The translations under genes were made by a program, and so were the position numbers. From positions 1,632,001 to 1,696,000 of the forward strand of contig OZ219753.1 in assembly GCA_964291315.2 (NCBI GenBank): 64,000 nt of DNA. The letters run 5' to 3'. Position 1 is the stretch's first letter, and each line of letters begins with the position of its first letter. Below are positions 1 through 64,000 of the stretch, piece after piece. The DNA comes from Candidatus Poribacteria bacterium. GTDB taxonomy: Bacteria; Poribacteria; WGA-4E; WGA-3G. Under the pieces are notes generated by a model that saw only the letters and a list, made by a program, of their open reading frames with translations, did no database searches and was not told the origin of the DNA.

Positions 1-174
1 TCAACTTGTTAAATAGCAGATCAGATAGGCGCATTCAGAGCGGCAAAAAATCGCTTGTATAGACTAATTGAATGGCTTCAGTTAGCTAGTTCTGTTTTTT
101 AAGACAGCATCGGGCTAGTGTTTGATATTTTTGCCCTATAACCCTAGCTAATTTGATACTGATTGCATTTTGTC

Positions 175-204
175 TTGACATAATCTATTTTTGTATAGTA
201 TAAT
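175..204 (+). promoter_or_regulatory. sigma70-type promoter for HU gene
   Basis: TTGACA (175-180), 18-bp spacer, TATAAT (199-204) in an AT-rich region upstream of HU. Confidence 0.65.
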
Positions 205-299
205 ATAATTACTAATAGTTTTGTTAAATCCAATGTACACTTAAGCTGGGGAGACGTTCGGTCTTCTCACTTGGGTTGAAAATTAGAGGAATATCTAAC

Positions 300-584
300 A
301 TGGCAAAATTAATGAAGAACGATGTCGTTAGCAGTATTGTTGAGCAGACGGGTCTTACTAAGAAAGACGCGAATGCTGCTGTTGACGCTTTTACTGTGGT
401 TATTTGTGAAGCGTTGAGCAACGGTGATTCGGTTGGGCTGATCGGTTTTGGCACATTTGAGCCCAAAGAACGCCCCGCCCGCACAGGGCGTAATCCACAG
501 ACAGGTGAACCGCTCAGCATTCCTGCTAAGACAGTCCCTGTCTTTAAAGCTGGCAAGAAGCTTCGCGACGCTACTGGTTCCTAA
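300..584 (+). CDS. hup: HU family DNA-binding protein
   Basis: GFGTFE...R.GRNPQTGE...VPVFKAGK.LRD signature; ATG at 300 after AGAGGA RBS. Confidence 0.95.
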   Translation: MAKLMKNDVVSSIVEQTGLTKKDANAAVDAFTVVICEALSNGDSVGLIGFGTFEPKERPARTGRNPQTGEPLSIPAKTVPVFKAGKKLRDATGS

Positions 585-612
585 TATTAGCGGTTGTTTC
601 GCTCAATTTTGC

Positions 613-668
613 GGGAAAGCCGCGCGGTTATGTCCCTCCTCTGACTTGGGATATCCGCGGCTTTTCCC
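613..668 (+). terminator. long GC-rich stem-loop after hup
   Basis: GGGAAAGCCGCG...TATGTCCC pairs imperfectly with GGGATATCCGCGGCTTTTCCC. Confidence 0.45.
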
Positions 669-865
669 CGTTACATCTGTCAACTATCTCAACGGCTTCT
701 TATATAGCGGTCGCCCTCATAACATGCCTTAATATCGCCTCGCGGCTATTGCCCCAACTTTTTGTTTGCGTCATTCGTCATTTTTTACGAGGGCATGTGT
801 CCATTTTCCGTTTGCCAATTCTGTTGTAGACATGCTCGTTACAAACCAATGCAAGGAGACTCGTC

Positions 866-1915
866 ATGCTGATTCGATCGAGAGCTCCAGTCCGAATTGA
901 CTTTGCTGGAGGGTGGAGCGATGTAGCTCTTTTCACCGAGCATTCAAAAGGATTGGTGGTTAACGGAGCAATCAATCGATATGCCTACGCGACTCTCCGT
1001 TGTGAACCTCAAACAACACAGGATGATTTGGTTAAACTGCAGCGGGTTATAGATAAAAGTATTCGTATCTATTCTGCAGATTTTGATACTTTCATTGAGG
1101 CCGATGATGTCCGCCAACTCGAATATGATGGGAACATCGATTTGGTAAAAGCGGCGGTTCGGAGAATGTCTGTCCAGATCGGCGGGTTTGACCTGATCAC
1201 GCAATCGAACGCTCCTCCGGGTAGTGGATTAGGAACTTCGGCGGCAATGGGCGTTGCACTTGTCAGTGTCCTCGGCGCGCTGAAAGAATCAACGGCTCTG
1301 CCTTATGAATACGCCGAGCTTGCTAGCGCAATCGAGCGCCATGAGCTCGGCATACTCGGCGGAAAGCAGGACCATTACGCGAGCGCCTTGGGCGGTATCC
1401 AATTCATGGAATTTCAAGGTGAAGAGGTCAAAGCCTCCGCGCTGAAACTCCCCACCCACGTTCTGCATGAGCTCGAAAAAAACCTTGTACTCTGTTATAC
1501 CGGGAAATCGAGGCTCTCTGGTGACATCCATCAGAATGTGATAGATGCTTATAACAGCGCGGATCCAAGCGTCCGAGATGCATTAGAAACCCTCAAAGCC
1601 ACGGCTGATGCCACAAAGCGAGCGCTTATGCGTGGCAGACTCACCGACTTCGGCGAACTCCTCACTCAAAACTGGTTCAATCAGAAAAAACTGCATCCGT
1701 CTGTTACAAATGAACGGATTGAGAATCTGTTTAGAATCGCGACGACGCACGGGGCGATTGGCGGGAAAGCTTGTGGTGCCGGTGGCGGCGGATGTCTCCT
1801 GTTTTATTGCCAACCCACCCGCGAACACAGTGTGCATCAGAAACTTGAAGACGCCGGCGCACATGTTATAGATGTTAATTTTGATGCTGATGGACTTCAA
1901 ATGTGGAGGATTTAG
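866..1915 (+). CDS. GHMP kinase, D-glycero-alpha-D-manno-heptose-7-phosphate kinase (HddA)-like
   Basis: RAPVRIDFAGGWSD, PPGSGLGTS, GGKQDHY and GAGGGG motifs. Confidence 0.85.
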   Translation: MLIRSRAPVRIDFAGGWSDVALFTEHSKGLVVNGAINRYAYATLRCEPQTTQDDLVKLQRVIDKSIRIYSADFDTFIEADDVRQLEYDGNIDLVKAAVRRMSVQIGGFDLITQSNAPPGSGLGTSAAMGVALVSVLGALKESTALPYEYAELASAIERHELGILGGKQDHYASALGGIQFMEFQGEEVKASALKLPTHVLHELEKNLVLCYTGKSRLSGDIHQNVIDAYNSADPSVRDALETLKATADATKRALMRGRLTDFGELLTQNWFNQKKLHPSVTNERIENLFRIATTHGAIGGKACGAGGGGCLLFYCQPTREHSVHQKLEDAGAHVIDVNFDADGLQMWRI

Positions 1916-1935
1916 AGCTATTAAACCCAAAAAAT

Positions 1936-2952
1936 ATGAAAAATAGTATGCTAGCCCCGGAAGCCGCAACCGATATAGAGGTCGCTGAAACGTTAAAAAC
2001 GGCAAGAGAAAATATCCTAACCGAGCTCAAGAAACGCATTATTGGACAAAACGAAGTCATCGAGCAGCTCCTTATCGCCCTCTTTTCTCAGGGACACTGT
2101 TTACTCGTGGGGGTGCCGGGGCTCGCCAAAACACTTCTAATTAGCACCTTCGCACAGATTCTGAAGCTTCCTTTCAACCGTATCCAATTTACACCAGATC
2201 TGATGCCCTCTGACATCATCGGCACCGATATTATTGAGGAAGATGGAACGGGGAAACGATCCTTCCGCTTTATCCAGGGGCCTGTGTTTGCTAATATTGT
2301 TCTCGCCGATGAGATCAACCGCACGCCCCCCAAAACACAAGCCGCACTTTTACAAGCGATGCAAGAATATCAGGTCACCGCAGGCGGTAGAACGTATGCC
2401 CTGGAACGTCCTTTTTTTGTTTTAGCCACGCAAAACCCGATCGAACAAGAAGGGACCTACCCGCTCCCTGAGGCACAACTTGATCGGTTCATGTTTCATA
2501 TCACCCTCGATTATCCCGACAAAGATGCAGAAAAAGAAATTGTGCTAACGACAACAGCTGCTTATGAACCGGACATAGACGCGGTTATCACTGGCGAAGA
2601 GGTTTTACAAATACAGCAGGTCATCCGAAAAGTGCCTATTGCTGAGGCGGTTGTAGAGTACGCTGTGGAATTGAATCGACACACACGTCCTATTCCAGGA
2701 GCCCTTGATTTCGTTCAGGATTGGGTTCAATGGGGCGCAGGCCCGCGAGCATCACAATATCTTGTTCTCGGGGCAAAAGCACGCGCCCTGCTCAACGGAC
2801 GCTACCATGTCGCTTATGAGGATATTAAGGCTGTCGCGATTCCTGTGCTACGCCACCGAATTTTGACGAATTTCAATGCCGAGGCCGATGGTATCACGAG
2901 TTTGGACATTATCAATAGGTTATTGGAAAACGTCGAACCACCGGTGCAATGA
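1936..2952 (+). CDS. moxR: MoxR family AAA+ ATPase
   Basis: GVPGLAKT Walker A, RIQFTPDLMPSD, LADEINR, ATQNPIEQEGTYPLPEAQLDRF; start uncertain (1903/1936/1948). Confidence 0.92.
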   Translation: MKNSMLAPEAATDIEVAETLKTARENILTELKKRIIGQNEVIEQLLIALFSQGHCLLVGVPGLAKTLLISTFAQILKLPFNRIQFTPDLMPSDIIGTDIIEEDGTGKRSFRFIQGPVFANIVLADEINRTPPKTQAALLQAMQEYQVTAGGRTYALERPFFVLATQNPIEQEGTYPLPEAQLDRFMFHITLDYPDKDAEKEIVLTTTAAYEPDIDAVITGEEVLQIQQVIRKVPIAEAVVEYAVELNRHTRPIPGALDFVQDWVQWGAGPRASQYLVLGAKARALLNGRYHVAYEDIKAVAIPVLRHRILTNFNAEADGITSLDIINRLLENVEPPVQ

Positions 2953-3120
2953 ACCGGGGTTTTAGACAAAGTGATGCGTTCCAGGGAGAGTCTGAACCTG
3001 GACAATGGGCAAGCAAACCGTTTCAGTCAAACAGGGAGCCGATTCTCAAGCCCCGTATTGCGTCTAGGATGGGCCATTTCCTATTGCCGGTGGAGGCCGG
3101 TTTCATGGCATAGAAAAGAT

Positions 3121-4500
3121 ATGAAAATTGCAATTATAGGAACAGGATACGTCGGTTTGACTACGGCTGTCGTACTCGCCTACCTGAATCACGATGTAGC
3201 CGCAGTAGATAAGGACGAAAACAGACTCAACCGCTTGCTAGAAGGGAAAAGCCCCATTCATGAACCGGGCATTCAGAGACTTCTTGAAGATGTCCGACAC
3301 ACCCTTCGTTTTACGTCAAACGTCGCTGATGTGGTTCCCGATGCAGAACTAATCCTAATTGCTGTCGGGACACCCCAGAGAAAAAATGGTGAAGCCGACA
3401 CGCAGCATGTTGAACAGGCTGCAAGAGAGGTCGCCCACGTCTGTTTGCCCGATAGACACTATACGCTTGTCGTTAAGTCCACGGTTCCCATCGGCACAAA
3501 TCGGCGCGTTGCTAAGGTCGTCGATTCAGTTTTTTCGGCGCGCGGTATTCACGGGGATATCTCTGTGGCTTCAAACCCCGAGTTCTTACAAGAAGGATTA
3601 GCCTTACAAGGCGCATTGTACCCAGATCGGATTGTAGTCGGGGCAGATAGCGAGGAAGCCGTTGACACATTACGCCGTCTTTATAAACCGATTCTCGAAC
3701 AAACGTTCGATGCCCCGAGCGAATTTCCACGCCCGGCGGCTTACCATCTGCCACCGATGATGACAACGGATCCAAACAGCGCAGAGATGATTAAATACGC
3801 TGCGAACACGTTCCTCGCCCTTAAAATTAGTTTTATCAACGAAATTGCAGGGCTCTGTGAGGACGTAGGCGCCGATGTAACGGAGGTGGCACGCGGTATT
3901 GGGCTTGACGCTCGGATCGGCAACCGATTCCTTCAAGCCGGACTCGGCTGGGGCGGCAGCTGCTACCCAAAAGATACCGCGGCACTGTTAGGGGTCGCAT
4001 CTCAAGCAGGATACGCGATGCCGATCACGGAGGCTGTACGCACTGTTAATTTCCGACAGCGCGAACGTATCATTGAAAAATTGCGCACAGCGCTGCAGAC
4101 GCTCAACGGTAAGACTGTCGGTATCCTTGGACTCGCCTTCAAACCTAACACCGATGACGTTAGAGAAGCCCCCTCGCTCGACATTATTCGAGCACTCGTT
4201 TCTGAAGGCGCAACCGTCCGCGCACATGACCCCATCGCTATTGAAAATGCGCGCCGCGCTTTGAGGGGAAGAGGGTCACCGGTTAATTCCGCTCTACATT
4301 TCATCGAAGATATAGATAAACTCGCTTACGATGCAGATGCGTTAGTGCTTATCACCGAATGGGAACACTACCACAGGCTTCAACTCCGCAAACTTGCGAA
4401 ACAGATGCGGACCGCAATTCTCATCGACGGGCGCAACGTTTATTCTCCCAAGGAAGCGAGAGCTGCCGGTTTTTATTACATCGGAGTCGGTAGAATTTAA
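3121..4500 (+). CDS. ugd: UDP-glucose/GDP-mannose 6-dehydrogenase
   Basis: MKIAIIGTGYVG, SNPEFLQEG, GWGGSCYPKD, LAFKPNTDDVR; start taken at ATG 3121. Confidence 0.92.
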   Translation: MKIAIIGTGYVGLTTAVVLAYLNHDVAAVDKDENRLNRLLEGKSPIHEPGIQRLLEDVRHTLRFTSNVADVVPDAELILIAVGTPQRKNGEADTQHVEQAAREVAHVCLPDRHYTLVVKSTVPIGTNRRVAKVVDSVFSARGIHGDISVASNPEFLQEGLALQGALYPDRIVVGADSEEAVDTLRRLYKPILEQTFDAPSEFPRPAAYHLPPMMTTDPNSAEMIKYAANTFLALKISFINEIAGLCEDVGADVTEVARGIGLDARIGNRFLQAGLGWGGSCYPKDTAALLGVASQAGYAMPITEAVRTVNFRQRERIIEKLRTALQTLNGKTVGILGLAFKPNTDDVREAPSLDIIRALVSEGATVRAHDPIAIENARRALRGRGSPVNSALHFIEDIDKLAYDADALVLITEWEHYHRLQLRKLAKQMRTAILIDGRNVYSPKEARAAGFYYIGVGRI

Positions 4501-4521
4501 CACCCTACTGACGATATAGAC

Positions 4522-5085
4522 ATGTTTGAACAGCCCCAACCTCTCGATGCCAACTGGCCTCGATACTGTCCACAAAAGCCTTTTCCTCCGTATCGGCACA
4601 TACCCGGTACCACGCCGCATCCGATACGTGATCCGCGCGGTCACAGCTATGGGATCCAAGAATCCGATGACGCTGAGCTTCTCCCGCCAGAACTCTGGCA
4701 GCAAAATCCGGACTATCTCTACGGGGTAGACCTGTACAACTTTTCATATTGGTGGGAAGCCCATGAGGCGTGGGAAGGGTTGTGGCATCAAGCGGAAGAT
4801 GCTTACCGTCTCTTTCTCCAAGGGTTAATACAGGTTTCAGCGGCGTTAATTAAGCATCATATGCGCATGCTGCGCCCCCTGCGTACCCTTTCTACTGCCG
4901 GACGAGACAAGATCAGACAGGTTGTGGTTGAATCTGACAATGCGTTGGAAAGTTACATGGGGATCGACCTCCCGGCGTTCCTAGAAACCGCTGACGCGTT
5001 TTTCAGGCCCTTCTTCGCTGAGAGGGTCACAGAAGCCACGTATCAGCTGAACACCGTTAAGCCGCTGATACTGCTGACGAATTGA
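4522..5085 (+). CDS. DUF309 family protein
   Basis: GVDLYN..YWWEAHEAWEGLW...LQGLIQ pattern. Confidence 0.8.
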   Translation: MFEQPQPLDANWPRYCPQKPFPPYRHIPGTTPHPIRDPRGHSYGIQESDDAELLPPELWQQNPDYLYGVDLYNFSYWWEAHEAWEGLWHQAEDAYRLFLQGLIQVSAALIKHHMRMLRPLRTLSTAGRDKIRQVVVESDNALESYMGIDLPAFLETADAFFRPFFAERVTEATYQLNTVKPLILLTN

Positions 5086-5128
5086 TGTGCCTTAGCCGCC
5101 TCGCTATTTTTCTTCTGAGGAAAGCAAC

Positions 5129-5419
5129 ATGCCGACGTTTGGCCCTTTTCTCATCTTCAGTCTTTTCTGCTTTTTTCTAGTTTTGTTGCTGTTTGTGCTC
5201 TTGAAGATAGGGGCGTATTTTGGTAAGAGCGATGTTGATGAATTGCGTGCTGTGCGGTGTCCGCAATGTGAAACCCGAAGGAAACCTGAGAAGACGGGTG
5301 CTGTCAGAAATCTCGTTGAGCTTGAGATGCGCTGTCCGCGGTGTGGATACATCTCCTGGGATGTACCGCCGAAGACGAACCTTTCGGCACGCCCAACTGA
5401 GCGCACCAACATGCAGTGA
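5129..5419 (+). CDS. small membrane-anchored zinc-ribbon protein
   Basis: N-terminal hydrophobic helix, CPQC...CPRC; GAGGA RBS. Confidence 0.65.
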   Translation: MPTFGPFLIFSLFCFFLVLLLFVLLKIGAYFGKSDVDELRAVRCPQCETRRKPEKTGAVRNLVELEMRCPRCGYISWDVPPKTNLSARPTERTNMQ

Positions 5420-5553
5420 AGCCAGGTTACGCTACACTGCAAAGACGCAGTCAGTCTCATTGCACAACCGATCAGGTTATACTAAAAAACAGTGTTGAAA
5501 GCCATTCCCTTATCGTGTATAATGTGTGAAAACGAATGAATAGGAGAACGTCC

Positions 5554-8500
5554 ATGCTTCATCGAGAACAGATCCTTGAATATCTCAGAGCGGCTAACTT
5601 TAGCACCCTCTTCACCCAAGCACTCGGTTGGGATCACTACACACAGACACTGAATGTCAACGTAGACACCACCGAGTGGCACCTCTCCGCAGTCGCAGAG
5701 AAACGCGGCATGATCGTCTTTGAATGCCACGCAACAGACGCAGATGAACAACTCCCAAATTATGCGCTGCGCCGGAAGATCCAGCAGCAAGTCGCACGCT
5801 CTGCGCATGAGCATATTATCATCTACACGGATGCCGAGAGGACAACGCAGCTCTGGCAGTGGGTCAGACGAGAGCCGGGCAAGCCGGATGCGTGCCGAGA
5901 ACACCGGTATCACACGGCACAATCGGGGGAGTCGCTGATACAAAAGTTAGAGCCGATCGCCTTCAGTCTTGACGAAGAAGCCGAACTGACGCTCTCTGAT
6001 GTGACAGGGCGCGTCGGAAGTGCGTTCTATGCGGAGCGGGTGACCAAGAAGTTTTACGATCGCTTCAAGCGAGAGCAGACGGCGTTCTTATCCTTCCTCA
6101 CGGGCATCCCGGATGCCGAGGTGCAGCGCGCGTATGTCTCTATCCTGCTGAATCGGCTGATGTTCATCTATTTCATTCAGAAGAAGGGGTTCCTCAACAA
6201 TGACCCAGACTATCTGCGGCACACGTTGACGGAGACGCAAAAGAGTGGCAGCGACCGGTACTATAGAGCGTTTCTCTGTCCGCTGTTCTTTGAAGGGTTC
6301 GCAAAGCCGGAGGCGGAACGGAGCAGAGCTGTGGTCGGGCTCCTCGGGGATGTGCCGTATCTCAACGGCGGTATCTTTGAGCAGCACGCCATAGAGACAC
6401 ATCACGGGGAGCATATTCAGATCCCGGATGCGGCGTTTGAGCAGCTCTTCGGTTTCTTTGATGAGTATCAGTGGCATTTGGACGATCGCCCGTTGAAAAA
6501 CGACACGGAGATCAACCCGGATGTGCTGGGATATATCTTTGAGAAATACATCAATCAGAAGCAGATGGGTGCTTATTATACTAAGGAAGACATCACCGAG
6601 TATATCAGCAAAAACACGATTATTCCGTTCCTCTTTGATGCGGCGCGTCGGTCGTGTGAGATAGCGTTTGTGGCGGATGGTGCGGTGTGGCAGCTGCTGC
6701 GAGATGCCCCGGAGCGCTATATTTACCCGGCTGTGAGCAAAGGTGCTGTGTTAGAGCTGCCGTCTAACATCGCTGCAGGGGTTGCGGATGTCTCTAAGCG
6801 CACGGATTGGAACACCGTTGCACCTTCCGAGTATGCCTTGCCGACAGAGATATGGCGGGAAGTCGTTAGTAGGCGGCAACGCTACGAGACGCTGCGTGCG
6901 AAGCTGGTGAACGGAGACATCGAGAGCATCAACGATCTGATTACTTACAACCTGAATATCCGCCAGTTCGCACAAGATGTAATCGCAGGCTGTGAGGGTC
7001 CTGAGCTGCTGCGTGCGTTTTGGCAGGCGATCAGACACATCAGCATCCTGGATCCGACGTGTGGCTCGGGAGCGTTCTTGTTTGCTGCCGTGAATATCCT
7101 CGTGCCGCTCTATGAGGCGTGCCTCGACCGAATGCAAGCCTTCCTTGACGACGCAGGGGCCGGCCGGAGATACACCGACTTCCGAGAGACGCTTGATCGT
7201 ATAGAGCAGCATCCGAACAGAGCCTATTTTATCCTCAAGTCTATTGTGATAAATAACCTCTACGGTGTGGACATCATGGCGGAGGCGGTTGAAATCTGTA
7301 AGCTCCGGCTCTTTCTGAAGATGGTCTCACAGATTGAAGATGTGCGACAGATAGAACCGTTGCCGGACATCGACTTCAACATTCAGTCGGGAAATAGTCT
7401 CGTCGGGTTCTCAACGTATGATACGGTAGAGCGAGCGGTGACGGGCAAGCTGGACTTTGACGGCACGATGCGGCGGCTTCGGGAGAAGGCGGAGGATGTG
7501 GATGCGTTGTTCCAAGCGTTTCGCAGGCAACAGACGGCGTTAGGCGGGGTCGTGACGCGTGCGGATAAGCAGGCATTACAGAGCAGACTGGATACTTTAG
7601 AAGCCGAGTTGAACATCTATCTTGCGGGTGAGTATGGCGTGAACACTTCACATAATATAAGCGGGGGGGGTAATCACAGATTACCACAAATGGCTTGACA
7701 CGCATAAGCCCTTCCACTGGTTCATCGCTTTCTACGGCATACTCAAAGACGGGGGCTTTGATGTTATCATTGGAAACCCGCCTTATGTAGAATATAGCAA
7801 AGTCAAAAAGAATTACACAGTAAAGGGATACGAAACCGATAAGTGCGGCAACCTATATGCTTATGTGTTAGAACGCGCAGCATGCCTTAGCTCGGGAAGA
7901 GTAGGGTGGATCGTTCCGATTTCTTGGATTTCCACCAACAGAATGGATCCTGCTCGCCGTGTCGTTACTGAGGCACATCCGATGCTACACATAAACAATC
8001 ATGCGGATCGTCCAGCATCGTTGTTCAGTGGCGTGCACCAAAAACTTACTATTGTATTGGGTGCCAAAGATCGGCGCGCCATTCACACCACTGAATTTTG
8101 TCGTTGCTACTCTCAAAAAGGGGAAAACGAACATCTATTTAGCACCCTTACGTATCACCTATTGGACTGGGACGGCGGTGTCATACGGAAATTCTCACAT
8201 GATATAGAAGCGGATATATTCCGAAAAATCGCCCAACAATCCAGCCCCATAACTGCGTTCATATCTACTCAACGGACGAACAACGCTCGCCCATTTTACC
8301 TCAATCATAGACTGATGATGTGGGTAAAGTGTTTTCTGGCCCCCAAGAAATCAAGTGAATACAAAACCTACCATCCTACTGCGGAATTCTTGGCTGAAGA
8401 GTTGTCTGCCGTTTTCAATTCTACTCTGTTCTTCTGGTTTTGGGAGACAAAGGGAGATTGTTGGCATTTGACTAAAGGGGATATGGACAATTTTCATATT

Positions 8501-8752
8501 GACCTTGATCAATTCTCTGATACCAACCGGAAATCTCTCATCCAATTAGGCAAAACCCTAGAGCTACATTTGGAGGAGAACAAGGAATATGTCGGCACGA
8601 AACAGACAGATTACGCGTACTATCATAGAAAATCCAAGCACATTATAGACGAAATAGACCGTGTGCTTGCCAAACACTACGGTTTTACAGCGGAAGAGTT
8701 AGACTTCATCATCAACTATGCGATCAAATATCGGATTGGTTTGAGGGATTGA
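5554..8752 (+). pseudogene. Eco57I-like N6-adenine methyltransferase/RM protein split by a +1 frameshift at G8 (7663-7670); possibly phase-variable
   Basis: Motif I ILDPTCGSGAF lies in ORF 5536-7698; KPFHWF...GGFDVIIGNPPYVEY lies in the next frame from 7682 and runs without a stop into ORF 7865-8752. Confidence 0.85.
7663..7670 (+). repeat. G8 homopolymer at frameshift site
   Basis: ataagc GGGGGGGG taatc; G7 or G10 would restore the frame. Confidence 0.9.
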
Positions 8753-8925
8753 CGTAGCGGAGCTACGTTCTCCGGTTTATTCGTGCCAAGCCACATCAAT
8801 AAGCGCTTTGCCGATGCACAGGGGTGGTATCGCTGTTGTTTGGCTGTTTTGCATGTGCGTATACGCTTATTTTGGCTTGACACTAGGGTGCTGATATGGT
8901 TAACTATGCTAAAAGGAGACCGCCG

Positions 8926-9351
8926 ATGAAACCTATTCTTGCATTGATACTCTTGTGTGCATTCGGATTGCCAGCGTTTGCGGAGTTAACAGATATCGAT
9001 GTTGACAAAATCCGCCTGCTTATCAATGAAGAACTCAAAGAAGAACTCAAACCGATAAAAGCGGACATCGGGATGCTAAAGACCGAGGCGGCGGTAATCC
9101 GAACAGAAATCCAGCATCTGAAAGCGGTTATCGCAAACAGCTTGGAAGCGAATCAAAAGAACTTTGATCGGCAAAACAAGATTATTATTGCGTGCATCGG
9201 TATTCCGTTGGCGATTCTCGCTATCGGTGGGACGGTGTGGGGCATCTTAGCAAACAGAAGGATCCGCAAGGATCAGACCCTCGAGAGGCAGGTTCAGACG
9301 CTTACAGAAGAACTCGAAGCCATGAAACGGCAACAGATCGTCCGCCCCTAA
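8926..9351 (+). CDS. signal peptide + coiled coil + C-terminal TM protein (copy 1)
   Basis: MKPILALILLCAFGLPAFA signal; heptads; TM IIIACIGIPLAILAIGGTVWGIL; AAGGAG RBS. Confidence 0.8.
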   Translation: MKPILALILLCAFGLPAFAELTDIDVDKIRLLINEELKEELKPIKADIGMLKTEAAVIRTEIQHLKAVIANSLEANQKNFDRQNKIIIACIGIPLAILAIGGTVWGILANRRIRKDQTLERQVQTLTEELEAMKRQQIVRP

Positions 9352-9493
9352 CGGTTGCATTCTACGGGCTTCGGCAACGGCCAGCGTTGGTATCGCTGCT
9401 GTTTGGCTGCTTTGTGTGTTGGTTGGTATACGTTTATTTCGGCTTGACACTAGGGTGCTGATATGGTTAACTATTTGTAAAAGGAGACCGCCG

Positions 9494-9994
9494 ATGAAAC
9501 CTATTCTTGCATTGATACTCTTGTGTGCCTTCGCCTTGCCAGCGTTTACGGAGTTAACAGATACCGATGTTGACAAAATCCGCCTGCTTATCAATGAAGA
9601 ACTCAAACCGATAAAAGCGGACATCGAGGAGCTAAAGGCGGATGTCGAGACGCTAAAGACCGAGGCGGCGGTAGTCCGAACAGAAATCCAACATCTGAAA
9701 GGGACTCTCAAGATCGGTTTGGAAACGAATCAAAAGAACTTTGACAGCAAGTTTGAGAGTCTCGAGAAGAACTTTGACAGTAGATTTGAGAGTCTTGAGG
9801 ATAACTTTGATCGGCAAAATAACATTATTATTGCGTGCATCGGTATCCCGTTGGCGATACTCGCTATCGGTGGGACGGTGTGGGGCATCTTAGCAAACAG
9901 AAGGATCCGCAAAGACCAAACTCTCGAGAGGCAGGTTCAGACGCTCACAGAAGAACTCGAAGCCATGAAACGGCAACAGATCGTCCGCCCCTGA
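9494..9994 (+). CDS. signal peptide + coiled coil + C-terminal TM protein (copy 2, longer stalk)
   Basis: Near-identical to copy 1, with extra heptad and 11-aa repeats. Confidence 0.8.
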   Translation: MKPILALILLCAFALPAFTELTDTDVDKIRLLINEELKPIKADIEELKADVETLKTEAAVVRTEIQHLKGTLKIGLETNQKNFDSKFESLEKNFDSRFESLEDNFDRQNNIIIACIGIPLAILAIGGTVWGILANRRIRKDQTLERQVQTLTEELEAMKRQQIVRP

Positions 9995-10068
9995 GAGCCT
10001 TTGTTTCCGCGCTTTCCCCGCTACCTCAAATCAACTGCGACACCGTGTGATAAGTGGTTTGGTGTCTT

Positions 10069-10428
10069 TCATCTGCGTTTGAATCTAGTTTTTGCTCCCG
10101 CCCTGGGTTTAGGATAAAACTTGCGTTGTCTGTTTTCTTGAGACTTACGTTTTTCCGTAGCGGTGCCTCTCTTTCGACTTTTTGGGGGCCGCGTATGGAC
10201 TGCCTGATGACATGTGCGACACAGTGCAGTCAAATCTGACCTCCGTTCATTGTAGATGCGCTTGTAGGTTTCGTGATGTACTTCTGTGGCGCGCGCGTTA
10301 CACCGGCGGCACCGGAACCCAGCGGTTTGTAAAACAGATTTTCGCTTTGCTTTCCATGTATCTGATTTTAGATACCGACGGTAGCGCTCCTGCGCTTTCT
10401 TCCCCCAATACTTTTGTGCCCATTCCAT
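10069..10428 (-). CDS. HNH endonuclease
   Basis: YLKSDTWKAKR...CRRC...EVHHETY...LTALCRTCH. Confidence 0.85.
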   Translation of the reverse strand: MEWAQKYWGKKAQERYRRYLKSDTWKAKRKSVLQTAGFRCRRCNARATEVHHETYKRIYNERRSDLTALCRTCHQAVHTRPPKSRKRGTATEKRKSQENRQRKFYPKPRAGAKTRFKRR

Positions 10429-10530
10429 TTGATACTACTTCATAAAAACTTCCCCTTGAGAATCGCCGCCAATTTCTAGCTGCTTTTCAATACTTTGCCG
10501 AATAGCCGTCGGCGTGCGGAGAGTGCTAGA

Positions 10531-11592
10531 CTAAACCTCACCGTCCCAGTAGCTAAGACTTGGGTCTTTCCGGTAAATTTTCCCGAGTGCATAGGGCAAG
10601 ACCTTGTTTGAATCCGGATATTCGCTAATATCGTGCGGTGTAGTGGTTCCGAGCATAAATAACACGGCTGGTGTGTCGCTGTTATTTACAAATTTATGTG
10701 CACCGGTTGTGCCGGGCGGGAATGCGATGAAATCCCCGGCTCTTACTTCCGCGTCGCCACGGGGGGTTTTGAGGGTGCAAGTACCTTCCATGACATAGCA
10801 CATCTCTTCCCCGAAGTTGTGAAAATGCATCGGGAAGCTCATCTTACCCGGTAGGAGCCGGATGACGCGATATCCCAAGTTCTTGCCGCCAATGAGCGGG
10901 TCAATGTCTTTATCTTCAAAATCATACGGGGGCGGTGCATTTTTATCCTGCCACTCTATTTCATCGATATGGATACGGTTGATATAGATGTCTCGGCGCG
11001 CCTGCAGGCAGTCAACGAGGGGTTGGCGTGCATCTTTAAAGAGGGAGTGTCCGTCGCCAACAAGGATACTGTTAAACCGGAGCGCCAAAATCTTACGGAG
11101 TTGGAGTGCAGCTTTAGACGGGGCGCTCAATTTTTCATCGGAGAGTAATGTCAAGGCCCCCATCGGTTCGCCTACGACTAGATCCCCGAACAGAACTGCA
11201 CCTTTCTTGGGGAAGTAGAGTGCAATCTCGCCAGGGCTTTTTCCATACTTGAGATGGATCGCGTGGAGGCCTGGGACAATAGTCTCTTGGTGCTGTATTG
11301 TCCTGGTTGGTTTCATACTCAGTGCCATGGCCTCAGCCTCATGCACAATCACGTCTGCGCCTGTCTGCTCTTGAAAAAATGCGGTTTCGCGTTCGTGATC
11401 TGCATTCGTCAGCAGGATCGACTTCGCGCCGCCGAGTGCTGTGAGGTGTTCTTGGTCAGCAGCGGACATGGCCACCGGGTCTATGAGGATATTCCCGTCG
11501 GGGCGTACCCACAAGTGCCCGTTAAAATCTACCTGTCGCTCCGGACTAAAGACACTCCAGCTGTATATATCTTCAAAAATTAAACGTTTCAT
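10531..11592 (-). CDS. MBL-fold hydrolase-like domain fused to cupin domain
   Basis: ILIDP, LLTNADHER, LFGD, LVGDG (MBL fold); PMHFH..EE..Y..EG...GAHKFVN (cupin). Confidence 0.75.
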   Translation of the reverse strand: MKRLIFEDIYSWSVFSPERQVDFNGHLWVRPDGNILIDPVAMSAADQEHLTALGGAKSILLTNADHERETAFFQEQTGADVIVHEAEAMALSMKPTRTIQHQETIVPGLHAIHLKYGKSPGEIALYFPKKGAVLFGDLVVGEPMGALTLLSDEKLSAPSKAALQLRKILALRFNSILVGDGHSLFKDARQPLVDCLQARRDIYINRIHIDEIEWQDKNAPPPYDFEDKDIDPLIGGKNLGYRVIRLLPGKMSFPMHFHNFGEEMCYVMEGTCTLKTPRGDAEVRAGDFIAFPPGTTGAHKFVNNSDTPAVLFMLGTTTPHDISEYPDSNKVLPYALGKIYRKDPSLSYWDGEV

Positions 11593-11612
11593 TGTCGCAT
11601 GCCCGCATAGCG

Positions 11613-12155
11613 TTAGTTGCTAGGCGGTCCCTCCTTTGAGACAAACCCGTAAACTTCAAGTTCGTGGACAAACGCTCTCCCCAATGCTATCTGCGGTACG
11701 ATTGCCCCACGCTTCGGATCATATCTGTTAGCCTTCTTTTTATCGTCGGTAGTGCCACTGATGTAGACACGGATTGCGTTTGTCACAACGCCGCTGACAC
11801 GCATCTCAATGATTTGACTCTCGTTGTTCTGAATTTGCTGAATTGCCCGCCAACGTCCCTCGCCCTCCAATTTTTCGTATACCATGGCATTTATGATGTT
11901 AGTTCCGCGGATAGTGATTCTATGAATCGCCTTTTGCGTTGGCAGGTTTAGATGTATCCATCTTCCAGAAGCGTACCCCCTCGTCTTTACGTCACCATCT
12001 ATCATTTCTGGCGAAGTACAAGTGACTCCTTCTGTGATGGCGTAGTTGTAAAATTCCTGGGGTTCAAACAAGACCTGCAGCGCCTTGGATTGGCACCCTG
12101 AAAAGATAACGATCGTGCAAATTGCTGATAAGATATAGATGTAGTAGCGCGGCAT
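11613..12155 (-). CDS. putative lipoprotein (discoidin/galactose-binding-like fold possible)
   Basis: Lipobox FSGC; ends ...HELEVYG. Confidence 0.6.
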   Translation of the reverse strand: MPRYYIYILSAICTIVIFSGCQSKALQVLFEPQEFYNYAITEGVTCTSPEMIDGDVKTRGYASGRWIHLNLPTQKAIHRITIRGTNIINAMVYEKLEGEGRWRAIQQIQNNESQIIEMRVSGVVTNAIRVYISGTTDDKKKANRYDPKRGAIVPQIALGRAFVHELEVYGFVSKEGPPSN

Positions 12156-12396
12156 CTGTTCCCTCCGTTATCCATTTCTGCTCTTCGAAGATAGTATACC
12201 ACAGCTCTCTTTTTCTGTGAAGCAGCATTTTGTAGCGATGTTTCGGTTGTGGTTGTCCACCTATTAGGGCTTGGAATATGAGAACGTTGTTTTAAAATAG
12301 AAGATGTGGTATAATAATTACTGTAAACATGGATTTCTACGAGGGGCGCGGTTTTCTAAAGCGCCCCTCGGATTGGGCCCTAACATAGGAGGAATT

Positions 12397-13434
12397 ATGT
12401 ATAAAAGCGCGATTTTGGGTTGTCGGGGACGAGCACGCGGGCACGCTCGCGCCTATCAACACGTTAAGGGCGGCACGCTCGCCGCTATCTGCGATATGAA
12501 CGAAGAACTGCTCAACAACTTCGGAGACGAATTCGGGATTGATGCCCGTTATACCGACCTTGATGAGATGCTTTCGAAGGAAAAACCCGACCTGCTACAC
12601 ATCGTTACTGCACCGGTCTTACGCGGCAGCAACGCGCGGATCCGTTACCCGCTTATGAATCAAGCGTCCGAGCACGGCGTGCCTGCAGCAATTGTGGAAA
12701 AGCCGATCGCTGTAGAGAGCGAGGACTGGCGACAAATTTCCGAACTCGCTGAACGCACGCAAACAAAGTTCGTCGTCAACACACAGCTCAATTTTCACCC
12801 CCAAAACCTCGCTCTCAAACGGGATGTGGCGGAAGGTAAAATTGGGGCCATTAAATTTATTGAAGCAAGTGCACGCAATCCGCCCGTCGATCAAGCCCCA
12901 CATGTGCTGCAACTTGTGTCCTCTTATATTGATAACTCCCGTCCGGTGAAGGTGCAAGGACAAATCTCCGGCAGCGGGCAATTGGACTCGGCGCAACCTT
13001 CGCCCGCGAACGCTACAGCACTCGTCACCTACGCAAACGGCGTGCAAACCTCACTTGCATTCGGTCCAGAGATGGCACCCCGTGTGCTGCCGGACACTTC
13101 AAACAATAGACATAAACGCGTCTGTGTATTCGGGGAAACCGGGTTCGTTCACTGGCGATTTGAGAGCTGGGAGCGCCACCTCCCCGCAACCGGATACGAA
13201 GGTGGAGACCTGAATTACGGCGCACAGGACATCATCGCACAAGGCGGACTTACAGAAGCGGTCTTCGAATGGCTTGACGATGAAAACAAGGTACATCCGA
13301 CGCATCTCAAACAGTCCCTGGCTGAGTTTAACTTGCTGCTGGGTATTTACTATAGCGGTTTGACGAACACCGTCGTGGAATTGCCCTTTGATCCGCCTGA
13401 TGGGATGATCGGTATGTTCAGAGAGCGGCTTTAA
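12397..13434 (+). CDS. Gfo/Idh/MocA family oxidoreductase
   Basis: AILGCRGRA, AICD, VEKPIA; AGGAGG RBS before ATG 12397. Confidence 0.88.
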   Translation: MYKSAILGCRGRARGHARAYQHVKGGTLAAICDMNEELLNNFGDEFGIDARYTDLDEMLSKEKPDLLHIVTAPVLRGSNARIRYPLMNQASEHGVPAAIVEKPIAVESEDWRQISELAERTQTKFVVNTQLNFHPQNLALKRDVAEGKIGAIKFIEASARNPPVDQAPHVLQLVSSYIDNSRPVKVQGQISGSGQLDSAQPSPANATALVTYANGVQTSLAFGPEMAPRVLPDTSNNRHKRVCVFGETGFVHWRFESWERHLPATGYEGGDLNYGAQDIIAQGGLTEAVFEWLDDENKVHPTHLKQSLAEFNLLLGIYYSGLTNTVVELPFDPPDGMIGMFRERL

Positions 13435-13505
13435 AATTCGCAATTTCGATAAGCCACGCCTACTCAAAATGAACCCGAATTCACGGGTATAGAGGTATTC
13501 CTCTG

Positions 13506-14657
13506 GTGAACAACATTATCTACATGGACAACCATGCGACAACCCCGATCGCCCCGGAGGTATTGGAAGCGATGATGCCTTACCTCACAACGCATTTCGG
13601 CAACGCTTCCAGCACACACCGGTTCGGCACGACAGCGAAGGACGCGGTAGAGAAAGCACGCCATCAAATCGCCAGATTGCTCGGATGCTCGGCAGGTGAG
13701 GTCTTCTTTACCAGCGGTGCAACTGAATCGGACAACCTCGCCATCAAAGGAGTCGCCTACGCTTGTAGAGAAAAGGGGAACCACATCATCACAAGCACAG
13801 CAGAACACCATGCCGTCCTCGATGCATGCCACGCATTGGCAGCAGACGGGTTTGAGACTACATATCTCCCCGTAGACAGATACGGACAAGTCAACCCTGA
13901 TGATGTGGAGGCGGCGATAACACCCCAGACAACTCTGATGAGTTTCATGTACGCAAACAACGAAGTCGGCACAATAAACCCGATACCTGATATTGCGGCT
14001 GTGGCTGCCAAACACGGGGTGCTTTTCCATTCAGATGCCGTGCAAGGGATTGGGCAGCTGCTATCAGATATGAAGAGACTCGGTGCAGATCTTGCCTCCC
14101 TGACCGCACACAAAATTTACGGTCCAAAGGGCATCGGTGCACTTTACATCCGTCAAGATCTCCCTCGACTGCATTCGCTTTTTCACGGCGGCGGACAGGA
14201 ATCACGGGTTCGCCCCGGCACCTTGAACGTCGCCGGGATTGTCGGTTTGGGCGCAGCGTGTGAACTTGCTAAAGATTATATAGCATCACCGAAAAGTTGT
14301 ATATCAACGTTACGCGATACGCTTCATCAAAAGTTAGAGACGCACTTAGAACGGGTTCATCTCAACGGACACCCCGAACAACGGTTACCAGGAAATCTGA
14401 ACCTCTGTTTTGCCGGTGTGCAAAGTCATGCTTTACTGGCAGGATTAAAAAACGTTGCAGTGTCAACAGGTTCAGCATGTGATTCGGAGTCGGTGAAAGC
14501 GTCACACGTTCTGAGCGCAATGCGGGTCCCGAACGAATTGGCATTGACTGCCGTCCGTTTCGGCTTGGGGCGCTATAACACGCCTCAGGAGGTGGATGTG
14601 GTTGTAGATGAAGTCGTACGGGTCGTTAATCGAGTGCGTGCATTGGCACCCGAATGA
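13506..14657 (+). CDS. iscS: cysteine desulfurase (IscS/NifS group I)
   Basis: YMDNHATTP, FTSGATESDN, AHKIYGPKGIG, VSTGSAC. Confidence 0.92.
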   Translation: MNNIIYMDNHATTPIAPEVLEAMMPYLTTHFGNASSTHRFGTTAKDAVEKARHQIARLLGCSAGEVFFTSGATESDNLAIKGVAYACREKGNHIITSTAEHHAVLDACHALAADGFETTYLPVDRYGQVNPDDVEAAITPQTTLMSFMYANNEVGTINPIPDIAAVAAKHGVLFHSDAVQGIGQLLSDMKRLGADLASLTAHKIYGPKGIGALYIRQDLPRLHSLFHGGGQESRVRPGTLNVAGIVGLGAACELAKDYIASPKSCISTLRDTLHQKLETHLERVHLNGHPEQRLPGNLNLCFAGVQSHALLAGLKNVAVSTGSACDSESVKASHVLSAMRVPNELALTAVRFGLGRYNTPQEVDVVVDEVVRVVNRVRALAPE

Positions 14658-14671
14658 TAAAGTCGCCAAGT

Positions 14672-14830
14672 CAAACTCTTAAAATCTTTTCAGAATGGCC
14701 TGCCGCTAGCTCCTAGCGACGGATCCTAATTTGGATATCAGTCTCGGCAATAATTGGCATCTTTTTCGGGCTGTATCCGGCTTTAAAAGCCTCCTCACTT
14801 TCACCGATAGAGGCACTTCGCGCCGATTAA
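14672..14830 (+). pseudogene. 3' remnant of a MacB/FtsX-family permease
   Basis: Translates KIFSEWPAASS*RRILIWISVSAIIGIFFGLYPALKASSLSPIEALRAD*, matching the C-terminus of the downstream permease. Confidence 0.85.
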
Positions 14831-15104
14831 TTCCGATGCAAACCCACTAAACCTATTCTGTTTAATTACGTCTAAAAATCAATTGAAAGTTGGCCATCTG
14901 GTAAGACGTAAGAAATAAATGAGTACTTCACTCTCCGGTGCGGAGTGTCTAATTAATCCTAAACCTTACCATAAATTGTGGGCATAGGGACGTGCAAAGC
15001 GCATCAACAGATAAGAAATTTCACGAAGAGAGTGAACTTTATTATCGCGTTATTTGTCTAACCTATCAAACGTAGTATTATACTATTTAATTAGGAGGCA
15101 GGAG

Positions 15105-16409
15105 ATGCGTATATTTGAAGGTTTCTCTGTAGGTGTTTCTGCTATTCGTAGCAACAAAATGCGGTCGTTACTGACGATGCTCGGTATCATTATCGGCGTT
15201 GCCTCGGTACTTGCGATGATTGCTATTGGCGATGGTGCGAAGGCGATTGTCCTACAAGATGCTCAGAAATTAGGTGGTGTGAACCAATTTACGATGTACC
15301 GGAGCAGTCACAAACGGGTGAAGAATCGCTGGGTGCCGAATCGTAGCAATGAGTACTTTGAGTACGACGATGTATTGGCAATTGAGGCGGAGTGTCCGTC
15401 TGTCGAGTTGGTTGTTCCGCGCATCCCTGAGTGGCGCGGTATTCTTGTGCAAGCTGCCGGTGGAGCTGAACACCGGACCGGCTATAACGGCGTAAACGCT
15501 TCGTTTGCAGAAGCAATGGATTGGGGCATTCAACAAGGCCGTTTTATTTCGGATGAGGATATAAGCAACGAATCGAAGGTTTGCGTGATTGGTTCTGAGG
15601 TGGCGGCTGCTCTATTTAGCAAGACCTCGCCGCTAGGACAAGAAATTAAAATCGGCAAAGGGTCTGGTGGACGCTTCGATCGTTACGGTAGGCGGGATCA
15701 AAGACGGATAACCGAGCGTTTCACTGTTGTCGGTACCATGGAAAGCCGGGGCCGAAGCCTCCGATTCGGCTGGAATTTAGACGATATGATCTTTATACCG
15801 CTTACAACAGTCCAGGACCGTTTCACCGGAAACGATAGAATCGTTATGCTTTCCGTTCACGCGCATACTGTAGAGGAAGTGCCGCAAGCGATAGAAGAGG
15901 TAAAATCAGTTCTTCGGAAACGACATAAAGGTCAAGATGATTTTTTTTCTATCTGGGATATGCGGGAAGGCATGGCGCAGTTGGATAAAATCAGTCAAGT
16001 GATAAAAATTGCTTTAGGGAGCATCGCCGGATTCTCGCTACTTGTTGGCGGCATCGGTATCATGAACATGATGTTGGTTGCCGTAACGGAACGCACACGC
16101 GAGATCGGTTTAAGGAAAGCAGTAGGCGCGAAACGCCACGACATTCTGTTGCAGTTTTTAATAGAAGCTGTCGCGATGTGTAGCGTCGGCGGAGCATTGG
16201 GGGTTCTCGTCGGTATCTTTGCCGGCGAAGCGATGGCAATGCTCGCTGTCAACATTGTCAAAATTGTGCCTGAATGGCCCTCCGTTATCTCAACAGAGTG
16301 GATACTCATTTCTGTATCCTTCTCAGCGGTAATCGGTATCTCCTTCGGGCTGTATCCGGCGATAAAGGCTTCTGCTCTCGCTCCGATTGAGGCACTCCGT
16401 ATCGATTAG
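15105..16409 (+). CDS. MacB/FtsX-family ABC permease
   Basis: RSLLTMLGIIIGVASV, GGIGIMNMMLVAVTERTREIGLRKAVGA, GLYPA..A..L.PIEALR. Confidence 0.92.
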   Translation: MRIFEGFSVGVSAIRSNKMRSLLTMLGIIIGVASVLAMIAIGDGAKAIVLQDAQKLGGVNQFTMYRSSHKRVKNRWVPNRSNEYFEYDDVLAIEAECPSVELVVPRIPEWRGILVQAAGGAEHRTGYNGVNASFAEAMDWGIQQGRFISDEDISNESKVCVIGSEVAAALFSKTSPLGQEIKIGKGSGGRFDRYGRRDQRRITERFTVVGTMESRGRSLRFGWNLDDMIFIPLTTVQDRFTGNDRIVMLSVHAHTVEEVPQAIEEVKSVLRKRHKGQDDFFSIWDMREGMAQLDKISQVIKIALGSIAGFSLLVGGIGIMNMMLVAVTERTREIGLRKAVGAKRHDILLQFLIEAVAMCSVGGALGVLVGIFAGEAMAMLAVNIVKIVPEWPSVISTEWILISVSFSAVIGISFGLYPAIKASALAPIEALRID

Positions 16410-16421
16410 GAGGAAATCTAA

Positions 16422-17738
16422 ATGAATCTGTTTGAATGTGCCATCTTAGGCATTTCCAGTTTGCGGCGGAACCCACTTCGTTCTTCCCTAACGATCTTAG
16501 GAATCATCGTCGGTGTCGCCTCCGTTGTCAGTATGGTATCCGTCGGCGACGGGTCAAGTGCGATGGTGTTGCGAGAGATCGAGCGGACAGGCGGCACCAA
16601 AATGATTGAGGTCTATAAGGACGAATGGGATAAGCAGTCAGGCACTTTGAGCCGAGCAGCTGGATCCACTGTGCATAGCAAGGGACGATGGCGAAGAAAC
16701 CGCGCTGAGGACCTGGAAACCGAGGACGCTTTTGAGATCCTGAATCACGCACGCGGGGTTGTCAACGTGGTTGCGGAAGACGATATGGGCGGATGGACGG
16801 TAAATTACAAGGGACGCACGAAGGAATCTCGCATCGTCGCATCAACTGCTGGATATGACCAATCGCACAATTGGTATCCTTCCAATGGTAGATTTTTCAG
16901 CGCTGAAGAGGTGGAAACGGCAAGTAGCGTCGCTGTGATCGGCGCTAAAGTTGCGGAAGAGGTTTTTCTGGGTGAAGATCCGGTTGGAAAAGAGATCAAA
17001 GCTGCCCGTCCGTCTTATTGGCGTGGCAGAAGAGGACTCTATGAGGTGCGGCTGAAGGTTATCGGCGTGATGGAAGAAAAAGGCGATGCCATGGACACCT
17101 CCGGTTGGGACGACCGGTTTATCATTCCGATAACCACACTTCAGCAGCGTTTCAAAGGCCGCGAAGACGTGGAACGTATCCGCATAGAAGCAGCAGATGT
17201 GAGTACAATTCCGATTGCAATCGCAGATGCCAAACGGATCTTAGGAAGACAACACAATAACACGGGTGAAGAATACAACTATTGGACTGCCAGCGAGGAG
17301 CTCGCAACCGCTAATAGAGTCGGCTTAGTGATGAAGGCCTTGATGGGCGGAATCGCTGGGATCGCCCTGATGGTTGCTGGCATCGGGGTGATGAACATCA
17401 TGCTAGTTTCCGTTACCGACCGGACGAAGGAAATAGGATTGCGGAAGGCACTGGGAGCAACCCGCGGCGATATTCTGACACAATTTCTGATCGAATCTGC
17501 GGTATTGACCCTCTCCGGTGGCATTCTCGGGGCAATCTTAGGCATTTTTATGGGCCGTGGTACCGCGGCACTCATTTCTAAGTTTGTCTGGGAGGGCAGC
17601 AACTGGCCCTCAATCGTCTCATTTGGCACAATGCTGATTGCGTTAGTGGTTTCAGTCGCTATTGGCATTTTTTTCGGGTTGTATCCAGCTAACAAAGCGG
17701 CGAAACTCACGCCTGTTGAAGCACTCCGGTCCGATTAA
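16422..17738 (+). CDS. MacB/FtsX-family ABC permease
   Basis: RSSLTILGIIVGVASV, VMNIMLVSVTDRTKEIGLRKALGA. Confidence 0.92.
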   Translation: MNLFECAILGISSLRRNPLRSSLTILGIIVGVASVVSMVSVGDGSSAMVLREIERTGGTKMIEVYKDEWDKQSGTLSRAAGSTVHSKGRWRRNRAEDLETEDAFEILNHARGVVNVVAEDDMGGWTVNYKGRTKESRIVASTAGYDQSHNWYPSNGRFFSAEEVETASSVAVIGAKVAEEVFLGEDPVGKEIKAARPSYWRGRRGLYEVRLKVIGVMEEKGDAMDTSGWDDRFIIPITTLQQRFKGREDVERIRIEAADVSTIPIAIADAKRILGRQHNNTGEEYNYWTASEELATANRVGLVMKALMGGIAGIALMVAGIGVMNIMLVSVTDRTKEIGLRKALGATRGDILTQFLIESAVLTLSGGILGAILGIFMGRGTAALISKFVWEGSNWPSIVSFGTMLIALVVSVAIGIFFGLYPANKAAKLTPVEALRSD

Positions 17739-17887
17739 TATAACCGAGCGTGCTATTCGAAATAGCCTTGAACACAACATCCGGGGCGGCGTTCCACAGA
17801 GTGCCGACCCCGATGAGACGGTGCCCGTCTCTGCTAAGCTCTTGAGAGATCGGGCATCAACGAACATTCTCATAGGAGGGATTAGCC

Positions 17888-19774
17888 TTGAGAAATCTAA
17901 TTGTTACTGTTGCCGTTGTTTTGGTGCTTGTCGTTGCAATCGGCTGGGTTGTGCTCGGGCGCGGCAAAAATGGGACCGATCCGACGCCCGACCAGAAAGT
18001 CGAAGTTATTAAACGCGACAGCTTCCAAATGCGCATCAGTGCAACCGGCAACTTAGAACCACTTCTCGACGTGGAAATTAAATCCAACGTTGAAGGTGAA
18101 ATCATTAAACTTCACGTTAAAAATAGCGATTATGTTGAAAAAGACCAGATATTGATAGAACTCGACCCGGAGCTCTACCAAGAAGGCAAAAAACAAGCGG
18201 AAGCGGATGTCCGAGCTGCTACTGCACAAGTCAAACAGGCAGACTTAAACATTCAACTTAAAAACGAACGGCTTGAAAGTCAACTAACACAAGCTGATGC
18301 CGATTTGAAGATCGCGCAAGCCAACCTGGAGACGGCTAAAGCCACAACTATAACACAAATCAGCCAAGCAGAGACAAACATCCAGACCACACAGAACTCG
18401 CTCGACCAAGACCACATAGCGTTAGAGCAAGCCAAAATCGCGCTCGAACAAGCAAAGATTACACTGGCGGAGCAGGAAACGTCCATGAAATCCGCCAAGA
18501 TTTCATTAGACAACGCGAAGTCAGAACTCGATCGAAACACTGAACTCTTTGAAAAGGGACTGGTTTCCAAAAAATCTCTGGAAGACGCACAAGCACAGTA
18601 CGCAAACGCAGAGGCTCAGTATGAAACCTCCCAGAAACGTGTTGAGTCGCAGAAGCAGACGATCGTTTCCCAGGAACGGACCATTAAAGTCCGTGAAAGT
18701 TCCATAGCCAACAGGGAGGCAACGTTGGAAAACCAGAAGTTGAACCTCGAAAACCTCAAGAAGATGCGTAAGAAAACTGAGGAAGAGGCCCAACTCCGGG
18801 TTGACAATGCTGAGACGCAACTCAATGAATTGATGCTCACCTTCGATAATGAAAAATCGTTGACGGAGCAATCCAAAGTCAGTGCTGAAGCGAATAAACT
18901 TCGCAGGGAAAGTAGCCTGAAAAATGAAGTAGAACGACTTGAGTGGACTACGATTAAGGCACCGATGGCGGGCATCGTTACGCTCTTGGAGCTTGAAGAG
19001 GGCGAAATTGTGACCTCCGGGCGCTCAGCGTTTTCGCAAAGCCCGCCCCTTATGACAATCGTTGATCCGTCCAAAATGGTTGTCAAAACGTTTATCAACG
19101 AGGTCGATATGGAGCGGCTGCGTCTCGATCAAAAAGTAGAAATTGTTGTGGATGCCTTTCAAAATAAAAAATACGAGGGGCGGGTCTATGAAATTTCACC
19201 CAGCGGGCAGGAACAAGATAATATCATTTCCTTTGAAGTGATGGTAGAGGTTCTCGGATCTCCTGAAGAGCTTCGCCCCGGCATGAGTGCGGACGTTGAC
19301 ATCATCACCTATGAAGAGAAGAACGTGCTGATGGCACCCATTGATGCAGTCATCAGCGAAAAAGGGGCAATCGTCAACGCTCAAGTTGGTAATACATCTC
19401 CGTTCAAGCCGAACCAGCCGATCACGATGGAGACGGTCAGCGAGAAGACTTTCAACGGCACGGTCGAGAGCGTCGGAAACGGTAGTGTGACTATCCGTTT
19501 GGATGGCACGCAGCGCGGGATCCGGCCGGGGCCAGCGACGGTATCATTTCTTATCAAAGGGCGGAAAAAAGCCGACGGTGTCAGCGCACAGGTGAACCTC
19601 CTAAAAGGAAAATCCGTCATGTTAGACGACGGGAGTTCTAATGGCAAGAGAACGCCTGTTGAAACCGGAATGCAAAACGAGACACAGGTTATCATCAAAA
19701 GCGGTGTAACCGAGGGTGATCGAGTGTTTCTGCAGCAGCGGAAACCGCCACAAAGTCGTGGATGGGGGCGATAG
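17888..19774 (+). CDS. MacA/HlyD-type periplasmic adaptor with very long coiled coil
   Basis: N-terminal TM, ISATGNLEP..VEIKS..GEI lipoyl half, TTIKAPMAG, LRPGMSADVDI; TTG start after GGAGG. Confidence 0.88.
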   Translation: MRNLIVTVAVVLVLVVAIGWVVLGRGKNGTDPTPDQKVEVIKRDSFQMRISATGNLEPLLDVEIKSNVEGEIIKLHVKNSDYVEKDQILIELDPELYQEGKKQAEADVRAATAQVKQADLNIQLKNERLESQLTQADADLKIAQANLETAKATTITQISQAETNIQTTQNSLDQDHIALEQAKIALEQAKITLAEQETSMKSAKISLDNAKSELDRNTELFEKGLVSKKSLEDAQAQYANAEAQYETSQKRVESQKQTIVSQERTIKVRESSIANREATLENQKLNLENLKKMRKKTEEEAQLRVDNAETQLNELMLTFDNEKSLTEQSKVSAEANKLRRESSLKNEVERLEWTTIKAPMAGIVTLLELEEGEIVTSGRSAFSQSPPLMTIVDPSKMVVKTFINEVDMERLRLDQKVEIVVDAFQNKKYEGRVYEISPSGQEQDNIISFEVMVEVLGSPEELRPGMSADVDIITYEEKNVLMAPIDAVISEKGAIVNAQVGNTSPFKPNQPITMETVSEKTFNGTVESVGNGSVTIRLDGTQRGIRPGPATVSFLIKGRKKADGVSAQVNLLKGKSVMLDDGSSNGKRTPVETGMQNETQVIIKSGVTEGDRVFLQQRKPPQSRGWGR

Positions 19775-19816
19775 ACAGAAGTATTCGCTGCCTCGATCTT
19801 CAGATCGAGGCACGCA

Positions 19817-20617
19817 CTACAGCTGAATCACCTGTCCATCATAGGCAAGATAGGCATTGTCGGAGAGCTCAATCTCCATCTCTTCACACTGCTCCGGGAA
19901 ATACCGATGGTCCAACCGGTGCATGATATGTGTAAAGCGGGTGATTTTCGGTTTCAGGGCCCTGCTAATTTCTAACGCTTCACCAACCGAGAGATGCGTC
20001 GGGTGTCGCGGGTTGAAACTCAACGCGTCAATTACCAATACCTCAATTCCGTTCAATAAGTCTTGCGACGCGGCCGGCAGTCGTTTGACATCTGGGAGAT
20101 ACCCGAAATCGTCGACGCGGTAGCCGTAGGTGTCAACATTTCCATGTTCAACTGGAATCGGTATAATATCAAAGCCGAGCAGTTCAAATCTCTGATCCGG
20201 CTCAACCACATTTGGCAGCAGATGCCCGACCCCGCCCCCCTGAAAGGTCTCCTTTGTGAACATATAATCGAAGTTGCGTTGTAAGATGTTCATCGTCTGC
20301 TTGGGACCGTAGATAGGCATATCCATCTGCTGCTTCCGGCACGGCATCACAATATCGTTTGTTCCGCTGACGTGGTCAGCGTGAGAATGTGTGAAAATAA
20401 CAGCATCTATCCAATCAATCTGATTCTGCACGATCTGATCCATGAAATTGGGACCGAGATCAAATTGAAGATGTTTTCCCTCTTTTTCTATATGGATCGA
20501 TGAACGGGTTCGATAGTTCTTCGAGTTAACGTCCCTTGCCTCTTCGCAAGTTTCACAATCACATTTATATTCAGGAACGCCTGTGGAGGTCCCTGTACCT
20601 AAAATCGTAATCTTCAT
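19817..20617 (-). CDS. PhnP/YycJ-like metallo-beta-lactamase-fold hydrolase
   Basis: LGTGTSTGVP..C.C..C, THSHADH, HPTH, THIMH, AYDG. Confidence 0.88.
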   Translation of the reverse strand: MKITILGTGTSTGVPEYKCDCETCEEARDVNSKNYRTRSSIHIEKEGKHLQFDLGPNFMDQIVQNQIDWIDAVIFTHSHADHVSGTNDIVMPCRKQQMDMPIYGPKQTMNILQRNFDYMFTKETFQGGGVGHLLPNVVEPDQRFELLGFDIIPIPVEHGNVDTYGYRVDDFGYLPDVKRLPAASQDLLNGIEVLVIDALSFNPRHPTHLSVGEALEISRALKPKITRFTHIMHRLDHRYFPEQCEEMEIELSDNAYLAYDGQVIQL

Positions 20618-20847
20618 TTTTCGGTATTAAATCTGCACACCTTGCTGTGTATTCGCCCCTAAGTGATCCGTTTCACGATGGTTGTCGACTAAGTCTAATC
20701 GTCTTCGGATTACAAAAGAGCTCTTAATAATTTTCAGCGTTTAACGTCCGGACCGGAGGATAAAAGAGAGAAAGGATGGAAGAACTCCGCGTCCAGCTAC
20801 GCTGCTTCTAATCGCCACTGGTTACTATTCTTTCTTACAACTATTAA

Positions 20848-21609
20848 ATGAGTAAACTTACGCCCCAAGAATGTCTTGCCCTCGCTGACGTGCTAAGAGA
20901 TACACCGATAACGGTTATTCCTGTGTGCCGCTTGAAACAAGGCACATGCGATGCCTACATTGCTGGTACGTTATCGGACATCACCGCTTCACTCATTTTT
21001 GATGCATTCTGCCCGGAGGAACCGTCTGGCTTTGGTATAGACGCCGAAGCACTGTGGCAACTGCTGAGATCCACTCACGGGTGGAGCTGCATTAACGTAA
21101 ATACCGCATGCGCCAAACCGCTCGGGTCACTTATTGAAGCGGACACCGGACTGCCAGTCCGCTATTATGGCGATGTTTATCACGCCCTCTTAGAACCCGT
21201 TCGTCGACATCTGAGCGAGCCGGTTCGACTTTTAACATTGGAAGATGTCGATCGTTTGGCAAAAGCTCCTGCGGAAGTCCAAGGCAACGGGTATAAAACA
21301 TGTGAGGCAATGATAACAGACGGTATCGCCGCTGGAGCCGTTGTGGACGGTAAAATCGTTGCCATCGCCCATACGTACGCGGCGACGCCCTTGCATGCCG
21401 ACATCGGTGTCTCTACATTGGAAACGTGGCGCCAAAAAGGATTCGCCACTGCTGCGGCAGCCCTTGTCGCTCAAGAACTCCAAGCAAGAGGCAAAGTGCC
21501 TGCTTGGAGTTGTGGAGAAGACAACACGGCTTCGCTTCGTGTGGCGCGAAAACTCGGTTTCACTGAAGTCGCTAGACGCACCTATGTGATCCCGATTTCA
21601 CCAGGATAG
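20848..21609 (+). CDS. GNAT family acetyltransferase
   Basis: DIGVSTLETWRQKGFA, N.ASLRVARKLGF. Confidence 0.82.
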   Translation: MSKLTPQECLALADVLRDTPITVIPVCRLKQGTCDAYIAGTLSDITASLIFDAFCPEEPSGFGIDAEALWQLLRSTHGWSCINVNTACAKPLGSLIEADTGLPVRYYGDVYHALLEPVRRHLSEPVRLLTLEDVDRLAKAPAEVQGNGYKTCEAMITDGIAAGAVVDGKIVAIAHTYAATPLHADIGVSTLETWRQKGFATAAAALVAQELQARGKVPAWSCGEDNTASLRVARKLGFTEVARRTYVIPISPG

Positions 21610-21616
21610 GGCACCA

Positions 21617-22876
21617 TTATCCGAGAGCTTCGTCTACCTTGTTGATAGCAGCTGCCATTCGCTGGGCATGCTTTTCTTGCATATTGACGTTGAATCCGAA
21701 CCGGAGCGCGCGTCCGAGAACGGATAGCGTTTTCGGACACATATCTCGCGAATACGCGACCTTTCCTTTATAGCGTGGATCTTTCCATGGGTACCCTGAT
21801 GCGTCCGGTGAGTGTTTAAATAAAATGGAGTCCCAATAAGTGTAGATGTGGCGATCGGGGAAACCTTCATTGTATGCCGTACCCGCATTAAGTCCCTCTG
21901 CTTTGAGCGCATGGGCGTACTTTTTGGCAAGCTCTGCATCTTTCACGATAATTGCAGCACTGATACCGCAGTCTCCGGTCGGATCATCTACATGTTGCCG
22001 GATATAGCCTTTCGGTGTCTCAGCGAGCTCGGCCATGAACATTTTTTTGAGTCGGCGTGTGTGGTTCAAGATGCCCTCCAATTTTGAAAGCTGCACGCGT
22101 GCGATCGCGCCTAAAATTTCGCTGGTTCGATAGCATTGCCGCGAGAAAGGTTTATTCTGCCACTCAGCATCGCTCATCCACATTGGTAGCCCCGGTTCTG
22201 CAGCGAATGCTGCCCGCTCATACACATCGTAGTTGTCGGTGAAGACAAGGCCCCCTTCGCCGCAAGAGATTACTTTGTAGTAGTTAAGACTCCATGCCCC
22301 TGCCTCGCCCCATGTGCCTGTGTATTTCCCTTTATACTGCCCGCCGACAGACTGACAACAATCTTCAACAACCAAGAGATTGTGCTTCTTCGCAAGTTCG
22401 ACAATCGCCTCAAGCCGACATGGCACTCCTTGCATGTGCACCGGCAAGATGGCTCTGGTATGCGGTGTAATTTTCTGCTCTACATCCGCCACATCTAAAC
22501 CGAGCGAATCATCAATTTCGGCTATGACAGGAATCGCACCTACACCGACGATAGCGGCGGCAGTCGCGATAAACGTATAGCCCGGTACGATCACTTCATC
22601 CCCCGGACCGATGCCGACCCCGGTCAACGCACAGATGATCGCTGAGGTGCCTGAGTTCACCATCAAAGCATATTTGGTGCCGAGATGTGCTGCTGCTTCC
22701 TTCTCAAAATTGGCTACATTTGAATCTTCAACAAACCGAAAGAGTTTCTTACTGCGCAAGACCTCTGTCACCGCGTTGATCTCACGGTCATCTATTAAAC
22801 TGGGGCCGTGCATTCCGCCCGGTATCGGTTCTGTGATAACCGGTGTGCCGCCATCTATTGCTAAGCGTTCTGCCAT
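21617..22876 (-). CDS. DegT/DnrJ/EryC1/StrS aminotransferase
   Basis: VNSGTSA, GPGDEVIVP, VEDCCQ, SLNYYKVISCGEGG. Confidence 0.9.
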   Translation of the reverse strand: MAERLAIDGGTPVITEPIPGGMHGPSLIDDREINAVTEVLRSKKLFRFVEDSNVANFEKEAAAHLGTKYALMVNSGTSAIICALTGVGIGPGDEVIVPGYTFIATAAAIVGVGAIPVIAEIDDSLGLDVADVEQKITPHTRAILPVHMQGVPCRLEAIVELAKKHNLLVVEDCCQSVGGQYKGKYTGTWGEAGAWSLNYYKVISCGEGGLVFTDNYDVYERAAFAAEPGLPMWMSDAEWQNKPFSRQCYRTSEILGAIARVQLSKLEGILNHTRRLKKMFMAELAETPKGYIRQHVDDPTGDCGISAAIIVKDAELAKKYAHALKAEGLNAGTAYNEGFPDRHIYTYWDSILFKHSPDASGYPWKDPRYKGKVAYSRDMCPKTLSVLGRALRFGFNVNMQEKHAQRMAAAINKVDEALG

Positions 22877-23064
22877 TACTCCTCCTTCACAATCAATGTA
22901 ATACACGAAATGGACTTATCCTCTTCTCAGACCAAATTTGAAAAAGTGCGAGTATAGGGACACTCTACCAGATATATCTCTATTTGTCAATCGTGTTTTC
23001 TAACTGCTGTTTGCAGATAGCTATCTTGTAAGCCGGCTCCAAACCCTGATTCCTCATGGCCCAA

Positions 23065-24012
23065 CTACCTATGCCACCACGGTTTTTTGCCTTGATACGA
23101 TGCTAGGAGTTTTGAAATCGCGCGCGCCTTTTTGTTTAGACGCAGTACGTTCTCACACGCTTCAACCACCTTCTGTTTGATGTCCTCGTCTTGAGTGGTC
23201 TGATAGGCGTGATGATAGCTCCGCGCGACAGCGGTATAGTACGTTTCAGGAGCTACAACGTCAGGCACTTCAGCAGGCAATCTTGCAAGCATCTCCACCG
23301 CCGCTTCCCATGCCTCTGCTTCGGTATAACAGACCAGCTGCTGGCAGCGCAGCTGCTCCTGCAAAGGATCAAGCCAGAGCGCCTGCTCATAACACAGTAA
23401 CGCCTCTGTGTAAGCTCCATTGTCAACGTGCAACTGGGCGAGTTCGGAATAGAACACGTACAACCCGCGCTCCGTTATCGTATAGAGCGACACCCCGGTA
23501 CTGACAAGCCAATCTTTTTCCAGAAGAAACTCTATTGCTGAGTTCCGTTCTTCCTCTGTGATCTGGATGTCAGTAAGGAGATGTTTGGCAACAGCGGCGT
23601 TTGGAAAGATTTTGGTGCGACTTTTGAGCAGCGGATAGGCTTGGACAGATTTATCCATAGATATGAGTTTAATCCCCGTAGCGATACGGAAAAGAGATAC
23701 GATCTGATCGCTATTTTGGCGGGACATCTGATCAGCAACCGACTCTCGATTCTCTGAAAAATAGAGATTCAACTCAGCCATGGCGTTTCGGATAACCGGG
23801 TCGCTTGGCGAGAGTTGATGAGCTTTCGCTAAAAACCGTTGTGCTACGAAAAGCTCCCCCCACGTCCGGTAGATCATGCCAAGCTTAAAGTTCGCTAGTG
23901 CAAGAATAGCTGTTTCATCCGGCATCTTAAGGATGTTCTCGTAAGCTTGAACGGCTTCGTTCAACCTGTTTTCTGTTTCTAACCGCTGTGCATCCGTGAT
24001 TGAATTTGGCAT
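23065..24012 (-). CDS. tetratricopeptide repeat protein
   Basis: A.FKLGMIY...A...L.KA..L.P and EALLCYEQALWLDP TPR patterns. Confidence 0.75.
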   Translation of the reverse strand: MPNSITDAQRLETENRLNEAVQAYENILKMPDETAILALANFKLGMIYRTWGELFVAQRFLAKAHQLSPSDPVIRNAMAELNLYFSENRESVADQMSRQNSDQIVSLFRIATGIKLISMDKSVQAYPLLKSRTKIFPNAAVAKHLLTDIQITEEERNSAIEFLLEKDWLVSTGVSLYTITERGLYVFYSELAQLHVDNGAYTEALLCYEQALWLDPLQEQLRCQQLVCYTEAEAWEAAVEMLARLPAEVPDVVAPETYYTAVARSYHHAYQTTQDEDIKQKVVEACENVLRLNKKARAISKLLASYQGKKPWWHR

Positions 24013-24101
24013 GATATATATTTCCTTGAAGACGGTCTGAGCCAGGGAGTATCCTTCAGTATTCTGTTATAGCGAAGCAGGTTAAACGCAGTGCCACTGG
24101 C

Positions 24102-24320
24102 CTACCCAGCCGGTTCTGACATCCACTTCTCTGTTGCCACTGCAAATTCTTTGGACAGTTCTTCAGAAACAGTCTGTTCCAAGAGTTGAATGACATCCTC
24201 ACGGAATTTAATCCAGTCATCCCCGCGGCGAGTAAACCGGTGCCTGTCTTCAATTTCAATAAACATCGTGTCGTTTGGGTTGGTCATAGATTCAAAATAA
24301 CGTCTAACATTCATAGTCAT
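24102..24320 (-). CDS. small hypothetical protein
   Basis: 72-aa ORF with purine-rich RBS, co-oriented with neighbours, natural composition. Confidence 0.55.
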   Translation of the reverse strand: MTMNVRRYFESMTNPNDTMFIEIEDRHRFTRRGDDWIKFREDVIQLLEQTVSEELSKEFAVATEKWMSEPAG

Positions 24321-24453
24321 CTCTCTTTTTCATTCGCTGTCGGTTTCTAGTTTTCGGAAACCGCTAGTAATTTGTTTGTAATATCCGCAGTCCGTTACTG
24401 TCTGCTATGGGCTGACAAATGTTGAGAGGGTTGCCTGGGGCCCAACTGCTTGT

Positions 24454-25134
24454 CTATAGCCACTCGTGCATCTCCCAACCAGATGCAACTGCTTTCTGGC
24501 GGAGTCTTTTCCCTGGGTTGACGGCAACCGGGTTTCCAACGCATTCTAGCATCGGCAAATCCGATCGACTATCGCTGTAAGCGTAACTTTCTTTCAGCGA
24601 AATTTCATGTTGTTCAGCAAAAATTTGCATCATTTCTGCTTTCCGCTCTCCAATGAGCGGGGCGGTTGTGAGTTCACCAGTAAACCGACCCCCCTCCTCG
24701 CGGAGTTGCGGAGCTAGTACCGCATCAACGGAGAGATAATCCGCAATGGGCTGGACAATAAAATCGAGAGAACCGGTCACGAGAACTATTGCTGTGCCTT
24801 GTTGTTGGTGCTCCTGAATCTGCGATACCGCTTCGGAGAATATTTTTAGACGGAGGTAGGTCTCAAACATCTCCACTGATAACGCTTTAACCTCGGCAGC
24901 GTCCATGCCACGATAGTTCCGATAGAATACTTCGTTGAAACGGGTTCGGCTTATCCTATCTAAAATTAGATAGTAAGCGATTTTGGGGAGAAACGCGAGG
25001 AGCCATATTGGTTTCAGGAGGCGCGGCACCTTAACAGAACGCAGCCAAACATAGTAATGCACAATTGTGGACCTCAACAAAGTGCCATCTACATCGAAAA
25101 ATGCAACTGTTTTTTGTGCGTTTAGATTCAGCAT
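24454..25134 (-). CDS. HAD-IB family hydrolase (SerB-like)
   Basis: AFFDVDGTL, LVTGS, AYSDSRSDLPML..VGNP.AVNP. Confidence 0.9.
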   Translation of the reverse strand: MLNLNAQKTVAFFDVDGTLLRSTIVHYYVWLRSVKVPRLLKPIWLLAFLPKIAYYLILDRISRTRFNEVFYRNYRGMDAAEVKALSVEMFETYLRLKIFSEAVSQIQEHQQQGTAIVLVTGSLDFIVQPIADYLSVDAVLAPQLREEGGRFTGELTTAPLIGERKAEMMQIFAEQHEISLKESYAYSDSRSDLPMLECVGNPVAVNPGKRLRQKAVASGWEMHEWL

Positions 25135-25185
25135 ATTTTTAACTGCGGTACGCTGTTGCTATGGGGCCCAATTCAGAGTCAAGTG

Positions 25186-28100
25186 TTAAAGCCCTTGTTT
25201 CAACACCGCTCCAAGTTCAGCAACGCGGTGTTGTGCCAGCTCCAAGAATTCCTGATATTTTTCTGGATCAAGCGGGCTTTCACAGCGCGCACCTCCAGCT
25301 GTTGATGGAAATATGAGCGGTTCTCCAAAAATGATGTGAACAGGGTGTCTCCTCGGAAAATTCTGCCCCTTCGGCAAGGCGCGATAGGTGCCATAAATAT
25401 AGGCCGGTATAATAGGAACGTTGGGGTCGTAGATGAGCAGGCTGAGTATTCCCGGTTTGAACGGTTGCAGATTACCGTCAAGGGAACGTGTCCCCTCAGG
25501 GAAGATAAGTAGGCCGTTATGTTGCGCCATCACGTCATTTGCTGTCCTGAGATCCTGTAGAAATTCGGTAAAATTGCCCTCTCGCTCTATCGGCAGCGCG
25601 TTGAGGCATGTCCGAGCGAACCAGCCTTGGAAACGGGTTGCAAACCAATAATCCCGCGCAGCGAGCGTCCAGAGCTGGTATGCCCGTTTTCCGAGGGCGC
25701 TAATGACCGCCAACGTATCCAGATGGCTGGTGTGGTTGGGCATAATGATATACGGTCTCCCTTGCGGGATATGCTCAAGACCGTGGCATTGCAATGAGAA
25801 ATAGTTCCTATAGATGCCAATAATCAGAGCGCGGAAAGCGCGCGCGTACCACGGAGGGATTTGTTTCAACGCCAACGTCTCGGTTTCGCCCTCGGGGTTT
25901 GTCTGTTTCACACTGTTCACTTGAAACGTCTCAACTAGCTTGATAACATCGCCTACCGTTTCCAAGTCTGCAAGTAACGCGTCCGGAATTGTTGCACCCA
26001 GTTTCGCTTCGAGGACCAACAACAGATCAAGCCGCCTCAGAGAATCGAGCCCCAAGTCGATATCCAAGCGACTCTTTAAATGGACTTGATGTACTGGCAT
26101 ACGTGCCAACCGAGCGAAGGTAGAGAGCATTTCTTCCGGAATATCAGTATGTGGTGAGGCAGATTCCGTGGTACTCGTTTCTGCTTCAGTATTTTCATGA
26201 GAGCGTTCTGCGTTTTCAAGATGCTTTTGTAAAAGATGCTTCAGGCGCTGCCGATCTATGTCTCCCGTCTCAGTCTTTGGTAGGGTATCCTCCCAGAAAT
26301 GGAATTTGTGAAATTGCTGATAGCTCGGGAGCTGCTTTGCCTGTATTTGAAGGTGGTGCTGGATCGCCTTTTTTGTTGCCTCTTCGGGCGATGTCGGCAC
26401 AATCACGGCATGGATAGCTGTATCAGAGCCGTCCTCGTAAGGAATACCGACAACGCATATTTCAGAGATAGCCGGACTGTTCCGATAAAGCACTTCTAAT
26501 TCGACAGGATAGACATTTTTTCCGGAAGCAGGAACGATAACGTCTTTACAGTGTCCGGTGAGGTAGAGGTAGCCGTCCGCGTCCATATATCCAAGGTCGC
26601 CTGTATGGAGCCAACCGTTTCGAACTGCTGCTGCTGTAGCGTCCGGGTTTTGATAGTAGGCCTTCATTGTACTTGGTCCCCTTGCGATAATCTCTCCAAC
26701 CCCGTCTTCAGATGGGCTTTCAATTTCGAGTTCCACCCCCGTTACCGCGGGTCCGACGGAACCGCGCTTACTCTTTAGGTATGGATTCACAGTGAGAACA
26801 GGGGCTGTCTCAGTCATACCGTAGCCTTGGTAGATTGTCATCCCAAACTTCTGGAACCCGTCATAAGTTGCATCGGAAAGTGAAGCGCCACCACTCACAA
26901 GCACGCGAATCTCGCCCCCCATAATAGATTTGACCCTTTCCTCCAAAGTTTCGCCCGCCGTGTCTTCGCGCGCCGCTTGTCGTTCAATCGTACCGTGAAG
27001 CAGCTGAAAAAGGCGTGGCACACCGATGAAGGCTGTTGTTTTTGCTTCACGCATCGTCTTCAGAAGTGTGGTTGGACGGAGCGTATTGACATAGACCGCC
27101 GTGGTGCCGCTGTAGAGTGCCATCAACAAGCTGCATGAAAAGCTCAAGGCGTGGTACAGGGGGAGTGCCGACAAGATGCGTTCTGTGTCTGTCGGCGGGA
27201 GTGCTTTTGCGACTGCCTGCACGTTGGAGAGAAAACCACCATGCGTGAGCACCGCGCCTTTAGGATCAACAGTGGTGCCCATTGTGAAGATAATAGAAGC
27301 CACGGTATCAGCGGATATTTCCACATTCGGAAAATCGGCAGCAACCTCAATAGGCAGCTCGCTGTTCCCCGCAGATTCAGATCCGACAGCTTCGCAGCTT
27401 CTATTGATGTTTTGTAACATCGTCTCTGCTGCTAATAAAGCCGCACCGGACTTCTCTAGGACAGCATCGGAAACTAAAATTGATTTTGCACTAGTGAATG
27501 CAGCAATTGCCAAGATTTCGCGGGTAGGTGTCTGGGCATCAAGCGGCACCACAGCCAATCCAATCTGCACAGCTGCAAGGTAGGCGATACACCATTCGGG
27601 CTGGTTCTCAGAGACCAACACCACGCGATCTTCTTTACACAACCCGCTTTTCGATAAGCGCCACGCGACTTGGCGCGACAACGTATAGGTTTCCGCGTAA
27701 GTATACTCTTTCCAGTCGCCCTCGTTCACCATCTGCAGGGCGATTTTATTCGGAATTCGTGAGGCCTGCATTTTAATCAGGTCTACAATCGTTTTGGGGA
27801 ACGTTTGTTTAGGTTTATCCGTTGTTGTATTATGTTTTCGTTGGGCGGGTGTACCGGACTCCTCTGATTCTTCCTCTGTGTCTACTTTACCCGCTTTTGT
27901 CTCCGACTCATCCGCAGCGCTGTCCTCAATCTTCAGCACATGCCTTTTGATACCGGGAATATGAATCTCTTGAAAATATCGCTTCCAATGGATTTTCGAG
28001 ACATCGAAGTTAAAACGCTGCTGCTCTGTAGGTGAGAGTGCTTTGTAGAGTCTTTGCATTTTCTCTGTTTCAAATTCAAAGTTGGTTCGAGTGTAGGGGG

Positions 28101-29511
28101 CGTAGATTCGGATGTAATGCAAGAGTGCCTTGAGTCCGTTCTGCTTCAAGATAAGTTGTCGGCGTTTCCGTTTGGCAGCCCGTATTTGAAGGCGGCCAAG
28201 CATTTGTGTCATAAACTCAAGGAAACGCATACGATTGTCCAATTTCTGTCGGAATTCTTCTAAGCTCGGATATTTCCAAATAGGTACAGCGATTGGTTTT
28301 CCGTTTTCCAGCATCGGGTTTTTAACGAAGTAGTCGTGAGTGGCTTCAAAGATATCGCGAAAGTGGAGCGGGTTCTGTGTTCCAGTTGCGATATGATACA
28401 CCTCAATACCGCCACGTCTTGCGGTCGCCTCCGCAGCTGCTAAGATGGCGTTCACAACAAAGTCAACAGGGATAATGTCCAGAATTATATCCGGATCCGC
28501 GGGGAAATCGGGGAGACGTCCCTTCGCGAAACCGACGATTAACGGTTCCGACATGCGGAATTTCCCAAGCCATCCAGGTTTAGGTTCATCGAAGCTGCTC
28601 TCAATAATCGAGGGGCGCACGATAGCGGTCGGGAGATCACCGCGCAATTCCATGACCATCTGCTCGGCGAGGAATTTCATGTAGGTATATGTATCGTTCC
28701 AACCCCGCATGCGTGCATGCTTTAATCCCGCCTCCACCAAACGATTCTCAAGCCACTCTGTTTTTAATTCCTTAATTCTTGATTCTAGCCCCTTTTGAGT
28801 TCCTGTTTTCGTTTGTTCGGCTTTTCGCTGGAAACGTTCGAGGTTTTCGGGGGCATCGGCTTCAGCGCGGATAGCGTCACTCAACACTAGCAGCTTGTCA
28901 ATCTCTTCGGAGAGCGTCTGTGGAACAGTCGTGCTGGTTTTTTCCTGATATTCCGCTGTACACTCTACATAGGGCGGAGGTAATTCCTCGGGAACCCGTC
29001 CGGGTTTGTCCCCGCAAACATAAGCGGTTGAGACGTGCAAAAATATTGCGTCACGACACCCCTTTGCAAAGTTGACAACGTGCTTAGCTGCGAGGGCATT
29101 TCCCCAGAGCGAATCATCGAATGGGGGATCAAACTGCACAAGCCCCGCAATGTTGATAAAAACCTGTACTTCATTTTGGAGACGTTGATATTCCGTGTCG
29201 CTGAATCCGAGACGTTCATCGGTAAGTTCCCCTTCAACTGCAGTCAGTTTTTCTTGTGCCCAAGTGTCAAAGTGTTTGCCGTGCAAGCGGCGGAGCGGTG
29301 CGAAAACAGCTGAGGTGAGAAGTTCTTTTTCTAGGCGCTCTTGAGCGGAGATCTGTTTTCCATTTGCATGTGTGCGGTTTCGAATGAGAAGATAGATTTT
29401 TCGGACATCGGGGAGTGCTGTCAAAATCTTTGCTACCATCGGTTGCCCCAAAAATGCAGTACCACCGGTGATGAGTAGAGCTTTTCCTCGAAAAAAATCA
29501 GTTATTGACAT
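25186..29511 (-). CDS. multidomain fatty acyl-CoA reductase / adenylation / ACP / PlsC acyltransferase (ElbD-like)
   Basis: ITGGTAFLG and YTYMK (FAR); FTMGTTVDPKG, GYGMTE, WLHTGDLG (adenylation); DLGLDSL (ACP); NHTSHLD and FPEGTRS (PlsC). Confidence 0.88.
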   Translation of the reverse strand: MSITDFFRGKALLITGGTAFLGQPMVAKILTALPDVRKIYLLIRNRTHANGKQISAQERLEKELLTSAVFAPLRRLHGKHFDTWAQEKLTAVEGELTDERLGFSDTEYQRLQNEVQVFINIAGLVQFDPPFDDSLWGNALAAKHVVNFAKGCRDAIFLHVSTAYVCGDKPGRVPEELPPPYVECTAEYQEKTSTTVPQTLSEEIDKLLVLSDAIRAEADAPENLERFQRKAEQTKTGTQKGLESRIKELKTEWLENRLVEAGLKHARMRGWNDTYTYMKFLAEQMVMELRGDLPTAIVRPSIIESSFDEPKPGWLGKFRMSEPLIVGFAKGRLPDFPADPDIILDIIPVDFVVNAILAAAEATARRGGIEVYHIATGTQNPLHFRDIFEATHDYFVKNPMLENGKPIAVPIWKYPSLEEFRQKLDNRMRFLEFMTQMLGRLQIRAAKRKRRQLILKQNGLKALLHYIRIYAPYTRTNFEFETEKMQRLYKALSPTEQQRFNFDVSKIHWKRYFQEIHIPGIKRHVLKIEDSAADESETKAGKVDTEEESEESGTPAQRKHNTTTDKPKQTFPKTIVDLIKMQASRIPNKIALQMVNEGDWKEYTYAETYTLSRQVAWRLSKSGLCKEDRVVLVSENQPEWCIAYLAAVQIGLAVVPLDAQTPTREILAIAAFTSAKSILVSDAVLEKSGAALLAAETMLQNINRSCEAVGSESAGNSELPIEVAADFPNVEISADTVASIIFTMGTTVDPKGAVLTHGGFLSNVQAVAKALPPTDTERILSALPLYHALSFSCSLLMALYSGTTAVYVNTLRPTTLLKTMREAKTTAFIGVPRLFQLLHGTIERQAAREDTAGETLEERVKSIMGGEIRVLVSGGASLSDATYDGFQKFGMTIYQGYGMTETAPVLTVNPYLKSKRGSVGPAVTGVELEIESPSEDGVGEIIARGPSTMKAYYQNPDATAAAVRNGWLHTGDLGYMDADGYLYLTGHCKDVIVPASGKNVYPVELEVLYRNSPAISEICVVGIPYEDGSDTAIHAVIVPTSPEEATKKAIQHHLQIQAKQLPSYQQFHKFHFWEDTLPKTETGDIDRQRLKHLLQKHLENAERSHENTEAETSTTESASPHTDIPEEMLSTFARLARMPVHQVHLKSRLDIDLGLDSLRRLDLLLVLEAKLGATIPDALLADLETVGDVIKLVETFQVNSVKQTNPEGETETLALKQIPPWYARAFRALIIGIYRNYFSLQCHGLEHIPQGRPYIIMPNHTSHLDTLAVISALGKRAYQLWTLAARDYWFATRFQGWFARTCLNALPIEREGNFTEFLQDLRTANDVMAQHNGLLIFPEGTRSLDGNLQPFKPGILSLLIYDPNVPIIPAYIYGTYRALPKGQNFPRRHPVHIIFGEPLIFPSTAGGARCESPLDPEKYQEFLELAQHRVAELGAVLKQGL

Positions 29512-29686
29512 AATTTCCTTTACAGTGGCATGAGAAATACTTAAAATATATAGCACAAAGTCTCGGGCGCTTGCATTGTTTTCAACTTATATTCTTAAAT
29601 TTCGTCTAATTGATTTTACTATACAGCAATTTTGCCCATGATTTTAACATATCTTCTATAAAAAGTCAAAGGTTCAACACACGACG

Positions 29687-30886
29687 ATGTTAGCAGAAGA
29701 AAACAAGTTGCAATTTTTGCAAAAAACAGAACTTTTTTCGGAACTTCCAGCCATAGAATTAAAAGCGATCTCTCAAATTGCGAGCGAGGTCGATTATCCT
29801 GGTGGGTCAACCCTATTTGAGGAGGGCGACGAAGGCGATTCGCTCTACCTTATTGTTGATGGCAAAGTCTGTATCATCAAGGCAGGAACCGAGGTCCTGT
29901 TCTTCGATGAGAAAGGTTACTGTATCGGTGAAATCGCCCTGATTGACAACAAACCGCGGAGCGCTACTGTTAAAACGGTGACACCGACACAGTTCCTGCG
30001 CATTACGCGAAACGACTTTTACAACGCAATGGCGCGCGAACCCCGAATCGGCAGCGGCATGTTTCGCGTTCTAAATGATAAAATTCGACGGGACCTTGAA
30101 ATTCAGATGAGCGCTATCCGCAAAGAGATCGCTCAAGAAGAATCAATGCGTTTCGCTGCTGAAGTCCAGCAGTCTCTGCTTCCAAACCAAGAAATTTCGC
30201 ACCCGTGCGTCAGTACAGCCGGGTATTGCCGGCCCGCAAACAGTGTCGGCGGCGATTATTACGATTATTTCAACCTTTCTGAAAACCGGGTTGCACTTTT
30301 TATCGGCGACGTTATGGGACACGGGTATCACTCAGCAATGTTGGCGGCAATGATGAAGAGCTGCCTGCAAACGCAGATTAGGTTTGACGCTTCCGTGCCA
30401 GAAGTCATGAAGGCTATCACACGGGTCGCAGAAGAGGATTCACAAGCCTTTATCTATATTACTTCTTGCTACCTGATTATTCACCCCGACCATCGATTGG
30501 AATATGCTAACGCTGGACATCCACAGATGCTGCTCTACCGCGCAGAATCGAACTGCACCCCTAGTGAAGCCCAAGAACCGTTTGAGTTGGAATCCTCGTT
30601 CCTCCCCGTTGGTATCTCGCTGTCCTTCGCACCCCAACAATATTACAGCACCGAGGTGGCATGGTATCCCGGCGATTTACTTGTCCTTTATTCAGACGGT
30701 ATCACTGAAGCATTCAATCCTAACGCTGAACTCTATGGATTAGAACGTCTGAAAGCACTGGTTTCCAAAAAGCGGCATCTGGCTCCTGAGGAGATCAAGA
30801 ACGAGATTCTGTCAGACCTTCAGGCACATCAACAAGACGAAAGCGCCAACGATGATATCACATTGATCGTAGCAAAGTTTATGTAG
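29687..30886 (+). CDS. cNMP-binding domain + SpoIIE/PP2C phosphatase
   Basis: GEIALIDNKPRSAT; VGGDYYD, IGDVMGHG, YSDGITEA, DDIT. Confidence 0.9.
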   Translation: MLAEENKLQFLQKTELFSELPAIELKAISQIASEVDYPGGSTLFEEGDEGDSLYLIVDGKVCIIKAGTEVLFFDEKGYCIGEIALIDNKPRSATVKTVTPTQFLRITRNDFYNAMAREPRIGSGMFRVLNDKIRRDLEIQMSAIRKEIAQEESMRFAAEVQQSLLPNQEISHPCVSTAGYCRPANSVGGDYYDYFNLSENRVALFIGDVMGHGYHSAMLAAMMKSCLQTQIRFDASVPEVMKAITRVAEEDSQAFIYITSCYLIIHPDHRLEYANAGHPQMLLYRAESNCTPSEAQEPFELESSFLPVGISLSFAPQQYYSTEVAWYPGDLLVLYSDGITEAFNPNAELYGLERLKALVSKKRHLAPEEIKNEILSDLQAHQQDESANDDITLIVAKFM

Positions 30887-30934
30887 GCAGGCCCGCATCT
30901 AAAACTAGAAATCAGATACATCAAAAAACCGCAG

Positions 30935-32134
30935 TTATTTCAGCTGGCTGACGACGTAGTGCATAATATTCTCCATCAATTTTTTGTTCATAGCAGTTGT
31001 ATATTGGCTGTCGTTGCGCAGACTGGTAATAACATATAGCCCGTTGCCATGTCGTCTTGCACCGATAACTAATTCCTTTTTATTTTCGGTGGTCGCGAAA
31101 ATTTGATCGCTCCGGCTCCAGTCGGTCCAGGTATCATCTATAAAGATTTTGTCTGCCCCGATCTCGTTCGGCGTAGAGAAAAGAGAGGTACCTTTTGGGG
31201 TAACGATGAACTTCTGGGTTGGCGGGCTTTCAACGCCTTTTAATTTACCTTGTAGCCATCCCGTTCTACACGGCTTTTCATCGCTGCTGTCCTGACCCGC
31301 GACGACAACGATGCCGCCGTCTTTTACAAAGGTTTTTATCTTTTTTTCCGTTTCACTCGAAAGGAGGTAGAATCCGGAACTTGAGATCTCCTCATATCCG
31401 ATCCACAAAACATCCGCGTTTTCTAATTGAGGCAGCGTATGCGATCTAGTGAGTTCATACGCTGCACTCCGTTTTCCGATCTCTTTTATGGATCGTAATG
31501 CTTGATACTCATATGTTGCGGTGTTCGTAGGAACACGTGTCTGGCTGCGAGTTGGATGTGTGCTGTTTGCCGTTAAAACTAAAACCTTCACTGCATCTTT
31601 CGGCGCGTCAACCCACATTTTACCATCTAGTATGTCGAGAACAATCTTTTGGAACGCCTCTGTTTTACCGTTAAACGTCCTAGACATCATCGGGTCAATG
31701 TGTGTAAAGGCCCACCAAGAACCACCGTATCCGCCTCTTCTATAGGAACGCATCTGAAACCAGGTGTTGTCGATAAAACACATGCTATCAATACCGTAAT
31801 GTTCGCGGTAAAAGACGATCATCGGCATCCCCGGTTCAAGTAGATTTATCATCTTTTGTGGCGAGGTGCCTTGTCTGTAATGTCCAGTGGCGAAGTTCAT
31901 TTTGATTTCTTCAAGATCGCTTTGCCCTTTGACCTCTTTCTTAATAGTAACAACGCCCCGCAATCGTCTTTTATCAACGCTTTTCACTTCTCCGAAGACG
32001 ACGTTTGTGCAGGCATCCACAACTTCGCGAATTGTATATTCTCGCTCAATAAATGCCGATAGAGACGGCGTGAAAAGTAGACCGATAAAACAACACGCCA
32101 ATAGTGATGTAATGAGGTTGGTTGTAGAACGCAT
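30935..32134 (-). CDS. secreted hypothetical protein (C-terminal GATase-like fold possible)
   Basis: Signal peptide ending SLSA; 399-aa ORF. Confidence 0.65.
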   Translation of the reverse strand: MRSTTNLITSLLACCFIGLLFTPSLSAFIEREYTIREVVDACTNVVFGEVKSVDKRRLRGVVTIKKEVKGQSDLEEIKMNFATGHYRQGTSPQKMINLLEPGMPMIVFYREHYGIDSMCFIDNTWFQMRSYRRGGYGGSWWAFTHIDPMMSRTFNGKTEAFQKIVLDILDGKMWVDAPKDAVKVLVLTANSTHPTRSQTRVPTNTATYEYQALRSIKEIGKRSAAYELTRSHTLPQLENADVLWIGYEEISSSGFYLLSSETEKKIKTFVKDGGIVVVAGQDSSDEKPCRTGWLQGKLKGVESPPTQKFIVTPKGTSLFSTPNEIGADKIFIDDTWTDWSRSDQIFATTENKKELVIGARRHGNGLYVITSLRNDSQYTTAMNKKLMENIMHYVVSQLK

Positions 32135-32271
32135 GGCGAAATCCCCTTTAAATCTCGGAAACGTAGTTAATGAACCACGCTCTGTTTTAGATAGATCTCT
32201 ATTTTTTAATTAATAACATTGTATTATACCCCGTTGAATTTTCCAATAACTTTTTTATTTTCTCTACGCTT

Positions 32272-33906
32272 ATGTTAAAACTGAAACCGCTGTCTCGTTC
32301 ACAATGCACACCTGCGAAAGTCTTTGATACCGCAACTTATATCGGATTCTTAATCTTCGTTTTAGCCCTGCCCTTCGGTTACTCAACAACGTTCCTTAAC
32401 ATCGGACTCTCACTTGTACTATTTGGATGGTTGGGGCGAATGGTTTCGGAACGAAAACTCGGTTGGCTCCGGACACCGCTCGACCTGCCCATTGCCCTGT
32501 TTTTAGGCTTGGCGTTAATAGCGTCTCTCTTTGCACCGCACCCTTCTACGAGCAGCCTCGGGTACTTTTGGAAGTTCCTTCGAGCAATACTGCTTTTCTA
32601 TGCTGTCGTTCACAGCCGTTTGGCAACTCGGTGGCGCCAGGTCGTGATCGCTTTTATCGCCGCTGCAGGTATCTCTTCTGCACTTGGACTCTGGTATTAC
32701 ACAAACGATACGCGCTTAGCACTCGACTTTATGGGACAAATTGGGTTGGAGTTTCAAGAGGAATTCGCTGCAGGCGATCGGTTTTCCGACGCGTTACGCG
32801 CTGAACTTCGTAAATGTAACGTCCCTCTTTCCGAGACCGCGTTCCATGTAACGCACAAAACACCTTCAACGCAATCCAACGGGCCCATAGCCTCCTCCAA
32901 CGTATCGAGTAAAGTATGGCGGATTGACGATCCAGCAAGAGATAGACGCTACACAGTTTCTAAAGGTGAAACCCACCTTATGGTCTATATGATTGAACAA
33001 CGACTCACCGGGACTTTCAAGATGCCAAACGACCTTGGAGCATACCTTGCTCTCAGTCTTCCATTTGTCATGGGTTACTTTGTAGCTGGCATTAGGTTCA
33101 GTTTCCAAAGTTTGACTCGCCGCTCAAAACCGGCAATGACAGATCACCGATCGAGGTTTTGCACGATATGCACAACTCTCCTAATTGGAGTGAGCTTGCT
33201 CTTGATGAGTATGAATCTTATATTGACCTTGACTCGCGCCGCTTGGGTAAGTGTTACCCTTGCTTCTGTTTTCATCGTCTGTTATCTCGTCTTTAGGGAG
33301 CTATCTGCGGTTCTTTCGTGGAAGCGATGCCTATTCACATTGGCTTTAATAGGTGTTCTTTTCTGTGTGCTACTTCTGAATACCGACACCCGACAGACCA
33401 TAAATGACACGGTTCCACAACATATCAGGGCACGATTTCAGACCATGATTACGCATCCTGCGGGATTCATGGGGGAACGACCACAGTGGTGGAGAATGTC
33501 GCTCCAATTCATCCAGCAGTATCCTCTCACCGGAATCGGGTTGGGCAGATTCCGCTATGAATATCGATTAAATGGACCACTCGAACAATACGATACCCCG
33601 TATCACGCACATAATATCTATTTGCACATCGCCGTTGAACACGGGATTCCATCCCTTTTGCTGTTCTTGTGGATAGTTGTGATCCTCTGCCGATCGGCAT
33701 TTGCCGAGTACCGGTCAAACGATTTTTGGAAAATGGGAACCTGTATCGGTGGGAGCGGTTTTCTAATCTCCGCACTTGTCTACGGACTCGCAGATAATAT
33801 TTTACATCAACGCACAGTCTTGCTTTTCTGGTTTATTATTGGCATAATATTTTATTCGAAATTATTGAAGGACGAACAACATGAAGAAACCTTGGAAACC
33901 AGTTGA
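32272..33906 (+). CDS. O-antigen ligase (Wzy_C) family protein
   Basis: Multiple TMs, LTLTRAAW, PLTGIGLG, HAHNIYL. Confidence 0.85.
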   Translation: MLKLKPLSRSQCTPAKVFDTATYIGFLIFVLALPFGYSTTFLNIGLSLVLFGWLGRMVSERKLGWLRTPLDLPIALFLGLALIASLFAPHPSTSSLGYFWKFLRAILLFYAVVHSRLATRWRQVVIAFIAAAGISSALGLWYYTNDTRLALDFMGQIGLEFQEEFAAGDRFSDALRAELRKCNVPLSETAFHVTHKTPSTQSNGPIASSNVSSKVWRIDDPARDRRYTVSKGETHLMVYMIEQRLTGTFKMPNDLGAYLALSLPFVMGYFVAGIRFSFQSLTRRSKPAMTDHRSRFCTICTTLLIGVSLLLMSMNLILTLTRAAWVSVTLASVFIVCYLVFRELSAVLSWKRCLFTLALIGVLFCVLLLNTDTRQTINDTVPQHIRARFQTMITHPAGFMGERPQWWRMSLQFIQQYPLTGIGLGRFRYEYRLNGPLEQYDTPYHAHNIYLHIAVEHGIPSLLLFLWIVVILCRSAFAEYRSNDFWKMGTCIGGSGFLISALVYGLADNILHQRTVLLFWFIIGIIFYSKLLKDEQHEETLETS

Positions 33907-34828
33907 TATGTCTTCTGTGAAAACGTACCCGCTTCAGGAGCGTATCAACAAAGTCTCAGTTCACGATTTTGCGACAGTGCCGGAATCAGAGGTGCCCCTT
34001 TCCGTTTTTTTAGCCAGCCTTCCCAACATTCTCAAAGGAGCAGATTTCTTGGCACTTGTTGACGATATCGTTGAAGCGTACCACAACCAAAAACCGGTCA
34101 TCGTGATGATGGGCGGACATGTGATCAAGTGCGGTTTGAGCTCCCTCTTAATCGCTTTGGCAGAATGTGGGGTGATTACCGGATTCGCCTTTAACGGGGC
34201 AAGTAGTATCCATGATTTCGAGATTGCCCTCATCGGGGAGACTTCGGAAGATGTCTCCATTTATCTCCAGACCGGGCAATTCGGAATGTGGGAGGAGACC
34301 GGACGCTTGATGAACACCGCAATCCAACACGCTGCGGATACACGGATCGGAATGGGCGAAGCATTGGGCCAGCAGCTACTAGAGTTGGGAGCCCCTTATA
34401 CCCCGTACAGCCTCCTTGCCACAGGAGTCCAATACGGTGTACCGATCACAGTGCACGTTGCCGTCGGTACCGATATTATTCATCAGCACCCTGCAGCGAA
34501 CGGCGGGGCTATCGGAGAGGCCAGTTTCACCGACTTCCGCCTATTAACGGCATTGGTAAAGGAGTTGGAAGGCGGGGGTGTCGTGCTAAATCTGGGATCA
34601 GCTGTGATTCTGCCAGAGGCCTTCTTGAAAGCACTCACGATTGCGCGAAACCTCGGACATACGGTATCCCATTTCACAGCTGCCAATTTCGACATGCATC
34701 AACAGTACCGCCCCCTGGAGAATGTGGTCAGACGCCCAACGGAGATGGGGGGCAAAGGCTATACATTCATCGGACATCATGAATTGATGATTCCTCTTCT
34801 GGTGCAGGCAATTATGGCGCGCTTGTGA
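33881..34828 (+). CDS. deoxyhypusine-synthase-like (DHS-like NAD/FAD-binding fold) protein
   Basis: MGGHVIKCG, HDFE.A..GETSEDV, VHVAVGTDIIH, GSAVILPE. Confidence 0.65.
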   Translation: MKKPWKPVDMSSVKTYPLQERINKVSVHDFATVPESEVPLSVFLASLPNILKGADFLALVDDIVEAYHNQKPVIVMMGGHVIKCGLSSLLIALAECGVITGFAFNGASSIHDFEIALIGETSEDVSIYLQTGQFGMWEETGRLMNTAIQHAADTRIGMGEALGQQLLELGAPYTPYSLLATGVQYGVPITVHVAVGTDIIHQHPAANGGAIGEASFTDFRLLTALVKELEGGGVVLNLGSAVILPEAFLKALTIARNLGHTVSHFTAANFDMHQQYRPLENVVRRPTEMGGKGYTFIGHHELMIPLLVQAIMARL

Positions 34829-34838
34829 GGAGAGTCGT

Positions 34839-35387
34839 TCACCCTTTTTGAAGGATCAGATCGCTGTAGGAAACTGCAACCGGGTCAGTAATATCGAGGT
34901 GAAGTGCAGTTTTAACGTGTTGATGTTCTGTTATGGCTTCAGTTTCGCTTTGTCCCTGGAACACCGTCTCCAATTCAACAAATTGTCCCAAATCAGCAAC
35001 CGTATCGAGATGGATACGCGTGTGTTTGAACATCCACACCTGGCGTTGTTTTTCTACGACTGTTTTAACGCCCAGCGCGGCGGTTAGCAATGCCTTGAAC
35101 GTTAACGGATCATCAATCTGGCAGAGCTGGTACTGACTGTAGCGCGAGGTGTCTTGATTCGGACGTTCGTAATAGATAAGCCAAGCCTCAGCTATCCCCT
35201 CAACTTCACGCAGCTTAAGACGAGGTTGACACGTTTCTGATATTGACGCGTTTTTTGCCGACTCCAGATAAAAATATGTATCCGTTTGACGGACAGTTTC
35301 ACGATGTGACGCATTTAAATCGCTCAACCTCGGGTAGAAACTATTAAGCGACACACACCGTGCCTTGAATTCTAAGTTTGTTGCCAT
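34839..35387 (-). CDS. CYTH domain protein (class IV adenylate cyclase-like)
   Basis: NLEFKAR, QTDTYF, LKLRE, RIHLD.V..LG.FVELE, SYSDL. Confidence 0.88.
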   Translation of the reverse strand: MATNLEFKARCVSLNSFYPRLSDLNASHRETVRQTDTYFYLESAKNASISETCQPRLKLREVEGIAEAWLIYYERPNQDTSRYSQYQLCQIDDPLTFKALLTAALGVKTVVEKQRQVWMFKHTRIHLDTVADLGQFVELETVFQGQSETEAITEHQHVKTALHLDITDPVAVSYSDLILQKG

Positions 35388-35512
35388 ATCTTGGTCAGAT
35401 GTAAGTCGTCTATTTTTTGTTTTACGTTGAAGTCGGTAACCGGCAATGTGGGTTTAACGCTCTGACTGTTTCAATCTTTGCTGCGGTGTAGTGTGGACAT
35501 CAATGCGGCACT

Positions 35513-36112
35513 TCATCCGATATCCGTAATATCCTCATCGGGCTCGAAACCGTCGATGCATGAACGGTTGCAACGTTCTCCATGTGATAACAGCCAACAG
35601 ACCTCATGCTTTAATTTCACGGAACTCATCAAACACGTACGTAACTGCTCCGTATCGAAATCGTGCCCTATGAGGAAACTATAGCTGCCCGCCTTCATCG
35701 CCTCACGCGCGCGTCTGGCGTTAGGCACAATTGCAATGATCTTGACATCGGGTTGATACCTATTGATATATTTGAAGAGTCGCTGTCGATATCGACGGAT
35801 ACAGTCGGCAATTACTATCCGGTACTTCAATAATTTCAACATACCGATGGCTTCCAAGGTTCGCTCGGGAATATCACACCCGTAACCTTCAGAGTAGAGG
35901 AGACGTCTGACTTTGTCACGGAGATTGGCATCCCGCGAAACCACCATCATATCGCCTTGCAATTCAGATATCCCGAAATCTTCCTGAATATCGAGGGGGA
36001 TGAGGGCTTCTTCCACTTGTCTATTAAGGTGCCTGCGGGCTTGTCTCATCCGGCGATTCACGCGATCAAGTCTGTCGTCTAAGTCTGGAAGTGGCTTAAA
36101 AACTTTTCGCAT
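35513..36112 (-). CDS. atypical receiver-like domain protein
   Basis: REC-like pattern (IVIAD...IIAI...AMKAGSYSFL) lacking the acidic pocket and conserved Lys-Pro. Confidence 0.55.
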   Translation of the reverse strand: MRKVFKPLPDLDDRLDRVNRRMRQARRHLNRQVEEALIPLDIQEDFGISELQGDMMVVSRDANLRDKVRRLLYSEGYGCDIPERTLEAIGMLKLLKYRIVIADCIRRYRQRLFKYINRYQPDVKIIAIVPNARRAREAMKAGSYSFLIGHDFDTEQLRTCLMSSVKLKHEVCWLLSHGERCNRSCIDGFEPDEDITDIG

Positions 36113-36286
36113 TTTTTATAGTGAGGGTCTTCTCCATGAAAAGCGCTAACGAATCATTATACTCTATTTTATTGTATAGTTATGGCAGATGTCAAGTGAT
36201 TTTTGTTGATAAAAACCGCTGCATGTGAAACCAAGTTCAACGAATAATACGGGTTTGCTTCCTGCTTAAAATTAGATGGTTGATCT

Positions 36287-36982
36287 TTACCCATTTTCAA
36301 TCCTGCTTTGTGAAATTTTCACATAATGAGCGTCTATATCGCAACCAGCAAACCTTCGGGAATTTCTAACCGCGGCGACCCCGGTAGTGCCTGCTCCAAG
36401 AAATGGATCTACAACAAGATCACCCGGATTGCTATGTTTGTTCACTAACGCCTCAAATAAAGGTAACGGCTTTTGTGTCGGATGGCGTCTTTTACCTTTA
36501 TGACGAGGAATCGGATATTCATAGATGCCAGCGTCGTATTTACTATTAAAAGTAGGCTTGCCAACTTTTACAGCGCCGACAGCCACTTCTCGACTGTTGG
36601 AAAGATACGTTGAGCGCATATTTAATGGAACAGGGTTGGTCTTTTGCCATACAATCAGACGGATCATTTTGAATCCAGCTGCTTCCATTGATTCTTTGAC
36701 TTTGCCTATCTTCCAAATATCATACCATACAATAGCCGTTCCGCCACGGCGCAGGGATTTGTAAAATAGGTTTGCCATATCGTCAAGATTTATCTCAACG
36801 TGATCCCATGTGCCAAAGTCCATACTCACTGCAAATTTCTTTTCACCGTTCACGACTGACGAAAATCCTGTCTTTTTGCTAATACAATACGGCGGGTCTG
36901 TTAAGATAAGGTCCGCTGATCCATTAGGGAGCGAACTCATAAAATCCCTATAATCAGACACCTTAATAGCATATTCAGTCAT
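36287..36982 (-). CDS. orphan beta-class DNA methyltransferase (N6A/N4C)
   Basis: LILTDPPY, HPTQKP, DPFLGAGTT; visibly AT-richer than flanks. Confidence 0.92.
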   Translation of the reverse strand: MTEYAIKVSDYRDFMSSLPNGSADLILTDPPYCISKKTGFSSVVNGEKKFAVSMDFGTWDHVEINLDDMANLFYKSLRRGGTAIVWYDIWKIGKVKESMEAAGFKMIRLIVWQKTNPVPLNMRSTYLSNSREVAVGAVKVGKPTFNSKYDAGIYEYPIPRHKGKRRHPTQKPLPLFEALVNKHSNPGDLVVDPFLGAGTTGVAAVRNSRRFAGCDIDAHYVKISQSRIENG

Positions 36983-37389
36983 CCCTAGTCTCTAGTTAGT
37001 GGCGTTGTGTGTCGTGATTGATAACGCGGGTGTTGACAATACCCAGCACACTTGTGAAACAGTCAGGTCTCTCGATCGTGTTCGGATGTGTTTCACTACC
37101 CGTGCCCTGCTCTTTGTAGTTGATCACTGTGCGCTGGGTCGCTTTAAGACGTTGCATTTTTCCGATAAATTTTGGTATAATATCCAAATAAGACACGGTC
37201 GAAAAAAGTGACCCATTTTGCGGTTTCAAATGGGAGGGTTGCCTTCTCCCAATTTCCTATCCATACCATATCATTTTTTTCTGTTTTTAATCAAGAGAAA
37301 CGTCAACAATAGGAAAACTGACAACAAATAGAGATATTAAAAGTAGGGACTATCGAGATTAATACTTGCAGTGAAATAGGAGCGACACT

Positions 37390-38424
37390 ATGTCCATACC
37401 ACAACTTCCGCTCCCCCCACATTTTGATGCGGATCAGGTAGACAAGGTCTGGCGGGTTCCGTATCAAGAACGTCAACATGAAGCAAGAATTTGGGCGGAG
37501 AAACACGCGATACGCCCAGCATCGGAAGATAATTTTCGGACGTTCCTGCTGCTCGTTGATGTCCAAAATACATTTTGTATTCCAGGCTACGAGCTTTTCG
37601 TCGGCGGTCAGTCCGGAAGTGGCGCAGTAGAAGACAACATTCGTTTGTGTCAGTTCATCTATCACAACCTACCGCGTATTACCAAAATCGCTTGTACCTT
37701 GGACACACATACGGCGATGCAAATATTTCATGAAGTTTTCTGGATTAATGATGCCGGTGAACATCCGTTACCGCTGCATACCGTGATTACACAAGCAGAC
37801 ATTGAGGCAGGCAGATGGCGGGTTAACCCTGCGGTCGCGGAAAGCCTGATCGGAGCTAAAGATCGGTATGAGTGGTTGAAGCGATACAGTGAGCACTATG
37901 TCAAAACACTCACAGCGGATGGAAAATATCCGTTGGCGATATGGCCCTACCACGCAATGCTCGGTGGGATTGGGCATGCCGTCGTCTCCGCTGTTGAGGA
38001 AGCCTGTTTCTTTCATACCATCGCTCGTAAGACGCAGCTACACTACGAAATTAAAGGGGCAAATCCGTTGACTGAAAACTATTCGGTTCTGCGTCCGGAA
38101 GTTCTTAAAGACGTTGAAGGGAAACCCGTCGCCCAGAAGAACAGCGGTTTTCTGCAAATGCTCCTCGAATACGATAGGGTGATTATCGCTGGACAGGCCA
38201 AAAGCCACTGCGTCGCATGGACAGTTAACGATCTACTTGAGGAAATTCAGAAGACCGACATGGCGTTAGCAAAGAAAATCTATCTCGTGGATGATCTAAC
38301 TTCGCCCGTTGTCGTGCCAGGTATAGTGGATTATACCGAACCTGCGAACCTCGCGTTTGCTAAGGTTGCAGACGCAGGAATGCACGTGGTGGAATCAACA
38401 GAACCTATACAGAATTGGGGCTGA
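37390..38424 (+). CDS. isochorismatase/nicotinamidase family cysteine hydrolase
   Basis: LLVDVQNTFC, TLDTH, WPYHA, AGQAKSHCV. Confidence 0.85.
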   Translation: MSIPQLPLPPHFDADQVDKVWRVPYQERQHEARIWAEKHAIRPASEDNFRTFLLLVDVQNTFCIPGYELFVGGQSGSGAVEDNIRLCQFIYHNLPRITKIACTLDTHTAMQIFHEVFWINDAGEHPLPLHTVITQADIEAGRWRVNPAVAESLIGAKDRYEWLKRYSEHYVKTLTADGKYPLAIWPYHAMLGGIGHAVVSAVEEACFFHTIARKTQLHYEIKGANPLTENYSVLRPEVLKDVEGKPVAQKNSGFLQMLLEYDRVIIAGQAKSHCVAWTVNDLLEEIQKTDMALAKKIYLVDDLTSPVVVPGIVDYTEPANLAFAKVADAGMHVVESTEPIQNWG

Positions 38425-38623
38425 ATAGGACAGGTATCCCCTACGCAGAATAGACAAACGGGATTCCGAACCTACGTCCGTTTCTACTATGGGGCAATCA
38501 GATGAATTTGGCAACCTCAGTAACTCCGTTGAGAATGCTTCGTTTGCTATGGATTGGGCATGTGAGCTGGTATTTTTGTTCCAGGAACTTCGCGATCAAT
38601 ACGCTCACTGGTGAGGGGCCCTG

Positions 38624-41380
38624 ATGTTTGATTTTCGTTCCCCCTTTTTCTTACTCCTGCTTGCTGCAATTCCAGTGTTGATCTTTGTGCAGCGACAGGC
38701 ACACCGAGGTGCAGCTTCGCCCCGCTGGCGCGGGGCTGGCATCAGAAAAAAAGCGATCTTTTCCCTCCGGTGTGCAGCGCTTTTATGTGCAATTCTCGCC
38801 TTAGCCGACCTGCACCGAACCTACCAGCAACAGCGACTTGCAGTCGCTTTTCTGATTGATACCTCCGAAAGTATTGCGTCTACAGCGCACGAAAAAGCAT
38901 TGGAAAAGATAAACGCCGCTATCGCAGAATTGAAAACTACCGACCGGTTTGGTATCATTCGTTTCGCGAGGGAAACCTCTATCCTGCGAGAAATTCGCCC
39001 AAAGCAAGATTTTTCACTAGAGGACGAGGCAAAACAGGTTTTGGAAACGCTCACGGAACACACGCTTGGACGAGACGGAACAGATGTACTCACAGCAGTC
39101 AAAAATGCTATCAGAATTTTGCCTGATAATTACCACAAGCGGATCGTACTGTTTAGCGATGGAACGCATAACGCCGGTGGGACTCCCCTCAAAGACTATC
39201 TGCCTTTGTTCTCAGCAAGCGGTGTCGAAATATTAACGATACCGCTCGATACCATCAAAGACGCTGTCCGGGTCGTGCAACTGCAGCTTCCCACGCGGGT
39301 CCGGAAAGCACAACGTTTTGGAATCGATGCCGTGATCGAAACCGATGGCAGCATCCCCAGCCTAAATGCTGCTCTTTATCGTGAAGACAGGCTCATCGCT
39401 GAATTTGAATGGCAGCTGCCAAGCGGCAGACACGTTCGCCCTTTATTGACACAACAGATCTCGGAAGAAGGTATCCATGCATATCGCCTGAAGTTGAACT
39501 TAATCGATGAGATTCCAGAAAATAATCAAGCGGATGCCGTTGTGCAAATTCGGGATAAGCCGCAAGTTTCCGTGTACACAGAAAGGAACTTGGCAGATAT
39601 TTCGCAGCTTAAAACTGTTCTTGAGGAAAATGGTTTTGACGTTGAGGTGCTATCGCCTATAGAGATGCCAACAGAGCTCGTAGCACTCCAACGTAGCGAT
39701 GTGCTTATTTTAAGCAACGTTCCTGCACATTCGCTTTCATCTGAACAACGACAACAGATCGAGAATTACGTTCGGGACCTCGGGCACGGGTTAGTCGTGA
39801 CCGGCGGGCGGCGCGCCTACGGACCCGGCGGCTATACGGATACGGCGTTGGAACGTGTGCTTCCCGTGGAAATGACTCCGCGTGAACGAAAAGACGCTGT
39901 CGCTATTGTCTTCGTGTTGGATACATCGGGTAGTATGGCAAACTACGTTGGCCCCCGACAGAAAATTCAACTCGCTATTGAAGGTGTGCATACAGGTATC
40001 CGCAACCTTGACAAAGCAGATATGGCTGGCATCCTCAGCTTCAACACCGACATCCATCGGATTTCTGATCTGACTTCCGAACATGACTCGCTTATTTCTG
40101 CTGTCCGTAAACTCCGTCCAACAGGGGGTACCACAAAGATGAAAGAGGCTACCGAAACCGCATACGAGATGCTGAAAGCGAACGACGCAAAGCGGAAGCA
40201 CATCGTCCTCTTATCTGATGGGAAATCCGATGGGGCGGAATCCGCCTTTCTTGAATTGGCATCACAAATTGCTGAGGCACATATCAGTCTCACCACAATC
40301 GCAATAGGCGGTACTAAGAGACCGCTTCTCACGAAAGTCGCAGAGATCGGCGATGGACAGACTGTTTTCGTCCAGGACCTTCAGGACTTGCCATCGGTTC
40401 TAACAGAAGCCGTCCGACAGACGCGGCGTTACATCGTTCAAGAACCGTTTCAACCTGTTGTGCTTCCAAACGCTCCCATTTTCGAAGCCCTAGGCACCCC
40501 GCCGGAGCTTTACGGCTACGTTTCAACGACAGAGAAGGAGATCGCGCACGTCTTCATCCAGTCGCACAAAGAGGAACCCATCCTTGCAGGTTGGAATTTC
40601 GGATTAGGAACCGCCATTGCATGGACAGCGGACGTTCAACCGGTATGGTCGAAAGCGTGGATACCGTGGGAAAACTTTGGGAAATTTTGGGGAGGGGTTG
40701 TCAATTGGGTACTTCCAACAACCGACACGGAGGCCGACTTCGACCTCTCAGTATCGCTCCGCCACGGCGTGGCACAAGCCAGTATTGATACACGAACTGC
40801 ATCACAAGGATCGTACAAACTCCACGTCGTGGGACCGGACGGGACAAGCGAAGCCGTTGAAATGCAACAGCGGACCTCCACGCGTTACAGTAGTGAATTT
40901 CAGATACCCAACAGCGGCACCTACGTTGTTACTGCCCAACGTGAAGGCGATGGACGCAAACGCACGGAAGTTTTATCGCTCTCTTACCCGGCAGAATATG
41001 CCGAATTTGCGGTGGATACGCCTCTACTAAAGAGACTCGCCGCTGGTACCGGCGGCGTTTATGACCCCACACCGACTCAGATAGCGAGACCGGCGGGTAC
41101 ACCTATTCAAACACAAATATCCCTTGCGCGAGTCTTGTTGGTTGCTGCGACTCTCTCGTTTGTATTGGAGATGATTCTCCGACGCTTTCGCATAGTGAAC
41201 GGACATCTGACTGCGTTTTTTGAGCGACTGCGTGGAAATTCTAGTGTTGATAAACCTATAGGTGCTCAAGCCGGAAGGAAAACGGCGGGTTCTGTGTCCT
41301 TTGACGACAGGGCTCAATCGACACCCTCTGCGGAAGCCTCGATGAGTCGTCTCTTGGCTGCTAAAAGGCGAGCTCGTTGA
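38624..41380 (+). CDS. membrane-anchored VWA + glutamine-amidotransferase-like domain protein (BatA-type N-terminus)
   Basis: Two MIDAS motifs (IDTSES, LDTSGSM), SDG, YGPGGY..T.LE.VLPV, C-terminal TM. Confidence 0.85.
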   Translation: MFDFRSPFFLLLLAAIPVLIFVQRQAHRGAASPRWRGAGIRKKAIFSLRCAALLCAILALADLHRTYQQQRLAVAFLIDTSESIASTAHEKALEKINAAIAELKTTDRFGIIRFARETSILREIRPKQDFSLEDEAKQVLETLTEHTLGRDGTDVLTAVKNAIRILPDNYHKRIVLFSDGTHNAGGTPLKDYLPLFSASGVEILTIPLDTIKDAVRVVQLQLPTRVRKAQRFGIDAVIETDGSIPSLNAALYREDRLIAEFEWQLPSGRHVRPLLTQQISEEGIHAYRLKLNLIDEIPENNQADAVVQIRDKPQVSVYTERNLADISQLKTVLEENGFDVEVLSPIEMPTELVALQRSDVLILSNVPAHSLSSEQRQQIENYVRDLGHGLVVTGGRRAYGPGGYTDTALERVLPVEMTPRERKDAVAIVFVLDTSGSMANYVGPRQKIQLAIEGVHTGIRNLDKADMAGILSFNTDIHRISDLTSEHDSLISAVRKLRPTGGTTKMKEATETAYEMLKANDAKRKHIVLLSDGKSDGAESAFLELASQIAEAHISLTTIAIGGTKRPLLTKVAEIGDGQTVFVQDLQDLPSVLTEAVRQTRRYIVQEPFQPVVLPNAPIFEALGTPPELYGYVSTTEKEIAHVFIQSHKEEPILAGWNFGLGTAIAWTADVQPVWSKAWIPWENFGKFWGGVVNWVLPTTDTEADFDLSVSLRHGVAQASIDTRTASQGSYKLHVVGPDGTSEAVEMQQRTSTRYSSEFQIPNSGTYVVTAQREGDGRKRTEVLSLSYPAEYAEFAVDTPLLKRLAAGTGGVYDPTPTQIARPAGTPIQTQISLARVLLVAATLSFVLEMILRRFRIVNGHLTAFFERLRGNSSVDKPIGAQAGRKTAGSVSFDDRAQSTPSAEASMSRLLAAKRRAR

Positions 41381-41470
41381 CAATACGTGGTCAGCATATA
41401 CGGTTTTTGTTAGGAAGGTAAACTATTGAGATGTAGGTTAGATAAACTGAATTAGCAGCGCGGATTGCTT

Positions 41471-42211
41471 TCAGGATCTGATATCTGCTGAATTGAATTT
41501 GACGATTTCTTCCCAAAGTATATCCCCGTCAGCATCGCAAAAAGCTTTGATAAATTCTGCAGTAAACTTATTAACAACCTTAGCATACTCTTCCCTAAAC
41601 TGTTCATTTTTCTTGTCAGCTCGATGTCCCAAGGGTTCAATTATGTCAATGTAGAGATTGTCATCACCTGAAATAAACGCCCAAAATTGTTGTCCGCACA
41701 ATTTCAAATAATCGCCCTTATCTGGTTTCTGATCTCTTCCATAACAGCAACCATTAACAGCAACGACATTCGTCGATGATGCATTAGTTCTAAGGATTCG
41801 TTTAGCTTTCTTGAAGTTGTCCTTCAATTTTGCGACTTGGCTACTATTTCCCCAATTTGGCCCAGACTTGATTGATACAATATACCTTATATTATCTTTT
41901 TCAAATTCCAAATCAATTCCATCTGCTGCAGATTTTTGGCCACCGTATACCTGTGAAGAAATAAAAATGGCAAGTTCTTCTAGAAATCCGCCAAAGATTC
42001 CTTCCTCTTGTGAGGACAGAAAAGCGTCCAAAATAGCCGTTACAAATTCTGGCGCTGTGTTAACATTCTTTGCTTTGAATAGATAAGGGTTTTTCCGTTT
42101 GACGACATCCATCAGTTTTAATTTCTGGAGTTTATCTAATCGCTTCTGGTGAAAACTTTGGATATTCGCTTCAACATAATTAGTGATCTCTTTTGGGGTG
42201 ATAGGTTTCAT
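41471..42211 (-). CDS. type II restriction endonuclease, PmeII/EcoO109I-like
   Basis: RKNPYLF, SSQEEG.FG.FLE.LA, GIDLEF...SIKSGPNWGN, GCCYG; coupled to an MTase. Confidence 0.82.
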   Translation of the reverse strand: MKPITPKEITNYVEANIQSFHQKRLDKLQKLKLMDVVKRKNPYLFKAKNVNTAPEFVTAILDAFLSSQEEGIFGGFLEELAIFISSQVYGGQKSAADGIDLEFEKDNIRYIVSIKSGPNWGNSSQVAKLKDNFKKAKRILRTNASSTNVVAVNGCCYGRDQKPDKGDYLKLCGQQFWAFISGDDNLYIDIIEPLGHRADKKNEQFREEYAKVVNKFTAEFIKAFCDADGDILWEEIVKFNSADIRS

Positions 42212-43049
42212 ATTGCGTTTCTTGAAATAAAAGACCTTGTGCCGAGTTGATATTCTCTTTTGCTAACTGGTAATATTGAGGTAGAATCTCGATGCCGACG
42301 GAGCTTCTTAACAACCTCTGCGCAACCTGACAGGTTGTTCCGGCACCTGCAAATGGATCAAGCACCCAATCATTTTCCTTGGTAAATAGCCTGATAAACC
42401 ATTCGGGCAACGTCTTGGGGAAAACGGCACTGTGTTTTCGATTTCCGGTCTCTGTTGCTAAGTGCAAGACGTTAGTTGGATACGCCATTTTTCGATCCAC
42501 CCAATTTGAAACTTTTTTACCAAATCCACTTCCCACTTTTGATGTATCGCGGCTCTGATCTGTTTCGCTGAGATTTTTTAATCTTTTGTCGCTCCAATCT
42601 CCCATCGGTACCATAACCGCCTCTTGATACATATTGAATTTTCTAGTTTTATTGAACTGCAAACATCTTTCCCAGGCATCTCTAAACCTGTTCGGCCATT
42701 TACCCGGATAGCAGTTTTTCTTATGCCAGACAAATTCCTCTGTCCACAGCCACCCCTGCTTTTTCATCTCAAGGATCAAGTCTATCACATAGGTGTGTCG
42801 TTCTCCATTAACCGCCTGCTCTTTGATATTTAGAATAAAGGTACCAGGCGGCTTGAGGACCCTTAAAAGTTGTCCAGCACGAGGCATAAACCAATCAACA
42901 TATTCATCGGGACTGATCCCACCGTATGTTTTAGATCTGCGGTCAGCATACGGCGGCGAGGTCATAATTAGGTCAAACGAATCGGGCTCAAAATCGGCGA
43001 GTACCTCTAAACAGTCCCCAAGGTAAAGATCTGTCTCTATTTTTTTCAT
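42180..43049 (-). CDS. beta-class DNA methyltransferase (SPPY, likely N4C)
   Basis: TSPPY, HSAVFP, LDPFAGAGTT; overlaps the REase start. Confidence 0.92.
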   Translation of the reverse strand: MKKIETDLYLGDCLEVLADFEPDSFDLIMTSPPYADRRSKTYGGISPDEYVDWFMPRAGQLLRVLKPPGTFILNIKEQAVNGERHTYVIDLILEMKKQGWLWTEEFVWHKKNCYPGKWPNRFRDAWERCLQFNKTRKFNMYQEAVMVPMGDWSDKRLKNLSETDQSRDTSKVGSGFGKKVSNWVDRKMAYPTNVLHLATETGNRKHSAVFPKTLPEWFIRLFTKENDWVLDPFAGAGTTCQVAQRLLRSSVGIEILPQYYQLAKENINSAQGLLFQETQYETYHPKRDH

Positions 43050-43162
43050 TGATGGAAAACCTTTCAACTGCCTACTATTGGAGATTTACAGATGGATTGT
43101 GTCAATCCTAGCTGATAGGATACTGTATTGGATTAAAAAAGTCAAGTTAGACCTGATTTCAG

Positions 43163-43921
43163 TTATGGCAATTCCTTAGATGTTAAGAAAGCATAGGGAT
43201 CAATACCTTGGCCTTCAGGTGAGTTGATATCGATTAAATCTATAGACGGTGGTGGAAGGTCGAAAATGCCTCTTTTTATCCAAACCCCGGCAGGACCAAA
43301 GAAATGAGAAATATACATCTGTTTCGTTCCATCAGATGCGATCTCTTCATCCCACTCAACGTAGAGTGTATTTGTATAGTGCGGGCGAACTCTACCCGTA
43401 TCATCGATAGAACCTCCCTCAAAATTTTGCACACCTTGCCGCCAGAGTTTGACGAGAACATGATCGATTAACTTATGCTCGAGAGACCAGTTAACTTGAC
43501 GCTCTGCCGGTTGATCCCAATACGGCATGAGTGGATACCCTTCAGGAGTTGTTTTGAAGTCCGCCGTCTCAGGTATATCCGCTTCTAAGGGAATATCCGG
43601 CATTTCTGTAGACACCATAAAGTGCGCGTCGTCTACAGGCATCACGTTCGCCTCCGCTGCCACAGTTTCAGGTGATTTGAGATCTTCGATTGTCGGTACA
43701 TCCGCCTGTGTTACGGTGTTAAGCTCTGGTTGCTCCACTTTCCGTCCACTTTGAACCGGAAATGTGGGTTTTATTTTTCGCAGAGTCTCCATTGTCTGCT
43801 CGACCTCTCTTTCAGTCGCGCGTTTGACGTGCGTCAGATAGAGAGAACCTCCTAGAACAACCATCAAAAAGAAAGCGGTGCCTGCAAGAATTGCTCGGTT
43901 TGTGAGAAGATCACGAAGCAT
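43163..43921 (-). CDS. array paralog D: TM anchor + acidic linker + conserved C-domain
   Basis: MLRDLLTNRAILAG..., VLVKLWRQG...P.Y..TLYVEWD...GIDPYAFL. Confidence 0.8.
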   Translation of the reverse strand: MLRDLLTNRAILAGTAFFLMVVLGGSLYLTHVKRATEREVEQTMETLRKIKPTFPVQSGRKVEQPELNTVTQADVPTIEDLKSPETVAAEANVMPVDDAHFMVSTEMPDIPLEADIPETADFKTTPEGYPLMPYWDQPAERQVNWSLEHKLIDHVLVKLWRQGVQNFEGGSIDDTGRVRPHYTNTLYVEWDEEIASDGTKQMYISHFFGPAGVWIKRGIFDLPPPSIDLIDINSPEGQGIDPYAFLTSKELP

Positions 43922-43960
43922 ACTCTACCTCCTAGTTTGTCTTGACTATAAATCATATAT

Positions 43961-43976
43961 AGCAAGTTTCGTGCCA
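43961..43976 (-). promoter_or_regulatory. sigma54 -24/-12 promoter
   Basis: TGGCACGAAACTTGCT on the minus strand, perfect TGGCAC-N5-TTGC, ~40 bp before ATG. Confidence 0.9.
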
Positions 43977-44166
43977 ATGCCCTGAGGAATAGTATATTCT
44001 GAAGGGAAATCCCGGATGTCCGTAGGGATGCCTTCACCAACAGAGCCGCTCAAACATACACTCCTATAAGGTCTACTCATATGATCAGAAGTGTTCACTG
44101 TTTTCGAAAAAATTGCTACAGTGGAGAGAATCACAGGTGGGTTCGAGTGCTACCCTCTTGGTTATC

Positions 44167-44200
44167 TGCAAAAATTGTAGTTTGACACGCAAAAATTGCG
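44167..44200. promoter_or_regulatory. 2 palindromic boxes (putative bEBP UAS), 21-bp period
   Basis: TGCAAAAATTGTA at 44167, CGCAAAAATTGCG at 44188. Confidence 0.7.
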
Positions 44201-44268
44201 TTACGGGGTATCTGTGCGGCTTAGTCTCATTTTTTCCGCGGAAAAAGAGCCTCTGAAATTTCATGGTG

Positions 44269-45036
44269 TTACTCTCCTTTTCTCGGCAAGTCGAGAAAAG
44301 CGTACGGGTCGATGCCCCCATCCGGAAATTCATAAACCGTTAGATGTGGCGGGAATATACCTTTGTGAAGATCATAACTATCATCTGTGGTCGGAGACGT
44401 TAGCACACGTTGAACGTACGGCTTACCGTCTGCTCCGAGATTATCCGCCCATTTAATATAAACCACGTCATCTATGATGGGGTAAATGAGGTTATACGTG
44501 TTATTACGGACAGCACCGACAGTGCGAATTCCCTGATTCCATAACGCAATCCGGGTCCTGATCACCAACTCACTATACAGTTCCATTCCGTGAACATTAT
44601 CCCAAATATCTTGATCAGGATAATCTGGTGGTATTTCGGGATATGGTCCGAAGCCGAAGGGCGAGACTCCGTAAGGTGCAGCCTCATTTTCTGTTTCACT
44701 TGCCTCCGCAAAAAACGTTTCCAATACATCCTCTGTAGCACTGATCTCAGCCTCATCTATGAACGCTGCTGTCCGATCGGTTATCGCTTTCATGTTATCG
44801 GTTTCCATGAACGTTTCTTCTTCACCAAGGATCTCCATTTGTGTAGAGGCATCAGCATTCTGTGCGATGTCTGTCTTTTTACTCTTTTCGAAGTAACGGA
44901 GCATTTGCTTGGTTTGTGCGAGTTCGGCTTCACCGGTGCGCCTGACCTGCCAAGTGTAGAGCTGCACACCCGCAAAAACAAGAATAAAGAGAACAACACC
45001 CGCAAGCAGCACGCGGATTGGATTGAAGCGTTGCAT
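44269..45036 (-). CDS. array paralog B4 (B-type N-terminus, A-like C-domain)
   Basis: Start MQRFNPIR after AAGGAGG; VSPFGFGPYPEIPPDYP...IALWNQG...GGIDPYAFL. Confidence 0.82.
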   Translation of the reverse strand: MQRFNPIRVLLAGVVLFILVFAGVQLYTWQVRRTGEAELAQTKQMLRYFEKSKKTDIAQNADASTQMEILGEEETFMETDNMKAITDRTAAFIDEAEISATEDVLETFFAEASETENEAAPYGVSPFGFGPYPEIPPDYPDQDIWDNVHGMELYSELVIRTRIALWNQGIRTVGAVRNNTYNLIYPIIDDVVYIKWADNLGADGKPYVQRVLTSPTTDDSYDLHKGIFPPHLTVYEFPDGGIDPYAFLDLPRKGE

Positions 45037-45049
45037 GTGTGTGCCTCCT

Positions 45050-45814
45050 TTACTTGAGATTAAGAAACGTGTAGGGTTCAATCCCGCCCTCCGCATAAGG
45101 GATGACCGTGATGCCCGGCGGAATGATGCCGTTATCAAAATCATCCTCATAGCGCGCCATACTTCCTGAACTGAGAAGTTCTGTGATATATGGCACAGGC
45201 GTGCCATCTTCATCAATATAGTGATCCCACCTGACATAAACTGTGTTTGGATAGAGCGGGTAAACAAGCCCGTCTTCCATCGCCGCTCCCTCGGTTTGCT
45301 TGCCTTGTTTCCATAACTTGATACAGACTCTTTCCATTAATTCCCACCTTCGTGCGCGTTCGGAACTGAATTCGTAGAGGTTCTCTGCGTGATCCCAGAG
45401 GTTCGAATTTGGATACCCGGGTGGTATCTCGGGATATGGCCCGAATCCGAAGGGCGAGACGCGCGGCTTTTCCGGGGTCTCTTCCACTGTGTCGTCGGGT
45501 AAGAGTCCTGCTCCCACATCAAGAGCGTAGGAAGTTTCCCTCTGTAGCAACGACACTGCTGTTTCAGGCACTATTTGCGGGTTATCCGCATCCAAGGCTA
45601 GGGGTGCGGCGCTATCGGTATCTGTGGGAGACTGGGCATCTTGTGAGGTGTGTGCTTCTCCCCTTTCAAGCTGCTGTATTATCTGCTCTGAGCGTGCCAG
45701 TTCCGCTGCGGTTTGGCTGCGGACATGCCAACTATACAGCAGGCTGCTAACAACCAGCACGAAAAAGAGACCTCCGGCAAGCACCGCGCGGGTTGTAAAA
45801 AGGTCACGGAACAT
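45050..45814 (-). CDS. array paralog A4
   Basis: MFRDLFTT...VSPFGFGPYPEIPPGYP...VCIKLWKQG...GGIEPYTFLNLK. Confidence 0.85.
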   Translation of the reverse strand: MFRDLFTTRAVLAGGLFFVLVVSSLLYSWHVRSQTAAELARSEQIIQQLERGEAHTSQDAQSPTDTDSAAPLALDADNPQIVPETAVSLLQRETSYALDVGAGLLPDDTVEETPEKPRVSPFGFGPYPEIPPGYPNSNLWDHAENLYEFSSERARRWELMERVCIKLWKQGKQTEGAAMEDGLVYPLYPNTVYVRWDHYIDEDGTPVPYITELLSSGSMARYEDDFDNGIIPPGITVIPYAEGGIEPYTFLNLK

Positions 45815-45876
45815 ATTTTACCTCCACCTTCGTCTCACTAGACTCTTAATCAGCAGCGTTTATTGGACGAACGTTC

Positions 45877-46956
45877 CTATTCATCCATGCTAATATTAAA
45901 TTCGAAATGTCCCTTTTGGTAGCGGCCTGTGTCAGCATCACAGAGGTGCAGCGTGGCAAAGCGACTCGCAACGAGGAGATGTTTCTCGTCTTGAGAGAAC
46001 TGCGCGGCAGCAACATCATCTGTTTTCTTTCCTGTCGTATATTTTTCACGTTCGTCGACAGGTGTGTAGAAGTGCTTCAGTTTTTCGCCGGTCTCGACAT
46101 CCCAGAGCAGTATTGTCTTATCTTGGCTAGCAGTGATAAGTGTGTGTCCTTCTGACGAAAATGCGATGTCCCGGATTTCACCAATATGCCCTTCAAGGCT
46201 CTGCTTGAGCATACCGGTCTTGACATCCCACAGACGGACGGTGTGCTCCCATTCACCTCCGCTGGCAAGGGTGTTTCCATCGGGTGAAAAGATAAGATGA
46301 TTAACAGAACCTAAGTCTCTGCTATCCGCATGTAACTCTTCCCCGGTGTTCGTGTCCCACAGCCGGAGGTTCCCGCCCGCACTTGCAAGGATGCTACCGT
46401 CGGGTGAGAATGCAACTGCGTTTACCGCGCTCGAATGTTTAAAGCTTCTGATATAGCTACCGCTACTCAACTCCCACAAATGCACGCTCCAACCTTTGCC
46501 TGTGATAGCAAGTTTTGTGTTGTGCGGTGAAAAAGCAATGGCTTTAATTGTGTGTGAGTGTTTAGTGGGCGTGCCGATCGAGGTGCCTGTTGCGGTTTCC
46601 CAGATATAAACGCTGTTTCCATGGGCACTAGCGATGAGCCGCGAATCCATTGAGAATGTCAATGCACTTTGTGGTATTATCGGCAGCCCTTCACTCTTCT
46701 CGCGTGTGCGCGTTTTTATGAACTGTGAGACGGCTTCGCCCGTCTGTGTATCGTAGATGTAGATGCCCGTGTACATTCGCACGGCGATATGTTTGCCGTT
46801 TGGTGAAATTTTGATGTTTAAGGGGCGTGCCGCTGCCCCAGTTGATAACAGCAAGAGACTCGGAATGAAGACGATTGGCAGGTAGAGAAGCCGCGTGCTT
46901 TTCTTCCTTTTCTTCAAAAAGATTACACTTAGCAAAGCAGTCAATGTAGTTTTCAT
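45877..46956 (-). CDS. secreted WD40 repeat protein occupying the cargo slot
   Basis: AVAFSPDG..LASAG..LRLWD repeats, GH...IRDIAFS; signal-like LLLLSTGAAA. Confidence 0.9.
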   Translation of the reverse strand: MKTTLTALLSVIFLKKRKKSTRLLYLPIVFIPSLLLLSTGAAARPLNIKISPNGKHIAVRMYTGIYIYDTQTGEAVSQFIKTRTREKSEGLPIIPQSALTFSMDSRLIASAHGNSVYIWETATGTSIGTPTKHSHTIKAIAFSPHNTKLAITGKGWSVHLWELSSGSYIRSFKHSSAVNAVAFSPDGSILASAGGNLRLWDTNTGEELHADSRDLGSVNHLIFSPDGNTLASGGEWEHTVRLWDVKTGMLKQSLEGHIGEIRDIAFSSEGHTLITASQDKTILLWDVETGEKLKHFYTPVDEREKYTTGKKTDDVAAAQFSQDEKHLLVASRFATLHLCDADTGRYQKGHFEFNISMDE

Positions 46957-46965
46957 GAAAAACTC

Positions 46966-47751
46966 CTATTTTTCGGTATTTGTAAGAAAAGTTTCGGGAT
47001 CATACCCCGCTGTTTCTATATCAACAAATCTTATGTCTGGATACAATTCTGGCAGTCGACCGGATAACATTTCCTCCGGCGTAAAAGCAGGGGATTGTGC
47101 TCCAAGCATTGACTTTGGAACCGGAACCATCCGGGGATTCTCATCGGAACCAACATTCTCTTCATCCCACCGAACGTAAATGACATCCATATAGAGCGGA
47201 TAGACCCTCTCGTTATTATCTCTAAAGATACCGTTTACGAAGCCACGGTCTCCTTGGTTCCACAGCTTGATTAGAACCCGATAGATCATCTCGTGATCAC
47301 GCATGTCGCCCTTCTGATAATTCGGAAATTCTATCCATACAGGCGTAAGATTCTCTGGAAAGTCCGCAGGGACCTCTGGAAAATCAGCCGCTACAATGCC
47401 CTCAATCTCGGTCTGAAGCGCAGACGATTCTTCAGAAACCGCGGTCTCGGGACCTTTAGCAGCATTATCCTGAGGTAACGCAGTCCTTTCTGTTGACATC
47501 GTTTCGGTGCTGTTGCCTAAGAGCGCCTCCTCTGTTTTTCCAGAGCTCCCCATTTGTGTAGTTATGTCAGCCCCTTGTGCGGTGTGTGTCTCTTTTTTCT
47601 TCTCGAAGTGGTGTAGCACTCGCTTGGTTTGTGTGAGTTCGGCTTCACCGGTGTGCCTGACCTGCCAAGTGTAGAGCTGCACACCCGCAAAAACAAGAAT
47701 AAAGAGAACAAAACTCGCAAGCAGCACGCGGTTTAGATTGAAGCGTTGCAT
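46966..47751 (-). CDS. array paralog B3
   Basis: Start MQRFNLNR after AAGGAGG; FPEVPADFP...VLIKLWNQG...VYPLY..VIYVRWD. Confidence 0.85.
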   Translation of the reverse strand: MQRFNLNRVLLASFVLFILVFAGVQLYTWQVRHTGEAELTQTKRVLHHFEKKKETHTAQGADITTQMGSSGKTEEALLGNSTETMSTERTALPQDNAAKGPETAVSEESSALQTEIEGIVAADFPEVPADFPENLTPVWIEFPNYQKGDMRDHEMIYRVLIKLWNQGDRGFVNGIFRDNNERVYPLYMDVIYVRWDEENVGSDENPRMVPVPKSMLGAQSPAFTPEEMLSGRLPELYPDIRFVDIETAGYDPETFLTNTEK

Positions 47752-47764
47752 GTGTGTGCCTCCT

Positions 47765-48538
47765 TTACTTGAGATTAAGAAACGTGTAGGGTTCAATCCC
47801 GCCCTCCGCATAAGGGATGACCGTGATGCCCGGTGGAATGATGCTATTATCAAAATCATCATCATAGCGCGCCATATCTCCTGAACCCAGAGTCTCTGCA
47901 ATATATCTCACAGGCGTGCCCTCTTCATCAATGTATTGGTCCCATCTGACATAAACTGTGTTTGGATAGAGCGGGTAAACGAGCCCGTTTTCCATCGCTA
48001 CACTCTCGGCTTGCTTGCCTTGTTTCCATAACTTGATACAAACTCTTTCCCTTAATTCCCAATTTCGTGCGCGTTCGGGACTGAATTCATAGAGGCTCTC
48101 TGCAAGATCCCAGAGGTCCGGATCCGGATACCCGGGTGGTATCTCGGGATATGGCCCGAAGCCGAAGGGCGAGACGCGCGTCTCTTCCGGGGTCTCTTGC
48201 ACTGTGTCGTCGGGTAAGGGTCCCGCTCCCACATCAAGCGGGTCGGGCGTTTCAGCCTGTAGCAACGGCATTTCTGTTTCAGGCACTGTTTGCAGGGTAT
48301 CCGTATCCAAGGCTACGGGTACGCCGCCGGCGCTATCGGTATCTGTGGAAGGCTCTGCATCGTGTGAGGTGTGTGCTTCTCCCCTTTCAAGCTGCTGTAT
48401 CACCTGCACTGAGCGTGCCAGTTCCGCTGCGGTCTGGCTGCGGATGTGCCAACTATACAGCAGGCTGCTGGCAACAACCAGCACAAAGAAGAGACCGCCG
48501 GCGAGGATCGCGCGGGTTGTGAAGAGGTCACGGAACAT
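47765..48538 (-). CDS. array paralog A3
   Basis: Near-identical to A1/A2/A4. Confidence 0.85.
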   Translation of the reverse strand: MFRDLFTTRAILAGGLFFVLVVASSLLYSWHIRSQTAAELARSVQVIQQLERGEAHTSHDAEPSTDTDSAGGVPVALDTDTLQTVPETEMPLLQAETPDPLDVGAGPLPDDTVQETPEETRVSPFGFGPYPEIPPGYPDPDLWDLAESLYEFSPERARNWELRERVCIKLWKQGKQAESVAMENGLVYPLYPNTVYVRWDQYIDEEGTPVRYIAETLGSGDMARYDDDFDNSIIPPGITVIPYAEGGIEPYTFLNLK

Positions 48539-48596
48539 ATTTTACCTCCACCTTCGTCTCACTAGACTCTTAATCAGCAGCGTTTATTTGTGTGTT

Positions 48597-48643
48597 AAAG
48601 AACACTTTTGATACCGTCTATTTTGGTACCAAAAGTGTTCTTT
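48597..48643. terminator. long inverted repeat after small secreted gene
   Basis: AAAGAACACTTTTG-ATACC...GGTAC-CAAAAGTGTTCTTT; identical copy at 54266-54312. Confidence 0.6.
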
Positions 48644-48872
48644 GCAAGTTCTTCTTAATACCGCCTTGCCAAGACATGGTAAACTCGAAGACCATCGTCT
48701 CGTAAAGATGACATGCGGCATGCCCTTCAGTTTGAGTCGTAATCATGGTCCTGTTGGAACTTGTCATCTCCATCATAACCATTCACGTAAGCATATGCGG
48801 TTCCTGAATTATGGTATGGACCGGCATCATACGATTCGGATAAACGACGAATTGTGTTGCTTTTTTCGCGAA

Positions 48873-48903
48873 AGGGGTACAGACGCAGGTCCGTACCCCT
48901 ACA
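48873..48903 (-). repeat. GTAG-type REP-like palindrome
   Basis: Minus strand GTAG-GGGTAC-GGAC-CTGC-GTCT-GTACCC-CT. Confidence 0.55.
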
Positions 48904-48931
48904 ATTTCAGCGTCTATAAATTGTTCCTTTT

Positions 48932-49462
48932 TTATTGGTACAAATATGAAGGATCATCTGTCAACATAGCGTCTGCCATTTTATTCGCGCGCTTGGGTGT
49001 ATCTTCCCTCGCCCATTTAGACTTGAGCATCTCGTCGTGTGCTTCTTGCCAAGCGCCGGCTAAAATATGCGCACGCGTTTTAGTAAAACCACAGAGTTTC
49101 GTCCGACCGAGCTGGAACGCCATATTGATGAGCACTTCTTGCCGAACGTGTGAAATTGAATGCCATCGTGAGGGACTTCCCCCTTGACAGATATAGAACA
49201 TGGCATCGAGTTTTGCCGTATCTAAATCATCATAAAAAATCGCATCAATTGCAGCCCCTGAGAGAGGACCAACATCTGAGGGTAAAGCTGTTGGAACTTC
49301 AACCCTTTCCCCAGTCGCTAATTCATAGGCATTAGGTTTTACCACGTTTGAAAAGAGGTGTCCAATACCGATGGTCCAGTTACCCAGATGATCTCGGTAT
49401 TTGCTATATCTGAGACCTTCCCATTGCTCAAGGCATCTCCTGAGTCGTCTGTCGTCAGCTAT
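48932..49462 (-). CDS. T4-type (GH24) lysozyme, apparent ATA start
   Basis: Frame upstream of GTG 49345 reads LEQWEGLRYSKYRDHLGNWTIGIGHL (E/D/T triad); C-terminal LINMAFQLG...ML.SKWA..TPKRA; AAAGGA ~8 nt before ATA 49462. Confidence 0.85.
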   Translation of the reverse strand: MADDRRLRRCLEQWEGLRYSKYRDHLGNWTIGIGHLFSNVVKPNAYELATGERVEVPTALPSDVGPLSGAAIDAIFYDDLDTAKLDAMFYICQGGSPSRWHSISHVRQEVLINMAFQLGRTKLCGFTKTRAHILAGAWQEAHDEMLKSKWAREDTPKRANKMADAMLTDDPSYLYQ

Positions 49463-49474
49463 TGTATTTATCCT

Positions 49475-49957
49475 TTATAGATGTGAGTGAGTTATGAATA
49501 GTTGTGTACGGAGTTGAGGAATACTGTCATAGAAATGATCGTGAACCCAGTCTCCGTTAGAACTTCGCCAGTATCGAGATGTCGAAAGTGTATTTAGCGT
49601 AGAATGGGTGTGATCTAAACCAATCACAGTGCCGAAGGTTTCCGGCTCCGTATCAGGTTTATCGAGTCGCCAGTGTCCATGTGTGAGCGTTATACTACTC
49701 TCACTATGTTTATGTGTGTGCGTCCCTTGTCTATCATATTGAAAGTCATAATCTGCTTCCCAAACAGGTGTGTAGGTGCGTTTCCCTCGATGCACCCCGC
49801 CTTCATGTGTGTGTTTGTGAAGCTCACGGTATTCAAATTCAAGGTATTTAACTTCAGGTTCAGGTTCAAGTTTCGGCTTACCAAACCACCAACCCAAGGA
49901 AAAACTACAAGCGAGTCCCAGGACAAAGCACGGGATAATCATTTTTTTACCAAACAT
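49475..49957 (-). CDS. membrane-anchored His-x-His-rich hypothetical protein
   Basis: N-terminal hydrophobic helix; HKHTH, HTHKH, HGH, HTH, HDH and HSH motifs; start uncertain. Confidence 0.65.
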   Translation of the reverse strand: MFGKKMIIPCFVLGLACSFSLGWWFGKPKLEPEPEVKYLEFEYRELHKHTHEGGVHRGKRTYTPVWEADYDFQYDRQGTHTHKHSESSITLTHGHWRLDKPDTEPETFGTVIGLDHTHSTLNTLSTSRYWRSSNGDWVHDHFYDSIPQLRTQLFITHSHL

Positions 49958-50232
49958 GTTCGGCACCCCTTCACTACGAATAGTTCGGAAAACACAATCT
50001 CATTGCCGAAAGACCCGGATTCGTTATCAGCATTATCAACCTCAGCCCAAGTTGAGAAAGTGCCATTTTTAAGTCCAAAGTTACCTAGGACAGCCAAAGC
50101 TGTATTCTTCTTGATAAAGGGCAATCTGATCCGAAGCGTCGATGTCGTTGCCCCATAAGAATATACCATAGTAGCAATAGCCAAAGAGAGCGCAATTAGC
50201 AAAGCAGGCAATGTAGTTTTCATGAGAAACTC

Positions 50233-51018
50233 CTATTTTTCGGCATTTGTAAGAAAGGTTTCGGGATCATACCCCGCTGTCTCTATATCAACAAATCTTA
50301 TATCTGGATACAATTCTGGCAGTCGACCGGACAATCTTTCCTCCATCGTAAAACCAGGAGATTGTGCTCCAAGCATTGACTTTGGAACCGGAACCATCCG
50401 GGGATTCTCATCGGAACCAACATTCTCTTCATCCCATCGAACATAAATGACATCCATATAGAGTGGATAGACCCGCTCGTTATTATCTCTAAAGATACCG
50501 TTTACGAAGCCACGGTCTCCTTGGTTCCACAGCTTGATTAGAACCCGATAGATCATCTCGTGATCACGCATGTCGCCCTTCCGATAATTCGGAAATTCTA
50601 TCCATACAGGCGTAAGATTCTCTGGAAAGTCCGCGGGGACCTCTGGAAAATCAGCCGCTACAACGCCCTCAGTCTCGGTCTGAAACGCAGACGATTCTTC
50701 AGAAACCGCGGTCTCGGGACCTTTAGCAGCATTATCCTGAGGTAACGCAGTCCTTTCTGTTGACATCGTTTCGGTGCTGTTGCCTAAGAGCGCCTCCTCT
50801 GTTTTTCCAGAGGGCCCCAGTTGTGTTGTTATGTCGGCACCTTGTGCGGTGTGTGTCTCTTTTTTCTTCTCGAAGTGGCTTAGCAATTGCTTGGTTTGTG
50901 CGAGTTCGGCTTCACCGGTGCGCCTGACCTGCCAAGTGTAGAGCTGCACACCCGCAAAAACAAGAATAAAGAGAACAACACTCGCAAGCAGCACGCGGGT
51001 TGGATTGAAGCGTCGCAT
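50233..51018 (-). CDS. array paralog B2
   Basis: Start MRRFNPTR after AAGGAGG; near-identical to B1/B3. Confidence 0.85.
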   Translation of the reverse strand: MRRFNPTRVLLASVVLFILVFAGVQLYTWQVRRTGEAELAQTKQLLSHFEKKKETHTAQGADITTQLGPSGKTEEALLGNSTETMSTERTALPQDNAAKGPETAVSEESSAFQTETEGVVAADFPEVPADFPENLTPVWIEFPNYRKGDMRDHEMIYRVLIKLWNQGDRGFVNGIFRDNNERVYPLYMDVIYVRWDEENVGSDENPRMVPVPKSMLGAQSPGFTMEERLSGRLPELYPDIRFVDIETAGYDPETFLTNAEK

Positions 51019-51031
51019 GTGTGTGCCTCCT

Positions 51032-51805
51032 TTACTTGAAATTAAGAAACGTGTAGGGTTCAATCCCGCCCTCTTCATAAGGGATGACCGTGATGCCCGG
51101 TGGAATGATGCCGTTATCAAAATCATCGTTATAACGTATTGTACTTGGTGGACCGAGAATTTCTGCAATATATCTCACAGGTGTGCCGTCTGCATCAATG
51201 TATTGGTCCCATCTGAGGTAAACTGTGTTTGGATAGCAGGGGTAAACAAGCCCGTCTTCCATCGCAGCGCTTTCGGCTTGTTTGCCTTGTTTCCACAACT
51301 TGATACAAACTCTTACGATCAATTCCCAGTTTCGTGCTCGTTCGGGACTGGCTTCGTAGAGGCTCTCTGCAAAATCCCAGAGGTCCGGATCCGGATACCC
51401 GGGTGGTATTTCGGGATATGGCCCGAAGCCGAAGGGCGAGACGCGCGTCTCTTCCGGGGTCTCTTGCCCTGTGTCGTCGGGTAAGAGCCCTGCTCCCACA
51501 TCAAGCGGGTCGGGCGTTTCGCCTTGTAGCAACGGCATTGTCGTATCGGGCATTGTTTGCAGGGTATCTGCATCCAAGGCTACGGGTACGCCTCCTGCGC
51601 TATCGATATCTGTGGAAGGTTCTGCATCCTGTGGGGTGTGCGCCTCTCCTCTCTCGAGCTGCTCTATCACCTGCTCTGAGTGTGCCAGTTCCGCTGCGGT
51701 TTGGCTGCGGACGTGCCAACTATACAGCAGACTGCTGACGACAACCAGCACAAAGAAGATACCGCCAGCAAGTACCGCGCAGGTTGTGAAAAGGTCACGG
51801 AACAT
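51032..51805 (-). CDS. array paralog A2
   Basis: MFRDLFTT..., first gene after a sigma54 promoter. Confidence 0.85.
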   Translation of the reverse strand: MFRDLFTTCAVLAGGIFFVLVVVSSLLYSWHVRSQTAAELAHSEQVIEQLERGEAHTPQDAEPSTDIDSAGGVPVALDADTLQTMPDTTMPLLQGETPDPLDVGAGLLPDDTGQETPEETRVSPFGFGPYPEIPPGYPDPDLWDFAESLYEASPERARNWELIVRVCIKLWKQGKQAESAAMEDGLVYPCYPNTVYLRWDQYIDADGTPVRYIAEILGPPSTIRYNDDFDNGIIPPGITVIPYEEGGIEPYTFLNFK

Positions 51806-51844
51806 AATTTACCTCCTCGTTTGTCTTGACTATAATCCCTATAT

Positions 51845-51860
51845 AGCAAGTTTCGTGCCA
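51845..51860 (-). promoter_or_regulatory. sigma54 -24/-12 promoter
   Basis: TGGCACGAAACTTGCT on the minus strand. Confidence 0.9.
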
Positions 51861-52052
51861 ATGCCCTGAGGAATAGCATATTCTGAAGGGAAATCCCGGA
51901 TGTCCGTACGGATCCCTTCACCAACAGAGCCTCCCAAACATACACCGGTATAAGGTCTATTCACACGATCAGAAGCGGTCACTTTTTTCCGAAAAAAATT
52001 GCTACGGTGGAGAAAATCACGAGTGGGTTCGAGTGCTACCCTCTTGGCTACC

Positions 52053-52128
52053 TGCAAAAATTGTAGATTGGCACGCAAAATTTGCGGGTTAAGACGCAAA
52101 AATTGTAGTTTGATACGCAAAAAATGCG
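52053..52128. promoter_or_regulatory. 4 palindromic boxes (putative bEBP UAS), 21-bp period
   Basis: YGCAAAAWWTGYR at 52053, 52074, 52095, 52116. Confidence 0.75.
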
Positions 52129-52164
52129 TCTCGGGGTATCTGTGCGGTTGCGCGTCATTATGTC

Positions 52165-52193
52165 TTGCGGAAAAAAGCGGGGTGTGCTATCCT
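52165..52193 (+). promoter_or_regulatory. possible sigma70 promoter of the bEBP gene
   Basis: TTGCGG-17 bp-TATCCT with extended TG. Confidence 0.35.
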
Positions 52194-52234
52194 CTCGTTA
52201 TACTGAATCTTTCCACAGGAGCAAGGGAGGTATC

Positions 52235-53383
52235 ATGAGCATGCAACCAACATTTATTGAATTGCCATCAGAACCCATGCAAAGTATTTATAGGACAGTT
52301 CGGCAGGTGGCAACATCAGACCTCTCGTTTTTCATTACGGGCGAAACTGGAGTCGGTAAGGAAGCAGTGGCACAATACATTCACAAAAGTGGCCCACGCC
52401 GAAATAAACCTTTGGTGGCCATAAATTGTGGGAGATTCACCACCGAGCTCTTGCAAAGTGAGCTCTTTGGACATGAAGAAGGGGCGTTCACTGGCGCAAT
52501 CCGTTCTCGCCGCGGGGCATTTGAAACCGTAAACGACGGCATTCTCTTCTTAGATGAGATTACCGAGATGCCCTTAGAAGCACAGAAAACGTTCCTCCGC
52601 GTCCTAGATACAAAAACCTTCACGCGGATCGGCGGAAATGTGAGCTTGACCACAGATTTTCAGGTTATCTCCGCAACAAACAGGAACATCGGAAAAGATG
52701 TGCTTGAAACAAAATTTAGAGCAGACCTCTATTACCGCCTCATGGATATGAGCTTTCACATCCCACCCCTCCGAGAGCGGCCAGAAGATATCGCCCCTTT
52801 AGTTGGCGCTTTTATTCATGAGTTCAGCCCTGGGCGCGGAAAAAGCGCAATAAAGATTACCGCAGAGGCACTCACTCGCCTTGAAAAAGCAGCGTGGCCC
52901 GGGAATATCCGGCAACTGAGAAGTACTGTTAGAACAGCCGTCGCCCTCACTACAACCGATAAACTTGAAGTCAAAGATTTTCCGTATAATTTTTTCACCG
53001 CCCCAGGGTTAGAAAACCCTGTCTCCGCTCCGGACAGAGCAGATAGCACGGCTGTGCATACAGAATTCACCCAGACGATCCCCTTCGTCTGGCATACGCT
53101 CCCTGAGAAAATCCAACAGGCGGTTGTGCATGAGCTTTCGGAGCATCTGCCGGAACTCTCGGGTAATGTCCCAACCGCTAATACTGCACCGACAGACGAG
53201 AACCCGGAGCTTCTCAACATAAAAGATATGGATCAACAGGAAATTCTACAGGCGGTTGCCCAGAAGCGCATTGCAGAATATGCCTCGCTCAATGAGGCAG
53301 CACATTCATTAGGGATCGATGTTCGGACCCTTCAGAAACATGCACACTGGCAAGCACAAGATGATACTGCAGAGGGAACTTAA
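52235..53383 (+). CDS. sigma54-dependent enhancer-binding protein lacking an N-terminal sensory domain
   Basis: GETGVGKE, SELFGHEEGAFTGA, FLDEI, FRADLYYRL, WPGNIRQL; C-terminal HTH-like AAHSLGIDVRTL. Confidence 0.93.
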   Translation: MSMQPTFIELPSEPMQSIYRTVRQVATSDLSFFITGETGVGKEAVAQYIHKSGPRRNKPLVAINCGRFTTELLQSELFGHEEGAFTGAIRSRRGAFETVNDGILFLDEITEMPLEAQKTFLRVLDTKTFTRIGGNVSLTTDFQVISATNRNIGKDVLETKFRADLYYRLMDMSFHIPPLRERPEDIAPLVGAFIHEFSPGRGKSAIKITAEALTRLEKAAWPGNIRQLRSTVRTAVALTTTDKLEVKDFPYNFFTAPGLENPVSAPDRADSTAVHTEFTQTIPFVWHTLPEKIQQAVVHELSEHLPELSGNVPTANTAPTDENPELLNIKDMDQQEILQAVAQKRIAEYASLNEAAHSLGIDVRTLQKHAHWQAQDDTAEGT

Positions 53384-53430
53384 AATTTAGCACTTTGGCG
53401 GTCAGAGAGCTATCAATATCAATATCTTCT

Positions 53431-54207
53431 CTACTTGAGGTTAAGGAAGGTGTAGGGTTCAATCCCGCCCTCCGCATAAGGGATGACCGTGATGCCCGGT
53501 GGAATGATGCTATTATAAAAATCATCGTCATAGCGCGCCATATCTCCTGAACCTAGAGTATCTGAAATATATCTCACAGGCGTGCCGTCTGCATCAATGT
53601 ATTGGTCCCATCTGACATAAACTGTGTTTGGATAGCAGGGGTAAACAAGCCCGTCTTCCATCGCAGCGCTTTCGGCTTGTTTGCCTTGTTTCCACAACTT
53701 GATACAAACTCTGTGGGTTAATTCCCACCTTCGTGCGCGTTCGGGACTGAATTCATAAAGGCTCTCTGCAAGATCCCAGAGGTCCGGATTCCGATACCCG
53801 GGTGGTATCTCGGGATATGGCCCGAAGCCGAAGGGCGAGACGCGCGTCTCTTCCGGGGTCTCTTGCCCTGTGTCGTCGGGTAAGAGCCCTGCTCCTACAC
53901 CAAGAGCGTCGGGAGTTCCACCCTGTAGCAACGGCACTGCTGTTTCGGACATCGTTTGCAGGGTATCCGCATCCAAGGCTAGGGGTGTCCCTCCGGCGCT
54001 ATTGGTATCTGTGGAAGGTTCGGCATCGTGTGAGGTGTGCGTCACTCTCTTTTTTTCAAGCTGCTGTATCACCTGCACTGTGCGTGCCAGTTCCGCTGCG
54101 GTCTGGCTGCGGATGTGCCAACTATACAGCAGGCTGCTGAAAACAACCAGCACAAAGAAGAGACTTCCGGCGAGGATCGCGCGGGTTGTGAAAAGGTCAC
54201 GGAACAT
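53431..54207 (-). CDS. array paralog A1
   Basis: Near-identical to A2-A4. Confidence 0.85.
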   Translation of the reverse strand: MFRDLFTTRAILAGSLFFVLVVFSSLLYSWHIRSQTAAELARTVQVIQQLEKKRVTHTSHDAEPSTDTNSAGGTPLALDADTLQTMSETAVPLLQGGTPDALGVGAGLLPDDTGQETPEETRVSPFGFGPYPEIPPGYRNPDLWDLAESLYEFSPERARRWELTHRVCIKLWKQGKQAESAAMEDGLVYPCYPNTVYVRWDQYIDADGTPVRYISDTLGSGDMARYDDDFYNSIIPPGITVIPYAEGGIEPYTFLNLK

Positions 54208-54265
54208 ACTTTACCTCCACCTTCGTCTCACTAGACTCTTAATCAGCAACGTTTATTTGTGTGTT

Positions 54266-54312
54266 AAAGAACACTTTTGATACCGTCTATTTTGGTACCA
54301 AAAGTGTTCTTT
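54266..54312. terminator. long inverted repeat after small secreted gene
   Basis: Identical to 48597-48643. Confidence 0.6.
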
Positions 54313-54398
54313 GCAAGTTCTTCTTAATGCCACCTTGCCAAGATACAGTAGTAAACTCGAAGACCATCGTCTCGTAAAGATGACATGCGGCATGCCCT

Positions 54399-54746
54399 TC
54401 AGTTTGAGTCGTAATCATGGTCCTGTTGGAACTTGTCATCTCCATCATAACCATTCACGTAAGCATATGCGGTTCCTGAATTATGGTATGGACCGGAATC
54501 ATACGATCTGGAAAACACAATCTCATTGCCGAAAGACCCGGATTCGTTATCAGCATTATCAACCTTAGCCCAAGTTGCGAAACTGCCATTTTTAAGTCCA
54601 AAGTTACCTAGGATAGCCAAAGCTGTATTCTTCTTGATAAAGGGCAATCTGACCCGAAGCGTCGATGTAGTTGCCCCATAAGAATATACCATCGTAGCAA
54701 CAGCCAAAGAGAGCGCAATTAGCAAAGCGGTCAATGTAGTTTTCAT
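54399..54746 (-). CDS. small secreted protein S1 (115 aa, Gly/Asn/Asp/Tyr-rich, likely beta-rich)
   Basis: Signal MKTTLTALLIALSLAVATMVYS; AGGAG RBS; duplicated at 48.7-50.2 kb. Confidence 0.8.
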   Translation of the reverse strand: MKTTLTALLIALSLAVATMVYSYGATTSTLRVRLPFIKKNTALAILGNFGLKNGSFATWAKVDNADNESGSFGNEIVFSRSYDSGPYHNSGTAYAYVNGYDGDDKFQQDHDYDSN

Positions 54747-54755
54747 GAGAAACTC

Positions 54756-55544
54756 CTATTTTTCGGTATTTGTAAGAAAAGTTTCGGGATCATACCCCGC
54801 TGTCTCTATATCAACAAATCTTATGTCTGGATACAATTCTGGCAGTCGACCGGATAACATTTCCTCCGGCGTAAAAGCAGGGGATTGTGCTCCAAGCATT
54901 GACTTTGGAACCGGAACCATCCGGGGATTCTCATCGGAACCAACATTCTCTTCATCCCATCGAACGTAAATGACATCCATATAGAGTGGATAGACCCGCT
55001 CGTTATTATCTCTAAAGATACCGTTTACGAAGCCACGGTCTCCTTGGTTCCACAGCTTGATTAGAACCCGATAGATCATCTCGTGATCACGCATGTCGCC
55101 CTTCCGATAATTCGGAAATTCTATCCATATAGGTGTAAGATTCTCTGGAAAGTCCGCAGGGACCTCTGGAAAATCAGCCGCTACAATGCCCTCAGTCTCG
55201 GTCTGAAACGCAGACGATTCTTCAGAAACCGCGGTGTCGGGACTTTTAGCAGCATTATCCTGAGGTACAGTAGCCCTTTCTGTTAACACTGTTTCGGTGC
55301 TGTTGCCTAAGAGCGCCTCCTCTGTTTTTCCAGAGCTCCCCAATTGTGTAGTAGTGTCAGCCCCTTGTGGGGTGTGTGTCTCTTTTTTCTTCTCGAAGTG
55401 GCGTAGCACTCGCTTGGTTTGTGCCAGTTCGGCTTCACCGGTGTGCCTGACATGCCAAGTGTAGAGCTGCACACCCGCAAAAACAAGAATAAAGAGAACA
55501 AAACTCGCAAGCACCGCGCGGGTTGTGAAAAGGTCACGGAACAT
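54756..55544 (-). CDS. array paralog B1 (A-type first ~12 codons, B-type body)
   Basis: MFRDLFTTRAVL joined to ASFVLFILVFAGVQLYTW. Confidence 0.85.
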   Translation of the reverse strand: MFRDLFTTRAVLASFVLFILVFAGVQLYTWHVRHTGEAELAQTKRVLRHFEKKKETHTPQGADTTTQLGSSGKTEEALLGNSTETVLTERATVPQDNAAKSPDTAVSEESSAFQTETEGIVAADFPEVPADFPENLTPIWIEFPNYRKGDMRDHEMIYRVLIKLWNQGDRGFVNGIFRDNNERVYPLYMDVIYVRWDEENVGSDENPRMVPVPKSMLGAQSPAFTPEEMLSGRLPELYPDIRFVDIETAGYDPETFLTNTEK

Positions 55545-55582
55545 ACTTTACCTCCTCGTTTGTCTGACTATAACCCCTATAT

Positions 55583-55598
55583 AGCAAGTTTCGTGCCA
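55583..55598 (-). promoter_or_regulatory. sigma54 -24/-12 promoter
   Basis: TGGCACGAAACTTGCT on the minus strand. Confidence 0.9.
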
Positions 55599-55790
55599 AT
55601 GCCCTGCAGAGTAGTGTATTTTGGCGGAATTCCGGTATGTCTGTAGGGGTTCCCCGCACCAACAGAGCCGCACAAACATACACCGGTATAAGGTCTACTC
55701 ACACGATCAGAAGCGTTCACTTTTTTCCGAAAAAAATTGCTACAGTGGAGAGAATCATAGGTGAGTTCGAGTGCTATCCGCTTGGCAATC

Positions 55791-55845
55791 TGCAAAAATT
55801 GTAGATTGGCACGCAAAATTTGTAGGTTAACCCGCAAAAATTGCA
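55791..55845. promoter_or_regulatory. 3 palindromic boxes (putative bEBP UAS), 21-bp period
   Basis: Boxes at 55791, 55812, 55833. Confidence 0.72.
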
Positions 55846-55924
55846 GATCATTCTGCCATATAGGGGAGGGAGACGATGCACCTGCAACCGTTTATGCAGT
55901 TTCCGTCAGAGCCGGTGTGAGGGT

Positions 55925-57382
55925 TTATAGCAGGGTGCGCTGCCGAATCTCGTGCCAAGGCCCGGTAATCGCCAACGTAATCCCGTGACTCTGAATGTTT
56001 ATAAACAGCGTTGTGCCGTCAGGTGAGAACGTTGCCCCTGCTAGTTCGGACATATTGCCAGCGTTCCGTGCGAATTTATAAAGGTGCCCTTCGGGCGTTA
56101 CGCCGACTAGAAATTCTTCATTAGGCCCATCTTCACAGATGATCAGATCCCCCCATGGTGTGACCGTTAGGTTATCGGCGTTTTCCATGAGATTGCTGTC
56201 GTTTGGCTCAATGAACAGTTGTAGCGTCCCCGGTTGCTGCGCCTCGCGGCTTGTTCCTTCGTAAGGGCTGGGTGTATATTTCCAGATTTGCCCTTTGTAC
56301 AGCGTTCCGCCATTCGTGCAAGCGATATAAAGTGCGCCGGTGTCGGCTTCACTGCCGTACCATATCCCTTCGCCGCGTGCGAATCGTGCTGCCTCTTTGT
56401 CTTGATTGCCCTGTATGCGGAGGTCGTCCTTCGGGGATTCTACGTTCTCAATGTCCACCCATTCGACTGTGAGTGTTTCTCCGACGGGTATGGGGTTGTA
56501 TGTCCACGGCAATATCTTTTTCATGCGGCTCTGCCAGTTTCGGGTATCCGCGCTCTTCAGGTCTCGGATCTTCAGCGCCTGAAGTTTCCCGCCTGCCGCG
56601 AGTTCGCCCGGTTTTTCTGGGATAAAACGATAGATTAAACCATCATTTCTGTCTTCGGTTTGATACACAATCCCACTCTTAGGATCAACAGCCACAGCTT
56701 CATGATTGAAACGTCCCATCGCTTTCAGAGGGACAGGGTCAGCCAATCCTATTTCAGTAGAAACAGGTACCTCAAAATTGTAGCCGTGATCCGCTTCGTA
56801 AGTGTCTTCTTGCTTCTGCACAGTCTCCTCACAGGTTATCCATGTGTTCCAAGGAGTTGGACCGCCGGCACAATTGCGGATCGTTCCTGCAAGACTCAGA
56901 AAATGTTTTTCCAGTTTTTGTGTTTTTGTGTCATAGACGAGCGTGGTTGTGCCGCCGAGGCAGGGGAGCTCGCCCGACCCAGGATCATAGAGCTTATCAC
57001 GTGCCGCGGGTTCAATTTTTTCGTTATTCCATCCAAACGGGCCAACTGCTTTGTCACCCGATTTTAATTCATGATTGCGAATAAGGACAGTTTTGCCGTT
57101 AGGGCCAGGGAAAGCCGCCATACCGTCGTGGGCACCCGGCACCCAAAGTCCGTCGTCCATTTCTTCACCCGTTCTGGAGAAGGCGTGAGCCGTAAACCCT
57201 TCAGGCAGATCAAGGAGCCGATTCGGACTCGGCTTGAACACATAGGGCGGTTCAGGGCCAAAACCTGGTACCTTCTGAATCAAGGTCCGGCTACACCCTG
57301 AAAATCCGAGACTGACTGCTACAGATGCTGTGGCGAGTGTGCTAGTGTGTAGAAACTGTCGTCGAGATACTCTCTGTTTCAT
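55925..57382 (-). CDS. phoX: PhoX-family alkaline phosphatase (DUF839), Tat-exported lipoprotein
   Basis: SRRQFL Tat motif, FSGC, LIRNHE, NCAGG.TPW.TW.TCEE, MGRFNHEA, ARGEG, DNL, ELAG. Confidence 0.88.
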   Translation of the reverse strand: MKQRVSRRQFLHTSTLATASVAVSLGFSGCSRTLIQKVPGFGPEPPYVFKPSPNRLLDLPEGFTAHAFSRTGEEMDDGLWVPGAHDGMAAFPGPNGKTVLIRNHELKSGDKAVGPFGWNNEKIEPAARDKLYDPGSGELPCLGGTTTLVYDTKTQKLEKHFLSLAGTIRNCAGGPTPWNTWITCEETVQKQEDTYEADHGYNFEVPVSTEIGLADPVPLKAMGRFNHEAVAVDPKSGIVYQTEDRNDGLIYRFIPEKPGELAAGGKLQALKIRDLKSADTRNWQSRMKKILPWTYNPIPVGETLTVEWVDIENVESPKDDLRIQGNQDKEAARFARGEGIWYGSEADTGALYIACTNGGTLYKGQIWKYTPSPYEGTSREAQQPGTLQLFIEPNDSNLMENADNLTVTPWGDLIICEDGPNEEFLVGVTPEGHLYKFARNAGNMSELAGATFSPDGTTLFINIQSHGITLAITGPWHEIRQRTLL

Positions 57383-57616
57383 ATATTTTCCCTCATCAAG
57401 GCGTTAAGGAGGTGATCTGATATCTGTATCGTGGATACAACGTCGTTCTTACAGACAAAGTATAATTTCAACATCTTACAATATTCTCTCGTTTTTTTCA
57501 AGCGTTTGTGACACCTTCCTTTACGTTAACCCCGTTCGGAATTACACATCTCGCTTGACAACCTTCTAACGATGTGCTATTCTTTTCGAAAATCCCGGCT
57601 GGTAAAGGAGATTCTA

Positions 57617-58834
57617 ATGAAAAAACAGTTCAAAGTTAGAGCCGCACATTGCGATTACCGTGCGGCGGAAGAGGAGATATACCAGACCCTCCGGCGTATC
57701 ACTGACCCGCTCACCCGCGCTTGGCAGCCGATAGAAACCGCCAAGAAGGTGGTTATGAAATTCAATATGATGAAACCGCCTGATCGGATTGTCTACTACG
57801 AAGGACGGCGGCGCGAATTAGTAGATGACGCGACCTGCCGCGCCGTTCTGCGGTTAATCAAGGAACACACCACTGCGCAGCTGGTTGCGACGGATACGAA
57901 CCCTTATACACACGGGCATCGAATGCCACCCAATTTCAACTACCTACATCATCTGAAACAATTCGACGTGCAGTTCGTCGATTCCAATCTGCCTCCGTTT
58001 AAGGTCTACGATGTCCCGGGGGGTGGCTCTATGTTTGACCGCTACACGCTGAGTGCTTGTTTCGACGATGCGGATGCAGTCGTCTCTGTAGCGAAGATGA
58101 AGAACCACGCGTTTATGGGGATCACGTTGTGCACGAAAAACCTGTTTGGGTTACCGCCCATGCTGCTCCCCGAAGGCAGAACCCGAAGCTATTATCACCA
58201 TCTCATTCGCCTCTCTTATGTGCTCCCCGATCTGGCGCTCATCACGAAGCCGTGCCTCAACATCATCGACGCATTGACCGGACAGTGGGGGCGCGAGTGG
58301 GGCGGGGTCGGCAGGATTTGTAACGCCCTCATCGCAGGGGATCATCCCATCACTACTGACGCTGTCGGCATGCATCTCATGGGACACGACCCGCAGTCCG
58401 ACTGGCCCACACCACCGTTTAAACGCGATCGCAATCATATCCTCATTGCTGCACAACGCGGATACGGGACTGTCAATCTAGATGACATTGATTGGGAAAG
58501 TGAAGTCACGGCTCCCTTAGCGGCGTTCGATTCAGTTGAAACCGACACGCCCGAAACCGTGGCCAACTGGCGACGGACGACGTGCGAACAGGGATTAATC
58601 TATCAAGAAAACCAAAAAGAACTCATCGATCGATACCGCGACACCTTCATCTACATGCAAGACGGTGAAGTCGTCTGGAACGGACCCGATCCATCTAACC
58701 TCGGGAGCCGGCGGCAGCTCAGCGGCAAAAAGAAGAGCAGCGCCCTCTGGCTGAAACTCGTCGATGCCGAGGAACACGAAGCTGAACAGTTTAACGTCTA
58801 CCGAGAATGTTTGAAGCCCTTCGCCGCTGCTTAG
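57617..58834 (+). CDS. DUF362 family protein
   Basis: VVSVAKMKNH...ITLCTKNLFG, P.LNIIDA..G, IAG.HP...DAV. Confidence 0.82.
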   Translation: MKKQFKVRAAHCDYRAAEEEIYQTLRRITDPLTRAWQPIETAKKVVMKFNMMKPPDRIVYYEGRRRELVDDATCRAVLRLIKEHTTAQLVATDTNPYTHGHRMPPNFNYLHHLKQFDVQFVDSNLPPFKVYDVPGGGSMFDRYTLSACFDDADAVVSVAKMKNHAFMGITLCTKNLFGLPPMLLPEGRTRSYYHHLIRLSYVLPDLALITKPCLNIIDALTGQWGREWGGVGRICNALIAGDHPITTDAVGMHLMGHDPQSDWPTPPFKRDRNHILIAAQRGYGTVNLDDIDWESEVTAPLAAFDSVETDTPETVANWRRTTCEQGLIYQENQKELIDRYRDTFIYMQDGEVVWNGPDPSNLGSRRQLSGKKKSSALWLKLVDAEEHEAEQFNVYRECLKPFAAA

Positions 58835-58943
58835 TTTTATAAGCGTTCAGTAAAGCAGCCTGTCTCGCCCCTACTCTCGCTGCTGCACCAGAGACCTCCT
58901 AAGCTCGCTCAACGGATTATGGGGGATTTTTAAAGGGAACTTT

Positions 58944-61916
58944 ATGCCAAACCAACGGGAAACAACAATCACAAATGAACTCGTCAATATTCTGCGCACT
59001 ATGCGCCACGCATGGGAGATTGAAACAGAAGTCAACGCCTTCATCAAAGGGAATAGCGAACTGGATGCCCTCGTGATCGAACGCGGCAGAGAACCTATCG
59101 GTATAGAAGCCAAATTCGCTACCACCACCAACGCCAAAAATCTCATTGAACAAGCCAAAACAAGACTCGTTTATGTACTTGAGATAGAATATCAGGCCTC
59201 TGGAAAAACGCTCAGCAATGTGATGGCAATCCTGTATCCCGACCGTTTTAAGAGAATGCGGGGAAGCGACATCAGCTCCGAACTCTCTAAGGCCGCCGAT
59301 CTACAATACAAACTCGTCAGTGCACTCGGAGATACAATCGGACACTTCCCAGGAAAAGGATGGGTAACCGGCGGAATCGGAGATATTGCCAACGCTTTGC
59401 ATGTAGGGGCCATCCCGAATTCACGACTTGAACAAGCCGCAGAAAACATGGAGCATAGCATTGACGGGGCGGCGCATCTACTCGAAGACGCGATCGTTGA
59501 TCACCGTGCGATTGGCACTCAGATTGAGGCGATTCTTCACCAAGAGGTTTTTTCCAGAGACAAGGAGACTGCAGAAGAAAAACTCAATATACAGACGCTA
59601 CGGATGGCGGCGCTGATTATAACGGATGCGTTTGTGTTTCAGAGCTCGCTGGCCGGCAAAGCGGAGATGGAATCGGTGCGATCCCTTCGTCAACTTCTGC
59701 CTACAATTGACTACGCGGATGTGATTGCCGACTGGGGTGCTATTCTCAAGGTCAACTATCGCCCTATTTTTGAGGACGCGTGTCAGCTGGTTAAGGCGTT
59801 GGCCACGGATGATAAGTTGGTCAAACCCATTTTAGCGCTGCTCTGTGAGGCGGCGAGAGATCTTGTGGATACCGGCATCGCCCAGATTCACGAGCTGGCG
59901 GGGATAGTCTTTCAAAAACTAATCACCGATAGGAAATATGTTAGGGCAAACTACACGCTGCCGGGAAGTGCGGTGTTCTTGTCAACCCTCGTGCTGCCGA
60001 AGCTACCCAAGAATAGGCTCCCGAAAGTCGCGGACTTCGCTTGCGGAACAGGGGCACTTCTCAACGGTGTATATCAACGTATTTTGTCTCTTTATGAGCA
60101 ATCAGGCGGAAACGGCAGAGACATTCACCAACAAATGCTGGAACAAAACATCGCCGGAGTAGACATTATGCCGAACGCCACGCATCTCACAGCCGCATCT
60201 CTTGCAAGTACAAACCCTGACATAAAAATTGGCGGCACACGAATCCTGACCGCTCCACATGGGCGCCAGAATGACGGGGCTTATGCGGTTGGTTCACTTG
60301 AACTACTTGACGATGTATCATTACTTGATACCGAGGCAGAACAACTCGGAGGCGAGGAAAACACAGTCGTTAAACTCCAACGCGCCTTTCAGCACGGCGA
60401 ATTTGATATCGTCATCCAAAATCCACCCTTCATGAAGCATAGTGCCGACACAAATACTGGCGTTCCGAAGGTAGTGTTCCAAGGCAGTGACCGTTCAGAG
60501 CAAGAAACAAAAGCATTGCAAGCTGCACTCAAAGCAAAAAATACGCGTGTTGCCCACGGGATTGCCGGACACGGATCTCAATTCGTTGACCTCGCCGATA
60601 GAAAGCTCAAGCCTGACGGCATTATGGGCGTTATCCTCCCCGCAACAATACTTACATCAACATCAATGCAAAAGGTCCGTGATATGTGGGCAACGGAATA
60701 CCGCAACGTATCCATAATAACTATTGCACGCGCTAACGTCGACGAGTGTGCATTCTCAGCAGATACTAACATGGCAGAATGCATAATAGTCGCCACAAAA
60801 GGTGCCGGGGATAACACCGGACATGCAAAATTTGTATCGTTGACTCAACGTCCTCAGAGCGCTCTGGAATCCATGGAAATTGCGAACGCAATTACCCGAG
60901 GCGACAGTGAAGATGATATTGAAGTAGGCGAGGAACAAGTCGGTAAAATAGTGAAATTTCCTATAACTGTCGGACAAGCCTGGACAGCAGCACGTATTAG
61001 ATCGTTGGAACTTTTCAGAACTGGACATAAACTCGCAAGCTCTCTGCTCTCTTTACCAAAGCACAATACCTCAATTTCAATCCCCATAGCACGCGTAGAA
61101 GACGTGGCTCAGGTCGGACACACCGAACCTACTATCAAGGGCAAAAAAGGGGCGTTCACCCTGGTTAAAGGGTATGAAGAAAATAGCGACGGCTATCCTG
61201 CTTTGTGGACAGCGAATTGCCAGCACCAACGTTCAATAGCCGCTTTACCTGATTCACGCGCCAAGATGCGCCCGAACGCAGAAATCAAAGCACAAGATAT
61301 TTTAGAACGCAACAGCCGCGTCCATTACTATCTAGTCCCAACATTTAGCGCAACTTCCGCCATAGCATCATTTACTGAAGATCCTAGTATTGGCGCATGT
61401 AAACTTACGAATGTAAGGTTTGATAATCCACGCCGGGAAATAGCATGGACACTTTGGTGTAACTCAACGTTCGGGTTACTCTGCCATTGGATGCAGGGAA
61501 GTAAACAACAACAGGGACGCGGAAACCTGACCCATACAATGTTAAAAAACATGCCCACCTTAGATGTCCGTCAACTCTCTGAAGAAAGATTAGTGAACGC
61601 CGAAGCACTTTTTGAACGCTTAAAGTATAAACGGATGCTGCCGCTCAACGAATGCGCCCAGGACCCTGTCCGCCGGGCGTTAGATACCGGGCTGCTAACC
61701 GAAGTGCTCGGTATCGAGGATAGTGGCGTTCTCGCCGCGATGCAGACGCTGCGCGAGATGCTCTGTGCGGAACCCAGCATCCACGGCGGGAAGAAATCTA
61801 AATGCAATCTTGATGCGGAGCTGGCAAAACTTAAGTTGAAAGGCACCCCTTTTCCGAGTTGGTACCTTCTTGAAGAACAAAAACGCCATCACCACCCGCA
61901 GCTATCCGCTATCTAA
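58944..61916 (+). CDS. fused restriction-modification enzyme (type IIG-like)
   Basis: N-terminal LDALV...IGIEAK (PD-(D/E)xK-like), DFACGTG motif I, QNPPF motif IV, C-terminal TRD-like region. Confidence 0.8.
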   Translation: MPNQRETTITNELVNILRTMRHAWEIETEVNAFIKGNSELDALVIERGREPIGIEAKFATTTNAKNLIEQAKTRLVYVLEIEYQASGKTLSNVMAILYPDRFKRMRGSDISSELSKAADLQYKLVSALGDTIGHFPGKGWVTGGIGDIANALHVGAIPNSRLEQAAENMEHSIDGAAHLLEDAIVDHRAIGTQIEAILHQEVFSRDKETAEEKLNIQTLRMAALIITDAFVFQSSLAGKAEMESVRSLRQLLPTIDYADVIADWGAILKVNYRPIFEDACQLVKALATDDKLVKPILALLCEAARDLVDTGIAQIHELAGIVFQKLITDRKYVRANYTLPGSAVFLSTLVLPKLPKNRLPKVADFACGTGALLNGVYQRILSLYEQSGGNGRDIHQQMLEQNIAGVDIMPNATHLTAASLASTNPDIKIGGTRILTAPHGRQNDGAYAVGSLELLDDVSLLDTEAEQLGGEENTVVKLQRAFQHGEFDIVIQNPPFMKHSADTNTGVPKVVFQGSDRSEQETKALQAALKAKNTRVAHGIAGHGSQFVDLADRKLKPDGIMGVILPATILTSTSMQKVRDMWATEYRNVSIITIARANVDECAFSADTNMAECIIVATKGAGDNTGHAKFVSLTQRPQSALESMEIANAITRGDSEDDIEVGEEQVGKIVKFPITVGQAWTAARIRSLELFRTGHKLASSLLSLPKHNTSISIPIARVEDVAQVGHTEPTIKGKKGAFTLVKGYEENSDGYPALWTANCQHQRSIAALPDSRAKMRPNAEIKAQDILERNSRVHYYLVPTFSATSAIASFTEDPSIGACKLTNVRFDNPRREIAWTLWCNSTFGLLCHWMQGSKQQQGRGNLTHTMLKNMPTLDVRQLSEERLVNAEALFERLKYKRMLPLNECAQDPVRRALDTGLLTEVLGIEDSGVLAAMQTLREMLCAEPSIHGGKKSKCNLDAELAKLKLKGTPFPSWYLLEEQKRHHHPQLSAI

Positions 61917-62779
61917 TCGAATTCGGAGACAGGAAGCACTTCACGTTCCACTGGGTGAACCTTGTCAGGGTAGGTCCGACCGCGGATCCACATGACGGGT
62001 TGGCGCTTGCTGCTATGCTGCGCCTCGGGGCGCGTCCACTCCGCTTTGGCGCTGAGATAGTGAATGACATAACTGCGTCGGAATCGCAGACTGTGGTTGT
62101 TTGTGCTCTTATGCAAGAGATGGCTATGGAACCAGATCACCGCCCCTGGAGGCACCTCTACTGCAACGCCCTCTTCATCGCGCACACCCCGTGCTAGCTT
62201 GAATTCCTGTTGTTGCGAACCTTCAAGATCGTCGTGCTCAACGATATCCCATTTGTGGCTGCCGGGGATAACGTAGAGACAGCCGTTCTCCCGATCTGCC
62301 GGGTCAATAGCTGTCCACGTTCCGACGGTTGTATCGGTTTTAAACCGGTTGCGGAAGTAGAACTTGTCCTGATGCCACGGAAAACCGAGACCAATCTTCG
62401 GTGCCTTCCAGATAAATAGGTTGTTGATACCGAGGAGGTCTGGACCGAGGATATCAACGAGAGGGTCAGTTAAACGCGGATCACGCGTGCGCGCGAGGAA
62501 TTCTGGACAGTAACAACTCGGATGATGGATTTTGTGCATCGCATAGATGCCTTGCTCTTCTATTTTTCCGTCTTTGACGAGAGCGTTCTGATCTACGTTT
62601 GTAGACGGGAACGGGCGTTTCTTGTCTACAACGTCTTCAGCAACTTGACGGAGGGCATCGTTTTCCTCAGGGGTGAATACGTTCAGACGGACGAGGTAAC
62701 CGTTCGTCTGCCAACACGCTAATTCGTCCACACTTAACGCAAAACGTCTCTCTTGTGATATTGATGATTCTATGGCCAT
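61913..62779 (-). CDS. phytanoyl-CoA dioxygenase (PhyH) family protein
   Basis: PWHQD, NGCL.VIPGSHK, LLHKS..N.S..FRR. Confidence 0.9.
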   Translation of the reverse strand: MAIESSISQERRFALSVDELACWQTNGYLVRLNVFTPEENDALRQVAEDVVDKKRPFPSTNVDQNALVKDGKIEEQGIYAMHKIHHPSCYCPEFLARTRDPRLTDPLVDILGPDLLGINNLFIWKAPKIGLGFPWHQDKFYFRNRFKTDTTVGTWTAIDPADRENGCLYVIPGSHKWDIVEHDDLEGSQQQEFKLARGVRDEEGVAVEVPPGAVIWFHSHLLHKSTNNHSLRFRRSYVIHYLSAKAEWTRPEAQHSSKRQPVMWIRGRTYPDKVHPVEREVLPVSEFD

Positions 62780-62816
62780 CGCTGTCTCCTATTGCGGTCG
62801 ATTCTACACTGTCTAT

Positions 62817-64000
62817 TTATTTGGCATAAAACGCTCTATTTAAGGCTTGATCTTCCGCACTAACCCCAAAATCTGCATCCTCTATCTCGGAGAGATTAAC
62901 ATATAGCTGGTTTTTATCCAGAAGTTCTGCCAATAGATGCTTCTGTTTCTGTACGTCCCTGATAGCCTTGAAGTCGTTTATCGCCTCTTGGGGCACTTCG
63001 GCGTTGACATACCAGTTCAGAAATGAGTTTTCAGCGATCTCTCGCCAGAGGGCGATCAGTTCTTCAGAGGTTCGTGCGGCTTGGATTTTGTCCATATAGC
63101 TTTGGTTATATGGCATTAGCTCACAGTAGATGAAATCACCCCCTCCTTGCCACTTGACCGATTTAGAGATGCCGCCTTGTTCCCCGGCAATGACACTGCT
63201 GAGTCGCGGCAGGGTCACCTCAGTAATATAATCCATCTGCTCGACTGCAATCCATCTGCGATTAATCTTATGTGCTACTGCAGCAGTAGTACCTGCCCCT
63301 GCGAAAAAATCAAGAATGATATCACCTTCTTCTGTGAGCCATTCTATAATACGTTTCAGAATTTCCTCGTTCTTTTCATGTGCAAATGTTGATTGATTTC
63401 CGGCAGCACTGATATCTGTCCAATTTTCGCTTAGCAAGATAGTGTTAGTTGCCGGAATGTAGTGCTCGGGTTTCCCTTTTTTACTAAGTCTTACCAGTTC
63501 AAAATCTGAACGGTTCAAGATACTATTCGCTTGAACATAGCGGTTGTAATAGACATCTATATCGGCATCGGTGATGTCAGTTTCGTCAATTCCATGTGCT
63601 TTAATATAACGGGTAAGGGTTCTATAATTTTCGACAGCGTCGTAAGTTCTTTGCTTTTTCCATCGCCATTGCCCGTTTTCGGGCGTTATGCCAAAGAGCT
63701 CAAACCTCAGTGTCGGTCTGTCGGTGCCGCGATGGTGATTATTCCATGTGCTTTCACCGGGCCCTTTCAATGTTTTAAAGAGATTCGGGACTTTGATTTT
63801 GCTATCTTTGCTGTAGAATAAGATTGTATCGTATCCTGCGTTCAATTTATCAACGGAATCAAACTGCTTCTGAAGGTTTTTTTGCCCTTTTTTTACAATA
63901 ATTCCATTCCGAAAATTATTATCAAATACCTCATCGCAGAGACACTTCAAATAAGCCAATTCGCGATTGTCTATTTGAATAAAAATAAAGCCATCTTTTC
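62817..64000 (-). CDS. site-specific DNA methyltransferase (type III Mod-like), 5' end outside window
   Basis: GFIFIQIDNRELAYLKCLCDEVF, KNEEILKRII, LDFFAGAGTT, WQGGGDFIYCEL. Confidence 0.85.
   Translation of the reverse strand, partial: KDGFIFIQIDNRELAYLKCLCDEVFDNNFRNGIIVKKGQKNLQKQFDSVDKLNAGYDTILFYSKDSKIKVPNLFKTLKGPGESTWNNHHRGTDRPTLRFELFGITPENGQWRWKKQRTYDAVENYRTLTRYIKAHGIDETDITDADIDVYYNRYVQANSILNRSDFELVRLSKKGKPEHYIPATNTILLSENWTDISAAGNQSTFAHEKNEEILKRIIEWLTEEGDIILDFFAGAGTTAAVAHKINRRWIAVEQMDYITEVTLPRLSSVIAGEQGGISKSVKWQGGGDFIYCELMPYNQSYMDKIQAARTSEELIALWREIAENSFLNWYVNAEVPQEAINDFKAIRDVQKQKHLLAELLDKNQLYVNLSEIEDADFGVSAEDQALNRAFYAK

Follow-up and report, generated by a model that had tools for sequence, protein, structure and literature searches.

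A predicted self-contained sigma-54 regulon of nine paralogous membrane-anchored proteins, with putative activator sites, in a Candidatus Poribacteria genome

What nine tandem paralogs of a membrane-anchored protein do for a cell, and how they are expressed, are the questions raised by a locus of Candidatus Poribacteria bacterium (GTDB lineage Bacteria; Poribacteria; WGA-4E; WGA-3G), a sponge-symbiont-type bacterium. Members of this phylum are uncultivated, and the majority of its lineage-specific genes lack annotation. The window analysed here comprises 64,000 nt (contig OZ219753.1 of assembly GCA_964291315.2, forward positions 1,632,001-1,696,000), and the array occupies window positions 43163-55845 on the minus strand, with the gene of the sigma-54 activator (bEBP) alone on the plus strand.

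Organisation and regulation of the array

Read along the minus strand, a sigma-54 promoter (P_B1) precedes B1, S1, a hairpin and A1, and beyond the plus-strand bEBP gene a second promoter (P_A2) is followed by A2, B2, an interrupted S2, a second hairpin, A3, B3, a WD40 propeller gene, A4 and B4, with a third promoter (P_D) in front of D. The coordinates and three exact 15-mers bore out this gene order and the identity of the promoters, both originally predicted. The A-type anchor proteins are A1 (258 aa, 53431..54207), A2 (257 aa, 51032..51805), A3 (257 aa, 47765..48538) and A4 (254 aa, 45050..45814). The B-type anchor B1 (262 aa, 54756..55544) has A-like first ~13 residues, indicating that its 5' end is chimeric, and is accompanied by B2 (261 aa from the ATG at 51018, 50233..51018), which starts 13 nt past the A2 stop, by B3 (261 aa, 46966..47751) and by B4 (44269..45036), which belongs to a separate subfamily with L028a as its tree sister. 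D (252 aa, 43163..43921) is the most divergent anchor paralog. The two hairpins (54266..54312 and 48597..48643, also minus strand) have identical arms of 19 nt and a 9-nt loop, fold as RNA at -27.4 kcal/mol (z -8.4) and show no U-tract on their 3' side.

The promoters P_B1 (55584..55598, TGGCACGAAACTTGC), P_A2 (51846..51860) and P_D (43962..43976), all on the minus strand, carry the -24 GG and the -12 GC at fixed spacing and lie 54-55 nt 5' of a start codon (54 nt from TGGCAC to the B1 ATG). TGGCAC-N5-TTGC had three matches in the window, all one identical minus-strand 15-mer, against 0.15 expected and with none of 100 shuffles giving three, and since the promoters lie in duplicated DNA they do not represent three independent events; the whole genome holds 29 such sites. 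Moreover, each promoter has two or three RCAA-W3-TTGY palindromes at 21-bp spacing ~190-245 bp upstream, as putative activator sites (UAS): three at P_B1 (55792..55844, ~195-245 bp upstream of the -24 element), three at P_A2 (52054..52106, between the promoter and the divergent bEBP gene) and two at P_D (44168..44199). The window contains 10 palindrome matches (0.99 expected; 10 were reached in 0/100 shuffles), 8 of which fall at 21-bp spacing within the three promoter upstream regions, and among the 71 single sites of the 4.4-Mb genome the only five adjacent pairs are those of the three array promoters. The identical promoter 15-mer was also detected at related loci in L035 and L052, and triple palindromes ~190-235 bp upstream of a sigma-54 promoter also accompany the bEBP ortholog of L025 and that of L052, which belongs to another genus.

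The bEBP gene (52232..53383, plus strand) encodes 383 aa from its conserved, likely start, within a 419-aa ORF that opens at 52124 and whose AAA+ domain begins at residue 49 (Sigma54_activat PF00158, E 4.9e-61; AAA_lid_14, 8e-19). The translation shows the GAFTGA loop (EEGAFTGA), and only ~12 residues separate the conserved start from the AAA+ domain, the N-terminal sensor or receiver domain being absent. HTH_8 was absent among its 8 Pfam matches (E<=0.01), although the C-terminus is helix-turn-helix-like in sequence and a related sensor-less bEBP in L100 matches HTH_8 at 5e-14; DNA binding is thus predicted from the C-terminal sequence and the palindromes. The bEBP would bind the palindromes and drive sigma-54 transcription of B1-S1-(A1), of A2 through B4, and of D. 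As in the PspF/psp system, the array bEBP consists of the AAA+ domain plus a putative C-terminal DNA-binding region, is divergent beside a target promoter with putative sites between the genes, and has small membrane-associated envelope proteins as targets; the array differs in its three promoters and nine paralogous targets and in having no PspA, PspB or PspC homolog in Pfam or NCBIfam searches. Identity as a PspF equivalog was rejected (NCBIfam TIGR02974, 208.6 bits against a cut-off of 443.55). Given the missing sensor, control by the level of the bEBP itself or by a protein partner may be proposed by analogy with PspF.

With three promoters, an embedded sensor-less GAFTGA bEBP, palindrome pairs exclusive to the array and rpoN encoded elsewhere in the genome (Sigma54_DBD, E 2.6e-56, G000:C4:3240534-3241004), the array is, as judged from its sequence, a genuine self-contained sigma-54 regulon with putative activator sites, in agreement with the original prediction. 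The context of S, bEBP and sigma-54 that was first described is present in this array but does not define the family, as the promoter motif lies 5' of 11/30 close relatives and 6/35 distant ones. Homologs outside that context, named beforehand as evidence against the proposal, do occur in part: no promoter motif was found before five other paralogs of the same genome or before the orthologous B-S-WD40 block in genome G109. Sigma-54 control is therefore local rather than family-wide.

The anchor protein family

The nine paralogs can be aligned from end to end, with 25 invariant columns and identities to B1 of 33-90%. They share a short positive N-terminus and one transmembrane (TM) helix that extends into a long helix, followed by an acidic, disordered linker and a compact C-domain (~140 aa) of the alpha/beta type. 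The AlphaFold2 model places the N-terminal helix at residues 3-57 and disorder at 57-115, and predicts a C-domain of two helices and a four-stranded sheet (pLDDT 94-97); the alignment and the model thus agree with the TM, acidic linker and C-domain first noted. All nine window proteins matched the C-domain profile (SPFGFGPYPExP ... ELxxRVxIKLWxQG ... VYP ... YV.W ... GIDPYTFL). The paralogs yielded 0 Pfam families and 0 significant NCBIfam matches, and the C-domain had no match in Pfam, NCBIfam, PADLOC, PHROGs or PDB sequences, nor a structural one by Foldseek or VIA against PDB, BFVD or ESM Atlas, the best scores being E 0.10 with Foldseek and Z 4.8 in the wide VIA search, where only helices were covered. 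The C-domain, which could not be assigned at the outset, accordingly belongs to no known family, and no solved look-alike was found. A type IV pilin-like identity was likewise rejected: the class III signal peptide of type IV pilins has G at -1, F at +1 and E at +5, and the anchor N-terminus (MFRDL...R) runs straight into the hydrophobic helix without a G-F...E motif.

Among 1.84 billion representatives, the C-domain family comprised 574 clusters (50% identity) at E<=1e-3, and the domain lay at or near the C-terminus in 149/150 of the matches listed (exception P0248). The family is restricted to three families of one Poribacteria order, was found in 140/176 genomes and is multi-copy, many genomes yielding at least 15 scored candidates each. 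In addition, C-domain dN/dS values of 0.11-0.48 among A1-A4 and B1-B3 indicate that the copies are under purifying selection and are not decaying repeats.

Across 89 members, the mean net charge around the TM helix was +1.9 on the N side vs -0.07 on the C side, and in family f3 the same C-domain stands behind signal-peptide or lipobox-like N-termini. From this charge bias and these variants, the C-domain is judged to lie outside the cytoplasm, as had been supposed. The anchor proteins would insert N-in/C-out, with ~9 residues cytoplasmic, so that a flexible tether would carry the C-domain in the periplasm.

Putative exported partners of the anchors

An ORF with a hydrophobic N-terminus lies within 47 nt downstream of 23/36 homologous genes (2/36 having too little sequence to judge) and is absent beside about a third of homologs; in f2 and f3 (5 genomes), an exported-type ORF was found within 200 nt for 15/35 genes. 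The gaps between anchor and partner genes range from -8 to 47 nt, and the predicted link to a directly downstream exported gene proved to be conserved among relatives, including five consecutive anchor-plus-partner cassettes in L098 and PD40 propellers 3' of anchors in f3. The partners, variable and fast-evolving, fall into at least five unrelated families; 17 scanned partners had 0 significant Pfam families, toxin domains included, and PADLOC gave 0 matches in 13 scanned proteins. On the anchor tree, five partner states over 18 labelled rows required four changes, the minimum, and the anchor subfamily tree is thus congruent with the partner families, a pattern that linked-gene inheritance alone is able to yield. 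Contact between an anchor and its neighbour is proposed from gene context. The conserved core motifs of the C-domain are unchanged whatever the neighbour gene, and with the partners themselves unrelated, specific binding would need variable loops.

In the array, S1 (54399..54746, minus strand), an exported protein of 115 aa whose N-terminus resembles a signal peptide, starts 9 nt past B1. S2 is split into a 5' part of 79 codons homologous to S1 (49987..50223), which reads on into an insert, and a 3' part (48727..48843) whose DNA is 98% identical to the S1 3' end. The ~1.1-kb insert (48844..49986; both parts and the insert minus strand) contains a TM-anchored His-rich ORF (49475-49966) and, past one in-frame TAA, a T4-lysozyme homolog reaching to 48932; the insert that breaks S2 is lysis-cassette-like. 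The WD40 propeller (359 aa, 45877..46956, minus strand) has a signal-peptide-type N-terminus, its first 10 codons being those of S and followed by its own hydrophobic segment. In another genus (G109), the B-S-WD40 trio is syntenic, with an anchor of the B type that shares 43% identity with B1 (E 7e-68), a homolog of S (41%, E 1e-21) and a WD40 propeller (52%, E 2e-106) that is fused to the anchor family's own N-terminal anchor and linker. The originally proposed repeated cargo slot is better explained by later rearrangement of an ancestral B-S-WD40 trio, S2 having been broken and the first S codons lying on the WD40 gene. None of the four A-type copies retains an intact partner of its own, this having been lost: all that is left is a 14-codon remnant of the beta-type partner gene (53391..53432, minus strand) 3' of A1, whereas the intact gene lies 3' of A-type orthologs in L023 and L024.

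Candidate functions of the array

The best explanation, with a probability of about 40%, is that the anchors face the periplasm and tether or escort the exported proteins encoded with them. Each anchor subfamily would work with the exported protein encoded directly downstream, which is the least certain step, and the B-type partners would be S and the WD40 propeller, held or escorted on the periplasmic side of the inner membrane. The chaperone, anchor or immunity roles first suggested are hypothetical, immunity being the least consistent because one conserved family adjoins unrelated partner families. Like Lif foldases and other membrane-tethered periplasmic escorts, the array anchors have a signal-anchor at the N-terminus, joined by a flexible linker to a predicted periplasmic domain, and are encoded next to a candidate exported client; Lif is all-helical, whereas the array C-domain is modelled as alpha/beta and its neighbouring clients are unrelated small proteins and propellers. 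Membership of the Lif-type foldases was rejected, given the empty Pfam and NCBIfam results for the nine paralogs. TolA is tethered in the inner membrane and binds, through its C-terminal domain, a periplasmic beta-propeller (TolB), and the array resembles this pair in its TM helix, long linker and globular C-domain of ~100-140 aa, and in the exported WD40 or PD40 (TolB-type repeat) propellers encoded beside anchors. It differs in that no TolA/TonB match was obtained in Pfam or NCBIfam, neither appears in the Foldseek and VIA listings, and no TolQ/R or Pal context was seen.

An envelope-maintenance or stress regulon, in which the anchors, switched on by regulators of the envelope type, act alone in the periplasm (binding the wall or outer-membrane components, or as spacers) and the downstream exported genes are co-transcribed without being physical partners, is credible but somewhat unlikely. 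Regulators beside family genes are indeed of the envelope-stress kind, namely PspF-like sensor-less bEBPs and ECF sigma factors: f3 and some f1 arrays lie directly 3' of an ECF sigma gene, as in ECF sigma/anti-sigma clusters, and an ECF sigma gene and a zf-HC2 anti-sigma gene occur near family genes (L023, L054, L098, L099), L099 adding the latter to the cluster. The window array, in contrast, is predicted to be under sigma-54 and a bEBP, and its anchored proteins have no anti-sigma domain. The partnerless A-type copies and homologs, and the core motifs constant regardless of neighbour, also suit anchors acting alone, whereas the very short gene gaps, the congruence of anchor subfamily with partner family, the B-S-WD40 synteny kept across genera, the fusion of a WD40 propeller to the anchor module and the lack of any Psp or other stress family match in Pfam or NCBIfam argue against such a regulon. 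A competition module, with the small exported proteins as toxins or bacteriocins, the tethered C-domains as periplasmic immunity and the extra copies as orphan immunity genes, would account for tandem arrays, fast-evolving neighbours and a lysozyme homolog inside the array, and is nevertheless improbable. Immunity proteins of unrelated toxins are normally unrelated to each other, and here one conserved family stands beside at least five unrelated partner families; the 17 partners scanned show no Pfam domain and the 13 proteins scanned no PADLOC match, and WD40/PD40 propellers as partners are unlike toxins. Furthermore, the lysozyme belongs to the insertion that broke S2, has neither signal peptide nor canonical start codon, and its relatives are free-standing, endolysin-like genes.

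It is very unlikely that the anchors supply the missing input of the bEBP by sensing a periplasmic cue, possibly the exported partner: the absent sensor domain and a regulon made almost solely of the anchors themselves would fit, but the few cytoplasmic anchor residues are too few to hold an AAA+ activator, and most family members have no bEBP. The original prediction had itself raised strain collapse of the repeats. A collapsed or chimeric assembly of strain variants now has only a marginal probability, even though short-read contigs (4 runs, one study) break at repeats, none of them spans the array, and strain variation is present in the P_D region and at the array border. The contig that holds the window is 3.26 Mb long in a genome of 4 contigs, the copies show 4-40% DNA divergence together with purifying selection, comparable bEBP-bearing arrays occur in L052, L098 and L099, and short-read pieces match the S2 insert and the junctions on either side of it with 0 differences.

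The tether or escort reading may extend, rather doubtfully, to a Poribacteria-specific envelope tethering system on a new fold, in which a flexible tether in the inner membrane would capture exported proteins of variable kind or present them, including eukaryote-like WD40/PD40 propellers that some genomes fuse directly to the same anchor module, the cassettes would diversify by duplication and recombination, and dedicated sigma-54 or ECF switches would control them. The restriction of the family to one part of the phylum raises the possibility of a lineage-specific device for symbiosis or for varying the surface. The cis-regulatory logic of the array is clear enough for rebuilding in E. coli, and even if the tether-partner reading fails, promoter, UAS and bEBP provide a clean case in which an activator that lacks a sensor has a regulon of its own. 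The anchor family is among the most expanded Poribacteria gene sets, and if the tether-partner reading is true, it would add a new fold family, represent a new way in which exported proteins are organised within an envelope of the Gram-negative type, and offer a handle on how sponge symbionts deploy their 'eukaryote-like' WD40/PD40 proteins.

Layout, maintenance and predicted private regulation of the array

The original prediction described a sigma-54-controlled array of nine paralogous membrane-anchored proteins at 43163-55845, and this observation as a whole was confirmed in the source genome (4.4 Mb, 4 contigs; window G000:C4:1632001-1696000). ORF reading of the window matched the predicted minus-strand gene order exactly, namely a first unit of a sigma-54 promoter (P54), B1, S1, a hairpin and A1, a second unit of P54, A2, B2, an interrupted S2, a hairpin, A3, B3, a WD40 propeller gene, A4 and B4, and a third unit of P54 and D, with the gene of the sigma-54 activator (bEBP) lying on the plus strand between A1 and the next P54. 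The array is directly flanked by a type II restriction-modification pair (41471-43067; RE_EcoO109I, E 1.4e-91, and N6_N4_Mtase, E 1.3e-43), and on its other side by a PhoX phosphatase gene (55925-57382). A simple terminator scan called neither of the two array hairpins, and scans of the window for Rfam families and tRNAs gave nothing.

The nine paralogs, which aligned over their whole length and had 25 invariant columns, formed four groups, i.e., the A type (A1-A4, with 78-87% identity to A1), the B type (B1-B3, with 89-90% identity to one another), B4, and D. B1 was chimeric, its promoter and first ~13 residues being A-like and the remainder B-like. The dN/dS ratios among A1-A4 and B1-B3 were 0.11-0.48 in the C-domain versus 0.33-1.27 in the linker, and the C-domain values indicate that the copies are maintained and not decaying. 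Contigs of four DNA runs from a single study, which may include the source sample, broke at the repeats, and the array order was neither confirmed nor contradicted by them. Contigs from public runs showed strain variants: X1 and X2 had 150 other letters in place of the P_D promoter/UAS region (window 43950-44243), and in X3 the D stop was separated from the methylase gene by 499 additional letters (window 43154-43163).

The TGGCAC-N5-TTGC motif occurred at three sites in the window, all on the minus strand and all the same 15-mer, located 54-55 nt upstream of the B1, A2 and D start codons (promoters P_B1, P_A2 and P_D). Only 0.15 sites were expected, none of 100 shuffles reached three, and the whole genome contained 29. 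The regions upstream of the three promoters aligned across ~330 nt and harbored RCAA-W3-TTGY palindromes spaced by exactly 21 bp (two before P_D, three each before P_A2 and P_B1), with centres ~197-241 bp upstream of TGGCAC. These accounted for eight of the ten palindrome matches in the window (0.99 expected); genome-wide, 71 single sites were detected, and the only five pairs no more than 45 bp apart were all at the array promoters. Triple palindromes ~190-235 bp upstream of a P54 site were also identified in two loci of other genomes with an orthologous activator, L052 (G068, another genus; bEBP ortholog, E 3e-184) and L025 (G115).

The activator itself pairs its sigma-54 interaction domain (E 4.9e-61) with a lid domain, shows GAFTGA in the translation and carries no sensor domain. 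Its start was placed at MSMQPTF (52232) by comparison with orthologs, ~12 residues ahead of the AAA+ domain, and it scored under every NCBIfam equivalog cut-off (pspF, 208.6 vs 443.55). The rpoN gene is encoded elsewhere on the same contig. Since P_A2 and the divergent bEBP gene lie on either side of the P_A2 palindromes, autoregulation of the activator is possible. The predicted self-contained regulon was thus both supported and sharpened by the three identical promoters, the array-exclusive 21-bp palindromes, the sensor-less activator and rpoN, and we conclude that the array is a predicted private regulon of its embedded bEBP.

A lineage-restricted anchor family with a possibly new fold

A profile of the C-domain recovered 574 clusters at E ≤ 1e-3 and 505 at 1e-10 among 1.84 billion representatives. 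Of the 150 matches listed, 149 had the domain at the C-terminal end or close to it, in proteins of ~140-320 aa; the exception, P0248 (481 aa), has a signal peptide and a C-domain with the terminal motif duplicated, followed by a ~300-aa extension with no Pfam match. Within Poribacteria, the family was present in 140 of 176 genomes, with 105/111, 10/11 and 24/29 in the bacterial families f1, f2 and f3, respectively, and 0/24 in f4-f11, and many genomes had at least 15 scored candidates each. Eight of the 120 public homologs listed were named 'hypothetical protein [Candidatus Poribacteria bacterium]' and the rest had no name; literature searches outside subscription journals on sigma-54 in Poribacteria, on Poribacteria pangenomes and hypothetical proteins in sponges, and on paralogous transmembrane proteins of Poribacteria found only unrelated papers.

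Outside the array, the source genome harbored five full-length copies and one split copy. An HMM of the first 50 residues retrieved 23 ORFs in this genome, of which 15 had the C-domain and 8 did not; the anchor is thus a module combined by Poribacteria with several C-terminal domains. Seven of those eight were tandem 234-aa paralogs on contig C3 (G000:C3:302238-311649), which share only the anchor module, have a different, coiled-coil-like C-terminal part, and flank a 1292-aa ORF (306173-310051). A second family of ~200-250 aa, with an N-terminal TM segment and then a Y..D...F...LP.PP-like motif, was recurrent beside anchor genes (e.g., G000:C4:3088081-3088836, C4:2181461-2182117, C3:200116-200832 and L053:10793-11395). 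At a further locus of the source genome (L014, G000:C4:3184589-3188344), a family paralog (locus positions 1501-2256) was found ~200 nt after a 16S rRNA gene (end 1302) and was followed by a second, partial 16S copy (2486-3134; model positions 874-1520), an arrangement that reflects either insertion and duplication within the rRNA locus or an oddity of the assembly.

As the original prediction had it, the C-domain could be assigned to no known family. Pfam gave no family for 13 of the 19 proteins scanned (the nine paralogs, S1, S2 and two insert ORFs), the anchor paralogs had no significant match in an NCBIfam sequence search, and neither PADLOC nor PHROGs matched A1, B1, D or S1. In a full-length AlphaFold2 model (89-sequence alignment), a helix at residues 3-57 formed the TM segment and continued beyond it, residues 57-115 had pLDDT <50, and the C-domain reached 94-97. 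Fold searches with this model matched only the long N-terminal helix, and the C-domain was therefore modelled alone (42-sequence alignment from genome loci; pLDDT 94.1, pTM 0.85). The resulting fold consists of an extended N-terminal segment, two helices (26-36 and 38-56), four strands (63-102), a helix (104-114) and a short strand-helix tail. Foldseek against the PDB gave a best E of 0.10 and BFVD one of 0.025, the ESM Atlas yielded no usable match, and the profile reached E 0.16 at best against PDB sequences. In the wide VIA search, 0 of 48,161 chains attained Z ≥ 5, the best match (Z 4.8, rmsd 2.4, 52 residues) covering the helical hairpin only. Comparison of the model with the PDB, BFVD and the ESM Atlas leaves a strong suspicion that the C-domain represents a new fold, and the anchor proteins are a large, lineage-restricted family without detectable relative. 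Conservation falls on S, G, P, E, W, R, Y and F, and given that no H, C or D is conserved, the C-domain resembles a binding or structural module more than an enzyme.

Regarding topology, the net charge averaged over 89 members was +1.9 ahead of the TM segment and -0.07 across the 15 residues that follow it, which predicts an N-in/C-out orientation by the positive-inside rule. Independently, f3 genomes carry the C-domain in 168-196-aa proteins with signal-peptide-like N-termini ending in a lipobox-like G-C, and both features would place the C-domain outside the cytoplasm. Glycosyltransferase genes, STT3-like (L055:1182-1712) and PMT_2-type (L058:12907-14640), were detected in the vicinity of anchor genes; any connection with glycosylation of the S/T/D/E-rich linkers would be purely speculative.

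Regulatory set-ups across the family

By its distribution, the sigma-54/bEBP context extends to only part of the family. The motif TGGCA[CT]-N5-TTGC lay within 300 nt upstream of 11 of the 30 full-length genes in 29 close loci, with a bEBP in the locus for 11 of those genes, which is a large enrichment because only ~0.001 per gene is expected by chance from the genome density (29 sites, two strands, 4.4 Mb). On the other side, it preceded only 6 of 35 family genes in f2/f3 genomes and none of the five other paralogs of the source genome, some of which had clear sigma-70-like promoters. Likewise, a block of B, S and WD40 genes in genome G109 had no sigma-54 motif, and a sigma-70-like TTGACG-17-TAAAAT was visible. 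Sigma-54 control is therefore one of several regulatory set-ups for the anchor family and not a defining one.

In loci L100-L103 the order was P54, anchors and PD40 propellers. ECF sigma genes were found directly beside family arrays in four loci (L098:5569-6111, L099:7112-7958, L023:395-976 and L054:9975-10568); in L098 (f3) the ECF gene is followed by five consecutive anchor-partner cassettes, and in L099 it is accompanied by a short zf-HC2 anti-sigma gene. The L098 ECF gene has a sigma-54 motif upstream of it, hinting at a sigma-54 to ECF cascade in this locus.

Exported partners and the B-S-WD40 trio

Exported ORFs directly downstream of anchor genes (partners) were searched for at 36 family genes, five from the source genome and 31 among the best matches in 29 loci of relatives. 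An ORF of 73-198 aa with a hydrophobic N-terminus started at -8 to 47 nt after 23 of them, and two had too little downstream sequence. In five f2/f3 genomes, such an ORF followed within 200 nt after 15 of 35 genes, or 17 of 35 at a slightly relaxed hydrophobicity threshold. Singletons aside, the partners belong to five or more families with no relation to one another, and none of the 17 scanned had a significant Pfam domain; outside homologs were limited to two for S1 (word-indexed search) and one for the 'alpha' partner, whose Atlas match (0.77) was under the lead threshold. An alpha-type pair in the source genome is the anchor gene at G000:C4:2179539 with a 178-aa ORF downstream. When the five partner labels (18 rows) were mapped onto a tree built from 44 C-domains, four changes were required, the minimum, a congruence that long-term linkage would predict and that is not by itself proof of co-evolution. 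The A-type orthologs in L023, L024 and L026 have a 'beta' partner, of which the window keeps only a 14-codon remnant after A1 (REDIDIDSSLTAKV, 53391-53432), abutting the 3' end of the convergent bEBP gene. For the B1 C-domain and mature S1, complex prediction scored 0.05 against a mark of 0.32, the fold of the partner itself being uncertain, and gave no verdict either way.

Of the repeated cargo slot of the original prediction, B1-S1 is intact, B2-S2 is broken by an insert, and B3 is followed by the propeller gene, whose first 10 codons are those of S. The flanks that are conserved reach from the 3' end of B up to and including the start of S, and also take in ~50 nt ahead of the next A gene. 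G109 (genus g6) keeps the three genes in order, i.e., a B-type anchor (43% identity to B1, E 7e-68), a homolog of S (41% identity across its mature part, E 1e-21) and a propeller 52% identical to that of the window (E 2e-106), and the slot is therefore best read as the rearranged remains of a B-S-WD40 trio.

S2 is S1-like for 79 codons, continues into a ~1.1-kb insert (48844-49986), and resumes with the last ~115 nt of S at 98% identity; contig pieces from two runs covered the insert with no differences. The insert carries a TM-anchored, His-rich ORF (49475-49966), for which 159 genomes of the order yielded no homolog, then a single in-frame TAA and a T4-lysozyme homolog (Pfam, 5e-9; PHROG endolysin, 2.7e-13; PDB T4L, 4e-16) with identical residues at the positions aligned to T4L E11, D20 and T26. 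No ATG, GTG or TTG lies ahead of its catalytic Glu; related lysozymes start from an ATG of their own and lack a signal peptide. The lysozyme was ruled out as cargo, given that the insertion breaks S2 and that a signal peptide and a canonical start are absent. We read the insert as lysis-cassette-like, and the pair looks like a holin-endolysin-type remnant.

The N-terminus of the G109 propeller is the family anchor plus linker (fusion at L055:9096-10349). Since WD40 is here fused to the same anchor module, the propeller is probably meant for membrane tethering, and the fusion is the best indirect support for such a role. Together with the conserved adjacency to exported proteins, including propellers, this points to the anchor family as a putative tether or escort for exported proteins in Poribacteria.
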